A DNA stretch of 64,000 nt. It comes from an uncultured Eubacteriales bacterium. GTDB taxonomy: Bacteria; Bacillota; Clostridia; Christensenellales; CAG-138. Both the position numbers and the translations under genes were made by a program. This document shows positions 1-64,000 of the stretch, in pieces (positions within the stretch are counted from its first letter, which is position 1; the number at the start of each line of letters is the position of its first letter). The stretch is taken from the NCBI GenBank assembly GCA_902801845.1, contig CADCJW010000001.1, forward strand, positions 16,376-80,375. The letters are read 5' to 3'. The notes beneath the pieces are model-generated. The model searched no databases. It had not been told where the DNA came from and saw nothing but the letters and a program-made list of their open reading frames with translations.

Positions 1-811
1 GATCATAGTTCAGCTTCCCCATCGCATAGGGCACCAGCTCGTCCGCTGTGCCGTGGATGAAGAGGAAGGGGAGATGGGTCCTGTCAAAAGCATCCTGACA
101 GTTGGTGGCGGTGATGGAGTATCCGGCCAGAAGCCTGGCCCACAGATCCATGGCGGGCAGCATGGGGAAGACCGGGACCTTGTAGGATTGGGTGAGGGCC
201 GTGGCAATCACGTCCCTGGGGGAATAGTAAGCGGAATCGGCGATGATGCCCTTTGTGTTTGCGGGCAGATCGAGGCCGGAGGCCATGATGACCGTGGCCC
301 CGCCCATGCTTTGCCCATAGAGGAAGAGGGGCAGATCGGGGTGTTTCTCCGCCAAAAGCTGGGCCCAGGCCCCGATATCGCACCGCTCCTTGACGCCAAA
401 GGTGATATACTTGCCCTCGCTCTTTCGATGGGCGCGCATGTAGGGATAGAGGACGGTGTAGCCGCTTTCATAGAGGTGCTTGGCCACCAAAGCGAACTCT
501 CGGGCGGGCCAGGACCTAAACCCATGGACAGCCACGATAAGGCCGATAGGGTTTTCCGCTTCGATCAGCTCCGCCGCCAAAGAAAGGCCGTCCTTGCTTT
601 TGATATGGAGTTCCGTCTTCGGCTTGCTCTCGAACCAGTCCACGCCCAGCTGCATCCGATCTCGAAAGCGATATCGACCGGAGGGGACCACGGTGCTGGC
701 CCGAAAGAGCTCGGTACGGTCCCGGCGGGTGCCGCCCCGCAAAAAGGCATACAAGCTGGCGGACATGACAAAAAGGAGCAGCAGTAACACTGCGATCAGA
801 GCATAAATCAT
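1..811 (-). CDS. alpha/beta-fold hydrolase (esterase/lipase-like), 3' end cut by the window edge
   Basis: Absent from the ORF track because it runs off the left edge. My translation from the ATG at 811-809 gives MIYALIAVLLLLLFVMSASLYAF (TM) ... VAVHGFRSW ... LFLYGQSMGGATVIMASG (GxSxG nucleophile elbow) ... LFIHGTADELVP. It replaces the + strand ORF 53..787. Confidence 0.75.
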   Translation of the reverse strand, partial: MIYALIAVLLLLLFVMSASLYAFLRGGTRRDRTELFRASTVVPSGRYRFRDRMQLGVDWFESKPKTELHIKSKDGLSLAAELIEAENPIGLIVAVHGFRSWPAREFALVAKHLYESGYTVLYPYMRAHRKSEGKYITFGVKERCDIGAWAQLLAEKHPDLPLFLYGQSMGGATVIMASGLDLPANTKGIIADSAYYSPRDVIATALTQSYKVPVFPMLPAMDLWARLLAGYSITATNCQDAFDRTHLPFLFIHGTADELVPYAMGKLNYD

Positions 812-937
812 AGAAACCTCAAATACACACGATGCTTTACTATACCACAGTTTTTACCATTTTCAAAGAGAAATCTTTTGATTCTTGACGATAGGTGGTT
901 TCTTGGGTACAATCAAAAGAAAAAACGGAGGCGCAGC

Positions 938-2062
938 ATGGCTTTTCTCCCTGAAAACACAAAAAAACTGGGCTTCGGCCTCATGCGGCTGCCCGTGCTG
1001 GACGGCAAGGACGATCGCATCGATCTTGACCAGGTCGCCCGGATGGCCGATCATTTCTTGGAACAGGGGTTCACCTATTTTGATACGGCCTATCCCTATC
1101 ATAACGGCTTCTCCGAACGAGCGGTCAAGAGCGTGTTGGTGGACCGCCATCCCCGGGACAGCTTCCTGCTGGCCGACAAGATGCCCATCTTCCGCATCAC
1201 GGAGGAGAAGGACGCGCCCATCCTCTTTGAGGAGCAGCTGGAGCGGACCGGCGCCGGGTACTTCGATTTTTATCTGCTCCACGCCATGGGGGCGGATCGC
1301 ATGAAGACCGTACGGGACTGCAAGGTGTGGCAATACCTGCTTCAGGAGAAGGCGCGGGGCCGTATCCGCCGATTGGGGTTTTCCTTCCATGATTCGCCTG
1401 AGGTGCTGGATAGCATGCTGACGGAGCTTCCCGAAGCCGAGTTCGTTCAGCTGCAGATCAACTATGCTGACTGGGAGGATGGGGAGGTGCAATCTCGCCG
1501 CTGCTATGAGGTCGCCCAAAAATATGGGAAACCGGTGATCGTCATGGAGCCTGTTCGCGGCGGGAGCCTGGCCTCTGAAAAAGCGGTCTGCGCGCCGCTT
1601 TTGAAGGAGGCAGATCCTGAAACATCTCTGGCTTCCTGGGCGCTTCGATTCGTAGCCAGCCTTCCGGGGGTGGCCATGATCCTTTCCGGCATGTCCAATC
1701 TGGAGCAGGTGCAGCAGAATACGGCTCTGTTTGACGATATGAAGCCGTTGTCCGAAAAGGAGGAGGCTATCCTGGTGAAAGCGGCCGAAATGCTTCGCTC
1801 GGCCGGCACCATCCCCTGCACCGGCTGCAGGTACTGCGTGGAGGGGTGCCCGGTAAAGATTGACATCCCGGATATCCTGGACCTGCTGAACGAATACGCT
1901 CGCTTTGGGTCGCTGCAGAGCGCCAAACGGAGCTATGGCTTCAGGACAAGGGGGAAGGGGGTTGCCTCCGCTTGTGTCGAATGCGGGCAATGTTTGGACG
2001 TGTGTCCACAGCATATCGAGTCGGCGGTGCATATGGCAAAAGCGGCGGAGCTGTTTGAATAA
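938..2062 (+). CDS. aldo/keto reductase with C-terminal 2x[4Fe-4S] ferredoxin-type domain
   Basis: LGFGLMRLP and FDTAYPYHNG are AKR motifs. The C-terminus carries CTGCRYCVEGCP and CVECGQCLDVCP. Start moved to the ATG at 938 (MAFLPEN), which follows AAACGGAGG. Confidence 0.85.
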   Translation: MAFLPENTKKLGFGLMRLPVLDGKDDRIDLDQVARMADHFLEQGFTYFDTAYPYHNGFSERAVKSVLVDRHPRDSFLLADKMPIFRITEEKDAPILFEEQLERTGAGYFDFYLLHAMGADRMKTVRDCKVWQYLLQEKARGRIRRLGFSFHDSPEVLDSMLTELPEAEFVQLQINYADWEDGEVQSRRCYEVAQKYGKPVIVMEPVRGGSLASEKAVCAPLLKEADPETSLASWALRFVASLPGVAMILSGMSNLEQVQQNTALFDDMKPLSEKEEAILVKAAEMLRSAGTIPCTGCRYCVEGCPVKIDIPDILDLLNEYARFGSLQSAKRSYGFRTRGKGVASACVECGQCLDVCPQHIESAVHMAKAAELFE

Positions 2063-2063
2063 T

Positions 2064-2164
2064 TGGGGATGTAGGGACTCGAATTCGCGCCTGCGGGCTT
2101 GGTCGGGATGCGGCTCTGGAGCGCTACCGGCGCTCCATTCACTACCGCATCCGTTCGAGTCCCT
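2064..2164 (-). repeat. tRNA-Val-derived palindromic module: 20-nt sense copy of the tRNA 3' segment plus inverted arm and nested hairpins
   Basis: 2064..2083 is identical to 2219..2238 (tRNA-Val T-loop to discriminator). An 11-bp stem pairs 2073-2083 with 2154-2164. Inner helices are GGATGCGG/CCGCATCC and GGAGCGC/GCGCTCC. It does not fold as a cloverleaf. Confidence 0.6.
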
Positions 2165-2180
2165 TTATTACTCTCATACC

Positions 2181-2207
2181 AAAGAAAAAGCCACCCAAAT
2201 GGGTGGC
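2181..2207 (-). terminator. intrinsic terminator of the tRNA-Val unit
   Basis: Minus-strand GCCACCC-ATTT-GGGTGGC followed by TTTTTCTTT, starting 9 nt after the tRNA 3' end. Confidence 0.8.
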
Positions 2208-2215
2208 TATTTCTT

Positions 2216-2292
2216 TGGTGGGGATGTAGGGACTCGAACCCTAGACCTCTGCGATGTGAACACAGCGCTCTAACCAGCTGAGCTACATCCCC
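2216..2292 (-). tRNA. tRNA-Val (anticodon CAC), CCA encoded
   Basis: Reverse complement GGGGATGTAGCTCAGCTGGTTAGAGCGCTGTGTTCACATCGCAGAGGTCTAGGGTTCGAGTCCCTACATCCCCACCA folds as a cloverleaf. The anticodon loop is TTCACAT. Confidence 0.93.
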
Positions 2293-2305
2293 AAGCGCAA
2301 GTAGG

Positions 2306-2334
2306 ATTATACAGCATCACTTCAAAATTTGCAA
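2306..2334 (-). promoter_or_regulatory. sigma-A-type promoter for tRNA-Val
   Basis: Minus-strand TTGCAA, 17 nt, TATAAT. The -10 ends 13 nt upstream of the tRNA 5' end. Confidence 0.7.
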
Positions 2335-2415
2335 GTCCTTTTTTTGAAATTGATTCGCTCTTGTTTCAAGCGGATACCTATGGTATGATTTTTCCACAGA
2401 AAAAGGAGGGCGTTC

Positions 2416-3654
2416 ATGATGAAAATAAAGGATATCAAACAGATTTTGAAAGACACGGCCTATCCGCATACGGCGGCGAGCCCCGAGGAAATGAAGTGCC
2501 TCACCTATCTAAAGCAAAGGTGCGAATCGATCGGCCTTTCCACCTGCGTGGAGAGCTTTTCCATCGAGCGAGCGAAGATCCATTCGGCCTCTTTGACGGT
2601 GGATGGGAAGGCGTATCCCTGCAAGGCCTATATCGGCTGCGGCAGCGGAACGGTGGAAGGACCGCTCTATTATCTCAGGAATACGGACGATCTTTCCTTT
2701 TCCCAGTGTAAGGATCATATCGTGCTCACGGACCAGCCCTTGAACATGTGGAACTATCAAGACATGCTGAAAAACGGGGCTTTGGGCTTCATCACCTTCA
2801 CCGGCCGGTACAGCTGCCCCGATCGGGATATCGACCAAAAGACGCTGCGTCCTGCCACCAGCCAGGGAAAGATCGTTCTGGGTGTCAATATCAATGTGAA
2901 GGACGCCATGCAGATCGTGGCGAAAAACGGTCAGCATGCCTGTATTGAGATCCAGCAGGAATCCTACCAGGCGGACGCCCACAACCTTATTGCGGAACTC
3001 CCCGGCGAAATCGACGAGTGGGTCGTGCTCACCGCCCATTACGATTCCACGCCCCTGTCCTGCGGCAGCTATGACAACATGACCGGCTCCATCGGTATAC
3101 TGGGCGTGGCGGAGCGGTTTGTGAAAGCTCCACACCGTCGTGGCCTGCGGTTCATCTGGTGCGGCGGGGAGGAGCTGGGCCTTTTGGGCTCCAAGGCCTA
3201 CTGTGCCGACCATGAGGGGGAATTGGAAAAAGTGGTGCTGAACATCAACCTGGACATGATCGGCAGTATCATGGGCAAGTTCATCGCCTGCTGCTCCGCA
3301 GAGGAGCGGCTTGTATCTTTCCTCGAATACACTGCGGATGAGCTTGGATTTCCCATCGCCGCTCGCAGCGGGGTCTATTCCAGCGATTCTACCCCCTTCG
3401 CGGACAAAGGGGTGCCCAGCCTCTCCTTTGCTCGGATCGCGCCGCCTACGGCCGGCTCCATCCACGAGCGGTACGATACGCCGGCCATCGTCTCTGCGGA
3501 GCAGGTCCTGATCGACACGGAGTTTATCGCCGGATTCACCGGCCGCATGGCCAACGCCGTCCGCTGCCCGGTGAAGCGGGAGATCCCCGAGAAGATCAAG
3601 GACAAGCTGGACGTCTATCTGAATCGCAAACGGGCGCCGAAACAACAGGATTGA
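2416..3654 (+). CDS. M28 family metallo-aminopeptidase
   Basis: TAHYDS, DNMTGS, GGEELGLLGSKAY and NLDMIGS zinc-ligand motifs. AAGGAGG RBS upstream. Confidence 0.85.
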   Translation: MMKIKDIKQILKDTAYPHTAASPEEMKCLTYLKQRCESIGLSTCVESFSIERAKIHSASLTVDGKAYPCKAYIGCGSGTVEGPLYYLRNTDDLSFSQCKDHIVLTDQPLNMWNYQDMLKNGALGFITFTGRYSCPDRDIDQKTLRPATSQGKIVLGVNINVKDAMQIVAKNGQHACIEIQQESYQADAHNLIAELPGEIDEWVVLTAHYDSTPLSCGSYDNMTGSIGILGVAERFVKAPHRRGLRFIWCGGEELGLLGSKAYCADHEGELEKVVLNINLDMIGSIMGKFIACCSAEERLVSFLEYTADELGFPIAARSGVYSSDSTPFADKGVPSLSFARIAPPTAGSIHERYDTPAIVSAEQVLIDTEFIAGFTGRMANAVRCPVKREIPEKIKDKLDVYLNRKRAPKQQD

Positions 3655-3675
3655 ACCCGAGCGAGAAGACACATA

Positions 3676-3703
3676 AAAACGGACGGGATCACCGTCCGTT
3701 TTA
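3676..3703. terminator. bidirectional intrinsic terminator
   Basis: AACGGACGG-GATCA-CCGTCCGTT flanked by an A-tract and a T-tract, between convergent genes. Confidence 0.7.
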
Positions 3704-3716
3704 CTATGCAAAAGCT

Positions 3717-4025
3717 TTATTCCTCCGGATAATCCTCCTCATACTGAGGACGGGCCTTGTGCTTCTTCTTTTTGCCTTTTTTGCCGTAGAACAGCTTCCA
3801 GGTGCAGATGAGGAAAAAGATTCCCAAGAGCAGCGCGAGGGCGGCGACGATCACGTCCAGATATCGGGTGACGAAGACCTGATCGCCCAAAAAGTGGAGC
3901 ATGGGATTGAATCCGTCCAAAATATAAAAGAGGATGTATACAACCGAGAGCACGATGGTCGCGTTGGCGACGATGGTGGAAATAAGTGTAAACCAACGGG
4001 GCAGAGCTTTTTTCTTTTTCTTCAT
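3717..4025 (-). CDS. small membrane protein with Lys-rich termini, function unknown
   Basis: 102-aa ORF with two clear hydrophobic spans. It starts 3 nt after the stop of the upstream gene, so it is probably co-transcribed. Confidence 0.55.
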   Translation of the reverse strand: MKKKKKALPRWFTLISTIVANATIVLSVVYILFYILDGFNPMLHFLGDQVFVTRYLDVIVAALALLLGIFFLICTWKLFYGKKGKKKKHKARPQYEEDYPEE

Positions 4026-4027
4026 GG

Positions 4028-5242
4028 TCAGTTTTCCTTTCCGCTTTCGACAATATAAACGATATCGCTTGTCTCACGTCCGTTGAGACCGTAGGAGTTT
4101 CCGTTGAAATACATGGCCGAGGAAGCGCCGCCGTCCATGTTATAAGCGGCCGCCATGCCCATATCGGCGCAGAGGATGGAAAGCTCGGACAGGGAAAGGC
4201 CCCTGTTTTTGCCGCGGCCATCCACGGTGATGAAGCAATAATGCCCGGGTTCATAGTAGCCGATCAGCGTCCGGGGGTTGGCGTCAAAGACGCTCTTGCT
4301 CATGGTGAACTTCTCCTTGGCCTCCCCGTTCGGCCCCAATAGAGCGGGCCCGAAATACCACATCTGCAGCGGCTCACGGGCGACGATGCTGTCGTGGTCC
4401 ACGGCTTGAGAGGAGATGTCCACGGTCTCCATCACACCGTCCGCATACAGGATGCACAGATCGCTGGTCAGCTTGTCATAGCGCTTGATCTCGATGCCGT
4501 TGCGATAGAACCAGCCGTGGCTGTTGGCGTAGGCGTTGAGGAAGTAGTCGGTGTTCACCCCCAGGATGCCGTTGTTGGCCAGGCACATCTCCTTGACCTT
4601 CCCGGTCTCGGAGGCCTTGGTGGCATAGGCGGTCCTCAAACTGCTGATGTCCTGGATATAGATGTCGGCCACCGTATAGGTCACCTTGTCGCGCATGCCG
4701 TCCCGAAGCTCTGCGCCGCAATTCGGGCAGGTGCCCGGCGCGTCGGAGAATTGCTTGCACTTGCTGCAGAAATACTTGGTGCAAGCGGACAACTCGATAG
4801 CCACGTCCGGGGCACGATACTCCGTGGCGGTGGAGACGAGGGTGTCGCTGAACTTCTCCGCAAACTTGCCTTTCAACAGGCCCTTAGGCTCGGGGGTCGG
4901 TTCGGGCGTAGGCTCAGGCGTGGGCTCCGGCGTTTCCGTGGGCGCAGGCGTCTCCATCGGTGCATCCGTCGCTTCTTCAGTCTCGGTAGACGCGTCGGGT
5001 TCCGTCGTGGCGGGGGCGTCTGTGGGCGCGGGCGTAGCCGTAGGCGCGTCGGTAGGCGCCGGTGTGTCCGTAGCCTTCGCTTCGATGACGGGGGCTTCGG
5101 GAAGATCCGGGAGTTCGATCTCCACCGGTTTCCAGGGGAAGAAGTGGAACACCTGGGCGCAGATCAGATAGGACAGCACACAAAAGCCCAGCAGGTCAAA
5201 GATGACCATGCGCAGGATCCTTTTTTTACCGGTCTTTTTCAT
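4028..5242 (-). CDS. phosphodiester glycosidase family protein (DUF2233/NAGPA-like), membrane-anchored
   Basis: N-terminal TM segment, a Pro/Thr/Glu-rich linker, and a CxxC...CxxC ribbon (CSKCKQF...CPNCGAEL). The C-terminal domain has NTDYF, NPRTLIGY..FITVDGR and AYNMDGGASS. Confidence 0.75.
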   Translation of the reverse strand: MKKTGKKRILRMVIFDLLGFCVLSYLICAQVFHFFPWKPVEIELPDLPEAPVIEAKATDTPAPTDAPTATPAPTDAPATTEPDASTETEEATDAPMETPAPTETPEPTPEPTPEPTPEPKGLLKGKFAEKFSDTLVSTATEYRAPDVAIELSACTKYFCSKCKQFSDAPGTCPNCGAELRDGMRDKVTYTVADIYIQDISSLRTAYATKASETGKVKEMCLANNGILGVNTDYFLNAYANSHGWFYRNGIEIKRYDKLTSDLCILYADGVMETVDISSQAVDHDSIVAREPLQMWYFGPALLGPNGEAKEKFTMSKSVFDANPRTLIGYYEPGHYCFITVDGRGKNRGLSLSELSILCADMGMAAAYNMDGGASSAMYFNGNSYGLNGRETSDIVYIVESGKEN

Positions 5243-6288
5243 TGGACAGTTTTATCCTTCACAAACACGAATTTACGCTGGAGCACGAAGCTCATGGGGT
5301 AGACGATCAGCTGCACGATGATGTAGGCCAGCCACTTGGGCACGCCGCAAAGCATCGTGAACAGGTACAACAGCCCGTAGTGGATGCCGAAGATGAACAC
5401 CGCCAGCACCACATACCGCAGGAAGCTGGTTTTGTTGTCCGTCTCGAACACCATCCGCTTGTTGAGCCAATAGTTCAAAACGGAACTGAGGATCCTGGAA
5501 ACGGCAGTGGAGAATATGAGCGACACGGCCCAGCTTTTGGTGAGCCAGGAGAGGAACAGGAAGAGGACGTATTCGAACAGGAAGCTAAGCAGGGAGGAGC
5601 TGACGAACATCAGGATCATCTTATAGATGCGCCAGCCGTCCCTAAGGGCCCGAAAATGGGAGGAAGCATTGTCCTCGATGTACACGGTCTCGATGGGTAC
5701 CTCAACGATGGGGATCATCTCCCGGCAGCAGTAGAGGAGCTGACTGATCTCATATTCGTATCGATCTCCTTTCAGGGAAAGCATCCGGGGGATGTTGTCC
5801 CGGGAGAAGGCCCGAAGGCCCGTCTGGGTATCGTAGACCTTTACGCCGGTGGAGATAGCGAACACGAACCGGGTGATGGCGTTGCCGGCCCGGCTCTTGA
5901 AGGGCACGTTGCCCGTGAACCGGCGGGAGCCGGTGACCAGGGCGTCCCGATGGGAGCGGAAGGCTTCCGCCACCCGGAGCACGTCGTCCGGCAGATGCTG
6001 GCCGTCCGCGTCTACGGTGATCACACCCTCGGCGTCGGGGCAGTGGTCATAGATGTATTGAAAGGCTGTCTTCATGGCAGCGCCCTTGCCCCGATTCACC
6101 TCGTGGTGCAGCACGGTGACAAGGGGAAGGTCGCTCAGAGCAGCAAAAATAGGCTGACAGTCCGCACGGCTGCCGTCGTCCACGATCACAATGGGAAAGT
6201 TCGTTTTGGAAATCAGCGTATTTACGACACCAGTCAGCTTCTCATCCGGCTGGTATGCGGGTATCACGATCATCATAATTTTGGTCAT
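5239..6288 (-). CDS. family 2 glycosyltransferase fused to a GtrA-like membrane domain
   Basis: VIPAYQPDEKL, VDDGS and VDADGQH (DxD) motifs, with a C-terminal 4-TM GtrA-like region. Start placed at MTKIMMIV because the upstream in-frame Met lies inside the promoter -10. A start at 6276 is also possible. Confidence 0.8.
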   Translation of the reverse strand: MTKIMMIVIPAYQPDEKLTGVVNTLISKTNFPIVIVDDGSRADCQPIFAALSDLPLVTVLHHEVNRGKGAAMKTAFQYIYDHCPDAEGVITVDADGQHLPDDVLRVAEAFRSHRDALVTGSRRFTGNVPFKSRAGNAITRFVFAISTGVKVYDTQTGLRAFSRDNIPRMLSLKGDRYEYEISQLLYCCREMIPIVEVPIETVYIEDNASSHFRALRDGWRIYKMILMFVSSSLLSFLFEYVLFLFLSWLTKSWAVSLIFSTAVSRILSSVLNYWLNKRMVFETDNKTSFLRYVVLAVFIFGIHYGLLYLFTMLCGVPKWLAYIIVQLIVYPMSFVLQRKFVFVKDKTVQ

Positions 6289-6307
6289 TCTCCTAAAAAC
6301 TTGTCCC

Positions 6308-6316
6308 ATTATACCA
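6308..6316 (-). promoter_or_regulatory. extended -10 promoter element (TGGTATAAT) for the GT2 gene
   Basis: Minus-strand TGGTATAAT lies about 20 nt upstream of the AGGAG RBS. Confidence 0.55.
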
Positions 6317-6452
6317 CAGCGAGCGAAAAAAGGAAGAGCAAAAAGCCTGAACTTGTCACGGATTTGTAAACTGTTTGTAATATCGAGGGGATTCGTCTGG
6401 AAAGTGGGGAAGGTAGAGTATATGATGAATGCAACACTAGAGGAGTATATAC

Positions 6453-8114
6453 ATGGCCAGAAACAGAAAAAAATCAAAAAGGATTCAGCTTTATGCCTCC
6501 TTGGCAGCGGTGGCCGTTTTGGCCATCGCTCTCGGCGTTCTGCTGGGAGGGAAGATATCCGGCATCCTGTTTTCAGGGCAGGATCTGTTCGTGGACCAAA
6601 ACCGGCTGCCAGAGGCGACTCCCACCCAGATCCCGGTGACTTTGCCCCCGGTTGAGCAGCAGCTCACCATAGCGCCCCAGCCGGAGACCGCCGTCCCCAG
6701 CACCCCGGCGCCAACGGCGACGCCGGGGCCAACGCCCACATTGGACCCCTATTCCGAATTGGAGCAGGTGGCCGACACTGGCATGATGAACGGCATCGTC
6801 AACATCATGTTTATCGGCGTGGATTATGAGGCGGCGCGGATCGATAAAAACTGGGCAGGGAAGGACGGGAACTCCTTCCATTCCGATGTGATGATCGTCT
6901 GCGCGGTCAACTTCAACGAAAACCGGGTGGATCTTATCTCCCTGCCCCGGGACACCTATGCCGCCATCCCCGGTGTAGACGGGGTATATAAGCTGAACGC
7001 CGCCTTGAACTGCGGGACGGACGGCACGAACTACGGGCTGTTCTGTGAGAACGGGGAGGGATTCGAAAAGGTGTGCGAGGCTGCCGAATGGATGCTGGGC
7101 GGCATCGACGTGGATTACTATTACGCCGTGACCATGGAATCGGTCAAGCAGATCGTGGACATCGTGGGGGGCGTCTGGTATAACCTGGAGGGCAACTTCG
7201 ATAACGGCGGCCGGTATTATAAGGCCGGTTTCCAGTACATGGACGGGCAGGCCTGCCTCGACTATATGCGGGTCCGCAAGGGCGGCCATGGACAGCTGCC
7301 CACGGGCGATAGCAACCGGGTGAATCGTCAAAAGAACATGATGGTCACCATCTTCCGCAAGATGAAGGAGGAGAACATGGTCCTAAAGGTGCCTGAGATC
7401 CTGGCCGCCTTCGATGGGGCCCTGTTCACCAACTGCACGCCGGCGCAGACGGCGGCTTTGGCGCTCTTTGGGTATAAGCTGGACCCAGACAATATCGGCG
7501 CCCACTCCATGGCTGCGGACTCGGCCACGCTGTTCCACTGGAACTTCGTGTTCACCCGCCAGTCCGATCGGGTCAAGCTCATTAAAGAAATTTACGGCGT
7601 GGATGTAAAGACCCATCCCAAGTACTCCCTGGCATACGGGCGGTATACCTGGTGCAAGATGCTCGAAAAACAGTATATGAACATCTGCGACCCGCTCAAA
7701 TCCTATGTGCAAAAGAAGCTGGACGAGGACGAGCAGCTGTCCTCGTCGTCCGAGGGGGAGGGCGATGAATCATCCGAAAGCTATTCAAGGTATTCCTCCT
7801 CAGATCGGGAGCTGTTCTCGGAATACAAGTCAGCTCTGAGGGAGCTGAAGGATCTGTACAGCTCCGCGGACAAGGAGGCGAAGAAGGCGGCCAATCGTAA
7901 GAGCAATTCCTTGAACAGCGTCTCCAATTCCCTGCTGGATCAGATGATCCAGGTGCAGGATCTGGCTATCTCGGTGGCGCAGACCTTCGACTACACCAAG
8001 GTCAAGAACATCAGCAAAACCTGCTACCCCAACCAGACCCATACCAACTCGCCCTGGGCACTGGATTACTGGAACAAAAAGAAGTATAACGCTGTGAAAG
8101 TGAACTTCAACTAA
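6453..8114 (+). CDS. LytR-CpsA-Psr (LCP) family cell-wall glycopolymer transferase with long C-terminal extension
   Basis: N-terminal TM segment, then NIMFIGVD, SDVMIVCAVN and ISLPRDTY. GAGGAG RBS upstream. Confidence 0.85.
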   Translation: MARNRKKSKRIQLYASLAAVAVLAIALGVLLGGKISGILFSGQDLFVDQNRLPEATPTQIPVTLPPVEQQLTIAPQPETAVPSTPAPTATPGPTPTLDPYSELEQVADTGMMNGIVNIMFIGVDYEAARIDKNWAGKDGNSFHSDVMIVCAVNFNENRVDLISLPRDTYAAIPGVDGVYKLNAALNCGTDGTNYGLFCENGEGFEKVCEAAEWMLGGIDVDYYYAVTMESVKQIVDIVGGVWYNLEGNFDNGGRYYKAGFQYMDGQACLDYMRVRKGGHGQLPTGDSNRVNRQKNMMVTIFRKMKEENMVLKVPEILAAFDGALFTNCTPAQTAALALFGYKLDPDNIGAHSMAADSATLFHWNFVFTRQSDRVKLIKEIYGVDVKTHPKYSLAYGRYTWCKMLEKQYMNICDPLKSYVQKKLDEDEQLSSSSEGEGDESSESYSRYSSSDRELFSEYKSALRELKDLYSSADKEAKKAANRKSNSLNSVSNSLLDQMIQVQDLAISVAQTFDYTKVKNISKTCYPNQTHTNSPWALDYWNKKKYNAVKVNFN

Positions 8115-8130
8115 AACTCGATCCAACTGA

Positions 8131-8160
8131 AAAAGCCATCCCTTCTCGGATGGCTTTTTT
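8131..8160. terminator. bidirectional intrinsic terminator
   Basis: AAAA-GCCATCC-CTTCTC-GGATGGC-TTTTTT between the convergent LCP gene and murF. Confidence 0.85.
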
Positions 8161-8178
8161 CATAACCATATGTTCATT

Positions 8179-9504
8179 TCACAGAGCGCGGATGCAGGCG
8201 ACGGCGTTTTCCAGGTGCATGCCCCTGGACCCCTTGACCAAAATGGTGTCGCCGTCCCGCAGCAGGCGGGGGAGCGCTTCCAAAAGGGCGTCCTGGGTGA
8301 GAAACCCCTGGCCGCTCGCTTTTTGCACGGCCTGCTCGAAGAGTGGGCCCACGCCCAGGATGAGATCGATCCCCAGCCTGGACGCTTCCTTGGCGATGCG
8401 CTCGTGGAAGACGATCCCCTGATCGCCCAGTTCCAGCATATCTCCCAGGATGCAGACCTTGCGTCCCTGTGCCCTGGATAAAACCTGGAGCGAAGCCTCC
8501 ATGGAGGTGGGATTGGCGTTGTATACGTCGTTGAGCAGGGTGAATCGAGGTAACTTTTCCACGGCCATGCGGCCGGAAATAGGGGTAAATGAAGAGAGCC
8601 CCGCCTGGATCTTTTCCGGCGGTACCTTCATTGCCAGGCCCACGGCTATGGCGGAGAGAGCGTTCAGAATCATGTGATGGCCCGGGACCTGGAGTTGGAC
8701 GGGAAGCCGACCGCCATCCCAGCAGGCCGTGAAACTGGCTCCGAAGAGGTCATCCTCCCGGGCGTCCTCCGCACGAAGGTCACAGTCCTTGCTAAACCCA
8801 TAGGTGAAAGCGCCGGGGATAGTCCGCAGATATTCGTCGTCCCCGTTAGCGATGATCCTTCCGCCGGGACGCATATGGGCGAGCATCTCCGTTTTGCCCC
8901 GGAAGATGCCCTCCCGGGAGCCGAAAAATTCTATATGGGCTTCACCAATGTTGGTGAACAGGCAGATGGTGGGCTCGCTCATGGCGGACAAGGCGTCGAT
9001 CTCGCCGAAATGGTTGGTGCCCATCTCCACCACAGCGCACTCGTGCTCTGGCATAAGCCCAAAGAGGACCTGGGGCACACCGGTTTGATTGTTGAGGTTC
9101 CCGGTGGTGCTGTGGGTATTGTACGCGGTGGAGAGCACCGCGCTCACCATGCCGCGGGTGGTGGTCTTCCCGGCGCTGCCCGTGATGCCCACCAGGGGGA
9201 TTTGGAATTGGCAGCGATAGGCATGGGCCAAGGTCTGGAACGCCCGGACGCAATCCTTCACACGAATGTGGGGATAGGGGACGTCCACCTCAGAAAGGGT
9301 CAGCTTCGCGCCCTTTTCAAAGGCCTGGGGGATGAAACGGTGCCCGTCGAACACGTCGCCCCGCACCGGCACGTACAGGGCGCCGGTCGCCATGGTGCGG
9401 GTGTCGATGGACACACTTTCAAAACTTTCGCGAAGGAGAGTTTCCGGTCCAACGTATCGGCCGCCGCTAAGCTCGACAGCCCTTTGGATGGGGAAAGGGA
9501 TCAT
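8179..9504 (-). CDS. murF: UDP-N-acetylmuramoyl-tripeptide--D-alanyl-D-alanine ligase
   Basis: GITGSAGKTTT P-loop and Mur ligase domain order. It overlaps ddl by 4 nt. Confidence 0.9.
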   Translation of the reverse strand: MIPFPIQRAVELSGGRYVGPETLLRESFESVSIDTRTMATGALYVPVRGDVFDGHRFIPQAFEKGAKLTLSEVDVPYPHIRVKDCVRAFQTLAHAYRCQFQIPLVGITGSAGKTTTRGMVSAVLSTAYNTHSTTGNLNNQTGVPQVLFGLMPEHECAVVEMGTNHFGEIDALSAMSEPTICLFTNIGEAHIEFFGSREGIFRGKTEMLAHMRPGGRIIANGDDEYLRTIPGAFTYGFSKDCDLRAEDAREDDLFGASFTACWDGGRLPVQLQVPGHHMILNALSAIAVGLAMKVPPEKIQAGLSSFTPISGRMAVEKLPRFTLLNDVYNANPTSMEASLQVLSRAQGRKVCILGDMLELGDQGIVFHERIAKEASRLGIDLILGVGPLFEQAVQKASGQGFLTQDALLEALPRLLRDGDTILVKGSRGMHLENAVACIRAL

Positions 9505-10538
9505 CTGTATTTCTCCAGGGAGAGGGAGACGATCTTCTCACAAAGGGTGATATAGTCGAGTCCGATCACCGCCGCTTCCTGAGGGAGCAGGGAAGTGGGC
9601 GTCATGCCGGGAAGGGTGTTGGCTTCCAGGCAGTAAGCCTTTTCATCCTCAGTCAACAAGAAGTCCATCCGGGCGTAAACAGAAAGCTTCAGCGCACGGA
9701 AGACCCGCTCCGCCAGTCGTTGCACCTTTTCTGTGGCGCTGGGGCTGATGGGCGCGGGGGTAACCTCCAAAGCGGCGCCGGCCTGATATTTGTTTTTATA
9801 GTCGTAGAAGCCTTCCTTGGGGATGATCTCGATGACGGGGAGGGCTTTGCCGTCCACCACGCCGCAGGAGAGCTCCCTTCCTTGGATGAACTCCTCCACC
9901 AGGATGGTGTCCTCCTGCTCAAAGGCGATCTCAATAGCCCGTTTCAGTTCTTCCATTGTCCGGGCGATGGAGATGCCGATGGAAGAGCCGCCGCTGTTGG
10001 GCTTTGCCACGGCGGGCAGGGGCAGATCGTCCAAGGAGAATATCTCGCCCCGCTTCAACAGCCGGAACCTGGGGGTCAAAATGCCCTCCTGCACGAAGAT
10101 TTCCTTGGCAGAATGCTTATCCATGCTGAGACGGCAGCCCTCAGGGCCGCTACCGGTGTAGCGGATGTTGTGCTCATCGAAGACCTTTTGGACCGAACCG
10201 TTTTCTCCGTCTGCGCCGTGGAGAGCCATGTAGACGATGTCCGCTGCCTGGCAGATCTCGATGACGTTGAGGCCGATGCGATCGGACCAGCCCATGGGCC
10301 GGGAGGCGGCGATGGCAGCGAGATCCGGCTCCGTCTCCGAGATGGGAGCAGGGGGGAGAGGCTTTGCGTTTTCGAACAGCTCATCGATGCTTCCCTTGAG
10401 CCCCGGCATACCGAAGAACAGGTCCAGCAAAATGGCCTGGTGGCCGGCCTTCAAAAAGGCGTTGGTGGCCATGGTCCCGCTGGACAAAGACACGGTCCGC
10501 TCCGGAGACAGACCTCCGGCCAAAACGACGATTTTCAT
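9501..10538 (-). CDS. ddl: D-alanine--D-alanine ligase
   Basis: MKIVVLAGGLSPERTVSLSSG, ATP-grasp core, EANTLPGMTPTSLLP. Confidence 0.9.
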   Translation of the reverse strand: MKIVVLAGGLSPERTVSLSSGTMATNAFLKAGHQAILLDLFFGMPGLKGSIDELFENAKPLPPAPISETEPDLAAIAASRPMGWSDRIGLNVIEICQAADIVYMALHGADGENGSVQKVFDEHNIRYTGSGPEGCRLSMDKHSAKEIFVQEGILTPRFRLLKRGEIFSLDDLPLPAVAKPNSGGSSIGISIARTMEELKRAIEIAFEQEDTILVEEFIQGRELSCGVVDGKALPVIEIIPKEGFYDYKNKYQAGAALEVTPAPISPSATEKVQRLAERVFRALKLSVYARMDFLLTEDEKAYCLEANTLPGMTPTSLLPQEAAVIGLDYITLCEKIVSLSLEKYR

Positions 10539-10648
10539 ATGGTTGCTCCCTGAAATTTTTTCTTTGGTATATCATATTTCCGATAAAAAGACAAATGAAC
10601 TTTTTTTATCCAAACAGAAACGGCTGTCCAAACGCATATACATGCCGT

Positions 10649-12334
10649 ATGAAGCGTTGTATCTGCCTGGTCCTATCCCTTTTGCTGCTTTTTTCCGGCT
10701 GCCTCCCTGGGCGGGAGGTGGCCCACGTGTATCTGCGGGATCGCGGGAGCACCGTTTACCACGGACATACGCCATTTTCCAGCATGGTCCTTGTTTATCC
10801 CGATCCCCAGGATCTTCTTGACCGTTCCCAAAAGCTCCTGGAAAAGGCGGCTTCCTCCGAGGACCCCCCTGAGTTGGAAAAAGAGTTTGCTGATTTGGCA
10901 CGAAAGTATGGAGAGTTGGTCAGCGCTGCGTCATTGGCCTATGTGCGTCACTGTCAGGACGTGACGGACCGGGACCGGGCCATGGAATATGGGACGTTGA
11001 ACGGTTCGCTGTATCCCATTCAAACGGCGTTGCTGAAGACGGAGAAGCTTTTGATGGACCGATTCGGCTTTCACCGGGATCGAGGGGCGGCCTACGCCGA
11101 GATGCTGGACAGAGTCGCCGGGCAGGATGCGCCTCTCCTTCAGTCGTTACGCCGGCAGGAGGATGATTTGTGTCGCCAATACGAGCAGCTGGATGCCACC
11201 TATCGACTGGACTTTCAGGGCCGGACCTGGTCCATGGAGGAGCTGATGGCGGATGAGACCCTCTCCATGTCTTCTTTTCTCGAGGCTCTGGAAGCCTTCG
11301 CCCGGGGCCGCAATCAGGCGGCGGGGAGCCTGTTCCTTCAGCTCATGGCCATACGCAACCAGATGGCGAAGGCCATGGGCTATGCCTCCTATGCCGACAG
11401 CCAGTATGCTTCCTACGGGCGGGACCGTGCGCCGGCCGATTCTTTGGCAGCCGCCCAAATCATAAAACAGGTCTTCGTGCCCCTGTATGCCCGATTGCGA
11501 GAACGGTGCGAGAACGAAATGAAATATCTCGGCGGAGCCAGCTTCTCTGAGGACAGCTTTCTCGCCGCCATGGAAGCGGCGGCGGAGAAGGTCGTCCATG
11601 GCGGCAAAGAAACGTGGCGGTATATGCTTGCCTATGGCCTATACGACAGCGCCCCCTCGAAAAAGAAGCTGCGCGGCAGCTTCACCACCTACTTTTCCGC
11701 CTATGGATGTCCCTTCATCCTGACCCAATGGCAGGGGGATGCTTCCTCCGTTTTCACCGTGATCCATGAGTTCGGCCATTTTCTCAGCTATTATCTCAAT
11801 CCTGAGGGCACCTATTATGGGGTTACGGATTTGGACCTTGCTGAGCTGGACGCCCAGGGATTCGAGCTCTTTATGACGGAGGAATATGACGCCATCTTCG
11901 GCCGATATGCTACCGCCGCCCGCCTTTGTTTTTTCATGAACGCCCTGTACGCCATCCTCTCCGGGTTCATGGAGGACGAGTTTCAGCAGAGCGCGTACGC
12001 CATGGAAACGCCTACGGTGGAAAAACTGAATCAACTGTACGGCAGATTATCCAAGGAATATGGATTCGACAAGCTGTTTGGGTACGAGGGCATGGAATGG
12101 ACCGACATCTCGCACACCTTCCGGTTTCCATTTTATTACGTGAGCTACGGGATCAGCATGTTGGGGGCCATGTCCATGGCGCGGCAGGGGAGGCGGATCT
12201 ATCGACGACTGCTGCGCCGATCGGGAACGGAACCCTTTGCTAAGATCATAGGGGTGGATGTGCTGTCGGAGGAGTCCATCCGAAACTTGGCCATCTGGGT
12301 GGAGAACAAGGTCGATACATGGCTGCAGGCGTGA
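10649..12334 (+). CDS. M3-like oligoendopeptidase, predicted lipoprotein
   Basis: HEFGH zinc motif. Start moved to MKRCICLVLSLLLLFSGC (lipobox LFSGC). No clear RBS, so the start is uncertain; the alternative is 10595. Confidence 0.7.
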   Translation: MKRCICLVLSLLLLFSGCLPGREVAHVYLRDRGSTVYHGHTPFSSMVLVYPDPQDLLDRSQKLLEKAASSEDPPELEKEFADLARKYGELVSAASLAYVRHCQDVTDRDRAMEYGTLNGSLYPIQTALLKTEKLLMDRFGFHRDRGAAYAEMLDRVAGQDAPLLQSLRRQEDDLCRQYEQLDATYRLDFQGRTWSMEELMADETLSMSSFLEALEAFARGRNQAAGSLFLQLMAIRNQMAKAMGYASYADSQYASYGRDRAPADSLAAAQIIKQVFVPLYARLRERCENEMKYLGGASFSEDSFLAAMEAAAEKVVHGGKETWRYMLAYGLYDSAPSKKKLRGSFTTYFSAYGCPFILTQWQGDASSVFTVIHEFGHFLSYYLNPEGTYYGVTDLDLAELDAQGFELFMTEEYDAIFGRYATAARLCFFMNALYAILSGFMEDEFQQSAYAMETPTVEKLNQLYGRLSKEYGFDKLFGYEGMEWTDISHTFRFPFYYVSYGISMLGAMSMARQGRRIYRRLLRRSGTEPFAKIIGVDVLSEESIRNLAIWVENKVDTWLQA

Positions 12335-12353
12335 GCCGGAAAGGGAGGGAAGG

Positions 12354-13637
12354 ATGATGGTCCTACAGTATGGAAACGAATCGTATCAGGTCCGGCTGCT
12401 GCAGTACGGCCTCAAGCGCGCCGGGATAGAGCCGGGGAATATCGACGGCATATTCGGGCGGCGGACCTTGCGGGCGGTGCAGCAGTTTCAACGGGCGATG
12501 GGATTAGCCGCGGATGGGATCGCGGGGAAGCTCACCTGGGGCGCCTTGTATCCCTATATCGTAGGCTATACCCTGCATCGGATCGCGGCGGGCGATACCT
12601 TCTATGCTCTTGCCCAAAGGTTCGATACCAGCATCGAAGCCATTCGCATCGCGAACCCGACCCTGACGGCGGAAGCGCTGCCCATTGGCGCCGTCGTGAC
12701 CGTGCCCCTTAAAATGCCTGTAATCACCTGGGAATTGCCAGCATCCTCCCTGTTGGTCGGGATGCTGGTGAAGGGTTTGGCCATGCGATATCCCTTCCTG
12801 CAATCCTATGAGATCGGGCGTAGCGGCATGGGCCGCCGCATCCAGGCTGTTTCGTTGGGCAACGGGGAAAAACGGATCGGATACAACGCCTCTCACCATG
12901 CCAACGAATGGATCACGACCCTGGTTTTGCTGCGGTTCCTTGAGGAGTATGCGTCTGCCGTGGCGAGAGGGGGGACCGTTTGGGGCGTGTCGGCGAAGGA
13001 GCTTTTCTCCGGGACCACGCTCCATATGGTGCCCCTGGTGAACCCGGACGGAGTGGACCTGGTCACGGGCGCCCTCGATCCGGACGACAGCTATTACGCC
13101 CAGGCCAAGGCACTTTCAAGCTTCTATCCCGAGATACCCTTTCCCGACGGCTGGAAAAGCAATATCGCCGGGGTCGATCTGAACCTGCAGTATCCGGCCG
13201 AGTGGCAGACCGCCCGTGGGATCAAGTTCAGCCAGGGGTTCACCCGTCCCGGCCCTCGGGATTATGTGGGGGATGCCCCCTTGATTGCGCCGGAAAGCCG
13301 GGCCATGGCCAAATGGACGCGGGAGCGGGATTTCTCTTTGACCATATCCTATCATACCCAGGGGAAGATCATCTATTGGCAGTATGGGGATATCGTCGTT
13401 CCCGGCGCGCAACAGATCGGGACTGCGTTCAGCAAAGGCAGCGGCTATCTGATGGAGGACGTTCCCTATGCAAGCAGCTTCGCGGGATATAAGGACTGGT
13501 TCATCCAGACCTGGCGCCGTCCCGGCTTCACCATCGAAGCGGGGATCGGGAAAAACCCGCTGCCCCTATCCCAGTTCGACGAGATATACCGGCATAATCT
13601 GCCCATCCTGGTCCAGGGGCTCACATTATCCCCATAA
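12354..13637 (+). CDS. M14 family gamma-D-glutamyl-meso-diaminopimelate peptidase-like enzyme with PG-binding and LysM domains
   Basis: PG_binding_1-like LLQYGLKRAG..GIFG, LysM HRIAAGDTFYALAQRFDTSIEAIRIANP, and the M14 motif SHHANEW. GGGAGGGAAGG RBS before the ATG at 12354. Confidence 0.8.
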   Translation: MMVLQYGNESYQVRLLQYGLKRAGIEPGNIDGIFGRRTLRAVQQFQRAMGLAADGIAGKLTWGALYPYIVGYTLHRIAAGDTFYALAQRFDTSIEAIRIANPTLTAEALPIGAVVTVPLKMPVITWELPASSLLVGMLVKGLAMRYPFLQSYEIGRSGMGRRIQAVSLGNGEKRIGYNASHHANEWITTLVLLRFLEEYASAVARGGTVWGVSAKELFSGTTLHMVPLVNPDGVDLVTGALDPDDSYYAQAKALSSFYPEIPFPDGWKSNIAGVDLNLQYPAEWQTARGIKFSQGFTRPGPRDYVGDAPLIAPESRAMAKWTRERDFSLTISYHTQGKIIYWQYGDIVVPGAQQIGTAFSKGSGYLMEDVPYASSFAGYKDWFIQTWRRPGFTIEAGIGKNPLPLSQFDEIYRHNLPILVQGLTLSP

Positions 13638-13679
13638 AGCCGTTGCAAAGTACTATGTCCGCGTGATATATTACTGTCC

Positions 13680-15278
13680 ATGGAAAGGTCTAAAAAAACA
13701 ACCTTCGTGGCCGGGGCGGCCATTCTGGCCTTTGCGGGGGTGCTCTGCAAGATCATCGGGGTGCTCATCCGCATCTGGGCCTATAACATCATCGGGGAAG
13801 CGGGCATGGTCTATTATGAGGTCGTGTTCCCGTTCTATTCCTGGCTGCTGATCATCTCCTCCTCCGGCATCCCTACGGCCATCTCCCGCATGGTCTCGGA
13901 ACGGTTCAGCATGGGCGATCACGCCGGCGCGAGACGGGTTTTCCGCCGTGCCTTGCTGCTGCTGGCTATCGTCGGCGCCCTGACCACCGCCGTGCTCTAT
14001 TTCGGCGCAGGGTTCTTCACCGATACCGTCTTAGGAAAGGACGAAACCTATATCCTTTCCTTCACCACGCTGGCGCCGGCGCTGTTCTTCGTCTCCTGCA
14101 TGTGCGCCTATCGGGGGTATTTGCAGGGGGCTCAGCACATGACCGGGACCGGCCTCTCCCAGCTGACGGAGCAGGTAGTAAAATGCATTGTGGGCCTGAC
14201 CCTGGCCGCAAAATGGATCTCCCGTGGCCCGGAATATGGGGCGGCGGGACTGCTGTTGGGCATCACCATTTCGGAGCTGGTGGCCCTTCTGGTGGTCATG
14301 GGCTTTCGCTGGAAAAATCGACGATTGTACATGCCCCCGGGCGTCAGCCTCACTCCGGCCAGCGATCGGCCGGTGGTGCCGGAGCTTCTGCGCATCGCTA
14401 TCCCCATCACCCTGGGCGCTTCCATCATCCCCATCACCAGCATGCTGGATGTGAAGATGATCTTCTCCTGCATGGGCCGATATATGTCTGAAGCTGCCGT
14501 AAACCAGCGGTATGTGGCCTTGTCCACCAACGTGCGCTCCCTGATCAATCTGCCGGCATCCCTGACCACGGCCCTTGCCATGTCCATCGTGCCCGCCATA
14601 TCCGGCGCCAGGGCCAGGCGGGACGTTGCCGGCATGCACCATTTCGCCGGCTTGGGACTCAAGCTCTCCATGGCCATCGGCATGCCCTGTGCGGCGGGCC
14701 TCTTCGTCTTGGGCGGGCCCATCATCCGGATGCTGTTTCGCACCATTCAGCCGGATTCCTTGGCTATCGCCACGGCCATCATGCGAGTCGCTTCTTTGAC
14801 CGTTATCTTCATTTCCCTGGTCCAGACCATGACCGGGGCCCTGCAGGGCATGGGTCGCCAGAGCTGGCCGGTATGGAGCCTTCTGGCAGGCGGCGCGCTG
14901 AAGGTGGCTTCCAACTACGTCTTTCTCTCCATGCCTGCCGTCAACATTCTGGGCGCTTCCATCTCCAACGTGGTCTGCTACGGGGTGGCCGGCATCATCG
15001 ATACCATCCTTGTCTTGAAGGTGACCGGGCTGAGGGTCCGCATCTGGGATATGTTTTTGAAACCGCTGGTCTGTTCATTGACCATGGGCGCGGCGGTGTA
15101 TCTCGCTTACCGGGGGCTCAGCGCTCTCCATCCGGGGTCCTTGGCTACCATTGCTTCCGTCCTTGTGGGGGTGGGAGCGTATCTGCTCATGGCCATAAAG
15201 ACCCGGTTATTCACCTCGGAGGAGCTGGACAGCATCCCCGGCGGCGGAAAACTCAAACGCTTTTTGAAAAAGGACTGA
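13680..15278 (+). CDS. MOP-superfamily flippase (MurJ/SpoVB/YabM-like)
   Basis: About 14 TM segments and the N-terminal motif KIIGVLIRIWAYNIIGEAG..SSGIPTAISRMVSE. Synteny with yabN/mazG. Confidence 0.8.
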   Translation: MERSKKTTFVAGAAILAFAGVLCKIIGVLIRIWAYNIIGEAGMVYYEVVFPFYSWLLIISSSGIPTAISRMVSERFSMGDHAGARRVFRRALLLLAIVGALTTAVLYFGAGFFTDTVLGKDETYILSFTTLAPALFFVSCMCAYRGYLQGAQHMTGTGLSQLTEQVVKCIVGLTLAAKWISRGPEYGAAGLLLGITISELVALLVVMGFRWKNRRLYMPPGVSLTPASDRPVVPELLRIAIPITLGASIIPITSMLDVKMIFSCMGRYMSEAAVNQRYVALSTNVRSLINLPASLTTALAMSIVPAISGARARRDVAGMHHFAGLGLKLSMAIGMPCAAGLFVLGGPIIRMLFRTIQPDSLAIATAIMRVASLTVIFISLVQTMTGALQGMGRQSWPVWSLLAGGALKVASNYVFLSMPAVNILGASISNVVCYGVAGIIDTILVLKVTGLRVRIWDMFLKPLVCSLTMGAAVYLAYRGLSALHPGSLATIASVLVGVGAYLLMAIKTRLFTSEELDSIPGGGKLKRFLKKD

Positions 15279-15282
15279 ATCT

Positions 15283-16704
15283 ATGAAAAAAACTTTGACC
15301 ATCGCGCCCCTCAGTACGCCGGACACGTTGACCATGTCCGTGTGGAAGGCTTTGGAAAAAGCGCCTGTTTTGTATCTGCAAACGCGGGAACACCCCTCCG
15401 CACGGCCGGTGCTGGAGGCGGGGCTTCCCTTCACGTCCATGGACGATCTCTATGCCCTGTCCGCGGACTATGAGGAATTGAACCGCGGCATCGCCGATCG
15501 GCTCACCTCGGGCGGGTCCGCCGTATATGCTGTCATGGGCGGCGGCTGCTTCTCTCAGCTGCCCTGTATCCGCGCGGCTTGCGAAGAGAAGGGGTTCGAG
15601 CTGGTCGTTCTGCCCGGCCTGCCCTATTATAAGGCGGCTTTTCCCGAGGCGGGCGTGGGGCAGGTGTACACCGCCAACGAGTTGCCTGCCGTTTTCGACA
15701 CGGCAAGCCCGGTGTATATCACCGAACTGGACAACCCGCTTTTGGCGGGAGAGGTGAAGCTGAAGCTCCAGCGGTTCTATCCCGACGACTATCCCGTGGA
15801 GCTGGCTGTCCAGCAGCCCGCCGGCGACTATACGCGGCGAACGGTCCCTCTCTATGACCTGGATCGGGAAAAGGGGTTCTTCGCCTCCACGGTGCTCTTC
15901 GTGCCGGCGCTGCCCTTTGAAAAGAAGCAGACCTATGGATATGAGGATCTGCTGACGGTGCTTCGCCGCCTTAGGGCCCCCGACGGCTGCCCCTGGGATC
16001 GGGAGCAGACCCACGCGAGCCTGAAGAAGGATATGCGGGAGGAATGCTACGAGCTCATGGATGCCATCGACGAGGACGACGACGAGCACATGGTGGAGGA
16101 ATGCGGTGACCTTTTGATGAACGTGCTCTTTCATCCCATCATCGGGGAGGAGCAGGGTCGGTACGACGATCGGGACGTGACCACCGAGATCGTGAAGAAG
16201 CTGATCTATCGCCATCCCCATGTCTTCGGCAATGTCCATGTCAACTCCAGCGCCGAAGTGTTGAAAAACTGGGACGCCTTGAAACAGAAGGAGAAGGGGC
16301 AGCAGACCGTGACCGCCACCCTGCGCAGCGTGCCCAGAAGCTTCCCGGCCATGCTTCGCTGCGAAAAGGTACAGAAGAAGGCGCGGAAGGTGGGGTTCGA
16401 CTTTCATGCGGCATCGGACGCCTTCTATAAGATCGAGGAGGAGACCGGCGAGCTCAAAACGGCCATGGAAACCGGCGTCGACATCGAAAAGGAGATGGGA
16501 GATCTCTTCTTCGCGGCTATGAACGTATGCCGTTTGCTGGGTCTTGATGGGGAGGAGACGCTGCATAAGGCTACGGACAAGTTTATCCGCCGATTCGAGC
16601 AGATGGAAAAAAACATAGACGCGGCGGGAAAAAAACTGGATGGAATGACCCTGGCGGAGATGGACGAGTATTGGGAAAAGGCAAAAGTAACGGAATTCCT
16701 ATAA
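15283..16704 (+). CDS. mazG: YabN-type fusion: tetrapyrrole-methylase-like domain plus MazG nucleoside triphosphate pyrophosphohydrolase
   Basis: C-terminal CPWDREQTH and EECYELMDAI, followed by a second MazG repeat. The N-terminal domain of about 220 aa is TP-methylase-like. Confidence 0.85.
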   Translation: MKKTLTIAPLSTPDTLTMSVWKALEKAPVLYLQTREHPSARPVLEAGLPFTSMDDLYALSADYEELNRGIADRLTSGGSAVYAVMGGGCFSQLPCIRAACEEKGFELVVLPGLPYYKAAFPEAGVGQVYTANELPAVFDTASPVYITELDNPLLAGEVKLKLQRFYPDDYPVELAVQQPAGDYTRRTVPLYDLDREKGFFASTVLFVPALPFEKKQTYGYEDLLTVLRRLRAPDGCPWDREQTHASLKKDMREECYELMDAIDEDDDEHMVEECGDLLMNVLFHPIIGEEQGRYDDRDVTTEIVKKLIYRHPHVFGNVHVNSSAEVLKNWDALKQKEKGQQTVTATLRSVPRSFPAMLRCEKVQKKARKVGFDFHAASDAFYKIEEETGELKTAMETGVDIEKEMGDLFFAAMNVCRLLGLDGEETLHKATDKFIRRFEQMEKNIDAAGKKLDGMTLAEMDEYWEKAKVTEFL

Positions 16705-16722
16705 TTTTTATCAAATTAGGGC

Positions 16723-16751
16723 TTGATTTTACCTGCCATCGCTGTTAAAAT
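16723..16751 (+). promoter_or_regulatory. sigma-A-type promoter for hup
   Basis: TTGATT, 17 nt, TAAAAT. Confidence 0.55.
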
Positions 16752-16787
16752 AGGACCCGTTCGAAAAAATGAATGGGAGGAAATTTC

Positions 16788-17060
16788 ATGAACAAGGCTG
16801 AACTTATCGCTGTCGTAGCAGAAAAAACCGCCGTTTCCCGCAAGGACGTGGACAAGGTCGTCAACGGTGTTCTCGATACCATTATGGAAACTTTGAAGAA
16901 TGGTGAGAAGGTCTCTTTGGTCGGCTTCGGCGCCTTCGAGGCGAAGGATCGTCCCGCGCGCAAGGGCCATAACCCCATGACCGGTGAAGTGATCAGCATC
17001 AATGCTTCCAAGGCCCCCTCTTTCAAGGCCGGCAAGTCCCTCAAGGAGATCCTGAACTAA
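16788..17060 (+). CDS. hup: DNA-binding protein HU
   Basis: MNKAELIAVVAEKT...GFGAFE...RKGHNPMTGE. GGGAGG RBS. Start moved to 16788. Confidence 0.92.
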   Translation: MNKAELIAVVAEKTAVSRKDVDKVVNGVLDTIMETLKNGEKVSLVGFGAFEAKDRPARKGHNPMTGEVISINASKAPSFKAGKSLKEILN

Positions 17061-17081
17061 AGCGGATACAGCTGCATCTTT

Positions 17082-17119
17082 GACCCCGTTGCCATGAAGG
17101 CGATGGGGTCTTGTTTGTT
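17082..17119 (+). terminator. intrinsic terminator after hup
   Basis: GACCCCGTTGCC-ATGAA-GGCGATGGGGTC (two G-U pairs) followed by TTGTTTGTT. Confidence 0.7.
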
Positions 17120-17214
17120 CGAAAAGAATTTGGGGAGGGTGTCTGTTTCACCCTTTTCTTATTCCCCGGGATATGGTATACTTGCTCCGAAAACGATCCA
17201 ATGGGGAAAGAGCA

Positions 17215-17874
17215 ATGAGCATCAGCATTTTCGACATCATCGGCCCGCGCATGATCGGCCCTTCCAGCTCCCATACGGCGGGCGCGGTCCGCATCGGCCA
17301 GGTGGCCAACCGTTTGGTCAACGGGCGGGTCCAGGCCGCCCGGGTGACCCTGTACGGCTCCTTCGCGGAGACGGGGCGGGGCCATGGCACGGATACCGCC
17401 ATCGTGGCGGGCATATTGGGGGTGAATCCCGATCAGGGCACCATCCGATATGCCAAGCTCCTTGCCAAGGAGGCGGACGTGGATATCCCGGTCCTGTTCA
17501 GCGACGAGGAGCCGGAGCATCCAAACACCGCCCGGGTCTACGTGCGGGGGGAGGATGGGAAGGAGTATACCTACATCGGCACCTCCATCGGAGGCGGCCG
17601 GATCCGCGTGACCTCCATCAACGGCATGGAGGTGAGTTTTTCAGGGGAATATCCCACCCTCATCGCCTTTCATCAGGACGCGCCGGGCATCATCTCCAAG
17701 GTGACGTCCATCCTGGCCCTGGAAAAGATCAACGTGGCCTTCATGAAGGTCTTCCGCTCCGAACGGAGGCAGGGGGCCTGCATGGTCATCGAGACGGACA
17801 CGCCTGTGGATGAGGCCACCCGCAGACGGATCGTGAACAATGTGGACGGGATCACGGAGGCTTGCACCTTATGA
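17215..17874 (+). CDS. sdaAB: L-serine dehydratase, iron-sulfur-dependent, beta subunit
   Basis: SIFDIIGPRMIGPSSSHTAGA and a C-terminal ACT-like domain. Start moved to MSISIF. Confidence 0.88.
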   Translation: MSISIFDIIGPRMIGPSSSHTAGAVRIGQVANRLVNGRVQAARVTLYGSFAETGRGHGTDTAIVAGILGVNPDQGTIRYAKLLAKEADVDIPVLFSDEEPEHPNTARVYVRGEDGKEYTYIGTSIGGGRIRVTSINGMEVSFSGEYPTLIAFHQDAPGIISKVTSILALEKINVAFMKVFRSERRQGACMVIETDTPVDEATRRRIVNNVDGITEACTL

Positions 17875-18752
17875 CGGGATATACTTTTTCAAATGGGGCT
17901 GAGCTATTGGCCATCTGTCGCGAGGAGATGATCCCCATCAGTGAGGTGGCCGTCCGGGCGGAGTTAGAGCGGGAGGAGATGGACCGCGAGGGGATCCTGC
18001 ACGAGATGCAGGTGAATCTGGAGGTCATGCGGGAAAGCATCCGCGAGGGGCTGGAGGAGCAGCAGGTATCCATCACCGGCCTCATGGGCGAGGACGCCGA
18101 CAAGCTTATGGCCTTTTCCGATAACACGGTCATGGGCCGGGAGATGGCCAGCATCGTGGCTTCCGCCATGGCGGTGACGGAGGTGAACGCCTCCATGGGT
18201 CGGATCGTGGCCGCCCCCACCGCTGGGGCCAGCGGCATCTTGCCTGCCGTCCTCATCCGGTATGGGGATGCCCACGATTTGAGTGAAGAAGATCTCATCG
18301 CTGGTTTGTGCAACGCCGGCGCCATCGGCATGATCATCGCCCGGAACGCCAGCATCGCCGGGGCCTCCGGCGGCTGTCAGGCGGAGACGGGCTCCGCGGC
18401 GGCCATGGCGGCCAGCGCCCTTACCGAGCTAAGGGGCGGCACCCCCGAAATGTGCCTTCACGCGGCGGCTATCGCGCTGAAAAACGTGATGGGGCTCGTG
18501 TGCGACCCGGTGGCTGGGCTGGTGGAATGTCCCTGCATCAAGCGCAACGCCATCGGCGCGGCCAACGCCGTGCTCTGCAGTGACATGGCCATGGCGGGGA
18601 TCGAGAGCATCATCCCCTTCGACGAGGTGGTGATCGCCATGCGCAACGTGGGCCGGATGATGCATCCCGACCTTCGGGAGACCGCTCGAGGCGGCATCGC
18701 CGCCACGCCTACCGCCCAGAGGATCGCGGAAAAGATCCGTCACTTTGAATGA
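17871..18752 (+). CDS. sdaAA: L-serine dehydratase, iron-sulfur-dependent, alpha subunit
   Basis: TAGASGILPA, GGCQAETGSAAAMAA, CDPVAGLVECPCIKRN. ATGA start/stop overlap with sdaAB. Confidence 0.88.
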   Translation: MTGYTFSNGAELLAICREEMIPISEVAVRAELEREEMDREGILHEMQVNLEVMRESIREGLEEQQVSITGLMGEDADKLMAFSDNTVMGREMASIVASAMAVTEVNASMGRIVAAPTAGASGILPAVLIRYGDAHDLSEEDLIAGLCNAGAIGMIIARNASIAGASGGCQAETGSAAAMAASALTELRGGTPEMCLHAAAIALKNVMGLVCDPVAGLVECPCIKRNAIGAANAVLCSDMAMAGIESIIPFDEVVIAMRNVGRMMHPDLRETARGGIAATPTAQRIAEKIRHFE

Positions 18753-18781
18753 TACTGAAGCGAACGCAAGGAGGATAACCC

Positions 18782-19624
18782 ATGTATCGCATCGTCAAAA
18801 AGGAACCTTTGAACCCCTCGGTGACCCGCATGAGCATCGAAGCACCCCTGGTGGCCCAAAAGGTCCAGCCGGGCCAGTTCATCATCCTGCGGGTGGAGGA
18901 AAACGGGGAGCGCATCCCGCTGACCGTGGCCGGCTATGATCGAAAAGCGGGCACCGTGGATATCATCTTCCAGATCGTCGGCGCCACCACGGAGAAGCTG
19001 AACCATAAGCGGCAGGGGGAGTCCATCCCCGATTTCGTCGGTCCCCTGGGCAAGCCCACCGAAACGGAAGGGCTCAAACGCGTGGCGGTCATCGGCGGCG
19101 GCGTGGGCTGCGCCATCGCCTTCCCGGTGGCGAAAAAGCTCTTCGAGCAGGGCTGCGAGGTGGACGCGATCACGGGATTCCGCTGCAGGGATCTGGTCAT
19201 CTTGGAGGATGAGTTCAGGGCCAACAGCACCAACTTCGTCCCCGTCAGCGACGATGGCTCCTGGGGCGAGAAGGGGCTGGTCACCGACGCCCTGAAAAAG
19301 CTGATCGACAGCGGGCGGACCTACGATCAGGTCATCGCCATCGGGCCCCTCATCATGATGAAATTCGTTTGTCGTCTCACCAAGGCCTACGGTATCAAGA
19401 CCGTGGTCTCCATGAACCCCATCATGATCGACGGCACGGGCATGTGCGGCTGCTGCCGGTTGACCGTGGGCGGAAAGATGAAATTCGCCTGCGTGGACGG
19501 GCCGGATTTTGATGGCCACCAGGTAGACTTCGACGAGGCCATGGCCCGTTGCGCTGCCTACAAGCCCTTTGAGCAGAAGGCCCGTGAAGCGGCCTGTAAT
19601 CTGTTTTCCATGGAGGTGAAGTAA
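18782..19624 (+). CDS. nfnA: NfnA-type FAD/NAD(P)-binding ferredoxin reductase subunit (sulfide/dihydroorotate dehydrogenase-like)
   Basis: FNR-like fold of about 280 aa with a C-terminal Cys cluster (CGCCRL..C). Paired with the 463-aa GltA-like subunit. Confidence 0.75.
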   Translation: MYRIVKKEPLNPSVTRMSIEAPLVAQKVQPGQFIILRVEENGERIPLTVAGYDRKAGTVDIIFQIVGATTEKLNHKRQGESIPDFVGPLGKPTETEGLKRVAVIGGGVGCAIAFPVAKKLFEQGCEVDAITGFRCRDLVILEDEFRANSTNFVPVSDDGSWGEKGLVTDALKKLIDSGRTYDQVIAIGPLIMMKFVCRLTKAYGIKTVVSMNPIMIDGTGMCGCCRLTVGGKMKFACVDGPDFDGHQVDFDEAMARCAAYKPFEQKAREAACNLFSMEVK

Positions 19625-19625
19625 G

Positions 19626-21017
19626 ATGCCCAATATGAGGAATACAAAGAATCCTATGCCCAGTCAGGAGCCTCTGGTGCGGGCGCACAACTTCACCGAA
19701 GTGGCCCTGGGGTATTCGGAGGCTATGGCCCTGGACGAGGCCCAGCGGTGTCTCAACTGCAAGAATTCCCCCTGTGTGCAGGGATGTCCGGTGAACATCC
19801 ACATCCCCAATTTTATCACCAGGATCCGTGAGGGCGACTTTGAGGGTGCCTACCAGATCATCTCCGCGGACAGCGCTCTGCCCGCCGTCTGCGGCCGCGT
19901 CTGTCCCCAGGAAAGCCAGTGCGAGAAATACTGCGTCCGGGGCATCAAGGGGGAACCGGTGGGCATCGGGCGGCTGGAGCGGTTTGTAGCGGACTATCAT
20001 ATCGCCCAAGGGACGGGCGAAGCCTTTTTGCCGGAGAAGAACGGGCACAAGGTGGCCGTCGTGGGCTCCGGCCCGGCGGGCCTGACCTGTGCGGGGGATC
20101 TGGCCCGCAAGGGCTATGACGTCACCGTGTTCGAGGCATTGCATGTGGCCGGCGGGGTGCTGAGCTACGGCATCCCCGAGTTCCGTCTGCCCAAGGCCAT
20201 CGTGAAGGGGGAGATCCAGGGCCTTGAGAGGATGGGCGTGAAATTCCTCACCAACATGGTCATCGGTCGGGTGCTCTCCATCCAGGAGCTGATGGAAGAG
20301 GAGGGCTTCGAGGCGGTGTTCATCGGCTCCGGGGCAGGGCTGCCCAAGTTCATGAACATCCCCGGCGAAAACCTGAAGGGCGTCTATTCTGCCAACGAGT
20401 TTTTGACCCGAGTCAATCTCATGAAGGCCTATGAGCCAAACGCCAACACCCCCATCCAGCATGCCCAGCACGTGACCGTGGTGGGCGGTGGCAACGTGGC
20501 CATGGACGCGGCCCGGTGCGCTCTGCGATTGGGGGCGGCATCCGTCACCATCGTCTATCGCCGCTCCCTGGAGGAGCTTCCCGCCCGGAAGGAGGAGGTG
20601 GAGCACGCCATGGAGGAGGGCATCGTCTTCAAGCTCCTGAACAACCCCGTAGAGCTGATCGGCGACGACGATCGCAACGTGGTGAAGATGCGCTGCATCC
20701 GGATGGAGCTGGGAGAGCCGGACGCCTCCGGTCGCCGTCGGCCCATCGAAGTGCCCGGCAGCGAATTCGAGCTGGAGACGGATTGCGTCATCATGGCCCT
20801 GGGCACCAGCCCCAATCCCCTCATCAAGTCCACCACCGAGGGGCTGGGCACCCATAAGTGGGGCGGCATCATCACCGACGAGGATGGCCTCACCACCTGT
20901 CAGGGCGTATACGCCGGCGGCGACGCGGTCACCGGTGCCGCCACGGTCATCTTGGCCATGGGGGCGGGGAAGAAGGCTGCCGCCGCCATGGACCGCTATA
21001 TCCAAAGCAAATCATGA
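19626..21017 (+). CDS. nfnB: NfnB / homotetrameric-type NADPH-dependent glutamate synthase-like subunit
   Basis: CLNCKNSPCVQGCPV and CGRVCPQESQCE Fe-S motifs. Two dinucleotide folds: VAVVGSGPAGL and VTVVGGGNVAMD. Confidence 0.8.
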   Translation: MPNMRNTKNPMPSQEPLVRAHNFTEVALGYSEAMALDEAQRCLNCKNSPCVQGCPVNIHIPNFITRIREGDFEGAYQIISADSALPAVCGRVCPQESQCEKYCVRGIKGEPVGIGRLERFVADYHIAQGTGEAFLPEKNGHKVAVVGSGPAGLTCAGDLARKGYDVTVFEALHVAGGVLSYGIPEFRLPKAIVKGEIQGLERMGVKFLTNMVIGRVLSIQELMEEEGFEAVFIGSGAGLPKFMNIPGENLKGVYSANEFLTRVNLMKAYEPNANTPIQHAQHVTVVGGGNVAMDAARCALRLGAASVTIVYRRSLEELPARKEEVEHAMEEGIVFKLLNNPVELIGDDDRNVVKMRCIRMELGEPDASGRRRPIEVPGSEFELETDCVIMALGTSPNPLIKSTTEGLGTHKWGGIITDEDGLTTCQGVYAGGDAVTGAATVILAMGAGKKAAAAMDRYIQSKS

Positions 21018-21039
21018 TGGCCCAAAAGATATATTTTTC

Positions 21040-21068
21040 TTGACAATGACCCTGGTTTGGAGTATTGT
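21040..21068 (+). promoter_or_regulatory. candidate sigma-A promoter
   Basis: TTGACA, 17 nt, TATTGT, upstream of the CofE-like gene. Confidence 0.5.
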
Positions 21069-21106
21069 ATATTCTGTTTTTTGCCAATAGAAAAGGAGAA
21101 AAAGCT

Positions 21107-22288
21107 ATGGCCGGTACGATTTCACGGGGCATTCGCGCCCCCATCATTCGCCAGGGAGACGACATCGTCTCCGTCGTTGTGGACTCTGTGCTCGAAGCGG
21201 CGCAAAAAGAACAATTCGTCATCCGTGATCGGGATGTGGTGGCGGTGACCGAGGCCGTCGTGGCCCGGGCCGACGGCAACTATTGCACCACGGATCACAT
21301 TGCTCGCGACGTGCAGCGGAAGCTGGGCGACACCTTGGGCGTGGTCTTTCCCATCCTGAGCCGCAATCGGTTCGCCATCTGCCTGAGGGGCATCGCCCGC
21401 GGCGCCAAGAAGGTGGTCGTGCTGCTCTCCTACCCGGCGGACGAGGAGGGGAACCATCTGGTGGACGAGGACGCTTTGCTGGATTCCGGTTTGAATCCCT
21501 ATTCGGATGTTCTGTCCGAGGCGGAATTCATCCGTCTCTTCGGAGAGCCCAAGCACACCTTCACCGGGGTCAACTACGTGGACTACTATCGCAGCCTCAT
21601 CGAGGAGGAGGGGGCGGAGGCCCAGATCCTCTTCGCCAACGATCCCACGGCCGTCCTCGCTTATACGGACACGGTCCTGTGCGCCAACATCCACGAGCGG
21701 GAGCGGACGAAGAAGCGGCTTTTGAAGGCCGGCGCGAAGAAGGCTTTGGCCCTGTGCGACATCATGAACGAGTCCATCGACGGCAGCGGCTATCAGCCGG
21801 AGTTTGGGCTCCTGGGCTCCAACAAGGCCACGGAGAACACCATCAAGCTCTTCCCGAAGAACGCCCAGGAGGTGGCCGAGGCCATCCAGGCGGAGTTCAT
21901 CGCCCGGACCGGCGTCCATGTGGAAGCCATGGTCTATGGCGACGGTGCCTTCAAGGATCCGGTGGGCAAGATTTGGGAGCTGGCCGACCCGGTGGTTTCG
22001 CCCGGCTTCACGGCGGGGCTCAACGGCCTGCCCAACGAGCTCAAGCTCAAGTATCTGGCGGACAACGATTTCAAGGATCTGAGCGGCGCGGACCTTCGCC
22101 AGGCGATCCAGCAGCGGATCCGGGAGAAGAACGCCAGCTTGAAGGGACAGATGGTCTCCCAGGGCACCACGCCCCGGCGGCTCACGGACCTGATCGGCTC
22201 CCTGTGCGACCTTACCAGCGGCAGCGGCGACAAGGGAACGCCCATCGTCTTGGTACAGAACTATTTCAACAACTACGCTGACGCGTAA
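21107..22288 (+). CDS. CofE/FbiB-like (F420-0:gamma-glutamyl ligase family) protein
   Basis: N-terminus MAGTISRGIRAPIIRQGDDI..VAVTEAVVARA is typical of the COG1478 family. AAGGAG RBS. Family assignment is from memory only. Confidence 0.6.
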   Translation: MAGTISRGIRAPIIRQGDDIVSVVVDSVLEAAQKEQFVIRDRDVVAVTEAVVARADGNYCTTDHIARDVQRKLGDTLGVVFPILSRNRFAICLRGIARGAKKVVVLLSYPADEEGNHLVDEDALLDSGLNPYSDVLSEAEFIRLFGEPKHTFTGVNYVDYYRSLIEEEGAEAQILFANDPTAVLAYTDTVLCANIHERERTKKRLLKAGAKKALALCDIMNESIDGSGYQPEFGLLGSNKATENTIKLFPKNAQEVAEAIQAEFIARTGVHVEAMVYGDGAFKDPVGKIWELADPVVSPGFTAGLNGLPNELKLKYLADNDFKDLSGADLRQAIQQRIREKNASLKGQMVSQGTTPRRLTDLIGSLCDLTSGSGDKGTPIVLVQNYFNNYADA

Positions 22289-22303
22289 GCTATCCAAATA
22301 ATT

Positions 22304-22327
22304 GCCCGCTTTCGAGCGGGCTTTTTT
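22304..22327 (+). terminator. intrinsic terminator
   Basis: GCCCGC-TTTCGA-GCGGGC followed by TTTTTT. Confidence 0.85.
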
Positions 22328-22399
22328 ATATGCGCACCATATTGAAATTCAGAGTCTGATCGGCTATTATTATGATAAATACTGTCGGAGATGAGAGCT

Positions 22400-23548
22400 A
22401 TGAACGAAAAAGAAAAGCTGGCGTATATTCTGAAACAATTTCGCATCGAAGGCGATATACTGGTCTATCGCTGGATCCCGTCGGGGCATATCAACACGGC
22501 GTATTACGTCGCCGTGTATAACGGAAAAGAGATGTATCAGTTCCTCGTCCAGCGGGTGAATACCTATGTTTTTCGGGATCCGGTGGGCATGATGCGCAAC
22601 ATAGAGCTGTTGACGGAGCATGTGCGGAAGGCAGAACCGAAGATGGAGAAGCGGCGCCGGCTTCATTTTCGGCACACCCAGGATCGCCGCAACTATATTG
22701 TGCTCCAGGACGGGGTGGCCATGGGGCCGGATGAACCCTTCGATCCCCTGGACGAGCGGTATGAGTTTTGGCGGGTGTACAACTTTATCGAGTACAGCAA
22801 GAACTTCGAGACTTCGGAGGGGAATCCGGAGGTTCTGCGCATGAGCGGGAAGGCCTTCGGGAAGTTCCTTCGTCAGCTTTCCGATTTCGACGCGTCCCAG
22901 CTCATCGAGAGCATCCCCCATTTCCATGATACGGCATACCGTCTGCAGGCATTCTTTGACGCGGTGGCCGCCGATCCCTGCGGCCGGGCTTCCGCCTGCC
23001 AAAAGGAGATACAGACCATACGGGACAATGCGGACTTCGGCTGTACCCTTTGCCGCCAGATCGAAAGGGGAGAGCTACCCATCCGCGTGACGCACAACGA
23101 CACGAAGACCAATAACATCCTGTTCGATGTGGATACCCTTGATCCGCTGGTGATCATTGATTTGGACACCTGCATGCCGGGGCTCGCCTGCTACGATTTT
23201 GGGGATACGATCCGTTTTGCGGCCTGCACGGCGGAGGAGGATCAGCCCGAGGGTATGGGCCTCGACCTTGAACTGATGAAAGCGTACACGGAAGGGTATC
23301 TGAGCGAAGCGGGAAGCATACTGACGGAAAATGAGTTGGAAAGTCTTCCCACCGGCGCGGCCGTGATCACGCTGGAGCTCGCAAGCCGCTTCCTGCTGGA
23401 TTACCTGGTGGGGGATAAGTATTTTCGGATCGATCATGAGGATCAAAATCTGAAAAGAGCCCAGGCGCAGCTGAAGCTGTTTCAGGATATGATGCTTCAT
23501 ATGGACGATATGAAGCAGATAATTCGATCGATCGCATCGAAGCATTAA
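22400..23548 (+). CDS. APH-fold sugar/small-molecule kinase, N-acetylhexosamine-1-kinase (NahK)-like
   Basis: THNDTKTNNILFD (HxDxxxxN catalytic loop) and IIDLDTCMPG..YDFGD. Start moved to MNEKEK, which has better GGAG spacing. Confidence 0.7.
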   Translation: MNEKEKLAYILKQFRIEGDILVYRWIPSGHINTAYYVAVYNGKEMYQFLVQRVNTYVFRDPVGMMRNIELLTEHVRKAEPKMEKRRRLHFRHTQDRRNYIVLQDGVAMGPDEPFDPLDERYEFWRVYNFIEYSKNFETSEGNPEVLRMSGKAFGKFLRQLSDFDASQLIESIPHFHDTAYRLQAFFDAVAADPCGRASACQKEIQTIRDNADFGCTLCRQIERGELPIRVTHNDTKTNNILFDVDTLDPLVIIDLDTCMPGLACYDFGDTIRFAACTAEEDQPEGMGLDLELMKAYTEGYLSEAGSILTENELESLPTGAAVITLELASRFLLDYLVGDKYFRIDHEDQNLKRAQAQLKLFQDMMLHMDDMKQIIRSIASKH

Positions 23549-23573
23549 CCATTCCTACGAAAAGGCGGTCAAC

Positions 23574-25658
23574 ATGAATTACGAAGAAACCATAGCTTAT
23601 ATCCACAATGCATATTGGAAGGGCACCAAGGACGGGCTCTCCCGGACGCGGGAGCTGCTCTCCTTGTTAGGCGACCCGCAGGATGAATTGAAGTTCATCC
23701 ACGTGGCGGGAACCAACGGCAAGGGCTCCACCTGCGCTATGCTGGCCGCCATTCTGCAGGCAGCAGGGTACAAAACGGGGTTGTACACCTCGCCCTTTGT
23801 GAACCGATTTAACGAACGCATCGCTCTGAACGGAACGCCCATTTCGGATGACGATCTGGTGGACGTTTTCGAGCGTATCCGCCCCATTGTGGATGCCATG
23901 GAGAATCCGCCATCCGAGTTTGAGCTGATCACTTGCGCAGCCATGCTCTATTATAAGGAGCAAAAATGCGATGTGGTGGTGCTGGAGGTGGGCATGGGCG
24001 GAGAATTCGACTCCACCAACGTGATCAAAACTCCGCTGCTCACCGTGATCACCGCCATGGGCTTCGACCATATGAAGTACCTGGGCAACACCATGACCGA
24101 GATCGCTTCCGCCAAGGCGGGCATCATCAAGCCGAACGGCACCACGCTGATCTACGGACAGAACCCCGAGGCGGACAAGGTGTTTGCCGATACCTGTCGG
24201 GCCAGGCATTCAAAGCTGATCGTGACCGACCACAGCCGGATCACGGACCACGCCCACACCCTCAAGGGCCATGATCTATCCTTCGGTCCCTATGAGCATA
24301 TCCATCTGCCGCTGATCGGCAGCCACCAGGTCAAGAACGCCGCCGTTGTGCTGACGGCGGTGGAGGAGCTGAAGAAAGCGGGCCTGTCCATCCCCGACGG
24401 AGCGGTCTATGAGGGCATGGCTTCGGTCCGCTGGCCGGCCCGCATGGAGCTGCTGTCGGAAAAACCGGTGTTCCTGCTGGACGGCGGGCACAACCCTCAC
24501 GGCTTTCGTGCCGCCGCCGAGACGCTGCGGGAGCTGTTTCCTGAGCGGAAGGTGACCGTGATGATGGGAGTCATGGCGGATAAGGATCACGGGGATATGA
24601 TCCGGCAGCTGCTGCCCCTGACCAAGCGCTTTTTCACCGTTCAGCCCGATTCGCCCCGGGCCATGACCGCCGTAGATTTGGCGGAGGAGATCCGCGCCCT
24701 GGGTGGTGAGGCCATACCGGCGGGATCGGTGAAGGATGGGATCGATCGCATGCTGCATGACGCCGGGCCGGAGGACGTGCTCCTGGCCATTGGGTCTCTG
24801 TATATGGCCGGGGACGTTCGCACCGCCATGGGGAAAGGCGCGCAAAAGATGGACATTCGGCTGGTAGCCCTGGACATCGACGACACGCTGGTGGATCGTT
24901 CCTCCATCGTGCCGGAGCGTTCCTTACAGGTCCTGCGCCGAGCCCAGGCCCAGGGCGTGGAGATCGTTTTAGCTACCGGCCGGGGATATTTGGGCACGGA
25001 ATCCATCCGCAAACAGCTGGGAGATGGGTTCCATTACATCATCTGCTTCGGCGGCGCCCTGGTGGCGGATTACGATACGGGCGCGCCCCGCATCCATCGG
25101 TTTTTGTCGGAGGAGGACGTGGCGATCTGCGTCCGCATCGCCAACGAGTTGGGACTCCATGTACAGATCTATCAGGGGGACGAGGTGATCTTCCAACGCA
25201 TGACCCCCTTCGCCGAGGAATACTGCGCCTATCAAAAGCTGCCTTGGCGTGTGGATGTGGACATGCTCCAGCATGACTTGAGCAACGTGCCCAAGGTGCT
25301 GATCTATGCGCCCCCGGAAGAGGAGGAGCTATACAAAAAGAAGGTGGCGGACCGCCTGCCCAAGCATCTCCATGCCCTGGGATCCAAGCCCGGGTTCATC
25401 GAGATCGGCGATATTTCCGTGACGAAAGGCTCGGCTTTGAAGGCGCTGTCGGAGGCGCTGGGTTTGAAGCGGGAGCAAACCGCGGCCATCGGAGACAACA
25501 CCCTGGACCAGGACATGATCGAATGGGCGGGCGTGGGCTGCTGCGTACAAAACGGAAAGCCCTCCGTCCAGGCCGTGGCTGACAGGATCATCCCTGCGCA
25601 GGCAGAGGAGGGCGTGGCCTGGTTTCTGGAGAACCAGGTGTTGAAGGATCAGGATTGA
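23574..25658 (+). CDS. folC: fusion protein: folylpolyglutamate/dihydrofolate synthase (FolC) plus Cof-type HAD-IIB phosphatase
   Basis: N-terminal part of about 425 aa has VAGTNGKGST and Mur-ligase-like domains. The C-terminal part of about 265 aa has LDIDDTL (DxDxT), ATGR and GDNTLDQDM. One uninterrupted frame. Confidence 0.8.
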   Translation: MNYEETIAYIHNAYWKGTKDGLSRTRELLSLLGDPQDELKFIHVAGTNGKGSTCAMLAAILQAAGYKTGLYTSPFVNRFNERIALNGTPISDDDLVDVFERIRPIVDAMENPPSEFELITCAAMLYYKEQKCDVVVLEVGMGGEFDSTNVIKTPLLTVITAMGFDHMKYLGNTMTEIASAKAGIIKPNGTTLIYGQNPEADKVFADTCRARHSKLIVTDHSRITDHAHTLKGHDLSFGPYEHIHLPLIGSHQVKNAAVVLTAVEELKKAGLSIPDGAVYEGMASVRWPARMELLSEKPVFLLDGGHNPHGFRAAAETLRELFPERKVTVMMGVMADKDHGDMIRQLLPLTKRFFTVQPDSPRAMTAVDLAEEIRALGGEAIPAGSVKDGIDRMLHDAGPEDVLLAIGSLYMAGDVRTAMGKGAQKMDIRLVALDIDDTLVDRSSIVPERSLQVLRRAQAQGVEIVLATGRGYLGTESIRKQLGDGFHYIICFGGALVADYDTGAPRIHRFLSEEDVAICVRIANELGLHVQIYQGDEVIFQRMTPFAEEYCAYQKLPWRVDVDMLQHDLSNVPKVLIYAPPEEEELYKKKVADRLPKHLHALGSKPGFIEIGDISVTKGSALKALSEALGLKREQTAAIGDNTLDQDMIEWAGVGCCVQNGKPSVQAVADRIIPAQAEEGVAWFLENQVLKDQD

Positions 25659-26533
25659 ACGGTGACTTCGTCGGAGAATTCCGGCGTATAGGCGAATGTG
25701 GCGGACTGGGCCTCCTGGATGAAGACCCGGGTGAAGCCAAGATCCAGACAGGTCCGGATCGCGTTTTCATATTCCCGCTTCGTCAGCCGCCGATCGAGGG
25801 GCGGCTGGGCGTCCGGCTGGGGCGTGAACTGATGCATCAGGGATATATAGGTCTCCGTTCCGAAATGGGCCGCGATGGCGGAGAGGATGTCTCGGGTATC
25901 GTACACACAGGCAGGCAGCACAAGGTGTCGAATCAGGACACCTTGTTTTGCTTTTCCTGTTTCATCCAAAAGGAGTTGTCCGCTATGCTCCAGCATGCGG
26001 CCGATAGCAGCGAGCGCGATCTCAAAGTATCGGGGCGCCTTGGAAAACCTGTCCGCCAGCCGCTGATCGTGATATTTGAAGTCTGGGAGCCAGATATCCA
26101 CATATTTTGACAACTTATCCACAGTATCCACAGACAAATATCCGTTGGTGTTGTAGACGATGGGCAGGGTCAGTCCCTTGCTTTTTGCTAAATCGATAGC
26201 CGTTATGATGCCCTCCACATGGGGTGTGGGGGTGACGAGATTGATGTTCTCCGCGCCGATCTTCTCCAGGTCGAGCATGGCCTGTGCCAACTCCTCCGGA
26301 GTAAAGACCTGGCCCAGGGACCCGGATTGCAGGACCTTGTTTTGACAAAAAACGCATCTTAGGTTGCAACCGGAAAAGAAAACGCCGCCGGAACCGCCCG
26401 TGCCGCAGATACAGGGCTCCTCGAAGCGATGGAGCCCGATGCGGGCGATGCGCATGCCGTCCGTGCAGCCGCAAAAGCCTTTTTGTCTATGCCGATCCAC
26501 GGCGCATTGCCTGGGGCACAGATCACAGCTCAT
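25649..26533 (-). CDS. radical SAM protein, PflX-like (COG1313)
   Basis: CNLRCVFCQN (CxxxCxxC) and an N-terminal CDLCPRQC..C cluster. Start set to MSCDLC, forming an ATGA overlap with the stop of the upstream P60 gene. Confidence 0.8.
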   Translation of the reverse strand: MSCDLCPRQCAVDRHRQKGFCGCTDGMRIARIGLHRFEEPCICGTGGSGGVFFSGCNLRCVFCQNKVLQSGSLGQVFTPEELAQAMLDLEKIGAENINLVTPTPHVEGIITAIDLAKSKGLTLPIVYNTNGYLSVDTVDKLSKYVDIWLPDFKYHDQRLADRFSKAPRYFEIALAAIGRMLEHSGQLLLDETGKAKQGVLIRHLVLPACVYDTRDILSAIAAHFGTETYISLMHQFTPQPDAQPPLDRRLTKREYENAIRTCLDLGFTRVFIQEAQSATFAYTPEFSDEVTVQS

Positions 26534-27840
26534 GATGGCCTCCGTCCGCAAACAAAGTTTCTTTCCCAGTATTCCTGATGCAGGTTGCTCTTGGCCACCT
26601 TACCCTTGGAAGAGGAGGCATGAATCATGGTACCGTTGCTGATGCAGATGCCGGTATGTTTCACGCTGTTGCTGGAATCGCTCTTGAAGAAGACCAGATC
26701 GCCGGCCTTCAGATCCTTCATGGAGGTGATCAGCTTCCAGCTTTTGGTTTGAGAGAATCCGCTGGCGTTGTGCCGGCTGACGTTGTGGCCGCTTTGCTTG
26801 AGACAGTAATATACGAGGCCGGAGCAATCGAAGGCGTCCGGGCCTTCCGCACTCCACTCATAGGGCTTGCCCAGCTGATCCTGGGCCGCGGCGACCAGGC
26901 TCGAATAGGTCTTTTTGCCGGAGGAGGCCTTCTTTTCTGTGGGCTTGGGCGTAGCCTTGGCGGTGGCTTTGCCTGTAGCCTTTGTTTCTGTTTTAGATGT
27001 GGCCTTAGATGTCGCCTTTGGAGTAGCCTTCCCTGGTTTTTTAGTGGTTGTCTTGGCCGTCTGGTTGGACGATGGCCGTCGCGTAGGCTTGGGGGAGGGC
27101 GTGTCCGTGGGCAAAGCGGGCAGGGGCTGTGCGTCATCCGAATAGAGGATGACCCAGGCGTCGTAGTCCAGCTCTCCGCTGACGGTGAGCCCGTTGACGG
27201 CCTGGAAGCGCATCACGGCTTGCTCCGTATTGGGACCGAAATAGCCGTTGATCCGGTCCGTATAGTATCCGAGTTCATAGAGCCTCTGCTGAAGTCGCAG
27301 CACGTCGGTGCCCGTGTCAGATCGTTTGATGCGATAGGTCTGGGCGTGGTCCGCGTATAGAGAGGTCTGGGTGGCGCTGTCGGCGATGCCGGTCTGGGGC
27401 ATCTCGCAGGCCCGCTGGAAGAGGACCACGGCGCTGGCGATGGAATCGTTGTATATGGAGCCGGGCATGTCAGAATCCAGGTACCCCAGATCCGTTAGCC
27501 GCTGCTGCAGGTTGATGACGGACGCGTTGTCATCGCCCAGTCGCAGCGTCGTATAGACCGAAAGGACCACCACGTCAGAGGGGGGCGTCGTGGGTCCGTT
27601 GGAAGGGGCGAGGGTGGGGGCAGGCGTAGGCGTAAAGGTGGGGGCCGGCGTGGGCGTAGGCGGTACGGCGGTGACTTCTCCTGAATAAAGCGGTCTGGAG
27701 ATATCGGCAACGGAACTGATGGTGAACACGTCTCGGGCGATCAAAGGAACGTAAATCAAGGCGATCAACGCGCCGATGACGATGATGCCGATCAGGATAC
27801 GAGGCAGGATATGTATATAAGGCAGTTTACGGTGTTTCAT
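26530..27840 (-). CDS. NlpC/P60 (C40) peptidoglycan endopeptidase with two PG-binding domains
   Basis: FDCSGLVYY (catalytic Cys) and HTGICI..IHAS. Two LQQRL..LGY PG_binding_1 repeats. N-terminal TM segment and a Lys/Thr/Ala-rich linker. Confidence 0.85.
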   Translation of the reverse strand: MKHRKLPYIHILPRILIGIIVIGALIALIYVPLIARDVFTISSVADISRPLYSGEVTAVPPTPTPAPTFTPTPAPTLAPSNGPTTPPSDVVVLSVYTTLRLGDDNASVINLQQRLTDLGYLDSDMPGSIYNDSIASAVVLFQRACEMPQTGIADSATQTSLYADHAQTYRIKRSDTGTDVLRLQQRLYELGYYTDRINGYFGPNTEQAVMRFQAVNGLTVSGELDYDAWVILYSDDAQPLPALPTDTPSPKPTRRPSSNQTAKTTTKKPGKATPKATSKATSKTETKATGKATAKATPKPTEKKASSGKKTYSSLVAAAQDQLGKPYEWSAEGPDAFDCSGLVYYCLKQSGHNVSRHNASGFSQTKSWKLITSMKDLKAGDLVFFKSDSSNSVKHTGICISNGTMIHASSSKGKVAKSNLHQEYWERNFVCGRRPS

Positions 27841-27959
27841 GCATCATTTCCTCAGCATCAGTATACAGGAGATGACCTTTTTCGTCATGTCCAAAGTTTG
27901 AATTTTTTGCAAAAGGTTCCCAATATCCATATTGTGTGCTATACTGCATTTGTAAAAGT

Positions 27960-29888
27960 ATGGCGATCGTGAATGTAGTACAGGTACGGAAGGAGTTCTC
28001 CGAACGGGTTCTTTTTTCCGACATATCCTTTGAGATCGGGCCGAGGGATCATATCGGCCTTATTGGCGTAAACGGATGCGGAAAGTCCACCCTTGTCCAC
28101 ATGATACAGGGGCTCGTTTCGCCGGACGCCGGATATATCTCTATCGACCCAAGGTGTACCGTGGCCTCCGTGGAGCAGCTGCCCCAGCTTTCTCAGGACG
28201 TGACGCTGTATGATTTCGTCTTGGAAGCCCATGCGGAGCTTCTTAGCTGGGAAAGGGAGCTGGAAACCATCGTCGCCCGCTTGGAAACGGTGGACGGTCA
28301 GGAACGGCAGCGGCTCATCGAGCGTCAGGATCGGTGCATGGAACGGTTCCAACGGGAGGGAGGGCTTACCTTCCGCAACATGACCCGGTCGGCTTTGCTG
28401 GGCCTGGGCTTCACCGAGGAGGAGCTCATAAAGCCCATCGTGCAGTTCAGCGGCGGACAGGTGGCGAAGGCTATGCTGGCCCGGGCCATCCTGCGTAAGG
28501 CGGATCTGCTGCTGCTGGACGAGCCCACCAACAACCTGGACGTGGCGGCGGTATGCTATCTGCAGGAGTTTTTGAGCGGCTATAAGGGAGCCTATGTGCT
28601 GGTCTCCCACGACCGCGCCTTTTTGGATGCTTCCGTGGATCGGGTGCTGGAGCTGGAAAACGGCCACCTGATCGCCACCCGGGGCAACTACACCCGCCAT
28701 GTGGAGCTGAAGATGGACGAGCGACAGATCGCCGCCCGTCGCTATCAGCAGACCATGAAGGAGATACGCCGCATCGAGGGCATCATCGCCCAGCAGCGCC
28801 GCTGGAACCAGGCCAGGAACTATGTGACCATCGCCTCCAAGGAGAAGCAGATCGAACGGCTCAAGGAGGGATTGGTTCCGCCGGAAAAGGACCCGTCGGC
28901 CATCCATTTTCATTTCAGGGGCGCGGAGCCTTCCGGCAACGAGATCATCGACGTGCGGGATCTGGGCGTGTCCTATGGGGATAAAAAGGTGTTTAAGCAC
29001 GGGAATCTGCTCATTTGGAAGGGGCAGACCGTCTGTCTCGTGGGGGCCAACGGCTGCGGCAAGTCCACCTTTTTGAAAGTGCTGACGGGGGAGCTTATGC
29101 CCTCGGAAGGCCATTTCCGCCTGGGAGCAGGGGTGCGGCTTGGGTACTTCCAGCAGGGCACCGACGATTTCGATCCCCAAAACACCATCCTGGGAGAGAT
29201 GCAGGATGCCTTCCCCCATGCCACGGAAGGGGAGCTGCGGAACTATCTGGGGGCGTTCCTGTTTAGAGGGGACGATATCTATAAAAAGATCTCCGCTCTT
29301 TCCGGAGGGGAGCGGGCCAGGATCAAGCTTTTGCAGCTTGTGTTGGGCGGGGTCAACGTGTTGTTGCTGGACGAGCCCACCAACCATTTCGACATCGCCA
29401 GCTGCGAGGTGCTGGAACGGGCCCTGGAATCCTTCGGCGGAACGGTGCTCATCGTGACCCACGACCGGTATCTGGTGGAGCGCATCGCGGATCGGGTGGT
29501 GCTGCTGGAGCCCACGGGCTTTGTGGAGCCGGAGGAGGACGGATCCGAGATATTCGAGCGGCTGCGGATGAACCGAGTCCAACGGCCGGAGAAGCAGCGC
29601 TCGGTGAATCAGGACAATTACTATCAGCGGCAAAAGGAGTTCAAAGCTGCCTTGGCCGCCGCCAAGCAGGATGTCCAGAAGGCGGAGCGGGCCATAGAGG
29701 AAAACGAAAGAGCTCAATCCTTGGCGGCAAGCGATATCGCTGACGCGGAGCATCGTGGCGCTTTTGAGGACATGCAGCGGCTGTGCGTGCGCCTCGGGGA
29801 GCTTCAGGACGAAGAAAGCCGCTTGTATGAGGCGCTGGAACGAGCCGAAAATGAGAGAGCGCGGTTGGAAAAGGAGGGAGAGGCATGA
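27960..29888 (+). CDS. ABC-F family ATPase (Uup/YfmR-like) with C-terminal coiled coil
   Basis: Two cassettes: GVNGCGKST/LSGGQ/LLLLDEPTN and GANGCGKST/LSGGE/VLLLDEPTN. No TM domain. Start moved to MAIVNVV. Confidence 0.85.
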   Translation: MAIVNVVQVRKEFSERVLFSDISFEIGPRDHIGLIGVNGCGKSTLVHMIQGLVSPDAGYISIDPRCTVASVEQLPQLSQDVTLYDFVLEAHAELLSWERELETIVARLETVDGQERQRLIERQDRCMERFQREGGLTFRNMTRSALLGLGFTEEELIKPIVQFSGGQVAKAMLARAILRKADLLLLDEPTNNLDVAAVCYLQEFLSGYKGAYVLVSHDRAFLDASVDRVLELENGHLIATRGNYTRHVELKMDERQIAARRYQQTMKEIRRIEGIIAQQRRWNQARNYVTIASKEKQIERLKEGLVPPEKDPSAIHFHFRGAEPSGNEIIDVRDLGVSYGDKKVFKHGNLLIWKGQTVCLVGANGCGKSTFLKVLTGELMPSEGHFRLGAGVRLGYFQQGTDDFDPQNTILGEMQDAFPHATEGELRNYLGAFLFRGDDIYKKISALSGGERARIKLLQLVLGGVNVLLLDEPTNHFDIASCEVLERALESFGGTVLIVTHDRYLVERIADRVVLLEPTGFVEPEEDGSEIFERLRMNRVQRPEKQRSVNQDNYYQRQKEFKAALAAAKQDVQKAERAIEENERAQSLAASDIADAEHRGAFEDMQRLCVRLGELQDEESRLYEALERAENERARLEKEGEA

Positions 29889-30895
29889 ATTGGGGCGGAT
29901 TCCCCATTGGATTCAGGTTCCCGGTGCAGGATTTTTCCTGGGAGACCAAGAAGCGGTGCTGGTCCTACGTGCTGCCTGCCCTGGTATATGCGGACCTGAC
30001 GGACTGCACGCTGCAGGAGGCGGAGTCGGCGGAGCTATTCGATCCAGACCGGCTCGTCTATATCGCCGTGATCAGCCCCAAAAAGATCCCCATTAACCGT
30101 AAGAACGGCCTTTTATGGCGTCAGGACGGGCGGCTCATGAGCGCCATCACCCTGTATGAGCCTGCAGTCCAGGAAAACTATTTGGAGCTGTACACGAAGC
30201 CCAAGGTTCTTGCGGATATCACAGCGGACAGGGCCGTCGTTCCCCGGGAAGGGGGCGAATGCCTATTCCCGAGCCGCATCGAAAGCAAGCCCAAAGCGCT
30301 CTTCCACCACAGGGCTCTGATCCTGCCTAAGGGGGAGCTGCCTTATCCGGAACGGGAGACCTTGTGCCGCAAAGCCATGGAACAGCTCTATGCAAACGAC
30401 GACGGGCTATACCTTAACATGTTGCCCCTTTCCCCAGGCGGCCAGGGTGCGGTCTATACGGCGGCCGCCTTCCAGCATGGGCGCATCTTTTCCGAAATGA
30501 TCCCGGACGCAACCGGGGAAAAGCATCTCTGCTTCTTCGGTGTGCTGCCGGGGCGGAGGCTCCTCATCGACGGATTCTCCGTGCCGGATATAAGCGCGCC
30601 TCTGTGCGAAGACTATGGCCTTGGCAAGGCCATACGCCTTTCAAAGGAACGGGGATTCACGGATATCCATCTTTGCGCCACAGGGCTGGACGTGCCTCCC
30701 TGCGGTGTGGACAAAACAGAGGACATCGAGGAGCTGTACGCTCTTTCTAAGTACCTGCCCCTGTATGACAGGGTGATCCTGACCGAATACGGTCCGGACG
30801 GACAGATCAAGACGGAGACCATAGACATCGACAGGAGGGATCCAGCATGCGTATCGTCGATATTATCGAAAAGAAGCGGGATGGCGAAGAGCTGA
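29885..30895 (+). CDS. hypothetical protein (336 aa), no recognisable motif
   Basis: Long ORF with host-like codon usage. ATGA overlap with the ABC-F stop and a 49-nt overlap with the pdp start. Confidence 0.5.
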   Translation: MNWGGFPIGFRFPVQDFSWETKKRCWSYVLPALVYADLTDCTLQEAESAELFDPDRLVYIAVISPKKIPINRKNGLLWRQDGRLMSAITLYEPAVQENYLELYTKPKVLADITADRAVVPREGGECLFPSRIESKPKALFHHRALILPKGELPYPERETLCRKAMEQLYANDDGLYLNMLPLSPGGQGAVYTAAAFQHGRIFSEMIPDATGEKHLCFFGVLPGRRLLIDGFSVPDISAPLCEDYGLGKAIRLSKERGFTDIHLCATGLDVPPCGVDKTEDIEELYALSKYLPLYDRVILTEYGPDGQIKTETIDIDRRDPACVSSILSKRSGMAKS

Positions 30896-32166
30896 ACCGG
30901 GAGCAGATCGAAGCGCTCATCCTGGGCTATGTGAAGGGCCAGGTGCCGGATTACCAGGTGGCCGCCTTTTTGATGGCCGTGGTGTTTCGGGGCATGACCG
31001 ATCGGGAGACTGCCATCCTCACCGACGTAATGATGCACAGCGGCGATACCGTGGATTTATCTTCATTGCCAGGGATAAAGGTGGATAAACACTCCACCGG
31101 CGGCGTGGGCGATACCACGACCCTGATCGTGGCACCGCTGGTGGCTGCCTGCGGCGGCACGGTTGCCAAGATGTCTGGCCGGGGCCTTGGTCATACCGGC
31201 GGGACGCTGGATAAGCTGGAATCCATCCCCGGGGTGAACATCGAGCAGCCCCTGGATCGATTCATGGACATCGTTCGCAGGATCAATCTTGCGGTCATCG
31301 GCCAATCGGGGAATCTGGTCCCTGCCGATAAGAAGCTTTATGCCATGCGGGATGTGACAGCCACCATCGGCAGCACGCCCCTCATCGCTTCCAGCATCAT
31401 GAGCAAGAAGCTGGCCGCCGGTGCGGATGCCATCGTGCTGGACGTAAAGGTGGGCTCCGGCGCCTTCATGCACACGGTGGAGGACGCAAAGAAGCTGGCT
31501 TCCCTGATGGTCCGCATCGGGGACCATTTGGGACGCCGGTGCGAGGCCATCATCACCGATATGAACCAGCCGCTTGGCCTCGCCGTGGGCAATGCCCTGG
31601 AGGTCCAGGAGGCGGTGAACGTGCTCTCCGGCCTGGTCCCGGAGGAGGAACCGTTGGTCCAGGTGAGCTTGCTTCTGGGCGCCCATATGCTCCTGCTCAG
31701 CAACCTTGCTTCCACCGAGGAGGAGGGGAAGGAAAAGCTTTTGCAGGCCCTTCGCAGCGGCGCAGGTTTGGAAAAGCTTCGCCAAATGATCGCTGCCCTG
31801 GGCGGCGACCCTGCCTATATCGACGCGGAACGGATCAAGGAGCTTTGTCGGGTAAATCGTCTGGTGGAGGTTTATCCCCTGCAGGATGGCTTCCTTGCCG
31901 GTTTAGAGGCGGAGAAGATCGGTATCGCCTCCCAGATGCTGGGGGCGGGCCGCGCCAAAAAGGAGGATACGATCGACCCCGCCGTGGGCCTCATCATGCA
32001 TAGGCGGGTGGGAGATCGGCTGTCCACCGGAGAGCCCTTCTGCACCTTGTATGTGAACGATGAGACCCATCTTGAAGAGGCCGTCGCCCTGCTCCACGAG
32101 AGCATGACCATCTCTTCGGAAAAGCCGGCGTCGGCGCCCCTCGTGTATGCCATCGTAAAGGAGTGA
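30847..32166 (+). CDS. pdp: pyrimidine-nucleoside (thymidine) phosphorylase
   Basis: MRIVDIIEKKRDGEEL, KHSTGGVGD and SGRGLGHTGGTLDKLE. Confidence 0.9.
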   Translation: MRIVDIIEKKRDGEELNREQIEALILGYVKGQVPDYQVAAFLMAVVFRGMTDRETAILTDVMMHSGDTVDLSSLPGIKVDKHSTGGVGDTTTLIVAPLVAACGGTVAKMSGRGLGHTGGTLDKLESIPGVNIEQPLDRFMDIVRRINLAVIGQSGNLVPADKKLYAMRDVTATIGSTPLIASSIMSKKLAAGADAIVLDVKVGSGAFMHTVEDAKKLASLMVRIGDHLGRRCEAIITDMNQPLGLAVGNALEVQEAVNVLSGLVPEEEPLVQVSLLLGAHMLLLSNLASTEEEGKEKLLQALRSGAGLEKLRQMIAALGGDPAYIDAERIKELCRVNRLVEVYPLQDGFLAGLEAEKIGIASQMLGAGRAKKEDTIDPAVGLIMHRRVGDRLSTGEPFCTLYVNDETHLEEAVALLHESMTISSEKPASAPLVYAIVKE

Positions 32167-32168
32167 GC

Positions 32169-34724
32169 ATGGAGCATCCCTTCATCGTCATCGACGGAAA
32201 CAGCTTGATGTATCGGGCCTTCTTCGCCCTGCAGACGCCTATGTCCAGCCGAGACGGCACGCCAACCGGCGCCCTCTACGGCTTTTTGGGCATGCTTCTC
32301 AAGCTGGTGGATCGGGAACCCAGCCATATGGCCGTGGCCTTCGATGTACACGGGCCCACCTTCCGCCATCTCAAATATGACGAATACAAGGCCGGCCGTC
32401 GGCCAACGCCGGACGATCTTCGGACCCAGATGCCCATTCTGAAGGACATTTTGCGGGAGATGGGGATCGCCGTGGTGGAGTGTCCCTCCTATGAGGCGGA
32501 CGACATCTTGGGAACCCTGTCCCGCCGGGCCGAGCGGGCTGGATTAAACGCGCTGCTGGTGACCGGGGATCGGGACGCCTTGCAGCTCACCACGGACCAT
32601 ACCCATGTGCTGCTCACGAAAAAGGGCATCACGGATACGGTGGAATATGACCCAGAAACCTTGAAGGAAGCCTATGGGCTCACACCGGACCATATGAAGG
32701 ACCTGAAGGCCCTCATGGGGGATTCCTCCGACAACATCCCGGGCGTGCCTGGCGTGGGGGAGAAGACGGCTCTGAAGCTGCTGGAAAGCTACGGCGATCT
32801 AAACGGGGTGTATGCCCATCAGGACGAGATCAAGGGGAAGCTGGGGGAGCGGGTGCGGGAAAACGAAGCCTCCGCCCGCCTAAGCTACTGGCTGGGCACC
32901 ATCGAGACCGCTGCCCCGGTGGAGATCTCTCTGCAGGATTGCCTGTTCTCCAAGGAAAAACTTTCCGGGGCTCGGGATACCCTGGAGCGGCTGGGGCTAA
33001 GGAGCATCCTGTCCCGCCTGCCGGAGAGCGAGGAGAAGAAGCCAGAGACGAAAGCTGCCCCCCGCGAGATCGTGGAGCTGACGACCCTAAAACAGGTCAA
33101 AGAGATTGCTCTTGCTCATGAACGGGCAAGCACCCTCGCTTTGATCATTTCCCCGGGCTTTTCCTTTGCCTACGACGAGGAGACCTCCTATTCGGTGCTC
33201 TTGGGGGAGACCCTGTTTGACGAGCCCGTCACCCGAAAGGAGCTGATGGAGGCGCTGTTCCATGGCGCGCGCCAAGATGTGCTGACCTTCGATAAGAAGG
33301 CGCTGCTCCATGCCTGGCAGGAGGATGGGATCGAGGCGCGGCCCATCCTGTTCGACGCCATGATCGCCGACTATCTGCTCAACAGCAACCACCCGGTGGA
33401 CAGCTTTGCCGCCCTCTGCTACGAGCGGTTAAACAGCAAAACCCCTACGGCGGGGCTCCTGTTCCCCCTTCGAGAGCGAATGGAGCGGGAGCTCAACGAC
33501 AATGGCATGCGGTTTCTCTACGACGAGGTGGAGATGCCTCTTTCGGACGTTCTCTTTCACATGGAGTCGGAGGGATTTGCCCTGGATAGAGCGGTGCTTT
33601 CCCAGCTCCACGAATCCTTCTCGAAGCGGCAAGCCGAGCTGACCGAACGGATATACGAGTTGGCAGGGGAGCGGTTCAACATCCTGTCCACCAAGCAGCT
33701 GGGTACCGTCCTCTTTGAAAAACTGGGCCTTCCGCCCCAAAAGAAGATCAAATCCGGCTACTCCACGGACAGCGATACCCTGGAGGCCCTGAAGGACAGG
33801 CATCCCATCGTGCCGCTCATCATGGACTATCGGTTCGTGGCCAAGGTGGACGCCACCTTCGTGGAGGGGCTGCTCAAGAGCATCGGGACGGACGGCCGGG
33901 TCCACACCAGCTTCAAGCAGTGCGTGACCGCCACGGGCCGCATCTCCAGCGCTGAGCCCAATCTGCAGAATATCCCGGTCCGCACCGCGGAGGGACGGGA
34001 GATCCGCAAGGCCTTCGTGGCCTCCCCGGGAAACGTGCTGGTGGGTGCGGACTATTCCCAGATCGAGCTTAGGCTCCTCGCCCACATCAGCGGCGACGAA
34101 AATCTGATCGACGCCTTCAACTCCGGGGCGGACATCCATCGGCGCACGGCGGCTGAGGTGTTCCACACCCCCTTCGAGGAAGTGACCAAGGAGCAGCGCA
34201 GCGCTGCGAAGGCCGTCAATTTCGGCATCGTGTACGGGATATCCGACTTTGGCCTCGCTCAAAATTTGGGCATCCCCGTCAAGACTGCCGGCAGCTACAT
34301 CCGTCGGTACTTCGAGCGGTATCCCGGTGTGCAGGCATACATGAAGAACACCGTGGCCGCGGCCAAGGAGCTGGGCTATGCCGAAACCATCTACGGCCGG
34401 CGTCGCCCCATGCCGGAGCTCAAAAGCGGCAACTACAACACCCGCAGCTTCGGAGAGCGGGTGGCCATGAACATGCCCATCCAGGGCAGCGCGGCCGACA
34501 TCATCAAGATCGCCATGGTCCGGGTGGAACGGGCTTTGCGGGAAGCCGGGCTCAAGGGCCGGCTGGTGCTCCAGATCCACGACGAGCTGATCGTGGACGC
34601 ACCGGCAGATGAGGCAAAAGCCGTCGCGGACCTGATGGAATCCTGCATGGAGAACGTTGCCCAACTGAAGGTAAAGCTTATCGCGGAGGCAGCTCGGGGC
34701 AACAGCTGGTTCGATACGAAATGA
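32169..34724 (+). CDS. polA: DNA polymerase I
   Basis: 5'-nuclease domain DGNSLMYRAFFAL. Polymerase motifs ADYSQIELR, RSAAKAVNFGIVYG and QIHDELIV. ATG at 32169, 5 nt after AGGAG. Confidence 0.92.
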   Translation: MEHPFIVIDGNSLMYRAFFALQTPMSSRDGTPTGALYGFLGMLLKLVDREPSHMAVAFDVHGPTFRHLKYDEYKAGRRPTPDDLRTQMPILKDILREMGIAVVECPSYEADDILGTLSRRAERAGLNALLVTGDRDALQLTTDHTHVLLTKKGITDTVEYDPETLKEAYGLTPDHMKDLKALMGDSSDNIPGVPGVGEKTALKLLESYGDLNGVYAHQDEIKGKLGERVRENEASARLSYWLGTIETAAPVEISLQDCLFSKEKLSGARDTLERLGLRSILSRLPESEEKKPETKAAPREIVELTTLKQVKEIALAHERASTLALIISPGFSFAYDEETSYSVLLGETLFDEPVTRKELMEALFHGARQDVLTFDKKALLHAWQEDGIEARPILFDAMIADYLLNSNHPVDSFAALCYERLNSKTPTAGLLFPLRERMERELNDNGMRFLYDEVEMPLSDVLFHMESEGFALDRAVLSQLHESFSKRQAELTERIYELAGERFNILSTKQLGTVLFEKLGLPPQKKIKSGYSTDSDTLEALKDRHPIVPLIMDYRFVAKVDATFVEGLLKSIGTDGRVHTSFKQCVTATGRISSAEPNLQNIPVRTAEGREIRKAFVASPGNVLVGADYSQIELRLLAHISGDENLIDAFNSGADIHRRTAAEVFHTPFEEVTKEQRSAAKAVNFGIVYGISDFGLAQNLGIPVKTAGSYIRRYFERYPGVQAYMKNTVAAAKELGYAETIYGRRRPMPELKSGNYNTRSFGERVAMNMPIQGSAADIIKIAMVRVERALREAGLKGRLVLQIHDELIVDAPADEAKAVADLMESCMENVAQLKVKLIAEAARGNSWFDTK

Positions 34725-35338
34725 GCGCCTATGCACCCATCGGCCTGACGGGAGGGATCGCCTCTGGGAAGTCCACCGTGGCAGAGCTGCTGCGGGGCTG
34801 GGGCTGCTTTTTAGCGGATGCGGATGAGATCTCCCGCCGTGCCCTGGATCCGGGCACCATCTGTTATGAGCAGACGGTGGACGCCTTTGGACAGGACATC
34901 CTGTGCCCGGACGGGACGGTGGATCGAAAGAAGGTGGCCGGGATCGTCTTCTCAAACGAGAAGGCCTTGGCGACCTTGAACGGCATCATTCACCCCTATG
35001 TGCGTCAACGGATGCGCGCTGCATCGGAGGCTGTCTTTGACCAGGACCCCGGGCGGCTCATCGTGTGGGACGTGCCGCTGCTGTTCGAATCCGGGTATGA
35101 CGCCGACGTAGCAAGGACTGTGGTGGTCACGGCCAGTCAAAAATTGCGGATCCAGCGGATCCGCATGCGGGACGGGGCCACTCGAGCGGAGGCGCTGCGT
35201 CGCATCCGATCCCAGATGCCGGATCGGGAAAAGGTCAGGCGGGCGGATTACGTGATTTCCAACAACGGAACCTTCGAGGAATTGGAAGCGAGGACGAGGA
35301 AAGTATTCGATGAACTCATGGAAACGATGGATCGATGA
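34721..35338 (+). CDS. coaE: dephospho-CoA kinase
   Basis: GLTGGIASGKST P-loop. ATGA overlap with polA. Confidence 0.9.
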   Translation: MSAYAPIGLTGGIASGKSTVAELLRGWGCFLADADEISRRALDPGTICYEQTVDAFGQDILCPDGTVDRKKVAGIVFSNEKALATLNGIIHPYVRQRMRAASEAVFDQDPGRLIVWDVPLLFESGYDADVARTVVVTASQKLRIQRIRMRDGATRAEALRRIRSQMPDREKVRRADYVISNNGTFEELEARTRKVFDELMETMDR

Positions 35339-35918
35339 GCATAAATTGATTTGTACCATCCTGGCGCTGGTGCTTCTTACAGCGCTGCTGGCCGGTTACT
35401 TTCTCTATGCCCGTCCGGCGCTGATCCGGTCGAAGTACAAGCTGGATTATCGGGAGCAAATATTGACCTCCTCCAAGGAGTTTGAGCTGGATCCCTATCT
35501 GGTTTGCGGCGTGATCTTCACGGAGAGCGGTTTTCGCCCTCAGGCCAAGAGCAACGTGGGCGCCCTCGGCTTGATGCAGCTTATGCCGACTACCGGCCTG
35601 GAGGAGGCGGAGCTGCTGGGTTTGGAGGGGATCACGGAGAGCATGCTGTCGGAGCCGGAGCTGAATATCCGTCTGGGCTGCTGCTATCTTCGAAAGCTTC
35701 TGGACGAATTCAAGAACGAAAGCGTAGCTTTGGCGGCCTACAACGCGGGCCCCGGCCGGACCCGGCAATGGCTGAAACAGTACGGCACCAAGGAGGACGG
35801 TTCCCTGATGTACATCCCGTATCCCGAAACCAACAAATACGTGGGCCGGGTCCAAAGCGCCAGGGGACTGTACGGAAAACTGTACCCGGATTTGGTGAAG
35901 CCGGGCGGAGAGGATTGA
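35310..35918 (+). CDS. lytic transglycosylase (SLT domain), membrane-anchored
   Basis: TESGFRP..SNVGALGLMQLMP and AAYNAGPG, with an N-terminal TM segment. Confidence 0.85.
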   Translation: MNSWKRWIDEHKLICTILALVLLTALLAGYFLYARPALIRSKYKLDYREQILTSSKEFELDPYLVCGVIFTESGFRPQAKSNVGALGLMQLMPTTGLEEAELLGLEGITESMLSEPELNIRLGCCYLRKLLDEFKNESVALAAYNAGPGRTRQWLKQYGTKEDGSLMYIPYPETNKYVGRVQSARGLYGKLYPDLVKPGGED

Positions 35919-35919
35919 C

Positions 35920-36426
35920 ATGGAAGTACTATTGGCGGCATTGATACTGATCCTGGATCAGGGGACGAAACTATGGGCGCACAGCGTCCTTCGCGCAAAG
36001 CCCCTGGTGCTGATCCCCGGCGCGCTGGAACTCACCTATTTGGAAAACCGCGGCGCGGTTTGGGGCCTTATGCAGGGATGGCGGATCGTCTTTTTGATCG
36101 CCACCTTCCTTTTCCTTGGCATCATGCTCTGGTTTTATATTCGAAAGAGGCGGGACATGTCCCTGTTGACGCGGATCATCTTGGTGTTGCTCTTTTCCGG
36201 CGCCGTGGGGAACCTGATCGATAGGTTGTTCCTCGGCTACGTGCGGGATATGATCTATTTCAGCCTCATCAACTTCCCCGTGTTCAACGTGGCGGACAGC
36301 GCCATTACCATCGCGGCCTGTCTCCTGATCCTGGAGACCTTCTTTGTGAAGTCTGGAAAGACCACATTCGATCTTTTGGGGACCTGCTTCTCCAAGAAGC
36401 CGGTTCAGGGTGCCGAGCATGAATAG
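35920..36426 (+). CDS. lspA: lipoprotein signal peptidase II
   Basis: LENRGAVWG, GNLIDR and FNVADSAI. Confidence 0.9.
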   Translation: MEVLLAALILILDQGTKLWAHSVLRAKPLVLIPGALELTYLENRGAVWGLMQGWRIVFLIATFLFLGIMLWFYIRKRRDMSLLTRIILVLLFSGAVGNLIDRLFLGYVRDMIYFSLINFPVFNVADSAITIAACLLILETFFVKSGKTTFDLLGTCFSKKPVQGAEHE

Positions 36427-37357
36427 CGAAGAGCTGTTCATCGCGGAAAAAGCGTATCGGCGGCTGGATCTGTGTCTTTCAGAGATGACGGAGCTGTCCC
36501 GTTCCCGAGCGCAAGCGCTGATAGAGGAGGGGCTCGTCACCCTCAATGACCGCCCCTGCCGCCAAAGCGACGGGGTAAAGCCCGGCGATGCGGTGCGGTA
36601 CGTTCTGCCGGAGGCGAAGCCCGTGGAACTTGTGCCCGAGGATATCCCTCTCGATATCCTATACGAGGATGAGGACCTGTGCGTGATCAACAAGCCGCGG
36701 GGCATGGTGGTCCATCCGGCGGTGGGCAATGAAAGCGGGACCCTGGTCAACGCTCTGCTCTATCATTTCGACGGCCTTTCCATCATCGGCGGGGAGGCCC
36801 GGCCCGGCATCGTCCATCGGATCGACAAGATGACCAGCGGCCTGCTGGTGGTGGCGAAGAACGACATGGCCCACGAGGGCCTTGCCCGCCAGTTTGCCGA
36901 CCATTCCGCCCATCGCAGCTATATCGCTCTCGTGGCCGGGAATATCAGGGAGGATACGGGCACGGTGGATGCGCCCATCGGCCGGCATCCCACGGAACGC
37001 AAGCGCATGGCCGTGGTGCCAAACGGACGCCGTGCCGTGACCCATTTTCGGGTGCTGTATCGGTTTTCATCGGTGACGCTGCTCTCCCTGGAGCTGGAGA
37101 CGGGCCGGACCCATCAGATCCGGGTCCATATGGCCCATATTCATCATCCTCTGGTGGGGGATAGCGTCTATTCCAGCGGTAAAAATGATCTGGGCATGGA
37201 GGGGCAGGCCCTCCACGGATGGCGGCTGCAGTTCACCCATCCCAAAACGGGGGAGCATATGGTCTTTCAGGCGCCTCTGCCGGAGGACATGCAGCGCGCT
37301 TTGAAGCGGCTGGGCTATCCGGGATCCCTTTCGTATCCCGGGGAGGAGGCGCTATGA
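36419..37357 (+). CDS. rluD: RluA-family 23S rRNA pseudouridine synthase (RluD-like)
   Basis: S4-like N-terminus, HRIDKMTSGLLVVAK and RTHQIRVH. lspA-rluD synteny. Confidence 0.88.
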   Translation: MNSEELFIAEKAYRRLDLCLSEMTELSRSRAQALIEEGLVTLNDRPCRQSDGVKPGDAVRYVLPEAKPVELVPEDIPLDILYEDEDLCVINKPRGMVVHPAVGNESGTLVNALLYHFDGLSIIGGEARPGIVHRIDKMTSGLLVVAKNDMAHEGLARQFADHSAHRSYIALVAGNIREDTGTVDAPIGRHPTERKRMAVVPNGRRAVTHFRVLYRFSSVTLLSLELETGRTHQIRVHMAHIHHPLVGDSVYSSGKNDLGMEGQALHGWRLQFTHPKTGEHMVFQAPLPEDMQRALKRLGYPGSLSYPGEEAL

Positions 37358-38763
37358 GACGTTTACTGTGCGGGTTGATGGCCTTGCTGCTTCTGTTAGG
37401 CTGCGGACGGGAAGTGATTGCTCCGACTGCGACGGTGGAAACGGCTTCGACCGCCGTGCCCTCCTCCACGCCTTCGCCTGTGGAGAACACGCCCACGACG
37501 GTGCCTACCCAGGCGCCCACGGAGCCGCCTCTGCCCACCTTCGCGCCAAGGACGGGGGAGGCTGCCTTTGGGGAGGAGCTGCTCTCTCATGACGGAGAGC
37601 CTTTGCTATCTTCGGTGAAAGCGCTTTTATCAAGCGGGAACCTGTCGAAAGCCGCTTTTTCCTCCGCGTTTTCCGATATCGTCGAACAGGCGAAGGCCTT
37701 GGACGATGCCTTTCTCCATCTTCAGGAGCAGGGGCGTACCCTGACCGCCGACAGGCGGGACAAGACTGCGGCCGCCCTAAATGAGCTCACGTCTCGCGAT
37801 ACGCTGGATGCCCTTTCCGCCGCCTATGCCCGCTGCGCCGGGGAGGGAGAGGCCCTGCCCATCTCCGCCTATACAACGGCGGTTGGTTCCCTGGTCAAGC
37901 ATATCAAATCTTCGGCGGAACGGACGGAGCCCTTCTTCTCCCTGGATGCAGATGGGGCGAACGATTACAAGGCGGCCCTTTCCCGATACATAGGGGAGCC
38001 CGTCGTACCGCGCAAGCTGCTGGAAGCGCTGGAATCCCTGGCGCAGACGGAAGCCTACGCTCTTGGCGCGGCGCTGCAGGCGGACCCGGAAGCGGCCAGA
38101 AAACAGGAGAAGCTTTCCTTTGGCAGCGCTGCCGAGGATATGCGGTTCCTCCATGCATTTACCGAAACCCTTTGTCCCTTGCCTGATGGCGCCAGGCTTC
38201 CCGATCTGCCCATAGAGCAGGCGGGGAAGGGGAAGGATCTATTTGAGCTCGCCTTCTACGGCTATCCGGGCATGGCGTTCCTCAAAGCCTATGGTGCTCA
38301 TGCGCCCGTGGAGCAGCATTCCAGATGGAATAGCGCGCCGGAGGGGTATCTTGCCGGCATAGCGATCCATGCCGCCTATGGGATCGTTCCCTATCTGGAC
38401 GACTTTGGTTTGGAGTACGTGCAGTACCGATGGTACGAGGAGATGCTGGACGTGACCTTGACCGGTATCTCCGCCCTTCTGATCCATTATTACGGGTACA
38501 CGCCGAAGAGCCTTGCCGCCTATTTAGAAAGCTGGGGCGCATCGTCCTTTACCGAGTATCTGTACGACAGGGCTATGTTCGATCCCTTCGAATGCCTCGT
38601 TTCCTCCTATGGGTACTGGTGTTACTTGGACATCTGTCAGGCGGCTCTGGATGCCGGATGCGGGTCTGAGGAGCAGTTTCTGCGGGACTATTTGGCCGCG
38701 GGACCGGCGCCATATGAAGCCTTGAAAGAATATATGGTCCATATGTACCAAAAACAAGGTTGA
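37354..38763 (+). CDS. predicted lipoprotein, function unknown
   Basis: Start at MRRLLCGLMALLLLLGC (lipobox LLGC), with ATGA overlap to the rluD stop. Thr/Pro-rich linker. I cannot assign the remainder. Confidence 0.6.
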   Translation: MRRLLCGLMALLLLLGCGREVIAPTATVETASTAVPSSTPSPVENTPTTVPTQAPTEPPLPTFAPRTGEAAFGEELLSHDGEPLLSSVKALLSSGNLSKAAFSSAFSDIVEQAKALDDAFLHLQEQGRTLTADRRDKTAAALNELTSRDTLDALSAAYARCAGEGEALPISAYTTAVGSLVKHIKSSAERTEPFFSLDADGANDYKAALSRYIGEPVVPRKLLEALESLAQTEAYALGAALQADPEAARKQEKLSFGSAAEDMRFLHAFTETLCPLPDGARLPDLPIEQAGKGKDLFELAFYGYPGMAFLKAYGAHAPVEQHSRWNSAPEGYLAGIAIHAAYGIVPYLDDFGLEYVQYRWYEEMLDVTLTGISALLIHYYGYTPKSLAAYLESWGASSFTEYLYDRAMFDPFECLVSSYGYWCYLDICQAALDAGCGSEEQFLRDYLAAGPAPYEALKEYMVHMYQKQG

Positions 38764-38788
38764 CAAAGCTAAGGACGGGGAGTAAAAT
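38760..38788 (+). promoter_or_regulatory. sigma-A promoter of the valS T-box leader
   Basis: TTGACA, 17 nt, TAAAAT. Confidence 0.75.
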
Positions 38789-38794
38789 TAACGC

Positions 38795-39043
38795 AAATAT
38801 GGGCTGTGAGAAAGAGGAGTACACTGGATTTCCTCTCAGAGAGGCGCTCGACGTGCTGCAAGGGCGCTGTGGAAGATCGGGTGGAAGGTCGCTTTTTAGC
38901 CCTGCGACGCGAGAGCCGGAAGGCGCGTAGTGTTGCACGCAGACGCTGCGTTATGGCTATGAGGGAAACGGGGGAGACCCTGTTTAACAAAGGTGGTACC
39001 GCGAGCGCCCGCTTCGTCCTTTGACGAAGGCGGGCGATTTGTT
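38795..39043 (+). promoter_or_regulatory. T-box riboswitch leader (tRNA-Val-sensing expected) with terminator/antiterminator
   Basis: Stem I elements GAGAAAGAGGAGTA and CAGAGAG. T-box sequence AACAAAGGTGGTACCGCG at 38986..39003. Terminator CGCCCGCTTCGTC-CTTTG-ACGAAGGCGGGCG plus ATTTGTT at 39006..39043. valS lies directly downstream. Confidence 0.88.
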
Positions 39044-39063
39044 ATATAGAGGAGAGTAAAGCA

Positions 39064-41691
39064 ATGAAAGACATGCCGAAGACCTACGATCATCAGATCG
39101 TGGAGAGCAAATGGTACGAAAAATGGGAGAAGAACGGGTACTTCCATGCTAAACCCAACCCCGACAAGGTGCCCTTCACCATCGTGATCCCACCCCCCAA
39201 CATAACGGGCAAACTTCACATGGGCCACGCCCTGGACAACACCCTCCAGGACGCCATCGCCCGCTACAAGCGCATGTCCGGCTACGAGATGCTGTGGCTC
39301 CCGGGCACGGACCACGCCTCCATCGCCACGGAGGTGAAGATCGTGGAAGCCCTGGCGGAGGAAGGCCTTACCAAGAAGGACATCGGCCGGGAAGGCTTTT
39401 TGAAGCGGGCCTGGCAGTGGCGGGCCGAGTACGGCTCCACCATCGTCAAGCAGCTTCGCAAAATGGGCTCCTCCTGCGACTGGGAGCGGGAACGGTTCAC
39501 AATGGACGAAGGCTGCAACAAGGCCGTGGTCAAGGTCTTCAAGTCCCTCTACGACAAGAAGCTCATCTATCGGGGCGATCGGATCATCAACTGGTGCCCT
39601 GACTGCAAAACCGCCCTTTCCGACGCCGAGGTGGAATATGAGACCCAGCAGAGCCATCTCTGGCATATCCGCTACGACGCCCCAGACAAGTCCTATTCCA
39701 TCACCGTGGCCACCACCCGGCCGGAGACCATGCTGGGCGATACAGCCATCGCCGTGAACCCGGAGGACGAGCGGTATAAGGGCATCATCGGCAAAACGGT
39801 GATCCTGCCTCTCGTGAATCGGGAGATCCCCATCGTGGGAGACGAGTACTGCGAGATGGAATTCGGCACCGGCGCCGTGAAGATCACGCCTGCCCACGAC
39901 CCCAACGACTTCGAGGTGGGGCAGCGGCATAATTTGCCCATCCTCAAGGTGTTCGACGAAAAGGGCTACATCAACGAGAACGGCGGCCAATACTGCGGCC
40001 AGGAGCGCTTCGAGTGCCGGAAGAACATCGTGGCGGACCTGGAAAAGAGCGGGAATCTGGTGAAGATCGAGGACTATACCCACAACGTGGGGACATGCTA
40101 TCGCTGCCACACCACCATCGAGACCATCGTGTCCAAGCAATGGTTCGTGGACATGAAGCCCCTGACGGAACCTGCTTTGGAGGCGGTGCGCTCCGGGCAG
40201 GTGAAGTTCATCCCCGAGCGGTTCTCCAAGCCCTATTTCAACTGGATGGAGAACATCCGGGACTGGTGCATCTCCCGCCAGCTCTGGTGGGGCCATCGGA
40301 TCCCCGTCTATTACTGCGACGACTGCGGCGGCGTGTTCTGCGAGGAGGAAGCCCCCGAGAAGTGCCCCAACTGCGGCGGCAAGCTTCGGCAGGACGAGGA
40401 CGTGCTGGACACCTGGTTCTCCTCGGGCCTGTGGCCTTTTTCCACTCTGGGCTGGCCGGAGAAGACGGAGGAACTCAGCTATTTCTATCCCACCACGACG
40501 CTGGTGACCGGTTACGACATCATCACCTTCTGGGTGAGCCGCATGATCACCTTCGGCATGGAGGTCATGAAAAAGCCCCCCTTTGAGAACGTGTACATCC
40601 ACGGCCTCGTGCGAGACAGCCTGGGCCGGAAGATGAGCAAATCTCTGGGCAACGGCATCGACCCCCTGGAGATCATCGAAAAGTACGGCGCCGACCCCCT
40701 GCGCTTCTCGCTGGTCACCGGCAATTCCGCCGGCAACGATATGCGCTTCTACTGGGAGAAGGTGGAATCCGCCCGGAACTTCTGCAACAAGGTGTATAAC
40801 GCCGCCCGCTTCGTGCTGATGAACATCCCCGAGGACGCTCAGCCCACCATCCGGGAGGAGCTTTTGGACACCGCGGACAAGTGGATCCTGTCCCGCCTTA
40901 ACGAGATCACTCGGGAGGTGACGGATAACCTGGACGCCTACGAGCTGAATCTGGCAGCGGAGAAGATCTACGATTTCATCTGGGCCGAGTTCTGCGACTG
41001 GTACATCGAAATGGCTAAGTCCGCCCTGTACGGTGACGATGCCGCCCGGAAGGAGAACGTGGCCGCCGTGCTCATACAGGTCTTGGGCACGTCCATGAAG
41101 CTGCTGCATCCCTTCATGCCCTTCATCACCGAGGAGCTCTACCAACAGCTGCCCGGCCACGAGGAGACCATCATGCTCTGCGCCTGGCCCAAGGCCCAGG
41201 AGGGGCAGCTTTACGCCCGGGAGTGCGACACCATGGAGACCATCATGGACCTGGTGCGGAACATCCGCAACATCCGGGCCGATCTCAAGGTGCCGCCCGC
41301 CCAGCGGATCGAGGCGCGGATCGTCTGCGCCGATCCCAAGGCCCTGGAGGGGGCGGAGGGGTACCTCCTGAAGCTGGCCGGGGTGGAGAAGACCTCCATC
41401 CAGTCTGAGCGTGGCCAGGTCCTCAAGAGCGACGTGCACATCGTTTCCGAGAAGGCGGAGGCGTTCATCCCCCTGGCTTCCCTGGTGGACCTCGACAAGG
41501 AACGGGAGCGCATCGACAAGGAGATCGAGCGTGTGAAGGGCGACATCGCCCGGGCCAAGGGCAAGCTCAGCAACGAGAAATTCGTCTCCAAGGCCCCTGA
41601 AGCCGTGGTTAACGAGGAGCGCCGCAAGCTCCAGGCGGGGGAGGACATGCTCCAAAAGCTTCAGGAACGTCGAGATGCACTGAACGACTGA
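39064..41691 (+). CDS. valS: valine--tRNA ligase
   Basis: PPPNITGKLHMGHAL (HIGH), KMSKSLGN (KMSKS) and a C-terminal coiled coil. GAGGAGAG RBS. Confidence 0.95.
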   Translation: MKDMPKTYDHQIVESKWYEKWEKNGYFHAKPNPDKVPFTIVIPPPNITGKLHMGHALDNTLQDAIARYKRMSGYEMLWLPGTDHASIATEVKIVEALAEEGLTKKDIGREGFLKRAWQWRAEYGSTIVKQLRKMGSSCDWERERFTMDEGCNKAVVKVFKSLYDKKLIYRGDRIINWCPDCKTALSDAEVEYETQQSHLWHIRYDAPDKSYSITVATTRPETMLGDTAIAVNPEDERYKGIIGKTVILPLVNREIPIVGDEYCEMEFGTGAVKITPAHDPNDFEVGQRHNLPILKVFDEKGYINENGGQYCGQERFECRKNIVADLEKSGNLVKIEDYTHNVGTCYRCHTTIETIVSKQWFVDMKPLTEPALEAVRSGQVKFIPERFSKPYFNWMENIRDWCISRQLWWGHRIPVYYCDDCGGVFCEEEAPEKCPNCGGKLRQDEDVLDTWFSSGLWPFSTLGWPEKTEELSYFYPTTTLVTGYDIITFWVSRMITFGMEVMKKPPFENVYIHGLVRDSLGRKMSKSLGNGIDPLEIIEKYGADPLRFSLVTGNSAGNDMRFYWEKVESARNFCNKVYNAARFVLMNIPEDAQPTIREELLDTADKWILSRLNEITREVTDNLDAYELNLAAEKIYDFIWAEFCDWYIEMAKSALYGDDAARKENVAAVLIQVLGTSMKLLHPFMPFITEELYQQLPGHEETIMLCAWPKAQEGQLYARECDTMETIMDLVRNIRNIRADLKVPPAQRIEARIVCADPKALEGAEGYLLKLAGVEKTSIQSERGQVLKSDVHIVSEKAEAFIPLASLVDLDKERERIDKEIERVKGDIARAKGKLSNEKFVSKAPEAVVNEERRKLQAGEDMLQKLQERRDALND

Positions 41692-41773
41692 CACAGGCAA
41701 ACGCCATATCTCCGCATCCCAAACCGATGCGGGGATATGGCCTATCGAAGGGGACATTATTTCAAAAAAGCTA

Positions 41774-41802
41774 TTGACAATTCCTGTTCGATGTTGTATA
41801 TT
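41774..41802 (+). promoter_or_regulatory. sigma-A promoter of the 7-tRNA operon
   Basis: TTGACA, 17 nt, TATATT, about 33 nt upstream of tRNA-Pro. Confidence 0.75.
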
Positions 41803-41834
41803 TGTCAAGTCGCGAAAAGCAGCGTGGCGCTTTA

Positions 41835-41911
41835 CGGGGTGTGGCGCAGTCCGGTAGCGCACGTGCTTTGGGAGCATGGGGCCGGAGGTTCAAATCCTCT
41901 CACCCCGACCA
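41835..41911 (+). tRNA. tRNA-Pro (TGG), CCA encoded
   Basis: CGGGGTG...CACCCCGACCA. Anticodon loop TTTGGGA. Confidence 0.9.
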
Positions 41912-41916
41912 GGTGT

Positions 41917-41991
41917 GGCCCCGTGGTCAAGCGGTTAAGACATCGCCCTTTCACGGCGGTAACAGGAGTTCGATTCTCCTCGGGGTCACCA
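41917..41991 (+). tRNA. tRNA-Glu (TTC), CCA encoded
   Basis: GGCCCCGTGGTCAAGCGGTTAAGACA... Anticodon loop CTTTCAC. Confidence 0.9.
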
Positions 41992-42013
41992 TTTCCTTCC
42001 GGGAATTGATTGA

Positions 42014-42090
42014 GGGCCTTTAGCTCAGTTGGTCAGAGCAGTCGGCTCATAACCGATCGGTCCGGGGTTCAAGTCCCTGAAGGCCCACCA
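42014..42090 (+). tRNA. tRNA with CAT anticodon, probably tRNA-Ile2 (lysidine type) rather than elongator Met
   Basis: GGGCCTTTAGCTCAGTTGGTCAGAGCAGTCGGCTCATAACCGATCGGTC... resembles ileX-type sequences as I remember them. The Met versus Ile2 call is not certain. Confidence 0.85.
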
Positions 42091-42093
42091 CGC

Positions 42094-42170
42094 GGCCCGG
42101 TAGTACAGTTGGTTAGTACGCCAGCCTGTCACGCTGGAGGTCAGGGGTTCGAGCCCCCTCCGGGTCGCCA
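42094..42170 (+). tRNA. tRNA-Asp (GTC), CCA encoded
   Basis: GGCCCGGTAGTACAGTTGGTTAGTAC... Anticodon loop CTGTCAC. Confidence 0.9.
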
Positions 42171-42199
42171 CTTTCTCCGAGAGAACGGCTCACCAGCTC

Positions 42200-42274
42200 G
42201 CTGGTGTAGCTCAATGGCAGAGCAACTGATTTGTAATCAGTAGGTTGAAGGTTCGACTCCTTTCACCAGCTCCA
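42200..42274 (+). tRNA. tRNA-Thr (TGT), CCA encoded
   Basis: GCTGGTGTAGCTCAATGGCAGAGCA... Anticodon loop TTTGTAA. Confidence 0.9.
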
Positions 42275-42295
42275 AACCTTGACAGCTTGATACAT

Positions 42296-42380
<85 letters not shown>

Positions 42381-42384
42381 ATAT

Positions 42385-42471
42385 GCGGGAATGGCGGAAT
42401 TGGCAGACGCGCACGGTTCAGGTCCGTGTGAAAGCGATTTCATGCAGGTTCAAGTCCTGTTTCCCGCACCA
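42385..42471 (+). tRNA. tRNA-Leu (CAG), long variable arm, CCA encoded
   Basis: GCGGGAATGGCGGAATTGGCAGACGC... Anticodon loop TTCAGGT. Confidence 0.9.
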
Positions 42472-42473
42472 AC

Positions 42474-42507
42474 AAAAAACAGAGTCCATCCGGACTCTGT
42501 TTTTTGT
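42474..42507 (+). terminator. intrinsic terminator of the tRNA operon
   Basis: ACAGAGTCC-ATCC-GGACTCTGT followed by TTTTTGTT. Confidence 0.85.
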
Positions 42508-42517
42508 TGCATGGAAT

Positions 42518-42567
42518 GGAACAGGACTTGAAGGGCGCAGGCGCGAATCAAGTCCTGTTTCCCGCAC
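42518..42567 (+). repeat. tRNA-Leu-derived palindromic module (minimal form): inverted arm, 16-nt loop, 20-nt sense copy of the tRNA 3' segment
   Basis: 42548..42567 is identical to 42450..42469 (T-loop to discriminator plus 1). A 12-bp stem pairs 42520-42531 with 42548-42559. The loop AGGGCGCAGGCGCGAA contains the motif shared with the Val module. Confidence 0.6.
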
Positions 42568-42595
42568 ATGTTAGCTCCAGAAAACTGACGGCAAA

Positions 42596-42940
42596 ATGAA
42601 CATAGGCATCGACTATTGGTGCAAAGTCGTTTATGAGGTCGGAACACCATTTGCAATCATCGCGTTTTGTTTGCATGAGGGCAATTTTCACATCATGGAG
42701 CTGCTTGTTAGACCCGAAATGCGTGGCAGAGGATATGGTACGTTGCTGCTTCGCGAGCTCCTTTCTAATGGAAAATTAATCATTGGTCATAAGATCGAAA
42801 AAGCCACTGCGATCGTTTTTTCGAACAATCGAGCGTCACGGAAGACTTTTGAAAAGGTTGGATTTACATCCGATGCTACGAACGGCCAGGATGACATAAA
42901 GTATCAGTATTTTTTGCAGCAAAAAGCAGAGTCGATGTGA
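42596..42940 (+). CDS. GNAT-family N-acetyltransferase, short and probably N-terminally truncated
   Basis: ELLVRPEMRGRGYGTLLLRELL (motif A, RxxGxG) and FEKVGF, but only about 35 aa precede motif A. No obvious RBS. The region is visibly AT-richer than its flanks. Confidence 0.6.
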   Translation: MNIGIDYWCKVVYEVGTPFAIIAFCLHEGNFHIMELLVRPEMRGRGYGTLLLRELLSNGKLIIGHKIEKATAIVFSNNRASRKTFEKVGFTSDATNGQDDIKYQYFLQQKAESM

Positions 42941-42953
42941 ACTCTGCTTTTAT
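42923..42953. terminator. bidirectional intrinsic terminator
   Basis: AAAGCAGAGT-CGATGTGA-ACTCTGCTTT followed by TAT, with an A-tract upstream, between convergent genes. Confidence 0.65.
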
Positions 42954-42982
42954 ATTCTAAGGATGGTTTCAGATTCAGACTC

Positions 42983-44491
42983 TTATAGCCAATTCCCGAA
43001 CAGCCCCCTGGCGATGGCCTTTCCAAGCTTGCGCCCGACCTTGTTCAGGATGGAGTTGGTGGCGGATTTCGCCACCTTCTTGGCCGCCTTTCCAACGGCA
43101 CTTTGCTGCTTCTTTTTTGAGGAGGCAGCTACTTTCTTTTGCTCCGCTACCTGCTTTTCAGCGGCCTTCTGCTCCGCTTCCGCCAGGGCCGCCTGCTCTC
43201 TTGCGTCTGCTTCCTCCTTCAGCTTCTCATAGGCGGAATACCGGTCCACCGCATCCAGATAGATGGGGTAGAGGGGGTCCTTTTCCAGTACCTGTTGCCG
43301 GGTCTGTTCCTGAGCCGGGGCCATCAAGCTTTGGGGCGGCAGGATGTTGGAGCGCTCCACCATGGCGGGGATGCCCTTTTCGTCAAGGAGGGAGACGAGG
43401 GCTTCGCCGGTGCCCAGGCTCAATATCTCCTTTTCCGTGTCCAGCTCGGGATTGGTCCTAAAGGAGTTGGCCGCCGCCTTTACTGCCTTCATTTCGGCGG
43501 GGGTATAGGCCCGCAGCCCGTGCTGGATCCGGTTGCTGAGCTGGGCAAGCACGTCGTTTGGGATGTCGGAGGGACTTTGGCTCACAAAGTAGATGCCCAC
43601 GCCTTTGGACCGGATCAGCTTCACCAGCTGCACGATCTTTTCGAGGAACGCCTTAGGCGCGTTCTGGAAGAGCAGGTGGGCTTCGTCGAAGAAGAACACC
43701 GCCTTGGGCTTCTCCGGGTCGCCCACCTCGGGTAAGCGCTCGAACAACTCCGACACCAGCCAGATGAGGAAGGTGCTGTAGACGAGGGGGCTCTGGATGA
43801 GCTTGGTGCTGTCCAGGATGTTCAGCATGCCGTGGCCGTCCTCATCCACCCGCAGCAAATCGGCGATGGAGATAGAGGGCTCGCCAAAGAAGATATTGCC
43901 GCCCTCGTCCTCCAATCGAAGCAGCGCCCGCTGAATGGCACCGATGCTCTGGGGCGTTACGTTCCCGTAGGTGGTGACCAGGCTACCCCTATTGTCAGAA
44001 ACGTAGGTGAGCATGGCCCGCAAGTCCTTCAGATCGATGAGTTCCAGGCCGTTGTCGTCCGCCACCCGGTAGACGATGTGCAGAACCCCCGTCTGGACCT
44101 CTGTAAGGCCCAGCAAACGGGAGAACATGAGGGGGCCCATGTCCGACACCTTGATGCGGACGGGGATGCCCTTCTCCCCGAAAATGTCCCAGAAGGCCAC
44201 GGGATATTCCCGATAGCTCCAAACCTTCTTGAGGTCGAAGCGATCGATCCGTTTCTGCATGTTTTCCGAATCCACTCCAGGCTCGGCAAGCCCCGACACG
44301 TCGCCCTTCACGTCCGCCAGGAACACGGGGACCCCCATGTCGGAAAAGCTCTCCGCCAGGACCTTCATGGTCACGGTCTTGCCCGTGCCGGTGGCGCCGG
44401 TGATGAGACCGTGGCGGTTGGCCATCTCAGGCAGCAGATATATCTTCTTCCCGTTTGCGCTGGCAATATAGGCTTTGTTCTCGAAAAACAT
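42983..44491 (-). CDS. DUF853/YjgR-type HerA-like P-loop ATPase
   Basis: GATGTGKT Walker A and VFFFDEAHLLF Walker B. Lys/Ala-rich C-terminal tail. Confidence 0.8.
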   Translation of the reverse strand: MFFENKAYIASANGKKIYLLPEMANRHGLITGATGTGKTVTMKVLAESFSDMGVPVFLADVKGDVSGLAEPGVDSENMQKRIDRFDLKKVWSYREYPVAFWDIFGEKGIPVRIKVSDMGPLMFSRLLGLTEVQTGVLHIVYRVADDNGLELIDLKDLRAMLTYVSDNRGSLVTTYGNVTPQSIGAIQRALLRLEDEGGNIFFGEPSISIADLLRVDEDGHGMLNILDSTKLIQSPLVYSTFLIWLVSELFERLPEVGDPEKPKAVFFFDEAHLLFQNAPKAFLEKIVQLVKLIRSKGVGIYFVSQSPSDIPNDVLAQLSNRIQHGLRAYTPAEMKAVKAAANSFRTNPELDTEKEILSLGTGEALVSLLDEKGIPAMVERSNILPPQSLMAPAQEQTRQQVLEKDPLYPIYLDAVDRYSAYEKLKEEADAREQAALAEAEQKAAEKQVAEQKKVAASSKKKQQSAVGKAAKKVAKSATNSILNKVGRKLGKAIARGLFGNWL

Positions 44492-44562
44492 GACAGATAC
44501 CTCCTTTATGTACCCATAGTATCATCGAACCGTCGGTTGTACAAGGGGAACAAAAAATAATG

Positions 44563-44591
44563 TTGTCGCCGGGGCGAAAGTACGCTATAAT
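44563..44591 (+). promoter_or_regulatory. sigma-A promoter for miaB
   Basis: TTGTCG, 17 nt, TATAAT. Confidence 0.6.
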
Positions 44592-44614
44592 ACAGTCGAT
44601 TAAATTGGAGAAGT

Positions 44615-46012
44615 ATGTGGATGCAGGCAAAACTGATCGAACCGAATCGAATAGAGCTGCAGCAAGGCATGGCCCAGGAGGTCCTTGACCGGGTCCGGGG
44701 TCAGAAAAAGACATATTATATCGAGACCTATGGCTGTCAGATGAACGTGCGCGACTCCGAGACCATCGCAGGACTTTTGCAGCGGATGGGGTATCTCCCC
44801 GCTGAAACGAAGGATACCGCCAACGTAATTCTGTTCAACACCTGCTGCGTTCGGGACCACGCCGAAAAGAGGCTTCTCGCCAACATCGGCGCCCTGAAGG
44901 AGCGCAAGGACGGGGAGGAGGAGCTCATCATCGGCATCTGCGGCTGTATGATGCAGCAGGCCGACGTGGCGAAAAAGGTCATGCGTCGGTTCCCCTTCGT
45001 GAATTTCGTCTTCGGCACCAACGTGCTGTGGCGGCTGCCGGAGCTGATGCTGAGCGCCCTAAACGGCGAGCGGCTCATCCTCACGGAGGAGGAGGGTTTC
45101 GCCATCTGTGAAGGGCTGCCTGCCCGGCGGTCCAATCCCTTCTCGGCCTTCGTGAACATCACCTTTGGCTGCGATAACTTCTGCTCCTACTGCATCGTGC
45201 CTTATGTGCGTGGCCGGGAGCGGTCCAGAGAGCTTTCCGAGGTAGTCGGCGAGGTCCGCGCCCTGGCGGAGCAGGGGATCACGGAGGTGACCCTGTTGGG
45301 ACAGAACGTGAACTCCTACGGCAAGGGCATGGACGTGGATTTTGCGGACCTGCTGAAGGCGGCGAACGGGGTGGACGGCATCCGACGCATCCGGTATATG
45401 TCCAGTCACCCCAAGGATCTGTCGCCTCGGCTCATGGCGGCCATCGCGGAAAACGACAAGGTCTGTCACCACATGCACCTGCCCGTCCAGTCCGGCAGCA
45501 CCGCCATCCTGGAGCGAATGAACCGGCGTTACACCCGGGAAGGGTATCTGAAGCTGGTGGAGGACTTGCGGCGCACGGTGCCGGATATCGAGCTCACCAC
45601 CGATGTGATCGTCGGTTTTCCCGGGGAAACCGACAGGGATTTTGAGGATACCCTGTCCCTTATGGACCAGGTGGGCTACGCCGCCGCCTTCACCTTCAAG
45701 TATTCCCCTCGCAAGGGCACCCGTGCGGCGGAGGCAGCGGACCAGATACCTGAGCCGGTCAAAAAGGAGCGGCTGAAGCGGCTCAACGACCTGCAGGCCA
45801 GAAAGACCGCCGAGAACAACCAAAAATACCTGGGACACAGGGGAGAGGTGCTGATCGAAGGCTTTGACCGACGGCAGCAGACCATCCTATTCGGCAAGCT
45901 GGACACCTTCAAAATGGTCTATTTCCCCGGCGACGAAAGGCTGCTGGGCACCTATCAAACCGTGACCGTCACGGAATGCGCGCGGAACTCCCTGTTGGGA
46001 AGAATGGAGTAA
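44615..46012 (+). CDS. miaB: tRNA-i6A37 methylthiotransferase
   Basis: YIETYGCQMN (UPF0004 domain), CDNFCSYCIVP radical-SAM motif and a TRAM C-terminus. A start at 44621 is also possible. Confidence 0.9.
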   Translation: MWMQAKLIEPNRIELQQGMAQEVLDRVRGQKKTYYIETYGCQMNVRDSETIAGLLQRMGYLPAETKDTANVILFNTCCVRDHAEKRLLANIGALKERKDGEEELIIGICGCMMQQADVAKKVMRRFPFVNFVFGTNVLWRLPELMLSALNGERLILTEEEGFAICEGLPARRSNPFSAFVNITFGCDNFCSYCIVPYVRGRERSRELSEVVGEVRALAEQGITEVTLLGQNVNSYGKGMDVDFADLLKAANGVDGIRRIRYMSSHPKDLSPRLMAAIAENDKVCHHMHLPVQSGSTAILERMNRRYTREGYLKLVEDLRRTVPDIELTTDVIVGFPGETDRDFEDTLSLMDQVGYAAAFTFKYSPRKGTRAAEAADQIPEPVKKERLKRLNDLQARKTAENNQKYLGHRGEVLIEGFDRRQQTILFGKLDTFKMVYFPGDERLLGTYQTVTVTECARNSLLGRME

Positions 46013-46016
46013 GAAT

Positions 46017-46403
46017 ATGGAAGAAAAGAAAAAAGGGATGCTGGACGTGCTGGCTGCCGATGAGATCCATCGCTATATGAAGGCACGGCGAGCCGTCAAC
46101 GACGATACGGAACTGTCGGAGATGGTGAAGGAATATGAGGAGGGCAACAAGCGCCTTGAAAAGCTCATCGAAACCGAGGGGTTCGATGCTGACGAGGCGA
46201 TTCAGCTCAGCAACGATATGGATTATATCGGCTTCCTGCTCAGCCAGAATCCTAAGATCCTGGAGCTGCAGGCCGCCAACAAAGCCATGAACGAGTACCT
46301 GGCTGCCGCCAAAGGCACCGTAACCTTCTCCTGCGGCGGAGATTGCAGAAGCTGCGTCGAGGCCTGCGCCGCTAAACCGGAACAGAAAGACGGGGAAGCA
46401 TGA
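46017..46403 (+). CDS. YlbF/YmcA-family protein
   Basis: Helical 128-aa protein with a C-terminal Cys cluster (CGGDCRSCVEAC). Its position between miaB and mutS matches B. subtilis ymcB-ymcA-(cotE)-mutS. Confidence 0.65.
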   Translation: MEEKKKGMLDVLAADEIHRYMKARRAVNDDTELSEMVKEYEEGNKRLEKLIETEGFDADEAIQLSNDMDYIGFLLSQNPKILELQAANKAMNEYLAAAKGTVTFSCGGDCRSCVEACAAKPEQKDGEA

Positions 46404-49036
46404 AGATCGTAGAGGGCATGTCGCCCATGATGCGTCACTATCTGCAGATGAAGGAGCAGTATCCCGACTGCTTCCTGTTCTATCGGCTGGGTGACTTTTA
46501 TGAAATGTTCTTTGAGGACGCCATAGAGGGCAGCAAGATCATGGAGCTGACGCTGACGGGCCGGGATTGCGGTCTGAAGGAGCGGGCGCCCATGTGCGGC
46601 GTGCCCTACCACAGCGTGGACACCTATGTGCAGCGGCTCATCAGCCGGGGATATAAGGTGGCCATCTGCGAGCAGATGGAGGACCCGGCTCTGGCCAAGG
46701 GGCTCGTGGACCGGGCCGTGATCCGAGTCATCACCCCCGGCACGGTCATCGAGGAGAAGCTGCTGGATGCGGGGAAGAACAACTATCTTTTGTCCGTCTA
46801 CGCAGCGAGGAACGGATACGGATACGCCTATGCGGACGTGTCCACCGGTGAATTCAAGGCGGGGGAGATCCGGGACCAGTCCAAGGAGAACGCCCTGATC
46901 GACGAGATCACCCGCATCGCGCCCACGGAATGCGTGGCCAACGGCCCCCTTTTCGAGCAGGAATACCTAAAAAAGCGGATACAGAACCTTTGCTATCTGG
47001 AGAAACTGCCGGACAGCGTGTTCCAGCTCAGCCGGGCTACGGAGGTGCTGAAAAAACAATTCGACGTATCCAGCCTGGACGGCTTCGGATGTGCCGATCT
47101 GCCGCTGGCCATCTGTGCCGCCGGCGGGCTCATGCAGTATTTGGAGGACACCCAGAAGAACGGGCTCGACCATATCCGCCGCATTGTGGTGGTCAGCCGT
47201 TCGGAATATATGCAGCTGGACATCAACACCCGGCGCAACCTGGAGCTCACGGAGGGGATCCGGACCGGTGTGGGTGGGAAGAACACCCTGCTGTACCTGC
47301 TGGACGTCACGAAGACCGCCATGGGCCGTCGGATGCTCCACAACTGGATCGATTGCCCTCTGCAATCCCTTTCTGCCATCGAGACACGGCAGGATGCGGT
47401 GGAGGAGTTGTACGAGAATACGGTCTTGCGCACGAAGCTCCGGGACCATTTGGACAAGGTCTACGATATCGAGCGTCTTTGTTCCAAGATCGCCTATGGG
47501 ACCGTCAATCCCCGGGATTGTCTGGCCTTGGCTCGCTCCCTGCGGCAGATCGGCCCCATGCAGGAGGTCCTTTCCGACTGCGTGGCGGGGGATATCGTCC
47601 ATATCCGGCAGGAGCTGGATCGGATGGAGGACACCGTGGACCTCATCGACCGGGCCATTGACGACGATCCTGCCGCCAACCTAAAGGAAGGCGGCGTGAT
47701 CCGTTCTGGGTACAACGAGGAGGTGGATGAGCTTCGGGACATCTCCGGCAATGCGAAAAAATGGTTGGACGACGTGCTGACCCGGGAACGGGAGAGCAGC
47801 GGCATCAAAAACCTGCGCATCGGCTACAACAAGGTCTTCGGGTACTTCCTGGAGGTGACCAAATCCTATGTGGACCAGGTGCCTTACTACTACCAGCGCA
47901 AGCAGACGCTGACCAACGCCGAGCGATATATCACGCCCGAACTGAAGGACATCGAAAATCGCATTCTTACCGCCAACGAGCGCCTTATCAAGCTGGAAGC
48001 GGAGCTGTACGATCAAGTCAAAACCACCCTGGTCCCACAGTTGGAGCGCCTTGAAAAAAACGCCCAGCTCATTTCCCGCCTGGACGTGTACGCCGCCTTC
48101 GCTCAGGTGGCGGTGACGAACCGCTACGTTCGCCCCGAGATGGGGGAGGACGGGGTCATTTCCATCCGCAACGGCCGTCATCCCATCGTGGAGCGCTCGT
48201 TGCAGGATGGGTTCATCCCCAACGACGTGCTGCTGGATCGGGCGGAGAATCGACTCCTCATCATCACCGGCCCCAACATGGCCGGAAAGAGCACCTATAT
48301 GCGCATGGTGGCTCTGATCACGCTCATGGCCCATATGGGGGCCTTCGTTCCGGCAGAGGCGGCCCACATCAGCCTGGTGGACCGGATATTCACCCGTATC
48401 GGCGCCAGCGACGATCTTTCCTCCGGGCAGAGCACCTTTATGGTGGAGATGAGCGAGGTGGCGAACATTCTGAACAACGCCACCAAGGACAGTCTCCTCA
48501 TCCTGGACGAGATCGGACGGGGGACCAGCACCTACGACGGCCTATCCATTGCCTGGGCGGTGCTGGAATACATTGCCAGCGAGGATACCTGCGGGGCAAA
48601 GGCCCTGTTCGCCACCCATTATCACGAGCTGTCGGAGCTGGAAGGACAGCTGTCCGGCGTTAAGAACTACCGTATCTCCGTCAAGGAGATAGGGGACAAT
48701 ATCCTGTTCTTGCGGAAGATCGTCCGTGGCAGCGCGGATAAGAGCTTCGGCGTGCAGGTGGCCAGGCTTGCCGGCATCCCGGAGGAAGTGATCTTGCGGG
48801 CCGGGCAGATACTGGAAGGATTGGAAAGCTCGGATATGGCGACTATGCATAAGAGCGGTCGTATAAAAACGGTGGATGATTCTGAAATATCCGTGGACAA
48901 GTCAGAGAAACAGGTGGATAACTCGGTGGACAAGGCTGTTTTAGCCGATTTAAAGGCGATAGATCTGGAAAACATGACGCCCATGATGGCGCTGCAAAAG
49001 CTCTATGCCTATCATGATGCTTGGAGGGAGGATTAA
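46400..49036 (+). CDS. mutS: DNA mismatch repair protein MutS
   Basis: SPMMRHYLQMK, GPNMAGKST and DEIGRGTSTYDG. Confidence 0.95.
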   Translation: MKIVEGMSPMMRHYLQMKEQYPDCFLFYRLGDFYEMFFEDAIEGSKIMELTLTGRDCGLKERAPMCGVPYHSVDTYVQRLISRGYKVAICEQMEDPALAKGLVDRAVIRVITPGTVIEEKLLDAGKNNYLLSVYAARNGYGYAYADVSTGEFKAGEIRDQSKENALIDEITRIAPTECVANGPLFEQEYLKKRIQNLCYLEKLPDSVFQLSRATEVLKKQFDVSSLDGFGCADLPLAICAAGGLMQYLEDTQKNGLDHIRRIVVVSRSEYMQLDINTRRNLELTEGIRTGVGGKNTLLYLLDVTKTAMGRRMLHNWIDCPLQSLSAIETRQDAVEELYENTVLRTKLRDHLDKVYDIERLCSKIAYGTVNPRDCLALARSLRQIGPMQEVLSDCVAGDIVHIRQELDRMEDTVDLIDRAIDDDPAANLKEGGVIRSGYNEEVDELRDISGNAKKWLDDVLTRERESSGIKNLRIGYNKVFGYFLEVTKSYVDQVPYYYQRKQTLTNAERYITPELKDIENRILTANERLIKLEAELYDQVKTTLVPQLERLEKNAQLISRLDVYAAFAQVAVTNRYVRPEMGEDGVISIRNGRHPIVERSLQDGFIPNDVLLDRAENRLLIITGPNMAGKSTYMRMVALITLMAHMGAFVPAEAAHISLVDRIFTRIGASDDLSSGQSTFMVEMSEVANILNNATKDSLLILDEIGRGTSTYDGLSIAWAVLEYIASEDTCGAKALFATHYHELSELEGQLSGVKNYRISVKEIGDNILFLRKIVRGSADKSFGVQVARLAGIPEEVILRAGQILEGLESSDMATMHKSGRIKTVDDSEISVDKSEKQVDNSVDKAVLADLKAIDLENMTPMMALQKLYAYHDAWRED

Positions 49037-49038
49037 GG

Positions 49039-50967
49039 ATGCTGATCAAGGTATTGCCTCCGGCACTTGCCAACCAGATCGCCGCCGGTGAGGTGGTGGA
49101 GCGGCCCGCTTCCGTGGTGAAGGAGCTGGTGGAGAACGCTCTGGACGCCGGTGCCACGGCCATCACCGTGGATATCACTGACGGGGGCTTGAGCTCCATC
49201 CGTGTCACGGACAACGGCTCCGGCATAGAGCCCGAGGATTGTCCTACGGCCTTTTTGCGCCATGCCACCAGCAAGATCAGCGTTCAGGAGGATTTGGATG
49301 CCATCGGCACTTTGGGGTTCCGGGGTGAGGCGTTGGCGTCCATCGGCGCTGTGTCTCTGGTCACCCTGACCACCCGGGTCCAGGGCGGCGAATGGGGCAC
49401 CAGGATCGTCTTCGACAACGGGCGTCTCGTCTCCAACGAGGCCTGCTCCTGCGTCTTCGGGACCACCGTTCAGGTGGACAACCTCTTTGCCAAGGTGCCG
49501 GCCCGCCTAAAATTCATGCGTTCTGCCCGGGCGGAAGCCGGTTATGTGGGCGACTTTATGGCGCGGGCCATCCTGGGCCGTCCGGACATCGCCTTTCGGT
49601 TTTTGAGCAACGGAAAGTGTGTCTATGAGACCTATGGGGATGGGAAGCTGAAAAACGCCATCTTCTGTGTCTACGGCGCCCAGATCACCGATCGGGTGCT
49701 GCCGGTCCTGCTGGACAACGGCTATGTGCGCGTCGAAGGGTACGTGGGGAACCAGGAGATCTCCCGGCCCAACCGGTCCATGGAAACCCTGTTCGTCAAC
49801 GGCCGCTATATCCGCTCTGTGGGCCTGTTCTCAGCCATCCAGAAGGCGTACGACACCCGCATGATGGCGGGGCGGTATCCCTTCGCCTTGCTCAACATCA
49901 CCATCGCCAAGGAAGAGGTGGACGTGAACGTCCATCCCGCCAAGACGGAGGTCCGGTTCGTGGATCAGCCCCGGGTGGAGTATGCCATCTCGGCGGCCTG
50001 TGCCCAGGCCCTGCGCCAGCCGGTAATCCCTCAGGTCCAACTTCCGGTCCATGCGGATCGTGTTTCTGAAACGACGGCTCCTTCTGAAGAGCTTGAGAAA
50101 CCGAAAAGCAGTTTCTCGCATACCCCATACAGTCAGATGGAGGAAAAGCCCAAGTCTCCTGCAAAACCGGTCACCAGCTTCACAGAGGCCTACAAGCGGG
50201 AAGTGGTCATCCCGCCTCGGTCCGTTTTGAAGGAAAGCAGCGCGGGATATACCTATAATTCCTTCCCGAAGAAGGAGCCCATGGAGACTTCTAATTCGTC
50301 AACGCCCAAGGTGGAGGTCTTTGCCGTAGCCGGGAATAAGCGGCCCGTGCTAGAACCGGCGTTGAAAAAGCCGGAACAAAACGCCTTGCCCCTGGACTTT
50401 GCCGTCAACATCATCGGCTGTGCTTTCAACACCTATTGGATCGTGCAGCATGAGGATGATCTGTATCTCATCGATCAACACGCCGCCCATGAGCGCCGCC
50501 TGTATGAGGAATTCAACGCCCGAGAGGTCTCGTCGGCCTCCCAGGAGCTGCTGATCCCCCAGCTGCTGACTTTGCAGCCTCGAGAGCTGGAGTTGGTGGA
50601 GGAATGGAAGAACGAGCTGGAGGAGCTGGGGTACCGGTTCGAGCGTACCGGCGCGTTGAGCTTGAATCTGATCGCCGTACCTGTGCTGAACGGGATCACC
50701 TTCGACGGGGAAGCACTGCATCAGGCCATCAATGCCGTCGGGGAGGCGGGGAAGGGCGCGAAAAAAGCCCTTGTCCGGGAAAAGCTGATCTATGCCTCCT
50801 GCAAACATGCCGTAAAGGGCGGCGAAGCCTTGCAAAAGGAGGAGATCGTGAGCCTGCTCAAGACCTATGTGGAGCAGGGCATCCCCCTCACTTGTCCTCA
50901 TGGACGGCCCGTGGTGGCACGGCTCTCCAAGCGGGACATGGAAAAGCTGTTCAAGCGCATCGTATGA
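49039..50967 (+). CDS. mutL: DNA mismatch repair protein MutL
   Basis: IAAGEVVERPASVVKELVENALDAG and DNGSGI. Start moved to MLIKVLP after the GGAGGGAGG RBS. Confidence 0.93.
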   Translation: MLIKVLPPALANQIAAGEVVERPASVVKELVENALDAGATAITVDITDGGLSSIRVTDNGSGIEPEDCPTAFLRHATSKISVQEDLDAIGTLGFRGEALASIGAVSLVTLTTRVQGGEWGTRIVFDNGRLVSNEACSCVFGTTVQVDNLFAKVPARLKFMRSARAEAGYVGDFMARAILGRPDIAFRFLSNGKCVYETYGDGKLKNAIFCVYGAQITDRVLPVLLDNGYVRVEGYVGNQEISRPNRSMETLFVNGRYIRSVGLFSAIQKAYDTRMMAGRYPFALLNITIAKEEVDVNVHPAKTEVRFVDQPRVEYAISAACAQALRQPVIPQVQLPVHADRVSETTAPSEELEKPKSSFSHTPYSQMEEKPKSPAKPVTSFTEAYKREVVIPPRSVLKESSAGYTYNSFPKKEPMETSNSSTPKVEVFAVAGNKRPVLEPALKKPEQNALPLDFAVNIIGCAFNTYWIVQHEDDLYLIDQHAAHERRLYEEFNAREVSSASQELLIPQLLTLQPRELELVEEWKNELEELGYRFERTGALSLNLIAVPVLNGITFDGEALHQAINAVGEAGKGAKKALVREKLIYASCKHAVKGGEALQKEEIVSLLKTYVEQGIPLTCPHGRPVVARLSKRDMEKLFKRIV

Positions 50968-51908
50968 GATCGCTGCTGCTCATCTGCGGCCCTACGGCCT
51001 GCCATAAAAGCGAAACGGCCCTGCGGATAGGGGGACGGTGGGGGGGAGAGATCCTTTCCATCGACTCCGTTGCCGTGTATCGAGGCATGGACATTGGCTC
51101 AGCAAAGCCCGATCCATCGGAACGGCGACGGGTGCCTCATCATCTCATCGACATCGTGGAACCGGACGATCGTTCCTTTTCCGTGGCGGCCTTTCAGAAG
51201 GCGGCGGACGAGGTGTTGGCGGACCTGGTCCGTCGAAACGTCCAGCCCATCCTGGTGGGGGGGAGCGGCCTCTATTGCGATGCGGTGCTGGAGGATATGG
51301 GTTACGCCCTGCCTTCCGATGCAGCGCTCCGAAAACAGCTGGAAGCGGAATATGACGCCGATCCACAGCTTTTTTTCGATCAAATGGCTAAGGATGACGT
51401 CCCATCGGGCGAAAAGCTCCATCTAAACGACAAGAAGCGGGTGGTGCGGGCCCGAGAGGTGTTTTTGCTCAGCGGAAAGCCCTTTTCCTCCTTCAACCAG
51501 GCGTATTCGGCGGCCCAAAGGAACAGTCGCTATCCGGCCATCCGCGTAGGGCTCACCATGCCTCGAGAAAAGCTGTACGCGGCCATCGACGCCCGGGTGG
51601 ATCGGATGATGGAGCAGGGGCTTCTAAACGAGGTAAAAGGGCTTAGGGATAAGGGATACGACAGGCGACTGCCCGCAATGCAAGCCATTGGCTATGCGCA
51701 GCTGCTCTCTTTTTTAGAAGGGGAGGTCACGTTGGACGCGGCGGTGGATGCCATCAAGCGTTCTACGCGGCAGTTCGCCAAAAGGCAGCTGACCTGGTTC
51801 AGGCGAGACGAACGGATACGCTGGTTCGATTGCGCGGACTATGGGGCGGCCTATGAACAGATTGAGGAGTATGTAAGGGAGACGGTATTTCATGACGGAT
51901 GTATATGA
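50964..51908 (+). CDS. miaA: tRNA dimethylallyltransferase
   Basis: DSVAVYRGMDIGSAKP, HHLID and RQLTWFR. ATGA overlap with mutL. P-loop reads GPTACHKS (see findings). Confidence 0.88.
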   Translation: MRSLLLICGPTACHKSETALRIGGRWGGEILSIDSVAVYRGMDIGSAKPDPSERRRVPHHLIDIVEPDDRSFSVAAFQKAADEVLADLVRRNVQPILVGGSGLYCDAVLEDMGYALPSDAALRKQLEAEYDADPQLFFDQMAKDDVPSGEKLHLNDKKRVVRAREVFLLSGKPFSSFNQAYSAAQRNSRYPAIRVGLTMPREKLYAAIDARVDRMMEQGLLNEVKGLRDKGYDRRLPAMQAIGYAQLLSFLEGEVTLDAAVDAIKRSTRQFAKRQLTWFRRDERIRWFDCADYGAAYEQIEEYVRETVFHDGCI

Positions 51909-53154
51909 GCTGGTCCAAGGGGCAGAGAAGCGGCTGCAGTCGGCTTTTGCGCGTCAGGAGAAGATAGCGTTTATCAACGAGCGCCGCGTGCTGGACGCCC
52001 TGCGGGCGGAACCGGTCTCTCCCCGGCATTTCGCGCCCACGGAGGGATATGGCTATGACGATCTGGGCCGGGATGCCCTGGACAGGGTGTTCGCCCGGGC
52101 CCTGCAGGCAGAGGATGCCTTGGTCCGTCCCCAGATCGCCAACGGGACCCACGCCATCTTCCTGGCCCTGAGCGGCCTTTTGGAACCGGGGGACGTGGCG
52201 TTTTCCGCCTCTGGCAGGCCCTATGATACGCTGGAAACGGCGGTGGGCCTGAGTGGGCGGGAGCCCAACGCCTTGAGCCGCTTCGGCATCGAGTTTCGCA
52301 TGGCTGACTTGAGGGAGACGGGGGAGGAGCCCTTCGATCTATGCGCCATTCTGCAAGGGATCGTGGACCATCCCGAGGTGAAGATGCTCTATGTGCAGCG
52401 GTCCCGAGGCTATGCCTGGCGGGAGTCCATTTCGGTGAACAGGATGGCGCCTCTGTTTCAAAAGGTGAAAGAGGTGCGCCCCGATATCATCATCGCCGTG
52501 GACAACTGCTATGGGGAGTTCACGGAGGAGCAGGAGCCCTCCGCCGTGGGGGCAGACGTGATGATGGGGTCCCTCATCAAAAACTGCGGTGGCGGCATCG
52601 CGCCAACCGGCGGCTATATCGCAGGGCGCAAGGATCTGATCGAGCGAATCAGTTACCGACTCACGGTGCCCGGCTCCGGTCGGGAGGTTGGATCCTACGC
52701 GGCCTCCTATCGGCCCTTTTTCCAGGGGCTGTTCCTGGCCCCCCATACGGTGCTGCAATGCTTGAAGACGGCCATGCTCTTCGGAGAGGTGTTCGATGCC
52801 ATGGACTATGACGTGATGCCCGTAGGGGATCGTCCCCGGGCGGACATCGTCGAGTCCATCCGCTTCAAGGAGCCGAAGGAGCTGATCGCTTTCTGTAAAG
52901 CGGTCCAGCATGCCTCTCCGGTGGACAGCGACGTGACCCCGGAGCCCTGGGACATGCCCGGTTATGCGGATCCGGTGATCATGGCGGCGGGGACGTTCGT
53001 CCAGGGCGCCACCACGGAGTTGAGCGCCGACGGGCCCATCCGCCCGCCTTATGCCGTATATATGCAGGGGGGACTCACCTATGAACATGGGAAACTGGCC
53101 CTCCTGGAGGTCGCTCAGGCGGTTATGGAGCAGAAGGAGGCGGGGGAGCGATGA
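51892..53154 (+). CDS. YnbB/'aluminium-resistance'-type methionine gamma-lyase family PLP enzyme
   Basis: N-terminus RRVLDALR..HF.PTEGYGYDDLGRD is typical of the family. About 420 aa. Lies downstream of miaA. Confidence 0.7.
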   Translation: MTDVYELVQGAEKRLQSAFARQEKIAFINERRVLDALRAEPVSPRHFAPTEGYGYDDLGRDALDRVFARALQAEDALVRPQIANGTHAIFLALSGLLEPGDVAFSASGRPYDTLETAVGLSGREPNALSRFGIEFRMADLRETGEEPFDLCAILQGIVDHPEVKMLYVQRSRGYAWRESISVNRMAPLFQKVKEVRPDIIIAVDNCYGEFTEEQEPSAVGADVMMGSLIKNCGGGIAPTGGYIAGRKDLIERISYRLTVPGSGREVGSYAASYRPFFQGLFLAPHTVLQCLKTAMLFGEVFDAMDYDVMPVGDRPRADIVESIRFKEPKELIAFCKAVQHASPVDSDVTPEPWDMPGYADPVIMAAGTFVQGATTELSADGPIRPPYAVYMQGGLTYEHGKLALLEVAQAVMEQKEAGER

Positions 53155-53438
53155 AGAAATGCATCCTGGGCCTGAAGGCCGTTTGCGACGATTGCGGCGC
53201 CTGTGAGGACGATCGCTGCGAGCTGGACCCCAACAAGCTGTGCGACAATTGCTATAAATGCTTGGAGATCACCGAATCCTATCGGGAGATCCCCATCGGC
53301 AGGGTGCTGATGGACGGGAGCGACAGCGGGGCATTATATGTGCTGGACCCCAACGAGCAGATGGAGCCGGAGATGGACCTTACGGAAGATCAGGGGGATT
53401 CGACTGGCTCTCCGGACGATCTGGAGTGGGAGGAATAG
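53151..53438 (+). CDS. small Cys-rich acidic protein, unknown function
   Basis: 95 aa with 8 Cys in the first 37 residues (CDDCGACEDDRC...CDNCYKC) and an acidic tail. ATGA overlap with the upstream gene. Confidence 0.5.
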   Translation: MKKCILGLKAVCDDCGACEDDRCELDPNKLCDNCYKCLEITESYREIPIGRVLMDGSDSGALYVLDPNEQMEPEMDLTEDQGDSTGSPDDLEWEE

Positions 53439-54483
53439 GATCCTCCCGCAATTTGATATATTTGGTCGCCTGACGCCGCCGTTCCTCCTGGATGGCGGCG
53501 TAGTGCTTCCGGGTGGTGTTCACGTCCTTATGGCCCAACACGTCGGCTACCAGGTAGATATCGCCGCTCTCCTGATAGAGCATGGTGCCGTAGGTGCTAC
53601 GCAGCTTGTGGGGCGTGATCTTCTTCAGCGGCGAGGCGATCTTGGCGTATTTCTTCACCAGGTTTTCCACAGCACGAGCGGTGATCCGCTTTCGCTGCAG
53701 GGAGAGGAAGAGGGCGTCCTCGCTGCCCGGCAGGGGGGCTATGAGCTCCCGCTGCTCCAAATAGGTCAACAGCGCGTTTCTCACCTCCGGCCCGAAGGAG
53801 AGCATCTCCTGATTGCCGCCCTTACGGGTCACGACGAAGGCGTCGGTGGAAAAGTCCACGTCGTCGATATCGATGCCCACCAGCTCGCTGATACGGATGC
53901 CGGTGCCCAAAAACAGGGTCAAAATGGCCGTATCCCGGATTTTGGTGGCCTGATGAAAGGCCTTTTGCTTTTCCGTCAGCCCTTTTCCGGCTTCGGCGAT
54001 GTCTAAAAGATCGGCCACTTCGTTGGCTTCCAGGCGGACTATGGCTTTTTCGTGGATTTTCGGCGTATCCACCAGGGAAGCAGGGTTGTTTTTGATGAGC
54101 TCCTGGCGGTGATAATATTTAAAAAATGCCCGAATTGCGGACAATTTTCGCGCTTTTGCCCGCTCGTTGTTCTCCCGTTCCCGCTCATCGTCGCCCACAT
54201 AAAGTGAGATATGCTCCAAAAACAGCTCGATATCCAGGGCTGTGATCCGATCCAGGTCCTCCAGCGTCAGAGAGGCAGGGGCCTTTCCCTGACAGGCTTC
54301 CACCTGTTCCGTACAGAACTTGAAAAAGTTTTTTAAATCGATGGCGTATCCGTACCGCGTCAAGATGCTGGTTTGCAATTCCATGGCGCGAAAATACAGA
54401 CCGGCAAACTTGGGAAGCTCCGAAAGCACCGATCGAAGCTTCAGCGTGTAATCTTTTTTCCGTTGGAGGGGGTAGTCGCTCAT
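53380..54483 (-). CDS. tyrosine-type site-specific recombinase (Xer/integrase family), 367 aa
   Basis: C-terminal catalytic region: GTGIRISELVGI (Arg box), TPHKLRSTYGT (HxxR), LGHKDVNTTRKHY (His...Tyr). Start set to MSDYPL; the upstream extension would need a TTG inside the palindrome. Confidence 0.85.
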   Translation of the reverse strand: MSDYPLQRKKDYTLKLRSVLSELPKFAGLYFRAMELQTSILTRYGYAIDLKNFFKFCTEQVEACQGKAPASLTLEDLDRITALDIELFLEHISLYVGDDERERENNERAKARKLSAIRAFFKYYHRQELIKNNPASLVDTPKIHEKAIVRLEANEVADLLDIAEAGKGLTEKQKAFHQATKIRDTAILTLFLGTGIRISELVGIDIDDVDFSTDAFVVTRKGGNQEMLSFGPEVRNALLTYLEQRELIAPLPGSEDALFLSLQRKRITARAVENLVKKYAKIASPLKKITPHKLRSTYGTMLYQESGDIYLVADVLGHKDVNTTRKHYAAIQEERRRQATKYIKLREDPIPPTPDRPESQSNPPDLP

Positions 54484-54496
54484 AGCCTGAATTTTA

Positions 54497-54538
54497 AAAC
54501 AACTATTCGTTAAAGACAAGTTTAACGAATAGTTGTTT
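54497..54538. repeat. perfect 18-6-18 bp palindrome (AAACAACTATTCGTTAAA-GACAAG-TTTAACGAATAGTTGTTT)
   Basis: Read directly from the sequence. It lies between the rnhA stop (54566) and the recombinase start (54483). Confidence 0.9.
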
Positions 54539-54565
54539 ACAGAAAAGTAACAGAAACGGCGTTTT

Positions 54566-55018
54566 TCAGGCTTTTTGCCCCGAAATGATCTGCTGGGCCG
54601 CTTCCCGGGCCAGCTTGTCGCAGCGGTTGTTGAACTCGTTGTCCGCGTGACCTTTCACTTTATGAAACTGTACGCGGTGCTTCTCCAACAACACGATCAA
54701 CGCTTTCCACAGGTCCTGATTCTCCACGTTGGATTTAGAGGCCGTTTTCCATCCGTTCTTCGACCAAGTCTCCAACCACTTTTTTTCCAACGCGTTGCAC
54801 AGATACGCGCTGTCCGTATACAGGTCCACCTGGCACGGCTCCTTCAACAGTTTCAACGCCTCCAACGCCGCCGTGATCTCCATGCGGTTGTTGGTCGTGC
54901 TCTCGGCGCCGCCGGAGCTCTCCTTTTTATGCTGATTATACATCAAAACGCAGCCCCAGCCCCCTGGGCCCGGATTACCGGAGCATGCGCCGTCCGTATA
55001 GATCGTGACTTGTTTCAT
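54566..55018 (-). CDS. rnhA: ribonuclease HI
   Basis: [38 protein letters not shown] and [18 protein letters not shown]. Confidence 0.92.
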
Positions 55019-55021
55019 ATA

Positions 55022-55927
55022 TTATTCTATATCCTTAATTAATATATTATATTTTAATATGGATTCGATTTGAAAGTGCTTTACGGCAGCTCCGCATTCG
55101 ACCGTATTCATTGTACCACTCTTCGCCAGGAATGTCGATATAGTATCCAATATCCAGGCGGCATATTCGTCCATTTTAGCCATGGGCGATGTTTTTTCCA
55201 CGGACGCAAAGCCTTGCCGGGCCGCGGAAAGTCGCACAGTCAGCTCGTTCATGAACTGAATCGCTTGGGCGGGCGTCAGGCTCTTTTCATCATATTTCAG
55301 GGCAAAATCGGTCAGCTCATACGGTGCTTTTTGCACGGTCTCCATGGCGCTTTTGATCCGTTCTGCATCCGCTCTTTGGCCGGATAAGGTCACCTCCACC
55401 CCGTCAGGATGGATGGAATAGGCCGTGTTTTCGTATCCGCTGCTGCGCACCTGCTGCTGGACCTGCAGCAAGCTTTCCTGATCCGCATAGGCTGCGGCAA
55501 AAACTCGGCTGAACCCCTGCTCGTCCTCATAGATGTACCCGCCGGCTCCCATGCTTTGGATGGCCAATGCCTGGGTGTGGGCTTCCTCTGGGTCCGCATA
55601 AGCTCCCATTTGCAGCAGATACCATGAGGTCTCCGGCAGCTCAAAGACGATCCGCTCGGGCTCAGAAGACTCCACGTTTGAGGGCAATACGGCCGGCGCC
55701 TGGGCCATGACCGCCTCGCTGGACGGTTCAGGCGTAATAAGCACTCTTCCCAACATTTTGGCAAAGAAGGCAGGCGTGATATATTTGTCCACCAGTCTGT
55801 CTCCCAAGTAGGACGTGCTCAACAGGAACACGGACAACGCGCAGCATATCAGGATCAATATCACCGAGCCTCCGGTGTAGCCCTTCCCTGTTTCCCGTCG
55901 GCGACCTTTGCCATACACCTGTGACAT
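55022..55927 (-). CDS. SPOR-domain membrane protein
   Basis: Start at MSQVYGKG after the GGAGGAGG RBS. One TM segment. SPOR-like WYLLQMGAYADPEEAHTQALAIQSMGAGGYIY...FRVFAAAY. Confidence 0.7.
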   Translation of the reverse strand: MSQVYGKGRRRETGKGYTGGSVILILICCALSVFLLSTSYLGDRLVDKYITPAFFAKMLGRVLITPEPSSEAVMAQAPAVLPSNVESSEPERIVFELPETSWYLLQMGAYADPEEAHTQALAIQSMGAGGYIYEDEQGFSRVFAAAYADQESLLQVQQQVRSSGYENTAYSIHPDGVEVTLSGQRADAERIKSAMETVQKAPYELTDFALKYDEKSLTPAQAIQFMNELTVRLSAARQGFASVEKTSPMAKMDEYAAWILDTISTFLAKSGTMNTVECGAAVKHFQIESILKYNILIKDIE

Positions 55928-56015
55928 ATGAAAACCTCCTCCGTATCCTTTTGTGAAAAGGATATGCAACGGAGGCATCGATGCAGTACAAACGATTTGA
56001 AGGGGTTTATTTCGA

Positions 56016-57944
56016 TTATTTCTTCTTTGTGCCTCTTGCCTTGAATCGAGGCTTTTCAGGCTTTTTATCCTGCTCCAGGACCTCGAAGGGGGCATCCATG
56101 GAGCCTTCCTTGCTCTTTTCCTCCTCCGTCGGCTCGTTGGAAAGCTCCGTATACATGATGGAGACGTCGTCCACCGGTCCCAGGGCGATGGCGTTGGATA
56201 CGTATTTTTTCACGGTGAAGGTGAAGCAGGTCCAATGTCCCACCTCGCTTTGGACCGTGATCTGTTCCCCCAGCTTGTCCATGATCTGCTTGGCGATGGA
56301 CAATCCGAGGCCTGTTCCGCCCTCCTTACGGGATTTATCCGTCTTATAGAAGCGCTCGAACACATGGACCATGTCCTCCGGAGCGATGCCGCAGCCTGAA
56401 TCCCAGACGGACACGTGAATATCGTTGGCGTCCTGATGGGCGCCGATGCGGACGGTGCCGCCCTCCCCGGCATAGCGCATGGCGTTGTCAAGCAGGATCA
56501 CAAGCACCTGCTCGATCCTGTCCGGATCGGAAATCACATCGGGCAGATCCTCGTCCATATCGAGATCCAATCGGATCCCCTTCTGCTGAGCGTTTTGACA
56601 ATAGCTCTGGTACACGTCGTCGATGAGCTCGCCGATGTTGAAGCTGGTCTTCTCCATGTATTCCGTGCCGGACTGGAGCCGGGAAAGCTGAAGCATGTCC
56701 GTGATCAGCCGGGAAAGACGCTCCACCTCGTGGAGCATGATGCCGTAGTACCGCATCTTGACGGCGTCGTCCTTGATCATCCCATCAGAAAGAGGCTCCA
56801 ACAGGCCTCGAATGGCGGTCAGCGGCGTCCTGAGCTCGTGGGAGATGTTGGCCACATAATCCCGGCGCATCTTTTCCAGATTCTCGATCTCCGTCACGTC
56901 CTTGAAGAGGCCCACCACGCCCGTGCAGGTGTCGTTCTCCCCCATCACCGGCACGATGGATATCCAAAGGAACTTATCCCCGGGCAAGGTGTACCGAAGG
57001 GTGTTGGGCTCCCGGGTTTCCAATACATGACGGAAGGCTTCCCAGATCTCCGTATCGGGGATGAGATCGTGGGGCGTTTTTACGTCCACGGCACCGAACA
57101 TCTTCATCAGTGCGGGGTTATAGTGGGTCAGATTTCCCGTGTTGTCCAGGGCCGCCACCCCATCGGTAAAGCTGGACAGGATATACCAAAGCTGCCGCTT
57201 TTCGCTGTCCAGCTGATAGATGGTTTGGGAGATGGTATCGCTCATACGGTTCATGGCCCGGGCAAAGATGCCAATCTCTCCATGGACGTTTTCGTTAGCA
57301 CGAACGCTGTAATTCCCGTTGGTCAGCTCGATGGCTACCTTGGTCATTTCGCTGATGGGCTTGTTGATCTCCCGAATGCTGGCCAGGGCGATGATAAGCA
57401 GCACCGGCACGATGCAGATGCCCAAAACACGAAGGGCGTAGTTCAGCTTCGAAAAGGCGGCGTCGATATGCTGTATCTCCCGCACGAAGATCAAGCCGCC
57501 CTCGATGGTCCCGTCGTTTTTGTAGAGCGGTTCCCCCACGGCGATGGCGTTGATATGGTTGGTCAGCTGCAGGTCCCGCTTTTTGACGTGCTGGCCCTCC
57601 AGGATATCGAACTGGACGTTTTGGATGTAAGCGTTGTTGTATTCGGCAATGTTGGTGACGGCTTCGATGCCGCCGGAGGCGTAGTAAAAATAATAGTATT
57701 TCACATCCGCCGTGCTACTCAAAAAGCCAAGGGACTTGGAAAAGGAGTTCCGGTTGGAAAACATGTCGTCCCGAACCTCGTAGATGCCCTTGGCTGAGTT
57801 CATGACGGAATCGAGAGAATCCAACTCCAGCCCGATATAGGTTTTTCTGCCGAAATAGGAATAGGCTCCCAAAATGGCGATGTCAGCGAGAAGCAGCACC
57901 AAAATGAACAGTGCCAGCGTCCTGCGAAACAGAAACCCTTTCAT
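56016..57944 (-). CDS. sensor histidine kinase (2 TM, HAMP, PAS, HisKA, HATPase_c) with charged C-terminal tail
   Basis: H-box SHELRTPLT, N-box LLDNAMRYA, G1 DSGCGI and G2 GGTGLGLSI. Confidence 0.9.
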   Translation of the reverse strand: MKGFLFRRTLALFILVLLLADIAILGAYSYFGRKTYIGLELDSLDSVMNSAKGIYEVRDDMFSNRNSFSKSLGFLSSTADVKYYYFYYASGGIEAVTNIAEYNNAYIQNVQFDILEGQHVKKRDLQLTNHINAIAVGEPLYKNDGTIEGGLIFVREIQHIDAAFSKLNYALRVLGICIVPVLLIIALASIREINKPISEMTKVAIELTNGNYSVRANENVHGEIGIFARAMNRMSDTISQTIYQLDSEKRQLWYILSSFTDGVAALDNTGNLTHYNPALMKMFGAVDVKTPHDLIPDTEIWEAFRHVLETREPNTLRYTLPGDKFLWISIVPVMGENDTCTGVVGLFKDVTEIENLEKMRRDYVANISHELRTPLTAIRGLLEPLSDGMIKDDAVKMRYYGIMLHEVERLSRLITDMLQLSRLQSGTEYMEKTSFNIGELIDDVYQSYCQNAQQKGIRLDLDMDEDLPDVISDPDRIEQVLVILLDNAMRYAGEGGTVRIGAHQDANDIHVSVWDSGCGIAPEDMVHVFERFYKTDKSRKEGGTGLGLSIAKQIMDKLGEQITVQSEVGHWTCFTFTVKKYVSNAIALGPVDDVSIMYTELSNEPTEEEKSKEGSMDAPFEVLEQDKKPEKPRFKARGTKKK

Positions 57945-57950
57945 TTTGGA

Positions 57951-58640
57951 TCATTCCAACTCGAATTTGTAGCCCACGCCATAGATGGTCTTGATGCTCC
58001 AGCCAAGACCCGTGGAGTCCAGCTTCGCCCGGAGGCGCTTGATATGGGTATCCACCGTCCGGGTCTCGCCGGCAAAATCGTATCCCCATACCTTGGAAAG
58101 CAGGGTGTCCCGGGTGAACACATGGCCAGGATTGGAGGCCAGCAGGAACAATATCTCAATCTCCTTGGGTGTGCAGATGACGGGTTCGCCACGCAGAAGC
58201 ACCGTGTAGCTGTTCAGGTCGATCATCAAACCGTTGTGCTGGATCACGTTCTTGCCGGAGTCCTCCCCCGCCGCATGGTTCTCCGTACGGCGCAGGATGG
58301 CCTTGATCCGAGCCACTACCTCCCGGGGACTGAAAGGCTTCACAATATAATCATCGGCACCCAGCTCCAGCCCCACGATCTTGTCGACCTCCTCCCCCTT
58401 GGCGGTGAGCATGACGATGGGGACCTGGCTGGTCTTGCGGATCTCCCGGCACACGTCGATGCCGGATTTGCCGGGCATCATGATGTCCAGCACGCACAGG
58501 GAAACGGTGCTGTCAGCCGAAGCCACGGCGGAGATGCCGTCATAGCAATCCACGGTCTTGAACCCTTCCGCTTCCAGATATATTTTTAACGACTCGTGTA
58601 CAATGGGATCATCGTCTGCGATCAAGATCTTCGTATCCAT
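57951..58640 (-). CDS. OmpR/PhoB-family response regulator
   Basis: ILIADDD, LDIMMPG and MLTAKG in the receiver domain. Winged-helix VWGYDF..RTVDTHIKRLR. Confidence 0.92.
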   Translation of the reverse strand: MDTKILIADDDPIVHESLKIYLEAEGFKTVDCYDGISAVASADSTVSLCVLDIMMPGKSGIDVCREIRKTSQVPIVMLTAKGEEVDKIVGLELGADDYIVKPFSPREVVARIKAILRRTENHAAGEDSGKNVIQHNGLMIDLNSYTVLLRGEPVICTPKEIEILFLLASNPGHVFTRDTLLSKVWGYDFAGETRTVDTHIKRLRAKLDSTGLGWSIKTIYGVGYKFELE

Positions 58641-58754
58641 AGGACTTGCCTCCTGCTAATTTATTCCGCATATATTATAACAAATCTGCAAAAAATGGAA
58701 AGACATAATTCTTTTTGACGCAAACCGTTTCCATCCGCGTCACATTTGGGGCCG

Positions 58755-61454
58755 TCAATAGCCGCGCATCCGGTCGTAGGCCTCCCGCAGCACGGCGGTG
58801 GCTTCCTCCACATCGGCCATAGAAGAAGCATCGGTCGCCCGGACGATCAGATCGGCAAGCTCGTCCCGCTCCTCCTCAGAGAGCTCTGAAGTGGAGGAAA
58901 GGAAAGCCGTAGCCTCGCTGATCAGGGCGTCTCGCTCCATCTTGGCGGAGGAAAGATTCTCGGCCAGGTTGCACACAGGCAGGCTGTTGATGAAGGCGTC
59001 CGGCGTCTTATCCGTGCGTACATAGGTATCCCCGAATATCTTTTCCAGCACGTCGTCCGAAAGGTCGAAGAACATGGAATCGGGACGGATGAGCACGTAG
59101 GTCACGTCCTCCACCGAATTTGGATCGCAGGACGCGCCAGCGCGGCAGTTGCTCTCCCGACAGATGCTCACCGTCACATGCATATCGCAGGCTTCCGTGG
59201 GCACGGAGTCATAGTCGAACCAGTCGGTGACCAGATTGAACTTCTTACCATTGCCCTGATACTGGATGCAGCCGGCGGAGGCCAGCTTGCCGGAAACGGG
59301 GCAAACGGTGCGCTGGACCATGCCCAGCATGGTGGTGTTTTCGTCGATGATGGGCTCGTCCACATGCCCCTGCATAATCTTTTCCATGAACGCCTTCCAG
59401 AGAGCCGCAGCGTAGTCGCCGCCGGTGGAGCCGGTCTTCAGCTTGTTGCTGGGCAGATCGTGGCCGATCCAGACCACGGCGGTGTAATCGCAGGTCATGC
59501 CCGCGAAGTACACGCTGGAATACTTGGAGTTGGTGCCCGTCTTCCCCGCCACCGTAAAGTCGTCCATCCGCGCCAGCTTGCCGGTGCCGCTCTTCACGGC
59601 GTCGGTCAGGATATCTACCAGCTGATAGGCGGTGCTGGTCTGTTCGTATACCCTGGTAGCACCTGAGCGGATCACGTCCGCGTCCAGGATCACTTTGCCG
59701 TTTTCATCCTCTACCCGGGTGAAGGAGATCGGCGCCCAATAATACCCGTTGTTGGCGATGGCGGCATAGGCGGCGCACATCTGGATGGGCGTGATGCCGG
59801 AGGTGCCCAGGGCAAGGCCGGGGCCGTCCAGATTCAGCTGGCTGGAGGGGATCCCCACCCGCTCCATATACTCTGCCGCCGTGACGACGCCCACGTCTTC
59901 CATCAACACTCGGGCAGCCACCACGTTCAGGGATTGGGCGAGGCCAGTACGAAGGGTGACAAAGCCGTAGGTACGGCTGGAGGAAAGGCCGCCGCCGGGA
60001 TAGCCCTTTTCCGTGCCCCATCCTGCAATGGTCCCCTCCGCATTGATGACGATGGAAGCGGGCGACATGCCCTTATCCAAGGCCGGACCATAGATGGCCA
60101 AAGGCTTGATGCAGGAGCCCACCTCCGTATAGCTTTGAGCGGCCCGATTCAGTCCCTTGCGGATCAGCGGTTCGTCCCGACCGCCCACGATGGCCCGCAA
60201 GAAGCCGCTGGATTGGTCGATGACCACCGCGGCGGCCTGAGGCTCCACGGTCTGGATGGTAACGGTCTCGGATATCTCCTCCGTCAGCATGGCGGCGTTG
60301 CCGTCCGCCAGCTCCGGATACCCGTCCCAGGTGGACAGGGTCTCCTGGACCGTATTCTGTACCTTTGGGTCCACGGTGGTATAGATCTTATACCCGCCTG
60401 TACGGAGCATGTTCTCATAATAGGTACGGTTGGCGGAGGTATCGGGAACGCCGTCCTGGGCCATCCAATGGGTGATCACGTCGGAGATGGCATACTCCAC
60501 GAAGTAGGCCATATCATACATCTTGGCGTTCTTGCTGACCGGCAGGATGGTCTCCACTTCATCGAGAGCGGAAAGATACTGGTCCCGCGTGATGTACCCG
60601 TTTTGATACATCCGTTCCAAAACCAGATTCGTCCGATTCGTCGTCCGATAATAGGGTGTTCCTTCCCGATAGTACATGTTCTGTCGGGGGTTATAGTAAT
60701 ATGGGCTTTGGGTGAGACCGGCCAGCAGCGCGCACTCCCGGATGGTCAGCTCCGAAAGCTCCTTGCCGAAATAGTCTTTGGCCGCCGCCTTCACACCGTA
60801 GTCGGAGCCGCCAAGATAGATATCGTTCAGGTACGCCTCCAGGATTTGGTCCTTATCCACCACCTTCTCCAGCTGGATCGCCAGATACGCCTCCTGGACC
60901 TTGCGCTTGTAGGTGCGCTGGGTCCCCAGGATCTTGTTTTTGATCAGCTGCTGGGTAATGGTACTGCCGCCGGAGGAGTTGCTGTTGCCCAGGATCTCCA
61001 GCACGGCAGAAAAGACGCGCTTGAAATCGACGCCCTGGTGTTTATAGAAGCGAACGTCCTCGATGGACACGAAAGCGTTCTTCAAAATGTCGGGAATGTC
61101 GTTGAGATCGGCCCAGTCCCGATATTCCATGGAGGTGAGGTTGGTGATCTCATGCCCGTTCATGTCATATAGATAGCTGGTCCTGTCGCTTCGGGTGAGC
61201 TGGGACACCTCCAGCATGGGCGTGGAATCCACATAGGCCTTCCCCACCCCGTACACGAGACCGAGCCCGCCGAAGCCCATGACGATCAGCGCAAACAAAA
61301 GGAGCTTGAGTGCGTTGAACAAAACCTCCAACAAAAACGGGCGCTTTCGTTCCGCTTCGGTGAGGGGGTCGCCAACCGTGTTTTTCGGCTTTCGTGTCAG
61401 AGCATGCTGGGTCAAGGCTCGACTTTTTTTGCTGTTCGTAATCTTATTTGCCAT
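58755..61454 (-). CDS. class A penicillin-binding protein (PBP1A-type transglycosylase/transpeptidase)
   Basis: GT51 motifs EDVRFYKHQGVD and GGSTITQQL. Transpeptidase motifs SCIKP (SxxK), SLN and KTGT. Cys-rich C-terminal extension. Start at MANKIT after GGAGG. Confidence 0.9.
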   Translation of the reverse strand: MANKITNSKKSRALTQHALTRKPKNTVGDPLTEAERKRPFLLEVLFNALKLLLFALIVMGFGGLGLVYGVGKAYVDSTPMLEVSQLTRSDRTSYLYDMNGHEITNLTSMEYRDWADLNDIPDILKNAFVSIEDVRFYKHQGVDFKRVFSAVLEILGNSNSSGGSTITQQLIKNKILGTQRTYKRKVQEAYLAIQLEKVVDKDQILEAYLNDIYLGGSDYGVKAAAKDYFGKELSELTIRECALLAGLTQSPYYYNPRQNMYYREGTPYYRTTNRTNLVLERMYQNGYITRDQYLSALDEVETILPVSKNAKMYDMAYFVEYAISDVITHWMAQDGVPDTSANRTYYENMLRTGGYKIYTTVDPKVQNTVQETLSTWDGYPELADGNAAMLTEEISETVTIQTVEPQAAAVVIDQSSGFLRAIVGGRDEPLIRKGLNRAAQSYTEVGSCIKPLAIYGPALDKGMSPASIVINAEGTIAGWGTEKGYPGGGLSSSRTYGFVTLRTGLAQSLNVVAARVLMEDVGVVTAAEYMERVGIPSSQLNLDGPGLALGTSGITPIQMCAAYAAIANNGYYWAPISFTRVEDENGKVILDADVIRSGATRVYEQTSTAYQLVDILTDAVKSGTGKLARMDDFTVAGKTGTNSKYSSVYFAGMTCDYTAVVWIGHDLPSNKLKTGSTGGDYAAALWKAFMEKIMQGHVDEPIIDENTTMLGMVQRTVCPVSGKLASAGCIQYQGNGKKFNLVTDWFDYDSVPTEACDMHVTVSICRESNCRAGASCDPNSVEDVTYVLIRPDSMFFDLSDDVLEKIFGDTYVRTDKTPDAFINSLPVCNLAENLSSAKMERDALISEATAFLSSTSELSEEERDELADLIVRATDASSMADVEEATAVLREAYDRMRGY

Positions 61455-61563
61455 CGAATCCTCCATGTTGATTATAGCATATCGTCGGCCATCTGCAAAG
61501 GATAACGAGGATTGTTCAAAATTCTATTACAATGAATTCCCATAAAAAAATTCAAAATACCCC

Positions 61564-61592
61564 TTTACAAATCGAAACACAGCGGTTATAAT
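61564..61592 (+). promoter_or_regulatory. sigma-A promoter for tRNA-Ala
   Basis: TTTACA, 17 nt, TATAAT. The -10 ends 14 nt before the tRNA. Confidence 0.75.
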
Positions 61593-61606
61593 ACACAACG
61601 TTGCGA

Positions 61607-61682
61607 GGGGCATTAGCGCAGTTGGTAGCGCGCCACAATGGCATTGTGGAGGCCAGGAGTTCGACTCTCCTATGCTCCACCA
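61607..61682 (+). tRNA. tRNA-Ala (GGC), CCA encoded
   Basis: GGGGCATTAGCGCAGTTGGTAGCGCGCCACAATGGCATTGTGG... with the G3:U70 pair. Anticodon loop ATGGCAT. Confidence 0.9.
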
Positions 61683-61683
61683 C

Positions 61684-61717
61684 AAACAAAACACCACCAT
61701 TCGGTGGTGTTTTGTTT
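61684..61717 (+). terminator. intrinsic terminator of tRNA-Ala
   Basis: AAACAAAACACCACC-ATTC-GGTGGTGTTTTGTTT. Confidence 0.85.
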
Positions 61718-61729
61718 ATATAAAAAGAT

Positions 61730-61810
61730 GGAGAGTCGAAGTGGATATGGTAGTAAATTGGTCTCATTTCGCGAGCCCGCGGGCGAGTGTTCGACTCTCC
61801 TATGCTTCCA
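61730..61810 (+). repeat. tRNA-Ala-derived palindromic module: inverted arm, 49-nt loop, sense copy of the tRNA 3' segment
   Basis: 61789..61806 is identical to 61659..61676 (T-loop into the acceptor 3' strand), followed by T+CCA. An 11-bp stem pairs 61730-61740 with 61790-61800. The loop carries GGATATGGTAGTAAATTGG and GCCCGCGGGCGAGTG, similar to the Val module. Confidence 0.6.
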
Positions 61811-61846
61811 TTTCTCGATCCGTTGCGATATAATGCATCAAAAAGC

Positions 61847-62536
61847 ATGGGAGATGAGCCCTTGGAAACCTACCGAAATCCATTCCACGCCAGCCACTTA
61901 TATCTTCGATTGACGGAGGAAGAGGCTGACGCCCTCTCCCCCGCCTGCTTCGCCAAGCTGTTTGAACAGTATGGTCTACCCTTGCAGGTCATGGCCTATT
62001 CCGATGCCATGCGGACCATCTCCTTGCTTCAGCGCTCCGGTTTCGAGCTGAAACGCAGGTGCTATGAGGTTCAAGTCAGCTCATCCGATCTACTTGTACA
62101 TGTATCCAAGGGCATCCCACCGCTATCACTTGCGAAAAAGGGCTCCTCCGCCTACTTTGCCTGCGCAGAGCTGCTGTATCACTACCATCGGGACACCCAT
62201 GCTGCTATTAACCCCTTGACCGTGTCCTTGCCAGAGTTCATGGAAGCTCTTCCGGCTGAAGTACTCTATGATGGCCCATCCGATCGACCGACCTCTGCCG
62301 CTTTTATCGAAGGGAACGAGATCGCCTATCTATGCTCCTTTGATCCAGCCGGATTCCCTGCCTTCGCCCGGTCTTTGCTCGCCGAGCTATTCGACCGCTA
62401 CGATCAAATCGAGTTTGAAGCGGACGACACCGATTGGGCGGCCACGGCGGTCAAGGACATGTTTTTGATAAAGATCGACCGTAGCTTCGACACCTATGTG
62501 TACTTGAACCAGCCAAGTAGGTATGATAAACTATAA
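61847..62536 (+). CDS. hypothetical protein, possibly a degenerate GNAT-like fold
   Basis: Long ORF with host-like composition. Start uncertain (ATG at 61847 or 61802; the track start 61787 is a GTG inside the tRNA copy). The pattern IEGNEIAYLCSF..ARSLLAELF..IEFEADDTDWAATAVKDMF looks GNAT-like but lacks the RxxGxG motif. Confidence 0.45.
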   Translation: MGDEPLETYRNPFHASHLYLRLTEEEADALSPACFAKLFEQYGLPLQVMAYSDAMRTISLLQRSGFELKRRCYEVQVSSSDLLVHVSKGIPPLSLAKKGSSAYFACAELLYHYHRDTHAAINPLTVSLPEFMEALPAEVLYDGPSDRPTSAAFIEGNEIAYLCSFDPAGFPAFARSLLAELFDRYDQIEFEADDTDWAATAVKDMFLIKIDRSFDTYVYLNQPSRYDKL

Positions 62537-62560
62537 AAAACAAATGGGGAGCGTAACGAT

Positions 62561-63046
62561 ATGAAAGCTGCCGTCGTCTTTTATTCTCAGTCGGGCAATA
62601 CAAGGTTCGTGGCCGAGAAAATGGCCCAGATCCTTGGGGCCGACCTTGTCCCCCTGACCCCGAAGAAAGAGTACCCCGATTCCGGGTTCAAGAAGTTCCT
62701 TTGGGGCGGCAAAAGCGCCATGATGGGCGAAAAGCCTGCCCTGGAGCCCTATGCCTTTCACGCGGAACAATATGATACGGTCGTTTTAGGCACCCCCGTC
62801 TGGGCTGGGACCATCGCGCCGCCCCTGCGCAGCTTTATCGCGGAGAACAAAAAGGCCCTGCAAGGCAAGGCTGTGGCCCTCTTCGCCTGCTGCAGCGGCG
62901 GCCCGGGCAAGGTGATGGAAAAGGCGAAGAAAGCTCTGGATCGGGACGCGCTCCTTGCGGAGCTCATCCTCATCGACCCCAAGGACAAGCCCACGCCTGA
63001 GAACGAAGCGCGCATCGCCGCATTCTGCGACAAATTGAAAGGCTAA
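62561..63046 (+). CDS. flavodoxin-family protein
   Basis: MKAAVVFYSQSGNTRFVAEKMA (FMN phosphate loop), about 160 aa. Confidence 0.85.
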   Translation: MKAAVVFYSQSGNTRFVAEKMAQILGADLVPLTPKKEYPDSGFKKFLWGGKSAMMGEKPALEPYAFHAEQYDTVVLGTPVWAGTIAPPLRSFIAENKKALQGKAVALFACCSGGPGKVMEKAKKALDRDALLAELILIDPKDKPTPENEARIAAFCDKLKG

Positions 63047-63057
63047 CAAACGAGTAA

Positions 63058-63090
63058 AAGAAAGCAGGGGATCCTCTCTCCTGCTTTTTC
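63058..63090. terminator. bidirectional intrinsic terminator
   Basis: GCAGGGGA-TCCTC-TCTCCTGC followed by TTTTT, A-rich upstream, between the convergent flavodoxin gene and mtnN. Confidence 0.75.
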
Positions 63091-63103
63091 GTATGTGTCA
63101 GAA

Positions 63104-63811
63104 TCAGGCGTCTTCCAGGAATTTAAGGAGCATGGTGGCGGAAAGATGAGCTGCATGGCGCTCGAAGGCGGCATAGGATTCCGAAGCGGAGCCGTCCGCC
63201 AGATCGGAGATGGCCCGGATCACCAGGAAGGGCACGTAGGCCGCCTGAGCCACCTGGGCGATGGCCCCGCCCTCCATCTCGCAGGCCAGGGCGCCATAGG
63301 TCTCGTAAAGGCGCTTCTTGGTCTCCTGATCGGCCACAAAGGTATCGCCGGTGCAGATGCGCCCCCGATGGATGGCGCTCTCCCCCGCTATGGCTCGGGC
63401 AACGGCTTCAAACCGGTCCAGAAGGTCCTGGTCGGCGGTGAACAGTGTGGGCTTGTCCTTAGGCCCGTCCAGGGTCAGGCAGCCGTCCACGCAGCCCAGG
63501 GCGGCCATGCGAAAGTCGTGCTGGACCAGGTCCGTGCTCAGCACCATATCCCCCAGCTTCAGCTCCGGCCCAACGCCTCCGGCCACGCCGGTATTGATGA
63601 GATAGTCCGGCTTGGAACGGTCGATGAGGATCTGCGCGCAGCGAGCAGCGTTCACCTTGCCGATGCCGCACTTGGCGAGGATCACGTCATGGCTGCCGAT
63701 CCGCCCCTGATAGAAGGTGAGCCCGTACAGCGGATTGGTCCGACAGTAGTCCATCTGTCCCCGGATCATCTGTATCTCCGAATCCATGGCGCCGATGATG
63801 CCGTATGTCAT
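63104..63811 (-). CDS. mtnN: 5'-methylthioadenosine/S-adenosylhomocysteine nucleosidase
   Basis: GIIGAMDSE, KCGIGKVNAA, INTGVAGG and CEMEGGAIAQV. Start at MTYGIIG after GAGGTG. Confidence 0.9.
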   Translation of the reverse strand: MTYGIIGAMDSEIQMIRGQMDYCRTNPLYGLTFYQGRIGSHDVILAKCGIGKVNAARCAQILIDRSKPDYLINTGVAGGVGPELKLGDMVLSTDLVQHDFRMAALGCVDGCLTLDGPKDKPTLFTADQDLLDRFEAVARAIAGESAIHRGRICTGDTFVADQETKKRLYETYGALACEMEGGAIAQVAQAAYVPFLVIRAISDLADGSASESYAAFERHAAHLSATMLLKFLEDA

Positions 63812-63870
63812 TGCCCGCACCTCACTTTTTTCTGATTTCTCCTATAGTATACCAGCCGCAGTCCATCTTT

Positions 63871-64000
63871 TCAATACCCGTTCCAAGGGTCGATGAGGGT
63901 GCCGTTCACAGCGTTTAGGATGAGCAGATCCTCCGGTCGGCGTCCTCCGTCGTAGTGCTCCGTGTGGATGTCCATGTCCAGATAGAAGCACCAGGCGGGC
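63871..64000 (-). CDS. 3' end of an unidentified CDS (5' part lies beyond the window)
   Basis: My translation gives ...PAWCFYLDMDIHTEHYDGGRRPEDLLILNAVNGTLIDPWNGY followed by a stop at 63873-63871. Only 43 codons are visible and there is no motif. Confidence 0.4.
   Translation of the reverse strand, partial: PAWCFYLDMDIHTEHYDGGRRPEDLLILNAVNGTLIDPWNGY

Follow-up and report, generated by a model that had tools for sequence, protein, structure and literature searches.

The closest described layout to the one reported here is that of the 178-bp repeats of Escherichia coli tyrT/tyrV, with RttR (rtT, Rfam RF00391), a parallel that the first-pass annotation did not draw. There, as in the Clostridia considered below, the repeats form the trailer of a tRNA operon and every unit ends in the 3'-terminal 19-20 nt or so of the tRNA. 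The E. coli unit comprises an inverted arm (GGGGAAGGAT), about 90 nt of hairpins and then ATCCTTCCCCCACCACCA, and the annotated RttR ends at the CCA of the copy. In both groups the inverted arm and the copy close an outer stem around GC-rich hairpins (10 bp in E. coli, 8-16 bp in Clostridia); tandem repetition is common to both; and a GC hairpin with GAGWR lies directly 5' of the copy both in E. coli and in one Clostridia subfamily, B. The E. coli units differ in having no intrinsic terminator after the CCA, in a copy that begins later in the T-loop, and in being confined to a single locus, whereas the Clostridia units occur at many tRNA loci per genome and also as dispersed copies. RF00391 has no match, even at E <= 10, in the window (the whole stretch of DNA analysed, 64 kb), and the covariance model R1 built for the Clostridia family scores the repeat units of the E. 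coli locus (L093) at no more than 3.6 bits, its best score there (7.4 bits) falling inside the tyrT and tyrV genes. RttR is a stable processed RNA in E. coli, and as the product of the closest described layout it speaks against the reading preferred below; the pairing pattern of the Clostridia elements, by contrast, argues for DNA.

The features of the three tRNA loci of the window are collected in Table 1. At the tRNA-Val locus the terminator palindrome extends into the CCA (CCAAAGAAA...TTTCTTTGG) and, in the phasing adopted here, is the left part of the repeat unit. The arm is the exact reverse complement of the T-loop and the 3' strand of the T-stem of tRNA-Val, and a single C lies between it and the 5' strand of helix P2. 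P2 (GGATGCGG, 2152-2145, paired with CCGCATCC, 2113-2106), a conserved asymmetric internal loop (TAGTGAAT/AGAG) and P3 (GGAGCGC-CGGTA-GCGCTCC, 2136-2118) make up the core. The copy derives from 2238-2219 of tRNA-Val; its first part (2083-2073) is the 3' strand of the outer stem P1, and the remainder (2072-2064) is an unpaired tail. It is followed by ATT and not by CCA, and the stop codon of a convergent aldo/keto reductase gene (ORF 878-2062, annotated start 938) lies 1 nt beyond. The window contains this 20-mer at two places only, 2219 and 2064, against a chance expectation of about 1e-7 occurrences. The module has a predicted fold of -51.6 kcal/mol (z = -6.2), with an 11-bp outer stem around nested helices. 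Sequence and fold thus bear out the description in the first-pass annotation of a terminal 20-nt copy of tRNA-Val closed by an 11-bp stem; the two nested helices that it described, as 8 and 7 bp, are also present, predicted as 9 and 8 bp. No promoter was predicted between terminator and module at the Val, Leu or Ala locus.

Table 1. Features of the Val, Leu and Ala tRNA loci in the window
Feature	Position	Strand	Basis
tRNA-Val(cac), with encoded CCA at 2218-2216	2216..2292	-	ARAGORN; Rfam tRNA, 68.6 bits
Val locus, bidirectional intrinsic terminator, perfect palindrome	2179..2215	both	sequence; scan stem 2189-2208 on both strands
Val locus, 14-nt non-palindromic spacer TATGAGAGTAATAA	2165..2178	-	sequence
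Val module, inverted arm AGGGACTCGAA, 5' strand of outer stem P1	2154..2164	-	sequence, fold
Val module, nested hairpin core	2106..2152	-	fold; covariation in 24, 39 and 110 sequences; CM R1
Val module, conserved 22-nt stretch CGACCAAGCCCGCAGGCGCGAA	2084..2105	-	includes small hairpin GCC-CGCA-GGC
Val module, sense copy TTCGAGTCCCTACATCCCCA of tRNA-Val, T-loop to discriminator, 20/20 identical	2064..2083	-	sequence
tRNA-Leu(cag), last of the seven-tRNA cluster 41835-42471	42385..42471	+	ARAGORN, Rfam
Leu locus, terminator palindrome ACAAAAAACAGAGTCC-ATCC-GGACTCTGTTTTTTGTTG	42472..42509	.	read from sequence
Leu module, short form	42520..42566	+	sequence, CM R1
tRNA-Ala(ggc)	61607..61682	+	ARAGORN, Rfam
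Ala locus, bidirectional terminator	61683..61719	.	sequence, terminator scan
Ala module, degenerate	61730..61810	+	sequence; CM R1, 27 bits

The same layout of terminator, inverted arm, GC-rich nested hairpins and copy is found at all three tRNA unit ends of the window, as had been claimed from first inspection. In one respect that description needs correction: only the Val module is intact (103.9 bits with R1), the Leu module being internally deleted (12.8 bits) and the Ala module degenerate (27 bits). The Leu module consists of an arm (AACAGGACTTGAA, 42520-42532), a residual scaffold (GGGCGCAGGCGCGAA) and a 19-nt copy (42548-42566). Judged by its sequence, it looks like a derivative of a module of the type present at the orthologous locus of another rumen MAG (L038), from which the segment between two CGCAG repeats would have been deleted. 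The palindrome preceding it was not called by a simple terminator scan. In the Ala module an arm (GGAGAGTCGAA, 61730-61740) is followed by the 5' strand of P2 with TAGTAAAT, then by GCCCGCGGGC, GAGTG and the copy (61790-61810), which carries a one-base insertion; the 3' strand of P2 is absent. Exact matches between the window copies and the T-loop-to-discriminator segment run to 17-20 nt. Of the shared motifs noted earlier, CGCAGGCGCGAAT is indeed identical between the Val and Leu modules, and GGATRYGGTAGTRAAT occurs in the window in the Val and Ala modules only, with 0.08 occurrences expected. Copies are restricted to the tRNA that closes a transcription unit, and none belongs to any of the six internal tRNAs in the Pro-to-Leu cluster.

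One origin considered for such modules is decay of tandem tRNA gene copies, given that the 3' 20 nt are tRNA sequence and that GGTAGTGAATGG is faintly reminiscent of a D-arm, although this is an impression only. That origin is refuted by the criterion that the first-pass annotation had itself set. ARAGORN and the Rfam tRNA model find nine true tRNAs in the window and nothing at 2064-2164, 42520-42566 or 61730-61810, in keeping with the initial view that the Val module is neither a tRNA nor a pseudo-tRNA. The arm is antisense to the tRNA, one and the same scaffold lies behind unrelated tRNAs, with P2 independent of the acceptor stem, and orthologous loci align across the scaffold and not across a tRNA. 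Rfam scans of the window, the strain loci and the viral loci, at gathering and at permissive thresholds, returned only tRNAs and a T-box.

A 20-mer from the scaffold matches 31 loci in Clostridia MAGs, and wherever a tRNA is present the arm and the copy fit it. With R1, 44 matches were obtained in the window and these loci; some half of the matches from genome scans, which had arisen by chance where the genome was GC-rich, were set aside. The carriers are Clostridia MAGs from rumen and gut that bear the labels Oscillospiraceae, Ruminococcaceae or Christensenellales. Counted over the Clostridia loci and the metagenome set, 18 or more tRNA species have a module, and in all of the approximately 60 tRNA-linked cases its position and orientation relative to the tRNA are constant. 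The earlier proposal of a family absent from Rfam, in which a conserved scaffold adjoins a locus-specific tRNA-derived segment, is upheld by the R1 loci, and literature searches that covered the sequences, att sites combining a tRNA with a hairpin, and Faecalibacterium repeats yielded no description of the hairpin-repeat family. Arms of tRNA-linked modules are 8 to 23 nt long. In L060 the arm is antisense to the whole tRNA 3' end and runs on without a break from the terminator palindrome; in most modules it stands apart from the palindrome, with 10-14 nt of unrelated spacer between them. The idea that the arm is a mere outward extension of the palindrome, which fits L060 alone, was accordingly rejected. 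The junction between scaffold and copy shifts by 0-3 nt (GAA|TTCGA, GAA|TCGA, GAC|CGAA), a variation that is loose for a site-specific crossover, and the unpaired tail of the copy has diverged in L091, L060, L048, L055 and L045.

The tRNA-linked unit is a gene-less cassette of about 130-190 bp, comprising CCA, bidirectional terminator, spacer (10-15 nt), inverted arm and hairpin scaffold, and flanked by direct repeats (18-23 bp) of the T-loop-to-discriminator segment; no ORFs were found in the repeat units. It is placed after the last tRNA of a transcription unit only, always in the orientation of the tRNA, and tandem arrays are frequent. After an internal copy come CCA and a fresh terminator, while final copies mostly end at the discriminator, against unrelated flanking sequence. 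A unit that stands alone or comes last has neither a CCA nor a terminator to itself. The arrays of L074 and L079 combine different scaffold subfamilies and terminators, and therefore are not simple duplications; in L079 one terminator is shared by differing scaffolds, giving mosaic units. Other tandem duplicates are near-identical (L091, and the terminators of L054). The proximal units are usually the better preserved (92, 78 and 53 bits from proximal to distal in L222; 98 and 54 in L083), and the distal unit is disrupted in L238 and L064; this gradient could alternatively come from stronger selection close to the tRNA.

Comparison of orthologous loci reveals turnover among strains and species: units appear, are exchanged for others, suffer internal deletions and erode. 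The Val locus has one type A unit in the window and in L085, two type B units in L091/L092, and other combinations in L056 and L060. Likewise, the Ala(ggc) locus has two intact units in L238 and L242, one degenerate unit in the window and a near-erased remnant in L240, while in L243 the proximal unit is a different one, though the flavodoxin protein is identical. Microhomologies are present at the deletion sites of the window Leu module and of L243. The comparison of empty with occupied sites that had been proposed at the outset was made at the Val and Ala loci through orthologues of the flanking aldo/keto reductase and flavodoxin; it yielded only occupied, rearranged or synteny-broken loci, and no clean empty site.

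Much of this could be produced by a passive palindromic repeat of the REP/BIME kind, having no dedicated machinery, in which arm and copy would be kept matched by local duplication, gene conversion or hairpin-templated (quasi-palindrome) correction, and arrays would arise by slippage or unequal crossing-over. The variable arm length, the continuous antisense copy of L060, the microhomology deletions, the near-identical duplicates and the mosaic units all suit such a repeat, as does the Watson-Crick-only pairing described below. It would leave unexplained, however, the spread to at least 18 tRNA loci, to non-tRNA sites and to phage genomes. Arrays in which subfamilies A and B are joined with different terminators are hard to obtain by local duplication, and in most modules the unrelated spacer separates the arm from the terminator palindrome. 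We consider this explanation unlikely.

That the T-loop-to-CCA block is a real recombination target in these bacteria is seen in L063, where a 6-kb element that encodes an integrase uses precisely this block for its att repeats and supplies a bidirectional terminator itself. The modules could then be ordinary att scars, the copy being the attR of a classical tRNA-targeting integrative element and the remainder the decayed ends of that element; also in favour of this, in L110 the right end of a prophage lies just upstream of a module array. Random decay would not, however, leave a conserved and covarying scaffold between the repeats. The genuine element of L063 has direct arm-type repeats and no scaffold, none of the 13 loci fetched with its integrase as query (L094-L106) has an R1 match, and in both L063 and L110 the mobile element sits between the tRNA and pre-existing modules. 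The scaffold thus largely refutes ordinary att scars, which we regard as very improbable; the first-pass suggestion of miniature att-like elements survives in the more general sense that it comes close to the model favoured below. A link to the L063 integrase through the resemblance of its attR flank (CGACC..CGCGAA) to the scaffold end was also considered and rejected, the loci with homologous integrases having no scaffold and the L063 element itself having ordinary arm-type repeats. In comparison with tRNA-targeting att repeats of the T-loop sublocation class and their gene-less CIME-type derivatives, the Clostridia units share a direct repeat that is the T-loop-to-3'-end block, the restoration of the tRNA 3' end and the supply of a terminator, as in L063, but they have a conserved hairpin scaffold and an inverted arm where att elements have arm-type repeats, and no integrase. 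A Xer-family gene is present in the window at 53380-54519, and is only a candidate for the enzyme acting on the elements.

The scaffold is not confined to tRNA loci. It was found in at least 120 metagenome loci and 8 viral loci, and 109 of the 125 metagenome matches listed have no tRNA nearby. These copies have other outer stems and lie in either orientation. A phage contig (L111) with terminase, portal and capsid genes has three copies in its intergenic regions, of which one is in the sense of the genes and two are antisense, and the flanking-gene arrangements are unbiased (13 ++, 11 --, 11 divergent and 7 convergent). Since no consistent flanking direct repeat or target-site duplication was found at copies away from tRNAs, a mechanism of insertion common to both kinds of site is only an assumption. 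The phage-type element was not matched in cultured phages (INPHARED), and a viral scan with an A-type 17-mer gave only chance matches in coding DNA. Beside many of the non-tRNA copies there are CUGAUGAG-like and CGAAG motifs suggestive of a hammerhead ribozyme; this candidate was rejected, the register being wrong when fitted by hand and Rfam returning no match.

Clustering of the neighbouring proteins at some 30 tRNA-linked and 109 other loci disclosed no recurrent family, and no nuclease, transposase or integrase, which extends to the family the earlier remark that none of these adjoins the window modules. A tblastn search of the window and the fetched loci with IS200 TnpA, a weak test, found no match. 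These results bear on the proposal in the first-pass annotation that the modules are stand-alone 3'-guide RNAs, of the omega-RNA or crRNA type, steering a TnpB, IscB, Cas12k or IS110-type enzyme to tRNA genes. The attraction of that idea lies in the architecture: TnpB omega-RNAs and CAST homing crRNAs likewise have a constant scaffold and then a locus-specific 3' segment of about 20 nt that matches a tRNA gene. In the Clostridia modules, however, the arm pairs with more than half of the supposed guide (its first 11-13 nt), conservation is lacking in the tail, and a tRNA-derived segment is absent from most scaffolds. The loci examined contain no effector gene, no promoter is predicted, Rfam gives no match, and the covariation is of DNA type. 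The proposal is not sustained by these data, and a guide RNA appears to us highly improbable.

The question of DNA or RNA was approached through the pairing itself. A covariance-model test had been suggested at the outset, and family alignments of 24, 39 and 110 sequences do show strong covariation in P2 and P3; the loop motifs of the metagenome and viral sets are fixed by the search pattern. Double changes are seen in 13 of the 16 P2/P3 pairs and a one-sided change in one pair only. Of the 1113 stem pairs counted over 72 distinct cores, 1051 are Watson-Crick, 7 are G-T (0.6%) and 11 are A-C (1.0%), compared with 7.4% and 1.2%, respectively, in 62 tRNAs of the same loci. Strong covariation that is almost wholly Watson-Crick points to a hairpin that would act at the level of DNA.

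The pairing bears also on the alternative of an rtT-like structured RNA. Such an RNA would be made as the 3' trailer of the tRNA operon through terminator read-through, trimmed at its tRNA-like end to a stable RttR-like product, folded as a three-way junction of outer stem, K-turn-like hairpin and small GC hairpin, and would act as a regulator or decoy toward tRNA-binding factors. This would account for the fixed position and orientation of the tRNA-linked modules, for helices that covary strongly around conserved loops, and for internal units that finish in CCA and a terminator as tRNA genes do; and the E. coli tyrT/tyrV layout, with an annotated sRNA that ends at the CCA, is alike. On inspection of the alignment, the conserved internal loop (..GA.. 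in both its 5' and 3' strands) seems to resemble a K-turn, which is an RNA motif, and this likeness counts against the DNA reading. On the other hand G-U pairs are scarce, A-C mismatches being as many, which is not so in tRNAs taken from these loci. Each module is preceded by a strong intrinsic terminator and no promoter is predicted for it, and CCA and terminator are both wanting in solitary and last units. In the window two modules out of three are broken, and close relatives have lost units by deletion or erasure. The scaffold occurs in either orientation to genes, even antisense in a phage late operon, a test of terminator orientation for an RNA gene revealed no orientation specificity, and homology to RF00391 or to the E. 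coli units is not detectable. An rtT-like RNA therefore seems to us possible but rather improbable.

The explanation that we favour, though only tentatively and at somewhat less than even probability, is that the Val module is the only copy in the window to remain intact from a large and so far uncatalogued family of DNA repeats with GC-rich nested hairpins, which are non-autonomous, cassette-like and anchored on tRNA 3' ends by a mechanism that we infer. The element would be DNA acting as a folded single strand, in which the outer stem formed by arm and copy recreates within one strand the duplex image of the T-loop and T-stem of the tRNA gene, for use by a recombinase encoded elsewhere. Integration of such a hairpin would leave the tRNA intact and properly terminated, and predicts exactly the order that is observed, in which a target copy is followed by the rest of the element (CCA and terminator), the inverted arm, the loop with its scaffold and a second target copy; the arrays might then be enlarged and shrunk as the 18-23 bp repeats recombine unequally. 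Against this, no recombinase or transposase was linked to the elements in the loci examined, and neither of the two orthologous loci compared gave an empty site. It is tempting to go further and to suppose that these are programmable gene-less hairpin cassettes, which would extend folded-DNA integration of the attC/CTX kind to Firmicutes and would be retargeted, by nothing more than a changed stem, to 18 or more tRNA species and to other chromosomal and phage sites. A Xer-type enzyme, possibly the product of the 53380-54519 gene, would insert the cassette at the tRNA 3' end, each insertion restoring the tRNA end and adding a terminator, with fresh units stacking beside the tRNA. This stronger proposal we regard as speculative and doubtful.

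If the elements are mobile hairpin cassettes, they would constitute a new case of recombination through folded single-stranded DNA, beyond integrons and Xer-exploiting phages, with the choice of target encoded in the stem, a matter of interest for mechanism and possibly for engineering. On a conservative view, too, they are an abundant uncatalogued repeat family of major gut and rumen Clostridia and their phages, which shapes tRNA operon ends, places recombination-prone 18-23 bp repeats beside prophage integration sites, and will confuse the annotation of tRNAs, att sites and ncRNAs. They also provide a large comparative context for the 45-year-old and still unexplained tyrT/rtT repeats of E. 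coli.

Among DNA repeats, REP/BIME/REPIN sequences and bacterial MITEs are, like the Clostridia family, short, GC-rich, palindromic, gene-less and extragenic, and they too occur in high copy, in both orientations and in mosaic arrangements. In REP and REPIN sequences the palindrome is tagged at its foot by GTAG (or CGTC), and there is an associated RAYT (HUH Y1) gene. In the Clostridia family GTAG occurs within GGTAGTGAAT, which is invariant, but inside the internal loop and 4 nt away from the inner hairpin on its 5' side, and in the large sets the search pattern itself dictated its conservation; neither neighbour clustering nor the flanks of the loci revealed a RAYT or IS200-like gene. Unlike REP sequences and MITEs, the Clostridia copies are not near-identical, their stems varying with compensatory changes. 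Of the features of a MITE, outer inverted repeats are present, but copies away from tRNAs lack a consistent direct repeat at their flanks, and neither a related IS nor a transposase was found. MITEs are shared by phages and their hosts (PMC3733652, PMC11602168), as is the Clostridia family. A further difference lies in the outer stem, since we know of no REP or MITE precedent for one tailored to a tRNA and accompanied by 18-23 bp direct repeats.

Integron attC cassettes and the attP(+) hairpin of CTX phage, used by XerCD, offer a further comparison, the order of target copy, short body, inverted arm, structured loop and target copy in the integrated product being the same. The Clostridia family differs from integrons in having no linked intI/attI platform or integrase and no cassette ORF, and its direct repeats are much longer. 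The core motifs R'' and R' of attC are RYYYAAC and GTTRRRY; they are loosely echoed in arms that often end in ..TCGAAC and in the tRNA target G|TTCGA, which is a partial match to the consensus. In both systems the sites are about 60-140 nt long, with conserved unpaired bases and variable complementary stems, and in both the units have no recombinase of their own and form tandem arrays, in which the newest unit lies by the primary site, or probably does so in the Clostridia family, whose mechanism we infer.

The three modules that the first-pass annotation had described after tRNA-Val, tRNA-Leu and tRNA-Ala share one order of parts, as the sequence and exact copy counts bear out, and the motifs it listed are common to them as stated. 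A tRNA copy is present in the window only for the last tRNA of each transcription unit, the Pro-to-Leu cluster being without copies for its six internal tRNAs. The 20-mer copied in the Val module occurs at just two sites in the window, 2219 and 2064 (about 1e-7 expected by chance), and the stop codon of the convergent aldo/keto reductase gene lies 1 base beyond the ATT of this module. The predicted fold (-51.6 kcal/mol, z = -6.2) places the outer stem P1, formed by arm and copy, around the nested helices P2 and P3 of the scaffold core already noted in the first reading. No promoter was predicted between terminator and module at the window's modules. In the window ARAGORN and Rfam detect nothing beyond nine tRNAs and a T-box leader, in keeping with the earlier view that the modules are not tRNAs; that they are decayed tRNA copies has a negligible chance of being correct. 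A covariance model of the module, R1, scores Val at 103.9 bits, Ala at 27 and Leu at 12.8, with no other match in the window. A longer Leu module with the Val-type scaffold is found on metagenome contigs encoding the same flanking protein, and the window Leu module is therefore a deletion form.

Features of the window and of loci fetched from other sequences (L-numbers), with their positions
Feature	Position	Strand	Remark
tRNA-Val(cac)	2292-2216	-	encoded CCA at end
Terminator palindrome after tRNA-Val	2215-2179		perfect, bidirectional; stem scored on both strands
Spacer between Val terminator and arm		-	14 nt
Val arm AGGGACTCGAA	2164-2154	-	then single C
Val core GGATGCGG, TAGTGAAT, GGAGCGC-CGGTA-GCGCTCC, AGAG, CCGCATCC		-	after the C; read from sequence
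Val 22-mer CGACCAAGCCCGCAGGCGCGAA		-	between CCGCATCC and tRNA copy
Val tRNA copy TTCGAGTCCCTACATCCCCA	2083-2064	-	then ATT
T-box leader	38797-39024	+	95 bits, just above gathering
valS	39064-41691
Seven-tRNA cluster	41835-42471
Terminator after tRNA-Leu	42472-42509		CAGAGTCC-ATCC-GGACTCTG then TTTTTTG
Leu module	42520-42566		part order as in Val module
Xer-family recombinase gene	53380-54519	-
Ala module	61730-61810		part order as in Val module
L005, tRNA-Leu	~100-190		one metagenome contig
L063, integrated element	611-6650		6 kb
L063, tyrosine integrase	797-1987
L093, E. coli K-12 tyrT/tyrV	1286000-1288200
L110, prophage right end and array	7800-12160
L159, tandem array	5841-6102

The T-box leader stands upstream of valS, after which comes the seven-tRNA cluster; the terminator following tRNA-Leu was missed by a simple terminator scan despite its fit to the scan's stated rule. 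In L005 the tRNA-Leu upstream of a long Leu module begins GCAGGTA.. rather than GCGGGAA.., in a different upstream context and with the 3' end ..TTTCCCGCA kept. Since the 5' start is changed and the 3' end retained, its acceptor strands would not pair, and either recombination or a chimeric assembly gave rise to it.

Searching with a scaffold 20-mer matched 60 genome loci, 31 of them in rumen or gut Clostridia MAGs (Ruminococcaceae, Oscillospiraceae or Christensenellales, as labelled in the MAG records); the remainder were rejected as chance matches in coding DNA of GC-rich genomes. Wherever a tRNA is present (Ala, Arg, Leu(cag, taa), Val, Glu, His, Trp, Ser(gga, tga), Pro, Lys), it is followed in order by terminator, arm, scaffold and a sense copy of the T-loop-to-3'-end, the arm being perfectly complementary over 8-16 nt to the T-loop and T-stem 3' strand of its own tRNA. 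With R1, the window and these loci together yield 44 copies, in at least three scaffold subfamilies: A, with CGACCAAGCCCGCAGGCGCGAA; B, with TGACCGAG, a GC hairpin and GAGWG; and a third with TATTGAAY/RGAC loops. A covariation check on 24 aligned modules showed P2 and P3 to be 97% paired, with two-sided changes at 13/16 pairs. A search of Rfam had been suggested earlier; permissive scans give nothing for the three window modules. The family is a large one, and neither Rfam 15 nor the searchable literature contains a description of it.

At many tRNA-linked loci the units stand in tandem. After an internal copy come CCA and a further terminator; the last copy usually ends at the discriminator and abuts unrelated flanking sequence. 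All loci are accordingly fitted by the phasing tRNA(...discriminator) + n x [CCA-terminator-spacer-arm-scaffold-copy] + flank. Subfamilies and terminators are mixed within the arrays of L074 and L079, so local duplication alone does not account for the arrays. Of the orthologous Val loci (reductase, tRNA-Val, M28 peptidase), those of the window and L085 contain a single A unit, those of L091 and L092 two B units with the last copy decayed, and those of L056, L060 and L040 yet other arrangements; no unoccupied site was found among the relatives compared. The Ala(ggc) locus carries two units in L238 and L242, a trace only in L240 and one degenerate unit in the window. L243 shares with L242 an identical flavodoxin protein and the same distal unit, and has a proximal unit that differs from that of L242, is internally deleted and bears a different terminator. 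This turnover at orthologous loci means that the modules are dispensable, recombinationally active units and not strictly conserved genes. The best-preserved unit usually adjoins the tRNA (proximal to distal, 92/78/53 bits in L222 and 98/54 in L083).

The scaffold also occurs away from tRNAs. A pattern that took in the inner hairpin and the beginning of the 3' stretch, and that partly imposes the loop conservation seen in the large sets, matched at least 120 loci in metagenomes and 8 in viral sequences. Among 125 metagenome matches listed, a tRNA lies no more than 200 nt upstream in only 16, and in most of these arm and copy match it (Ala, Ser, Glu, Val(tac), Leu, Met, Thr). The remaining 109 share the core but carry different outer stems, in the arrangement GGTAGCGAAGCGG-P2-TAGTGAAT-P3-AGAG-P2'-TGACCGAGCCGCAGCGAGA. 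The phage contig L111, encoding terminase, P22-like portal and capsid, bears three copies between genes, of which two are antisense to the genes and one has their sense. Flanking genes of non-tRNA copies show no bias in arrangement (13 ++, 11 --, 11 divergent and 7 convergent, by rough gene calls), and these copies have no flanking direct repeats, orientation-specific terminator, Rfam match, match in cultured phages or counterpart in the searchable literature. No recurrent neighbour protein family was found around them or around tRNA-linked loci. The 3'-guide-RNA interpretation offered earlier is not supported, and a guide RNA is scarcely credible. The flanks are mosaic and BIME-like: on the 3' side of many copies (L112, L114, L115, L141, L219 and others) a small hairpin precedes CUGAUGAGG- or CUGAGGGG-like motifs, CCCC-loop-GGGG hairpins and GGTAGCGAAG lie 5' of many, and short hairpins such as CCTTCCCCTTGAGGGGAAGG recur close by. 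A likeness to the hammerhead ribozyme in these flanks is superficial only, and Rfam finds none. Tandem scaffold-terminator arrays without tRNA-derived arms occur in L159 (nearer copy ending 257 nt downstream of tRNA-Cys), L195 and L161, so stacking in tandem extends beyond the tRNA-tailored subfamily.

Structure selected in a single RNA strand tolerates G-U and not A-C. Across 72 distinct cores the stem pairs number 1113, of which 1051 are Watson-Crick; the exceptions include G-T (7), A-C (11) and G-A (29), and a separate 39-sequence covariation set gives the same picture; as an internal control, the acceptor and T stems of 62 distinct tRNAs from the same loci contain 7.4% G-T and 1.2% A-C. 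Because G-T and A-C are equally rare in the scaffold stems, orientation is indifferent, a strong terminator stands in front and decay is frequent, the evidence speaks for helices that are preserved at the level of DNA, be it in one folded strand or on both. The main point favouring an RNA is the conserved internal loop, which on our own reading may resemble a K-turn (tandem G-A); an rtT-like RNA is nonetheless rather doubtful.

Hairpin-site joining underlies integron cassettes and the CTX prophage, and it is tempting to suggest, as a tentatively favoured mechanism, that the unit is a non-autonomous DNA element whose folded strand is recombined with the tRNA 3' end by an enzyme that some other locus encodes. 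The outer stem would present a duplex copy of the T-loop and T-stem of the tRNA gene; a hairpin site opened in the 3' arm and joined to the target would give [target copy][body: CCA-terminator][inverted arm][loop][target copy], and unequal recombination between repeats would then alter copy number. A passive palindromic repeat, kept matched by conversion, is unlikely. The att-type alternative of the first-pass annotation came nearer the mark as regards miniature att-type elements; ordinary att scars are highly unlikely. Genuine integrative elements in these bacteria do use the same T-loop-to-CCA block: the L063 element (tyrosine integrase, XRE repressor, DnaC-like ATPase) lies within tRNA-Ser(cga) between 23-bp att repeats running from T-loop to CCA, and separates the tRNA from its displaced 3' end, which precedes the original terminator and two modules. 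The scaffold was absent from loci fetched with its integrase as query. The right end of this element (..CGACCCGCGAA / TTCGAATCC) resembles a deleted scaffold end, which may be coincidence. In L110 a prophage right end, with a tail-fibre-like ORF and, by our reading, lysin-like and holin-like ORFs, adjoins a module array; a partial tRNA-end copy, a terminator and two tandem modules follow, an arrangement resembling that of L063, and the stretch examined contains no tRNA. The Xer-family tyrosine recombinase of the window (Pfam Phage_integrase and SAM-like N-terminal domain; best NCBIfam match XerS, 185 bits, below cut-off) lies between a methionine gamma-lyase-family gene and RNase H and is probably housekeeping; as an enzyme acting on hairpin elements it is a speculative candidate without link to the modules.

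Among known systems, the E. coli tyrT/tyrV trailer shares the layout: the arm GGGGAAGGAT is followed by GC hairpins over some 90 nt and then by the 3'-terminal 19 nt of tRNA-Tyr. In L093 this inverted arm, present in each unit, pairs with the tRNA-Tyr copy, and a GC hairpin and GAGTA lie directly 5' of the copy, much as in subfamily B; R1 does not detect these units. To our knowledge, accounts of rtT have not stressed the outer stem. As annotated, the RttR sRNA extends as far as the CCA of the tRNA copy, and its role is still described as unknown (10.1101/2024.07.17.603846). REP/REPIN and MITE sequences are comparable gene-less palindromic repeats, some common to phages and hosts (PMC3733652, PMC11602168), but the repeats in that literature, unlike the tRNA-linked modules, are not tRNA-tailored. 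Gene-less palindromic repeats and tRNA-trailer repeats are already known kinds of element; the tRNA-tailored hairpin cassette is a new form within them.

Follow-up and report, generated by a model that had tools for sequence, protein, structure and literature searches.

The window, as the whole 64,000-nucleotide stretch of DNA analysed here is called, contains an operon in which valS, with a T-box leader upstream, is followed by tRNA genes in the order Pro-Glu-Met-Asp-Thr-Tyr-Leu. Downstream of the seventh and last tRNA, tRNA-Leu(CAG), lies a compact module bounded by two direct copies of the tRNA 3' part, and beyond it a segment with a GNAT gene and a second terminator-like hairpin (Table 1). 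The two copies match at 20 of 20 nucleotides; the shuffle expectation is 0 even at three mismatches. Identity with the tRNA ends after the first C of CCA (GCAC|ATG). The exact copy and its stopping point had both been reported in a sequence-only reading of this DNA, and both were confirmed.

Table 1. Features of the tRNA-Leu locus and of the related units in the window
Feature	Position	Strand	Basis or remark
tRNA-Leu(CAG)	42385..42471	+	ARAGORN, Rfam tRNA; intact call
A, direct repeat 1 (attL-like side)	42450..42469	+	T-loop T55 to first C of CCA
T, palindromic terminator-like hairpin	42470..42509	+	Inverted repeat search, DNA fold
Spacer CATGGAATGG	42510..42519	+	Relatives: acctggaatgg / acatggaatgg
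A', inverted arm AACAGGACTTGAA	42520..42532	+	Inverted repeat search
Core remnant	42533..42547	+	GGG (P2 start) fused to CGCAGGCGCGAA
A_orig, displaced tRNA 3' copy (attR-like side)	42548..42567	+	Without CA of CCA
349-bp insertion, 43% G+C, GNAT ORF	42568..42916	+	Separate from unit
T', older terminator formerly after A_orig	42917..42951	+	Direct repeat search
Complete Val unit	2064..2215	-	After tRNA-Val(CAC) 2216-2292; 109.5 bits
Val unit parts	terminator ~2177-2215, A' 2154-2164, core 2084-2153, displaced A 2064-2083	-	
Val unit 24-nt 3' motif	2084-2107	-	
Degenerate third unit	61683..61806	+	After tRNA-Ala(GGC) 61607-61682
Ala unit parts	terminator 61683-61719, A' 61730-61740, core remnant 61741-61789, A copy 61790-61806	+	

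Directly after the tRNA, the hairpin T is formed by two perfect arms of 18 nt each (42470-42487 and 42492-42509) that start within CCA. Given its A-tract and T-tract, it looks like a bidirectional terminator. A consensus scan for terminators and promoters over 42250-43050 returned no calls; T was missed because the A and T tracts lengthen the stem, an artefact of the tool. The inverted arm A' is the exact reverse complement of 13 tRNA bases (42449-42461) and pairs with the downstream copy (42548-42559) over 12 bp. The last GG of the spacer lengthens this arm via a 1-nt gap, and GGAACAGG against GGAAACAGG matches at 14 of 15 positions with one gap. The hairpin predicted from the letters was thus borne out; its fold has an energy of -29.3 kcal/mol (z = -4.9), equalled by none of 200 shuffles. 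The tRNA 3' part from the T-loop on (42450-42471) is read here as contributed by the module, and ARAGORN and Rfam both call the tRNA with this rebuilt end intact. This agrees with the earlier suggestion of a tiny unit between repeats that supplies the CCA and terminator of the tRNA.

The hairpin T' is 80% identical to T. When the displaced tRNA copy (42548-42567) is joined to T' (42917-42951), the composite agrees with the 3' part of the tRNA and its terminator (42450-42504) in 48 of 55 positions. Therefore an older tRNA end with its CA and terminator was split between GCAC and CA by the 349-bp segment. The earlier placement of the operon terminator within the interval stands in that T is bracketed by the repeats, but an older terminator also belongs behind the displaced copy.

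The 12-mer CGCAGGCGCGAA in the loop of the hairpin is found at exactly two places in the window, 42536-42547 (+) and 2084-2095 (-), each time directly in front of a duplicated 3' segment of the adjacent tRNA, Leu in one case and Val(CAC) in the other. The count by itself is weak, as 11 of 100 shuffles reach two matches at one mismatch or fewer. It is the shared position of the motif, not the count, that carries weight, and this position recurs at more than 70 loci elsewhere. The loop motif had been noticed before as common to the Leu module and the Val module on the other strand. That likeness holds and extends to a degenerate unit after tRNA-Ala and to the loci outside the window, but the 12-mer makes up just the final 12 nt of a conserved 3' motif that is 24 nt long.

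The intact Val copy is a better representative of the family than the degenerate Leu copy, which scores only 12 bits with the covariance model described below and has a core remnant short of full units by about 50-83 nt. In the Ala unit, the A copy equals the tRNA at 17 of 17 positions and the model gives 18.4 bits (E = 6e-6, local search). The Val module and a long Leu allele have in common GTGAAT, AGAGC and the 24-nt 3' motif.

That long allele was found in contigs of the same species, picked from metagenomes by an identical HerA-like (DUF853) neighbour or an identical GNAT. Four of them carry the short form of the window and four have 83 extra bases at 42535|42536, so that the loop reads GGG-ttcggaagtgaat...cagagctgcgcc-CCGACCAAGCCCGCAGcCGCGAA. 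A further strain (L166), with a HerA protein 97% identical, has another terminator and another internal deletion (..AGCAGGACTTTATAGCC|CGCAGGCGCGAA), which is independent of the deletion in the window. The Leu module of the window is an internal-deletion allele, one of several decay products and no designed minimal form; the description of it as a minimal version of the Val module has to be given up.

All relatives with HerA proteins 85-98% identical carry the module at tRNA-Leu, in one or two copies. Two of them with the same HerA protein (L173 and L171) have one and two units, respectively; the two in L171 are identical and 152 bp long, and the contigs differ by exactly one such unit. A more distant relative, L262 (HerA 65% identical), shares the seven-tRNA operon and has a terminator and a tRNA-Leu whose 3' end is identical, with no module after it; it represents the empty site. 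Both presence and copy number are therefore polymorphic, as seen in the L173/L171 pair, in L262 and in the alleles within the species. That all close relatives (HerA 85-98%) retain a module here is more suggestive of stable inheritance than of active mobility. A comparison of relatives had been proposed to see what comes and goes as a unit; the module does so, being absent from the 65% relative, but the GNAT gene does not vary with it.

The module belongs to an apparently undescribed family of non-coding, hairpin-forming DNA units of about 150 bases, which in Clostridia of the gut and rumen occupy the 3' ends of numerous tRNA genes, frequently as tandem copies. A scan of a genome collection with part of the motif found at least about 20 true modules, all in Clostridia/Clostridiales MAGs (rumen, sheep, rabbit); most matches listed were due to chance, in GC-rich phyla. 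A metagenome scan gave at least 70 loci, mostly from the rumen. The covariance model, R1, recovers 77 units, 72 of them distinct, among the matches listed. Evidence on the family comes mostly from MAGs and metagenome contigs.

A full unit has the order A - CCA - T - spacer - A' - 65-nt core ending in CCCGACCAAGCCCGCAGGCGCGAA, followed by the displaced A. The loop between the arms is normally a structured core of 65 nt or longer, and arm, core and arm together span 90-94 nt in most units. The core consists of the 5' strand of helix P2, (T)AGTGAAT, the P3 hairpin with the loop CAGTG, AGAGC, the 3' strand of P2, CCCGACCAA, P4 and GCGAA. P4 is GCC-CGCA-GGC; after GCGAA comes the second A, often with CCA and a terminator. 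One variant type ends at its 3' side in CTGACCGAG-GGCCGCAGCC-GAGAGCGAA. A swap of GCC/GGC for GGC/GCC in P4 also marks a variant type. A subtype that includes the long Leu allele of the window species has an extra hairpin in the P3 loop. Exact complementarity between A' and A has a median of 10 nt. At two loci (L135 and L198) it extends to 20-22 nt and takes in the whole tRNA 3' end including CCA.

Helices P2, P3 and P4 are strongly supported by covariation. When 14 units representing six tRNA types are aligned with MAFFT, 99.6% of the cells are paired and 11 of the 15 P2/P3 pairs are doubly changed. Across the 72 units, 98.2% of the cells in P2, P3 and P4 are paired and 14 of 18 pairs have double changes; slid controls reach 22-50%. 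The single-stranded stretches GGTAGTGAAT, AGAGC and the 24-nt motif are invariant. Among the 1052 cells of P2 and P3 there are 1020 Watson-Crick pairs, 12 G-T, 7 A-C and 13 others. G-T pairs are almost absent, which suggests pairing at the DNA level. Structure is thus conserved over sequence by Watson-Crick compensation, as in integron attC sites. As single-stranded DNA, a 152-nt unit folds with an energy of -53.3 kcal/mol (z = -10.8) into the core and a hairpin made of A, T and A'.

Rfam 15 at gathering threshold detected only tRNAs and the T-box leader in the whole window. At E values up to 10 it returned nothing credible for the Val module and the long Leu module. A known ribozyme or small RNA (twister, hammerhead, hatchet, rtT or tmRNA-like) was rejected on this ground. 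Keyword literature searches returned general models and no description of such units. Relative to Rfam 15, the searched phage, plasmid and viral collections and these literature searches, the family is apparently new.

In the DNA retrieved, a tRNA gene in the same orientation lies upstream of 51 of the 77 units, that is, of all 51 units in which a tRNA is present; most of the remaining units touch contig ends. At least 12 tRNA species carry units, C34 isoacceptors mostly. At more than 50 loci the inserted DNA stands between direct copies of the tRNA 3' segment that start in the T-loop. First units begin 22-52 nt past the tRNA and further units follow every ~150 nt, in arrays that reach four units (L213 and L220). 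All units are free of cargo between T and A'. The alternative that such a repeat is the ordinary attR of a large island had been named at the outset; of the 51 loci that have a tRNA upstream in the same orientation, 50 show no large island between the repeats. The remaining one, L146, has an integrase element that came in later and lies upstream of the units.

Several loci bear on exchange among units. In one MAG identical cores are found at tRNA-Ser(GGA) (L158) and tRNA-Ser(CGA) (L146), with arms and terminators that are locus-specific. A whole unit is 100% identical in two MAGs, with flanks only about 78-98% identical. The third unit of L213 is a chimera of two core types in which P2 is mismatched. 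At L119 two tandem units have an identical A-T-spacer-A' and different cores, a pattern that is outside the predictions of simple serial integration. Two further chimeras, L170 and L172, start with the A' of tRNA-Gln or another tRNA and the core, and continue into the Leu A beside HerA/HAD. Unless these joins are assembly artefacts, such sequences would mean that units at different loci recombine and rearrange the chromosome. An artefact is possible in principle; the two come from different assemblies and have different join points.

Other loci bear on the origin of the terminator. At L056 the unit lies within a P-arm/A/P'-arm junction, with GGGTGTAA-type arm repeats on both sides, and brings a terminator that is absent from the displaced A. 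At L099 the first terminator differs from the second and at L167 the second differs from the third, the terminator of the unit being unrelated to the displaced one. Displaced terminators that are unrelated or absent (L056, L099, L167 and L124) indicate that the unit arrives with its own T.

Two larger elements carry the terminal motif. A 6-kb element in tRNA-Ser(CGA) at L146 encodes a tyrosine integrase, an HTH regulator and an IstB/DnaC-like ATPase, and is followed by two mini units. It ends in ...CAGACCGACCCGCGAA|TTCGAATCCC... (CCGACCCGCGAA|A), which is the module motif minus the P4 hairpin. At L124/L143 a 2-kb block of cargo has the complete 24-nt motif at its end, directly against A (CCCGACCAAGCCCGCAGGCGCGAA|A). 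Both lack A' and helices P2 and P3. Together with L056, L099 and L167, these elements are consistent with insertion of a discrete A-CCA-T-A'-core unit at A, and suggest that the motif is the core-proximal end common to units and larger elements of one recombination system.

Neither the units, nor the DNA next to them, nor the rest of the window contains a recombinase gene, and the 78-150 bp between the repeats are without an ORF. An autonomous integrative element is thereby excluded and the units would be non-autonomous. Using tblastn with two integrases, no homolog was detected in the window or at other module loci. In IMG/VR, 16 loci that encode relatives of the L146 integrase have no module, and no attR within the DNA retrieved. 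A scan of viral contigs with CCGACCAAGCCCGCAG listed 36 matches in coding-like contexts with the rest of the module absent, attributable to chance. BLAST of the Val module gave nothing against 50,697 phages and two marginal matches of ~30 nt against 72,556 plasmids. Thus no autonomous parent was found in the viral, phage and plasmid collections, and no circle junction or precise-excision allele was seen.

The segment 42450-42547 is very probably a decayed copy of this ~150-bp unit family, its core internally deleted. The fuller reading has about an even chance of being right: that the unit is a non-autonomous mini integrative element that targets the tRNA T-loop, mobilised in trans and here decayed. 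Integration and excision, a substrate of single-stranded or cruciform DNA and the nature of the recombinase are what we infer here, and the two repeats would act as attL and attR through that recombinase. The unit would enter at the T-loop and swap the tRNA 3' end, CCA and terminator for its own, pushing the original 3' end (42548-42567) downstream. Later units would stack in tandem by repeated integration or unequal exchange. The empty site is predicted to read tRNA-Leu directly followed by ATGTTAGC....

Pairing of A' with A and folding of the core into P2, P3 and P4 leave very little of a single strand of the unit unpaired. Folded or cruciform DNA would be the form recognised by the recombinase, supplied in trans by elements that encode an integrase and have this terminal motif at their right ends; such a helper integrase would recognise the hairpinned A'/A stem, the core and the motif. 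Cores might then be exchanged among units by recombination, and units at different tRNA genes could rearrange the chromosome.

Further points count against the mini-element reading or stay outside it. An inverted arm is needless for a classical double-stranded attP. The GCGCGAA to the left of the crossover is unlike a T-stem half-site. The reading does not account for the matching of the arms to each new tRNA. Gene conversion from arm to arm could also keep the inverted repeats paired without selection for function. A bolder form of the reading, which we consider rather improbable, is that the units are mobile DNA of a new kind: the 65-nt core travels between tRNA genes as a folded single strand or cruciform, a portable recombination site whose two arms mimic the T-arm target in double-stranded form and are renewed or retargeted at each locus, and that a recombinase acting in trans reads structure plus T-loop. 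If true, the travelling core would supply terminators and CCA ends and reshuffle chromosomes at tRNA genes as a side effect.

Structure at the level of RNA is the first alternative to be weighed. The units could be cis-acting or processed RNAs in the 3' trailers of tRNA operons that serve the host in 3' processing, in quality control or as small RNAs; A' in read-through transcripts would pair with the tRNA 3' half or with the downstream A, and the core would bind a factor. Such a role would fit the strict co-orientation with the tRNA (51 of 51), the strong covariation with invariant single-stranded stretches, the persistence at the same locus across species (HerA 85-98% identical) and RNA folds that are significantly stable. 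However, the module lies past a strong terminator-like hairpin and the spacer of 0-15 nt leaves no room for a promoter. G-U as rare as A-C (12 against 7 in 1052 cells) is odd for RNA helices, Rfam offers no family even at E up to 10, and the arrays, remnants, deletion alleles, chimeras and empty site of L262 are typical of selfish or decaying DNA. A trailer RNA is thus considered unlikely. A structure at the DNA level, a folded single strand or a cruciform, is favoured because nearly all pairs in the helices are Watson-Crick, there is no space for a promoter, decay, duplication and recombination resemble those of selfish DNA, and the unit folds as single-stranded DNA.

A second alternative dispenses with a dedicated recombinase and makes the units arise and spread by template switching during replication or by gene conversion. 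A nascent strand that folds back at the terminator palindrome would copy A into A', a switch at microhomology in the T-loop (TTCGAA-like) would reach a core elsewhere, and a switch back would duplicate A and T. Homology between the two A-T copies at several loci (the 48/55 match in the window; L096, L146, L158 and L213) is what this would produce. So are the young-looking units L135 and L198, in which the full-length A' of 17-22 nt continues the terminator palindrome, the shifts of 1-2 nt in the register of the motif|A junction, the identical cores with locus-specific arms (L146/L158) and the identical flanks with different cores at L119. It does not account for a unit terminator unrelated to the displaced one, or for a displaced A without any (L056, L099, L167, L124). 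An event of this many steps is also unlikely to recur at 12 or more tRNA species or to build arrays of identical units, and overall we hold this origin to be quite unlikely.

Third, the units could be ordinary att scars, the leftovers of large integrase islands or prophages that lost their interior, the motif being a P-arm/core end with no role of its own. The terminal motif does end the 6-kb integrase element of L146 and the 2-kb cargo of L124/L143, and truncated pieces made up of motif and A exist (L074, L127 and L143). Stacked partial tRNAs at tRNA hot spots are known, for example in tycheposons (bioRxiv 10.1101/2020.12.28.424599). But random deletion would not give more than 70 units of near-constant length, nor keep three covarying helices and an inverted arm that always matches locally. 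Neither cargo between T and A' in any unit nor A' and P2/P3 in the larger elements with the motif has been seen, and scars are accordingly a very unlikely explanation.

Other candidates were rejected outright. A retroviral-type primer-binding site does not apply, the copy having the same sense as the tRNA and no TGG complement. TnpB/IscB omega-RNAs or an IS110 bridge RNA would require an adjacent nuclease or recombinase gene, and here the target-matching segments are fully complementary to each other. A retron msr/msd has no reverse transcriptase to go with it. Most arms span T-loop and T-stem only, against a tRNA minihelix mimic, and the GAGCCG stretch that recalls group II intron domain V is already paired in P2. 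Integron attC sites were dismissed for want of R''/R' boxes (RYYYAAC / GTTRRRY), the arms ...YTCGAA / TTCGAR... being tRNA T-loop; an attC array, for want of intI and cassette ORFs, the units following tRNA genes. MITEs and REPINs were set aside as the arms of the units differ from tRNA to tRNA and all units whose surroundings can be seen sit at the 3' end of a tRNA.

Among known systems, integration at tRNA genes is one close counterpart of the mini-element reading, and the arrays resemble the stacked partial-tRNA hot spots of tycheposons. Williams in 2002 is said to have defined sublocation classes of such integration, with T-loop targeting by tyrosine integrases. As with attL/attR at T-loops, the 3' segment of the tRNA is directly repeated starting in the T-loop, the inserted DNA restores the tRNA end, newcomers displace older ones downstream, and the motif is common with integrase elements at the same sites. 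Unlike T-loop integrative elements, a unit is ~150 bp and geneless, with an inverted copy of the target, a covarying core and no cognate integrase identified.

Integron attC and the attP(+) of CTX phage, used by XerCD, are folded single-stranded recombination sites. The units resemble them in the imperfect inverted repeats round a variable or structured centre, the compensatory changes, the scarcity of G-T pairs as in DNA hairpins and the arms that stand beside one junction after integration. They differ in having no R''/R' boxes, IntI gene or dif-like site, and arms that are the tRNA target and vary by locus; single-strand use would be deduced here from the fold.

REPINs, moved by RAYT transposases, IS200/IS605-derived PATEs and MITEs are non-autonomous hairpin repeats. 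Like them, the units are short, non-coding, multi-copy and self-complementary, decay into partial copies and are presumably moved in trans. Those repeats have constant ends and an intergenic scatter, whereas the units are found at tRNA 3' ends only, their arms match the target, and at least about 20 nt of it are duplicated. The pdif modules of Acinetobacter plasmids and the CIMEs of Streptococcus are bounded by recombination sites and have no recombinase of their own, as is the case here; pdif flanking sites are inverted like A'/A. By analogy, inverted flanking sites would permit cassette exchange. In pdif modules and CIMEs the sites are constant, genes are carried and XerCD or ICE integrases act on them, whereas the 'cassette' of the unit is a 65-nt structured non-coding core.

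Tandem repeats linked to a tRNA gene occur in Escherichia coli at tyrT, with the rtT RNA (Rfam RF00391). They also form units of ~150-180 bp after the tRNA gene, each starting with the tRNA 3' end, but there is no sequence or structure match to the present family, in line with the Rfam result. To our knowledge, the E. coli tyrT repeats have no inverted arm.

tRNA genes are classic landing sites for genomic islands, and what has been described there so far is gene-carrying elements and their scars. The present units add a geneless ~150-bp sequence with a covarying fold and target-matched arms at 12 or more tRNA species in uncultured gut and rumen Clostridia. If they are hairpin att elements mobilised in trans, folded-DNA recombination as in attC and CTX phage would extend to tRNA-targeting integrases, the smallest possible integrative parasite would persist by rebuilding the tRNA end and terminator, and a compact retargetable recombination substrate would be at hand. 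In metagenome assemblies from the rumen, the units account for breaks in contigs and for chimeric joins close to tRNA genes. They ought to be masked or modelled in annotation, for which the covariance model R1 serves.

The 349-bp segment behind the displaced tRNA end had been described as AT-rich with an apparently 5'-truncated GNAT gene, and both points are correct. Its G+C content is 43% against 58% for the window, and the ORF (42596-42940) begins at position 38 of 116 of Pfam Acetyltransf_1, hence the truncation at its 5' end. The GNAT gene looks foreign. It varies independently of the module, with three unrelated GNATs found in three lineages.

A third unit, a degenerate version of the ~150-bp non-coding element found at tRNA 3' ends, lies after tRNA-Ala(GGC). 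It retains the terminator and the inverted arm A' (ggagagtcgaa). Its core is shortened (GGTAGTAAAT...GCCCGCGGGCGAGTG), and 17 nt of the tRNA 3' part are copied at its end. Therefore all three tRNA loci of the window carry a unit. Most unit-bearing tRNA genes encode minor isoacceptors with C34 (Glu-CTC, Ala-CGC, Val-CAC, Leu-CAG, Gln-CTG, Pro-CGG and Ser-CGA), and these C34 genes are typically single or the last of an operon. The structured core occurs in two variants (alignment A2; loci L064, L127, L213; L251, L244, L010). In the first, the 3' motif reads CTGACCGAG-GGCCGCAGCC-GAGAGCGAA and the two strands of the P4 stem have exchanged sequence, a compensatory change. In the second, the P3 loop holds an additional hairpin, about 28 nt long.

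Coordinates of features in the window and in comparison loci (L numbers)
Feature	Location	Strand	Remarks
Degenerate unit, tRNA-Ala(GGC)	window 61683-61806	+	
GNAT segments, tRNA-Leu/HerA spot	window 42568-42916; L167 4354-4845; L174 4071-4540		
Chimeric units	L170 4047-4136; L172 4830-4921	-	arms from different tRNAs
Integrative element in tRNA-Ser(CGA)	L146 702-6652		6-kb; encodes tyrosine integrase, HTH regulator, IstB/DnaC-like ATPase
TCTGGGTGTAACGCTGGGTGTAATAG repeats (GGGTGTAA direct repeats)	L056 531-556 and 797-822 (reverse strand); L124 about 6620-6650		flank tRNA-Glu copies
Aldo/keto reductase-ferredoxin fusion gene	window 878-2062		convergent to tRNA-Val unit
T-box leader upstream of valS	window 38797-39024	+	95 bits, just above gathering score of 93

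The spot between tRNA-Leu and the HerA-like gene contains a GNAT acetyltransferase gene in each of three related lineages, and the three genes are unrelated to one another. Both in the window and in L167, the GNAT segment splits the (copied) CCA end after its first C, which suggests that the extreme 3' terminus of the tRNA is a second, separate insertion hot spot. On L010, a contig of the same species, tRNA-Leu is preceded (1-110) by AT-rich, promoter-like DNA rather than tRNA-Tyr, and its 5' acceptor strand, GCAGGTA, does not match the 3' one. Either the contig is chimeric through misassembly, or a further junction lies within the 5' part of the tRNA.

Two units at this spot are chimeric. The right arm of each is the tRNA-Leu copy adjoining HerA/HAD; the left arm matches tRNA-Gln in L170 and another tRNA in L172. 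These appear to be chromosomal rearrangements with breakpoints inside the units.

Larger elements are also found at tRNA genes. The element in tRNA-Ser(CGA) carries TTTTACC-type arm repeats, and its right end, CCGACCCGCGAA, is the motif of the unit in shortened version. The TCTGGGTGTAACGCTGGGTGTAATAG repeats flanking tRNA-Glu copies probably serve as arm-type sites for the integrase of a different family of elements that uses the same hot spot.

The aldo/keto reductase-ferredoxin flank of the tRNA-Val unit is also kept in L127 and L135, where the unit content is different. In the window, the end of the displaced tRNA-Val copy directly abuts the stop codon of the convergent gene (2062-2064). 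The T-box leader of valS is an ordinary feature.

Follow-up and report, generated by a model that had tools for sequence, protein, structure and literature searches.

Xer systems that rely on a single recombinase are known from the Streptococcaceae (XerS), the Campylobacterota (XerH), the archaea (XerA) and the Legionellales. XerS, present in Streptococci and Lactococci, is a single long recombinase of 356 aa, and its site, difSL, is located at the replication terminus and directly precedes the gene, of whose promoter it was suspected to form part (PMC1914069). The site comprises 31 bp, with unequal, imperfect arms around an unusually long 11-bp centre. The XerH/difH system of Helicobacter and Campylobacter likewise combines one recombinase (354-362 aa) with a site near its gene; the arms of difH are imperfect repeats, and outer arm sequences matter for binding (PMC5357621). 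The XerCD/dif systems, represented by E. coli and by CodV/RipX of B. subtilis, use two recombinases of about 300 aa that are encoded far from dif, a site with unequal arms in an 11-6-11 arrangement. XerC and XerD are reported to be widespread in the Firmicutes (PMC8136486). In an earlier genome-wide survey, the prediction of dif failed for two Clostridium genomes (PMC3025954).

Cre/loxP of phage P1 joins one phage-encoded recombinase to a 34-bp site in which perfectly inverted arms flank an asymmetric spacer (13-8-13). loxP lies close to pac and helps to circularise the terminally redundant P1 DNA. In the rtp/Ter arrangement of B. subtilis, an inverted repeat at the terminus is located directly upstream of the gene for its own binding protein, which is autoregulating; this protein, RTP, arrests replication forks and is not a recombinase.

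The locus described here was found in a 64-kb stretch of clostridial DNA (the window, meaning the whole stretch analysed), in which a perfect palindrome lies immediately upstream of the gene for a tyrosine recombinase of the Xer group. It shares with XerS/difSL the single long enzyme (367 aa), the position of the site both beside the gene and at the terminus, and an arm pattern of TTC...AAA / centre / TTT...GAA (TTTCCGAAAA / TTTTCTTGAAA in difSL versus TTCGTTAAA / TTTAACGAA here), but its core is perfectly symmetric (14-6-14) and the module occurs in Clostridia rather than in Streptococcaceae. It resembles XerH/difH in enzyme number, enzyme length and site position, whereas the match to XerH is weak (PDB 5jjv, 4e-11) and the arm sequences differ. 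With XerCD/dif it has in common the superfamily, the 6-bp centre, the terminus position and the presumed function. The total length of 34 bp, the perfectly inverted arms, the asymmetric spacer and the lone recombinase recall Cre/loxP, although the enzyme here is chromosomal and kept as a housekeeping gene, and structure searches with it returned no match to Cre. The likeness to rtp/Ter is one of layout, a protein-binding inverted repeat (binding being predicted here) at the terminus and directly upstream of the binder's gene, but no RTP-like gene is present.

By family criteria, the locus is not XerS/difSL, and it is classed here as a variant of the single-recombinase Xer/dif kind, previously undescribed in the literature searched. 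Searches with keywords and motif strings found no description of a single-recombinase Xer system of Clostridia in that literature, nor any occurrence of the 12-mers of the site. The palindrome is probably the core site of the adjacent 367-aa recombinase, the two forming a dif-like, dimer-resolving module at the terminus, a reading for which there are no experimental data.

The palindrome and the adjacent recombinase

The features of the locus are as follows.

51892-53154, + strand: methionine gamma-lyase family gene; convergent neighbour on the far side of the recombinase, syntenic with the module in many species
53151-53438, + strand: 95-aa ORF; convergent neighbour, syntenic with the module in many species
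53380-54483, - strand: tyrosine recombinase of the Xer group, 367 aa, recognised by Pfam, NCBIfam and PDB matches and by its catalytic residues; proposed to act on the palindrome
54497-54538, no strand: perfect 18-6-18 palindrome, present as a single copy and beyond the range of shuffled sequence; conserved core 14-6-14 at 54501-54534
54501-54514, no strand: left 14-bp arm, AACTATTCGTTAAA on the + strand; proposed binding site of one recombinase monomer (no binding data); column conservation 0.8-1.0 at most arm positions in 64 species sites
54515-54520, no strand: asymmetric 6-bp centre, GACAAG on the + strand and CTTGTC in the orientation of the recombinase; proposed crossover region, also supplying the TTG of a -35 element
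54521-54534, no strand: right 14-bp arm, TTTAACGAATAGTT; same proposal and evidence as for the left arm
54566-55018, - strand: rnhA (RNase HI; NCBIfam NF001236, 220 bits); upstream neighbour, with transcription running toward the palindrome

The palindrome consists of AAACAACTATTCGTTAAA (54497-54514), GACAAG (54515-54520) and TTTAACGAATAGTTGTTT (54521-54538). Its arms are fully complementary and cannot be extended (54496 and 54539 are both A), and it is separated by 27 nt from the end of rnhA and by 13 nt from the ATG of the recombinase, the N-terminus of which agrees with those of its homologues. The window has no copy of the 18-mer other than these two arms, even when up to 3 mismatches are allowed (0.01 occurrences expected by chance), and the longest perfect arm in 20 block shuffles of the window was 8-13 nt; chance or a simple repeat as the origin of the palindrome is ruled out by these two analyses. 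A first-pass annotation of the same DNA had proposed the perfect 18-6-18 palindrome upstream of the long recombinase and, from inspection of AT-rich stretches by eye, the absence of a second copy. Both statements hold on the sequence, with the correction that the conserved unit is the 14-6-14 core and not the full palindrome. Length alone does not set the palindrome apart, since a purpose-made inverted-repeat scan detected two further long perfect hairpins in the window, at 42470 (18-4-18) and 61684 (15-4-15). These look like ordinary terminators, being located directly after tRNA genes and having G+C-rich stems, 4-nt loops and A/T tracts. A comparison of positions 54200-54800 to known RNA families gave nothing near the gathering score.

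The catalytic residues R197, K221, H292, R295, H318 and Y328 are all present in the recombinase and invariant in the alignment of its relatives, and the protein matches the Pfam family Phage_integrase (PF00589, 1.9e-31). An active Xer-type enzyme is predicted from these residues together with the profile match. The best NCBIfam family is XerS (NF003462), with 185.7 bits over the full model against a cut-off of 267, and XerC (174 bits), XerA and XerD (159 bits) rank close behind; the cut-offs of XerC and XerD (335 and 330) are not reached either. Two relatives (P0081 and P0117) obtain 196 and 184 bits on the XerS model. The recombinase is 26% identical to, and collinear over 344 residues with, an XerS reference sequence that itself obtains 558 bits on the XerS model. 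The score below the cut-off and the low identity indicate a long Xer-type recombinase that is nearest to XerS without being its orthologue; the likeness to XerS suggested by the first-pass annotation is therefore retained as the best full-length profile match, while orthology fails. The best solved structure is XerD (PDB, 2e-24). More than 8000 homologues were recovered at E<=1e-20, with identities of 66-98% among the best 120, and NCBI names the members of the family only as 'tyrosine-type recombinase/integrase'. The protein of the window itself is found in metagenome-assembled genomes of uncultured Clostridia, and no second tyrosine recombinase was detected in the 64-kb window.

Conservation beside orthologues and position at the inferred terminus

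The conservation of the site was assessed starting from the gene, in 80 species genomes carrying recombinase relatives of 52-92% identity (including Christensenellaceae, Oscillospiraceae, Lachnospiraceae, Caldicoprobacterales and Alkalibacter), a site being called at no more than 7 mismatches to 24 arm positions. A site is present beside the orthologous recombinase in 64 of the 80, down to about 52% protein identity, and in 18 of these 64 loci the arms are identical to those of the window. The conservation beside orthologues for which the first-pass annotation had asked is thereby met. The consensus of the 64 sites is AACTATTCGTTAAA-N6-TTTAACGAATAGTT (most arm columns conserved as listed above), and the core reads AACTATTCGTTAAA-CTTGTC-TTTAACGAATAGTT in the orientation of the recombinase. 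The gap is 6 bp at every site found beside an orthologue, and the arm and spacer sequences are kept across orders while the flanks diverge. The site thus meets the criterion for a core site of tyrosine recombinases, i.e. inverted arms around a fixed centre of 6-8 bp. Among related loci, the site lies within 400 nt of the recombinase in 139; in some it is up to 2.7 kb away, has a flipped spacer, or is accompanied by a promoter elsewhere. As evidence to the contrary, 14 distant orthologue loci have no recognisable site within 4 kb.

Some clades have altered both arms jointly (e.g. GCAAAA with TTTTGC), and others have arms that differ from each other but stay the same throughout the clade, namely CTATACGACAAA-TACCGA-TTTTTCCAAAAG in Lachnospiraceae and CTATGCGCAAAA-TACAAG-TTTTACGAAAAG in loci L031-L035. 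In the clades with unequal arms, 10-11 of the 14 positions remain complementary, each half-site is kept and the 6-bp spacing is held. Conservation of the half-sites after complementarity has been lost is the behaviour of a recombinase core (dif) site and not of an RNA hairpin.

A second scan started from the site, using the perfect arms with any 6-nt spacer against viral and metagenome contigs. The recombinase is adjacent in 91 of the 128 occurrences, and the spacers of these 91, read in gene orientation, are CTTGTC (49), CTTGTG (18) or CTTGCG (12) in 79 cases. Of the sites with a CTTGTC spacer on either strand, 50 of 51 have an adjacent recombinase, and the last one lies next to rnhA, at a point where its contig breaks off. 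When gaps of 0-16 were allowed in viral contigs, the extended 14-bp arms were found at the 6-bp gap only, the 9-bp arm core at other spacings there belonging to unrelated sequences. The gene order rnhA, site, recombinase and convergent methionine gamma-lyase family gene is seen in 92 loci; rnhA is the upstream neighbour in 104, while 47 loci have the site and the recombinase without rnhA. One lineage, represented by locus L110, has rnhA and the site but no recombinase in the 10 kb / 4 kb flanks examined, which counts against the pairing; the same context recurs in L122, L143, L157 and L190.

A site beside a recombinase resembles the layout of integration modules, as has been noted for xerS (PMC1914069), so that the pair might be taken for an integrase with its attachment site, belonging to a mobile element that is either resident or degraded. 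Such an origin is hardly credible, given that the module occupies one syntenic position across families and orders, at 52-98% protein identity, and that its neighbours are rnhA, the methionine gamma-lyase family gene and genes for a SPOR-domain protein, a two-component system and a PBP. Moreover, each locus has one strong site, and in no locus do two strong sites flank an insert. Relatives of the recombinase are also nearly absent from viral contigs (5 matches of 50-55% identity), all of them on short contigs that may represent host DNA.

The position of the module with respect to replication is marked by one further feature.

54000-54540, no strand: terminus-type switch in GC skew, with the maximum of cumulative G-C in the window at 54128

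About 0.4 kb separates this maximum from the site. Of the 27 bins of 2 kb that precede 54 kb, all except 14-16 kb have positive GC skew (26 bins), and the five later bins are all negative. The large ORFs follow the same pattern, running on the + strand from about 27.9 to 53.4 kb, along with seven tRNAs at 41.8-42.5 kb, and on the - strand from 53.4 to 61.5 kb, beyond which a tRNA-Ala and ORFs are again on the + strand. Both the converging coding polarity reported in the first-pass annotation and, on the scale of the window, the skew switch that it had asked for on the whole chromosome are present at this locus. A point against the terminus reading is that the coding strand changes about 1.1 kb away from the site, where the recombinase gene ends, so that this gene would itself be transcribed head-on to replication. 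Among 57 related loci with enough flanking sequence, skew is higher to the left than to the right of the site in 55, with a change from positive to negative in 41 and the reverse in 1. In 30 of 49 loci, the local maximum of cumulative skew falls no more than 1.5 kb from the site; the maxima group around two points, the site itself and the 3' end of the recombinase gene. The evidence across loci is not fully independent, because rnhA, site, recombinase and methionine gamma-lyase family gene are inherited together as a syntenic block. Skew is also confounded with gene orientation, and the data cover the window and local flanks only, without whole-chromosome skew.

The KOPS-type motif GGGNAGGG is polarised toward the site, with counts of 17:2 (+:-) to the left and 0:2 to the right; owing to the same confounding with gene orientation, this is regarded merely as consistent, and control by FtsK/SpoIIIE remains an inference. 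No classical dif, E. coli dif or difSL was found in the window at up to 9 mismatches in 28-31 positions, nor the arms alone at up to 6 mismatches in 22. Taken with the conservation beside orthologues, the skew switch and XerS as the best profile, this supports the original proposal of a lox/dif-like core site for a lone Xer-type recombinase at the terminus.

In the mechanism proposed, one recombinase monomer would bind each 14-bp arm, two sites would synapse in a tetramer, and strand exchange would take place at the edges of the asymmetric 6-bp centre, which would give the site a direction, as in loxP. The site would then resemble dif but depend on a single recombinase, as the sites of the XerS/difSL and XerH/difH systems do. 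Location at the replication terminus makes the resolution of chromosome dimers the most likely job of the module, and this inferred main role is held to be likely. The palindrome being the cognate site of the adjacent enzyme, although binding and cleavage are inferred, is a point on which confidence is considerably higher.

The same arms on phages, plasmids and an inversion system

The 37 occurrences without a recombinase are mostly in mobile DNA and have other spacers. At least 9 phage contexts have the site between the small and large terminase genes, 0-70 nt past the former, and no relative of the chromosomal recombinase was found in the stretches of these phage contigs that were examined. 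This placement parallels that of loxP near pac in P1, and the analogy is offered as a hypothesis only. A circular element of about 8.9 kb has identical arms 270 nt upstream of its own recombinase, a protein of 316 aa that is 27% identical to the chromosomal one, which implies that the arms are not simply tied to one recombinase lineage. Paralogues encoded on plasmids (31-41% identity) have palindromes of their own upstream. These read ATTGCGTTAAA-CATATC-TTTAGCGCAAT at 68 nt upstream of the gene on B. hungatei pNP144, and ATTACTATAAA-GTAACA-TTTATAGTAAT at 37 nt upstream on a C. botulinum plasmid. On B. proteoclasticus pCY360, TAGTTCGCTAAA-N7-TTTAGCGAACTA, with a 7-bp centre, is situated about 23 nt inside the annotated start of the recombinase CDS, which has probably been placed too far upstream. 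At 1e-40, no close relatives of the pNP144 recombinase were found on other plasmids.

The arms are also found within an inversion system. Viral contig L286 contains four sites, which form two pairs in inverted orientation; the spacers match within each pair (CTCTAA/TTAGAG and CAATGG/CCATTG). A 970-aa tail-fibre-like ORF reads DKINSLNSNLTN across one of the sites, and on the opposite strand a cassette with a Gp10_C domain encodes this peptide too, across the partner site, before it diverges; a third cassette opens at another site. The pairs thereby join a single N-terminal part of the tail fibre, in frame, to different C-terminal parts, a multiple-inversion layout from which it follows that the arms do serve as crossover sites. 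The chromosomal site is a real, sequence-conserved element that is linked to the recombinase, holds a 6-bp spacing and coincides with a skew switch, and an inversion system employs the same arms.

Phage integration at the chromosomal site is not supported, as the phage spacers never match those of the chromosome and a pair of flanking sites is absent from every locus. On one reading, by analogy with cer, psi and the integrative elements that exploit Xer elsewhere (PMC5357621), the phages and small elements may borrow the host enzyme. Uses suggested for the borrowed arms are the circularising or resolving of phage DNA (the site being near the start of headful packaging), the resolution of plasmid multimers and the inversion of tail-fibre tips.

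The occurrence of the same arms with different spacers on phages, on the 8.9-kb circular element and in other mobile contexts, together with the related plasmid recombinases and their palindromes, leaves room for the view that the palindrome is a true site of the recombinase whose purpose is not dimer resolution, the enzyme being instead a general host system for plasmids and phages, or the site a docking site. That the presence of XerC/XerD in these genomes is unknown also speaks for it. This view is nevertheless considered unlikely: in most species, the chromosomal copy is fixed at a terminus-type skew switch, its synteny with housekeeping genes is stable with no mobile-element genes flanking it, and an insert between two strong sites is never seen. 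It is, in addition, partly compatible with dimer resolution, because known Xer systems are also exploited by plasmids and phages (PMC5357621).

The module probably has a stable place at the terminus of many Clostridia from gut and rumen and would there separate joined chromosomes. It is also carried by closed genomes such as OY771363.1, OW818651.1 and LT700187.1. A wider generalisation can be put forward only tentatively and is rather doubtful at present, namely that many Clostridia (Christensenellales, Oscillospirales, Lachnospirales and others) use an undescribed single-recombinase Xer system for dimer resolution, in which a lox-like, perfectly symmetric 14-6-14 dif doubles as the promoter of the recombinase, and that phages and small replicons copy the arms, with spacers of their own, to use the host enzyme. 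If true, the module would serve as a convenient landmark for the terminus in thousands of genomes of uncultured gut and rumen bacteria, the recombinase and its 34-bp site would be a new pair to be tested as a genetic tool in Clostridia, and the mobile copies would make it possible to test whether phages and plasmids borrow a host recombinase by means of host-type arms with their own spacers.

Overlap with a putative recombinase promoter and a possible role at the end of rnhA

The site overlaps a further feature, on the strand of the recombinase.

54491-54519, - strand: promoter-like element of the recombinase gene, with -35 TTGTCT (54519-54514), a distance of 17 nt and -10 TAAAAT (54496-54491); 9 of 12 consensus matches, no transcript data

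The -35 element is made up of the spacer and the first arm base, and the -10 element follows directly after the arm. An extended -10 (TGnTAnAAT) is present at the same position after the right arm in many relatives. The distance from the -10 to the ATG is only 6-7 nt in the window and in L001 and L002 (6 nt in the latter two), and a usable Shine-Dalgarno sequence is missing; the recombinase mRNA is therefore probably leaderless, a prediction for which transcript data are lacking. Since the site overlaps the promoter, bound recombinase should repress its own gene; such autoregulation is inferred for this lineage, and a like suggestion has been made for difSL and xerS (PMC1914069).

The overlap with TTGTCT-17-TAAAAT, the extended -10 that many relatives retain immediately behind the right arm and the palindromic form with conserved arms, which is typical of operators, would also fit a site that is an operator and nothing more, bound by a dimeric repressor or by the recombinase acting as a pure repressor, with no recombination taking place there. 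This is judged improbable, as the position at the skew switch is kept even in loci with the promoter elsewhere, with an inverted spacer or with as much as 2.7 kb between site and gene. The sole gene consistently linked to the site encodes a recombinase with its catalytic residues intact, matched inverted pairs of the same arms drive the tail-fibre inversion system, and phage copies stand between packaging genes without a recombinase relative in the stretches examined.

The palindrome also begins 27 nt after the stop codon of rnhA, on the same strand, and forms a stable RNA hairpin (-25.3 kcal/mol, z = -6), the minus-strand stem of which ends in UUGUUUU. Considering that rnhA is the upstream neighbour in 104 loci and that long perfect hairpins with AAACAA...TTGTTT flanks act as terminators behind tRNA genes in this genome, the palindrome might be merely an intrinsic terminator or 3' stabilising hairpin of rnhA, beside which the recombinase lies incidentally. 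However, a consensus terminator scan did not call it, the stem being A+T-rich and without a proper T-run. Nor are the criteria for intrinsic terminators (a G+C-rich stem, a T-run and conservation of structure over sequence) met, as it is the sequence that is kept and the structure that is lost in several clades, where arms complementary at only 10 of 14 positions still have conserved half-sites. The retention of arm and loop sequences across orders while the flanks diverge, the fixed spacing of 6, the 47 loci with site and recombinase but without rnhA, and the presence of the same arms within coding sequence as inversion sites make it very unlikely that the hairpin accounts for the palindrome.

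Neither the operator nor the terminator, both raised as alternatives in the first-pass annotation, excludes a recombination site: the former is reflected in the promoter overlap, whereas the latter found no support in the scan. The recombination site may thus, in a secondary role, also end rnhA transcripts through its hairpin. A point against the crossover reading is that the CTTG conserved in the spacer could stem from the -35 element rather than from a requirement of the crossover.

Start region and polar features of the window

The start region of the window's recombinase lies immediately beside the palindrome.

54483-54519, minus strand: putative promoter and start region of the window's recombinase

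Within it, a -10 element (TAAAAT) ends 7 nt ahead of the recombinase ATG and no usable Shine-Dalgarno sequence precedes that ATG, and judged from sequence alone the recombinase mRNA looks leaderless. The same -10/ATG geometry recurs in the related loci L001 and L002, while in more distant relatives the recombinase has a leader of 35-40 nt that contains GGAGG.

The pattern known as KOPS in E. coli, GGGNAGGG, occurs 17:2 (plus:minus strand) to the left of the site (1-54476) and 0:2 to its right (54559-64000), and the 7-mers most strand-skewed in the left part of the window are flipped on the right (22:51). Both skews fit a convergence of polar motifs on the site, though they are confounded with gene orientation. 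Two other long perfect hairpins in the window, both flanked by A-tracts and T-tracts, are probably bidirectional intrinsic terminators.

42470-42509: hairpin 18-4-18, directly after the tRNA cluster
61684-61717: hairpin 15-4-15, directly after tRNA-Ala

Variant chromosomal loci and the site on mobile elements

In one human-gut lineage (L110, with L122, L143, L157 and L190, for which less sequence around the site is available) rnhA and a perfect site with spacer CACAAG are kept.

L110 10179-10208: variant site of the human-gut lineage

No recombinase gene is found in the two flanks of the L110 site, of 10 kb and 4 kb, and the gene has presumably been relocated elsewhere in the genome of this lineage. 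On L177 (937-1000), the spacer of the site is GACAAC and the left arm is repeated once more (CCCCAACTATTCGTTAAAG) 20 nt after the site; this additional arm may represent an accessory half-site or be left over from recombination.

Site arms identical to those of the chromosomal site, here around the spacer TACGTC, are carried by an element of roughly 8.9 kb (L102), which is circular because both its ends are bridged by L114.

L102 8295-8324: circular-element site
L114 374-403: circular-element site

This site lies 270 nt upstream of the element's own Xer-like recombinase, a protein of 316 aa with only 27% identity to the window's recombinase despite the identical arms. Its flank is common to L127 and L147. 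In L127 (about 3737-3856) the palindrome runs at least 45 nt past each site arm. It could have arisen as an assembly artefact of the fold-back type, or it could be a genuine long inverted junction of this element family.

Paralogous long recombinases (31-41% identity) are encoded on the plasmids pNP144 (B. hungatei), pCY360 (B. proteoclasticus) and pFWSKR40E1 (C. botulinum), each gene with its own palindrome just upstream, one of the three having a 7-bp spacer. These pairs of recombinase and palindrome are probably plasmid multimer-resolution modules.

L321 2362-2391: plasmid palindrome
L323 1332-1362: plasmid palindrome
L324 1412-1444: plasmid palindrome

Phage-borne sites

The same 14-bp arms are found in at least nine phage contexts, 0-70 nt past the small terminase gene (GP3_package) and between the small and large terminase genes, with a different 6-bp spacer in each.

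Terminase-linked phage sites:
L081 783-812
L083 2053-2082
L085 5155-5184
L086 1005-1034
L115 4760-4789
L243 8577-8604
L244 1212-1239
L249 2919-2946
L281 3289-3316

No relatives of the window's recombinase were found in the searched stretches of these contexts, and the phages may borrow the host recombinase, for example for DNA circularisation or resolution.

Four inversion-type sites are present on L286, a contig fragment of only 12.7 kb.

L286 12-39: inversion-type site
L286 483-510: inversion-type site
L286 1092-1119: inversion-type site
L286 1224-1251: inversion-type site

They form two inverted pairs with matched spacers, of the form ATTCG(T/C)TAAA-N6-TTTAACGAAT. Through them a single N-terminal part of the tail fibre is fused in frame to alternative C-terminal cassettes, of which there are at least three, and both partner sites lie within the coding sequence of the peptide DKINSLNSNLTN. 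This four-site array is a phage tail-fibre inversion system.
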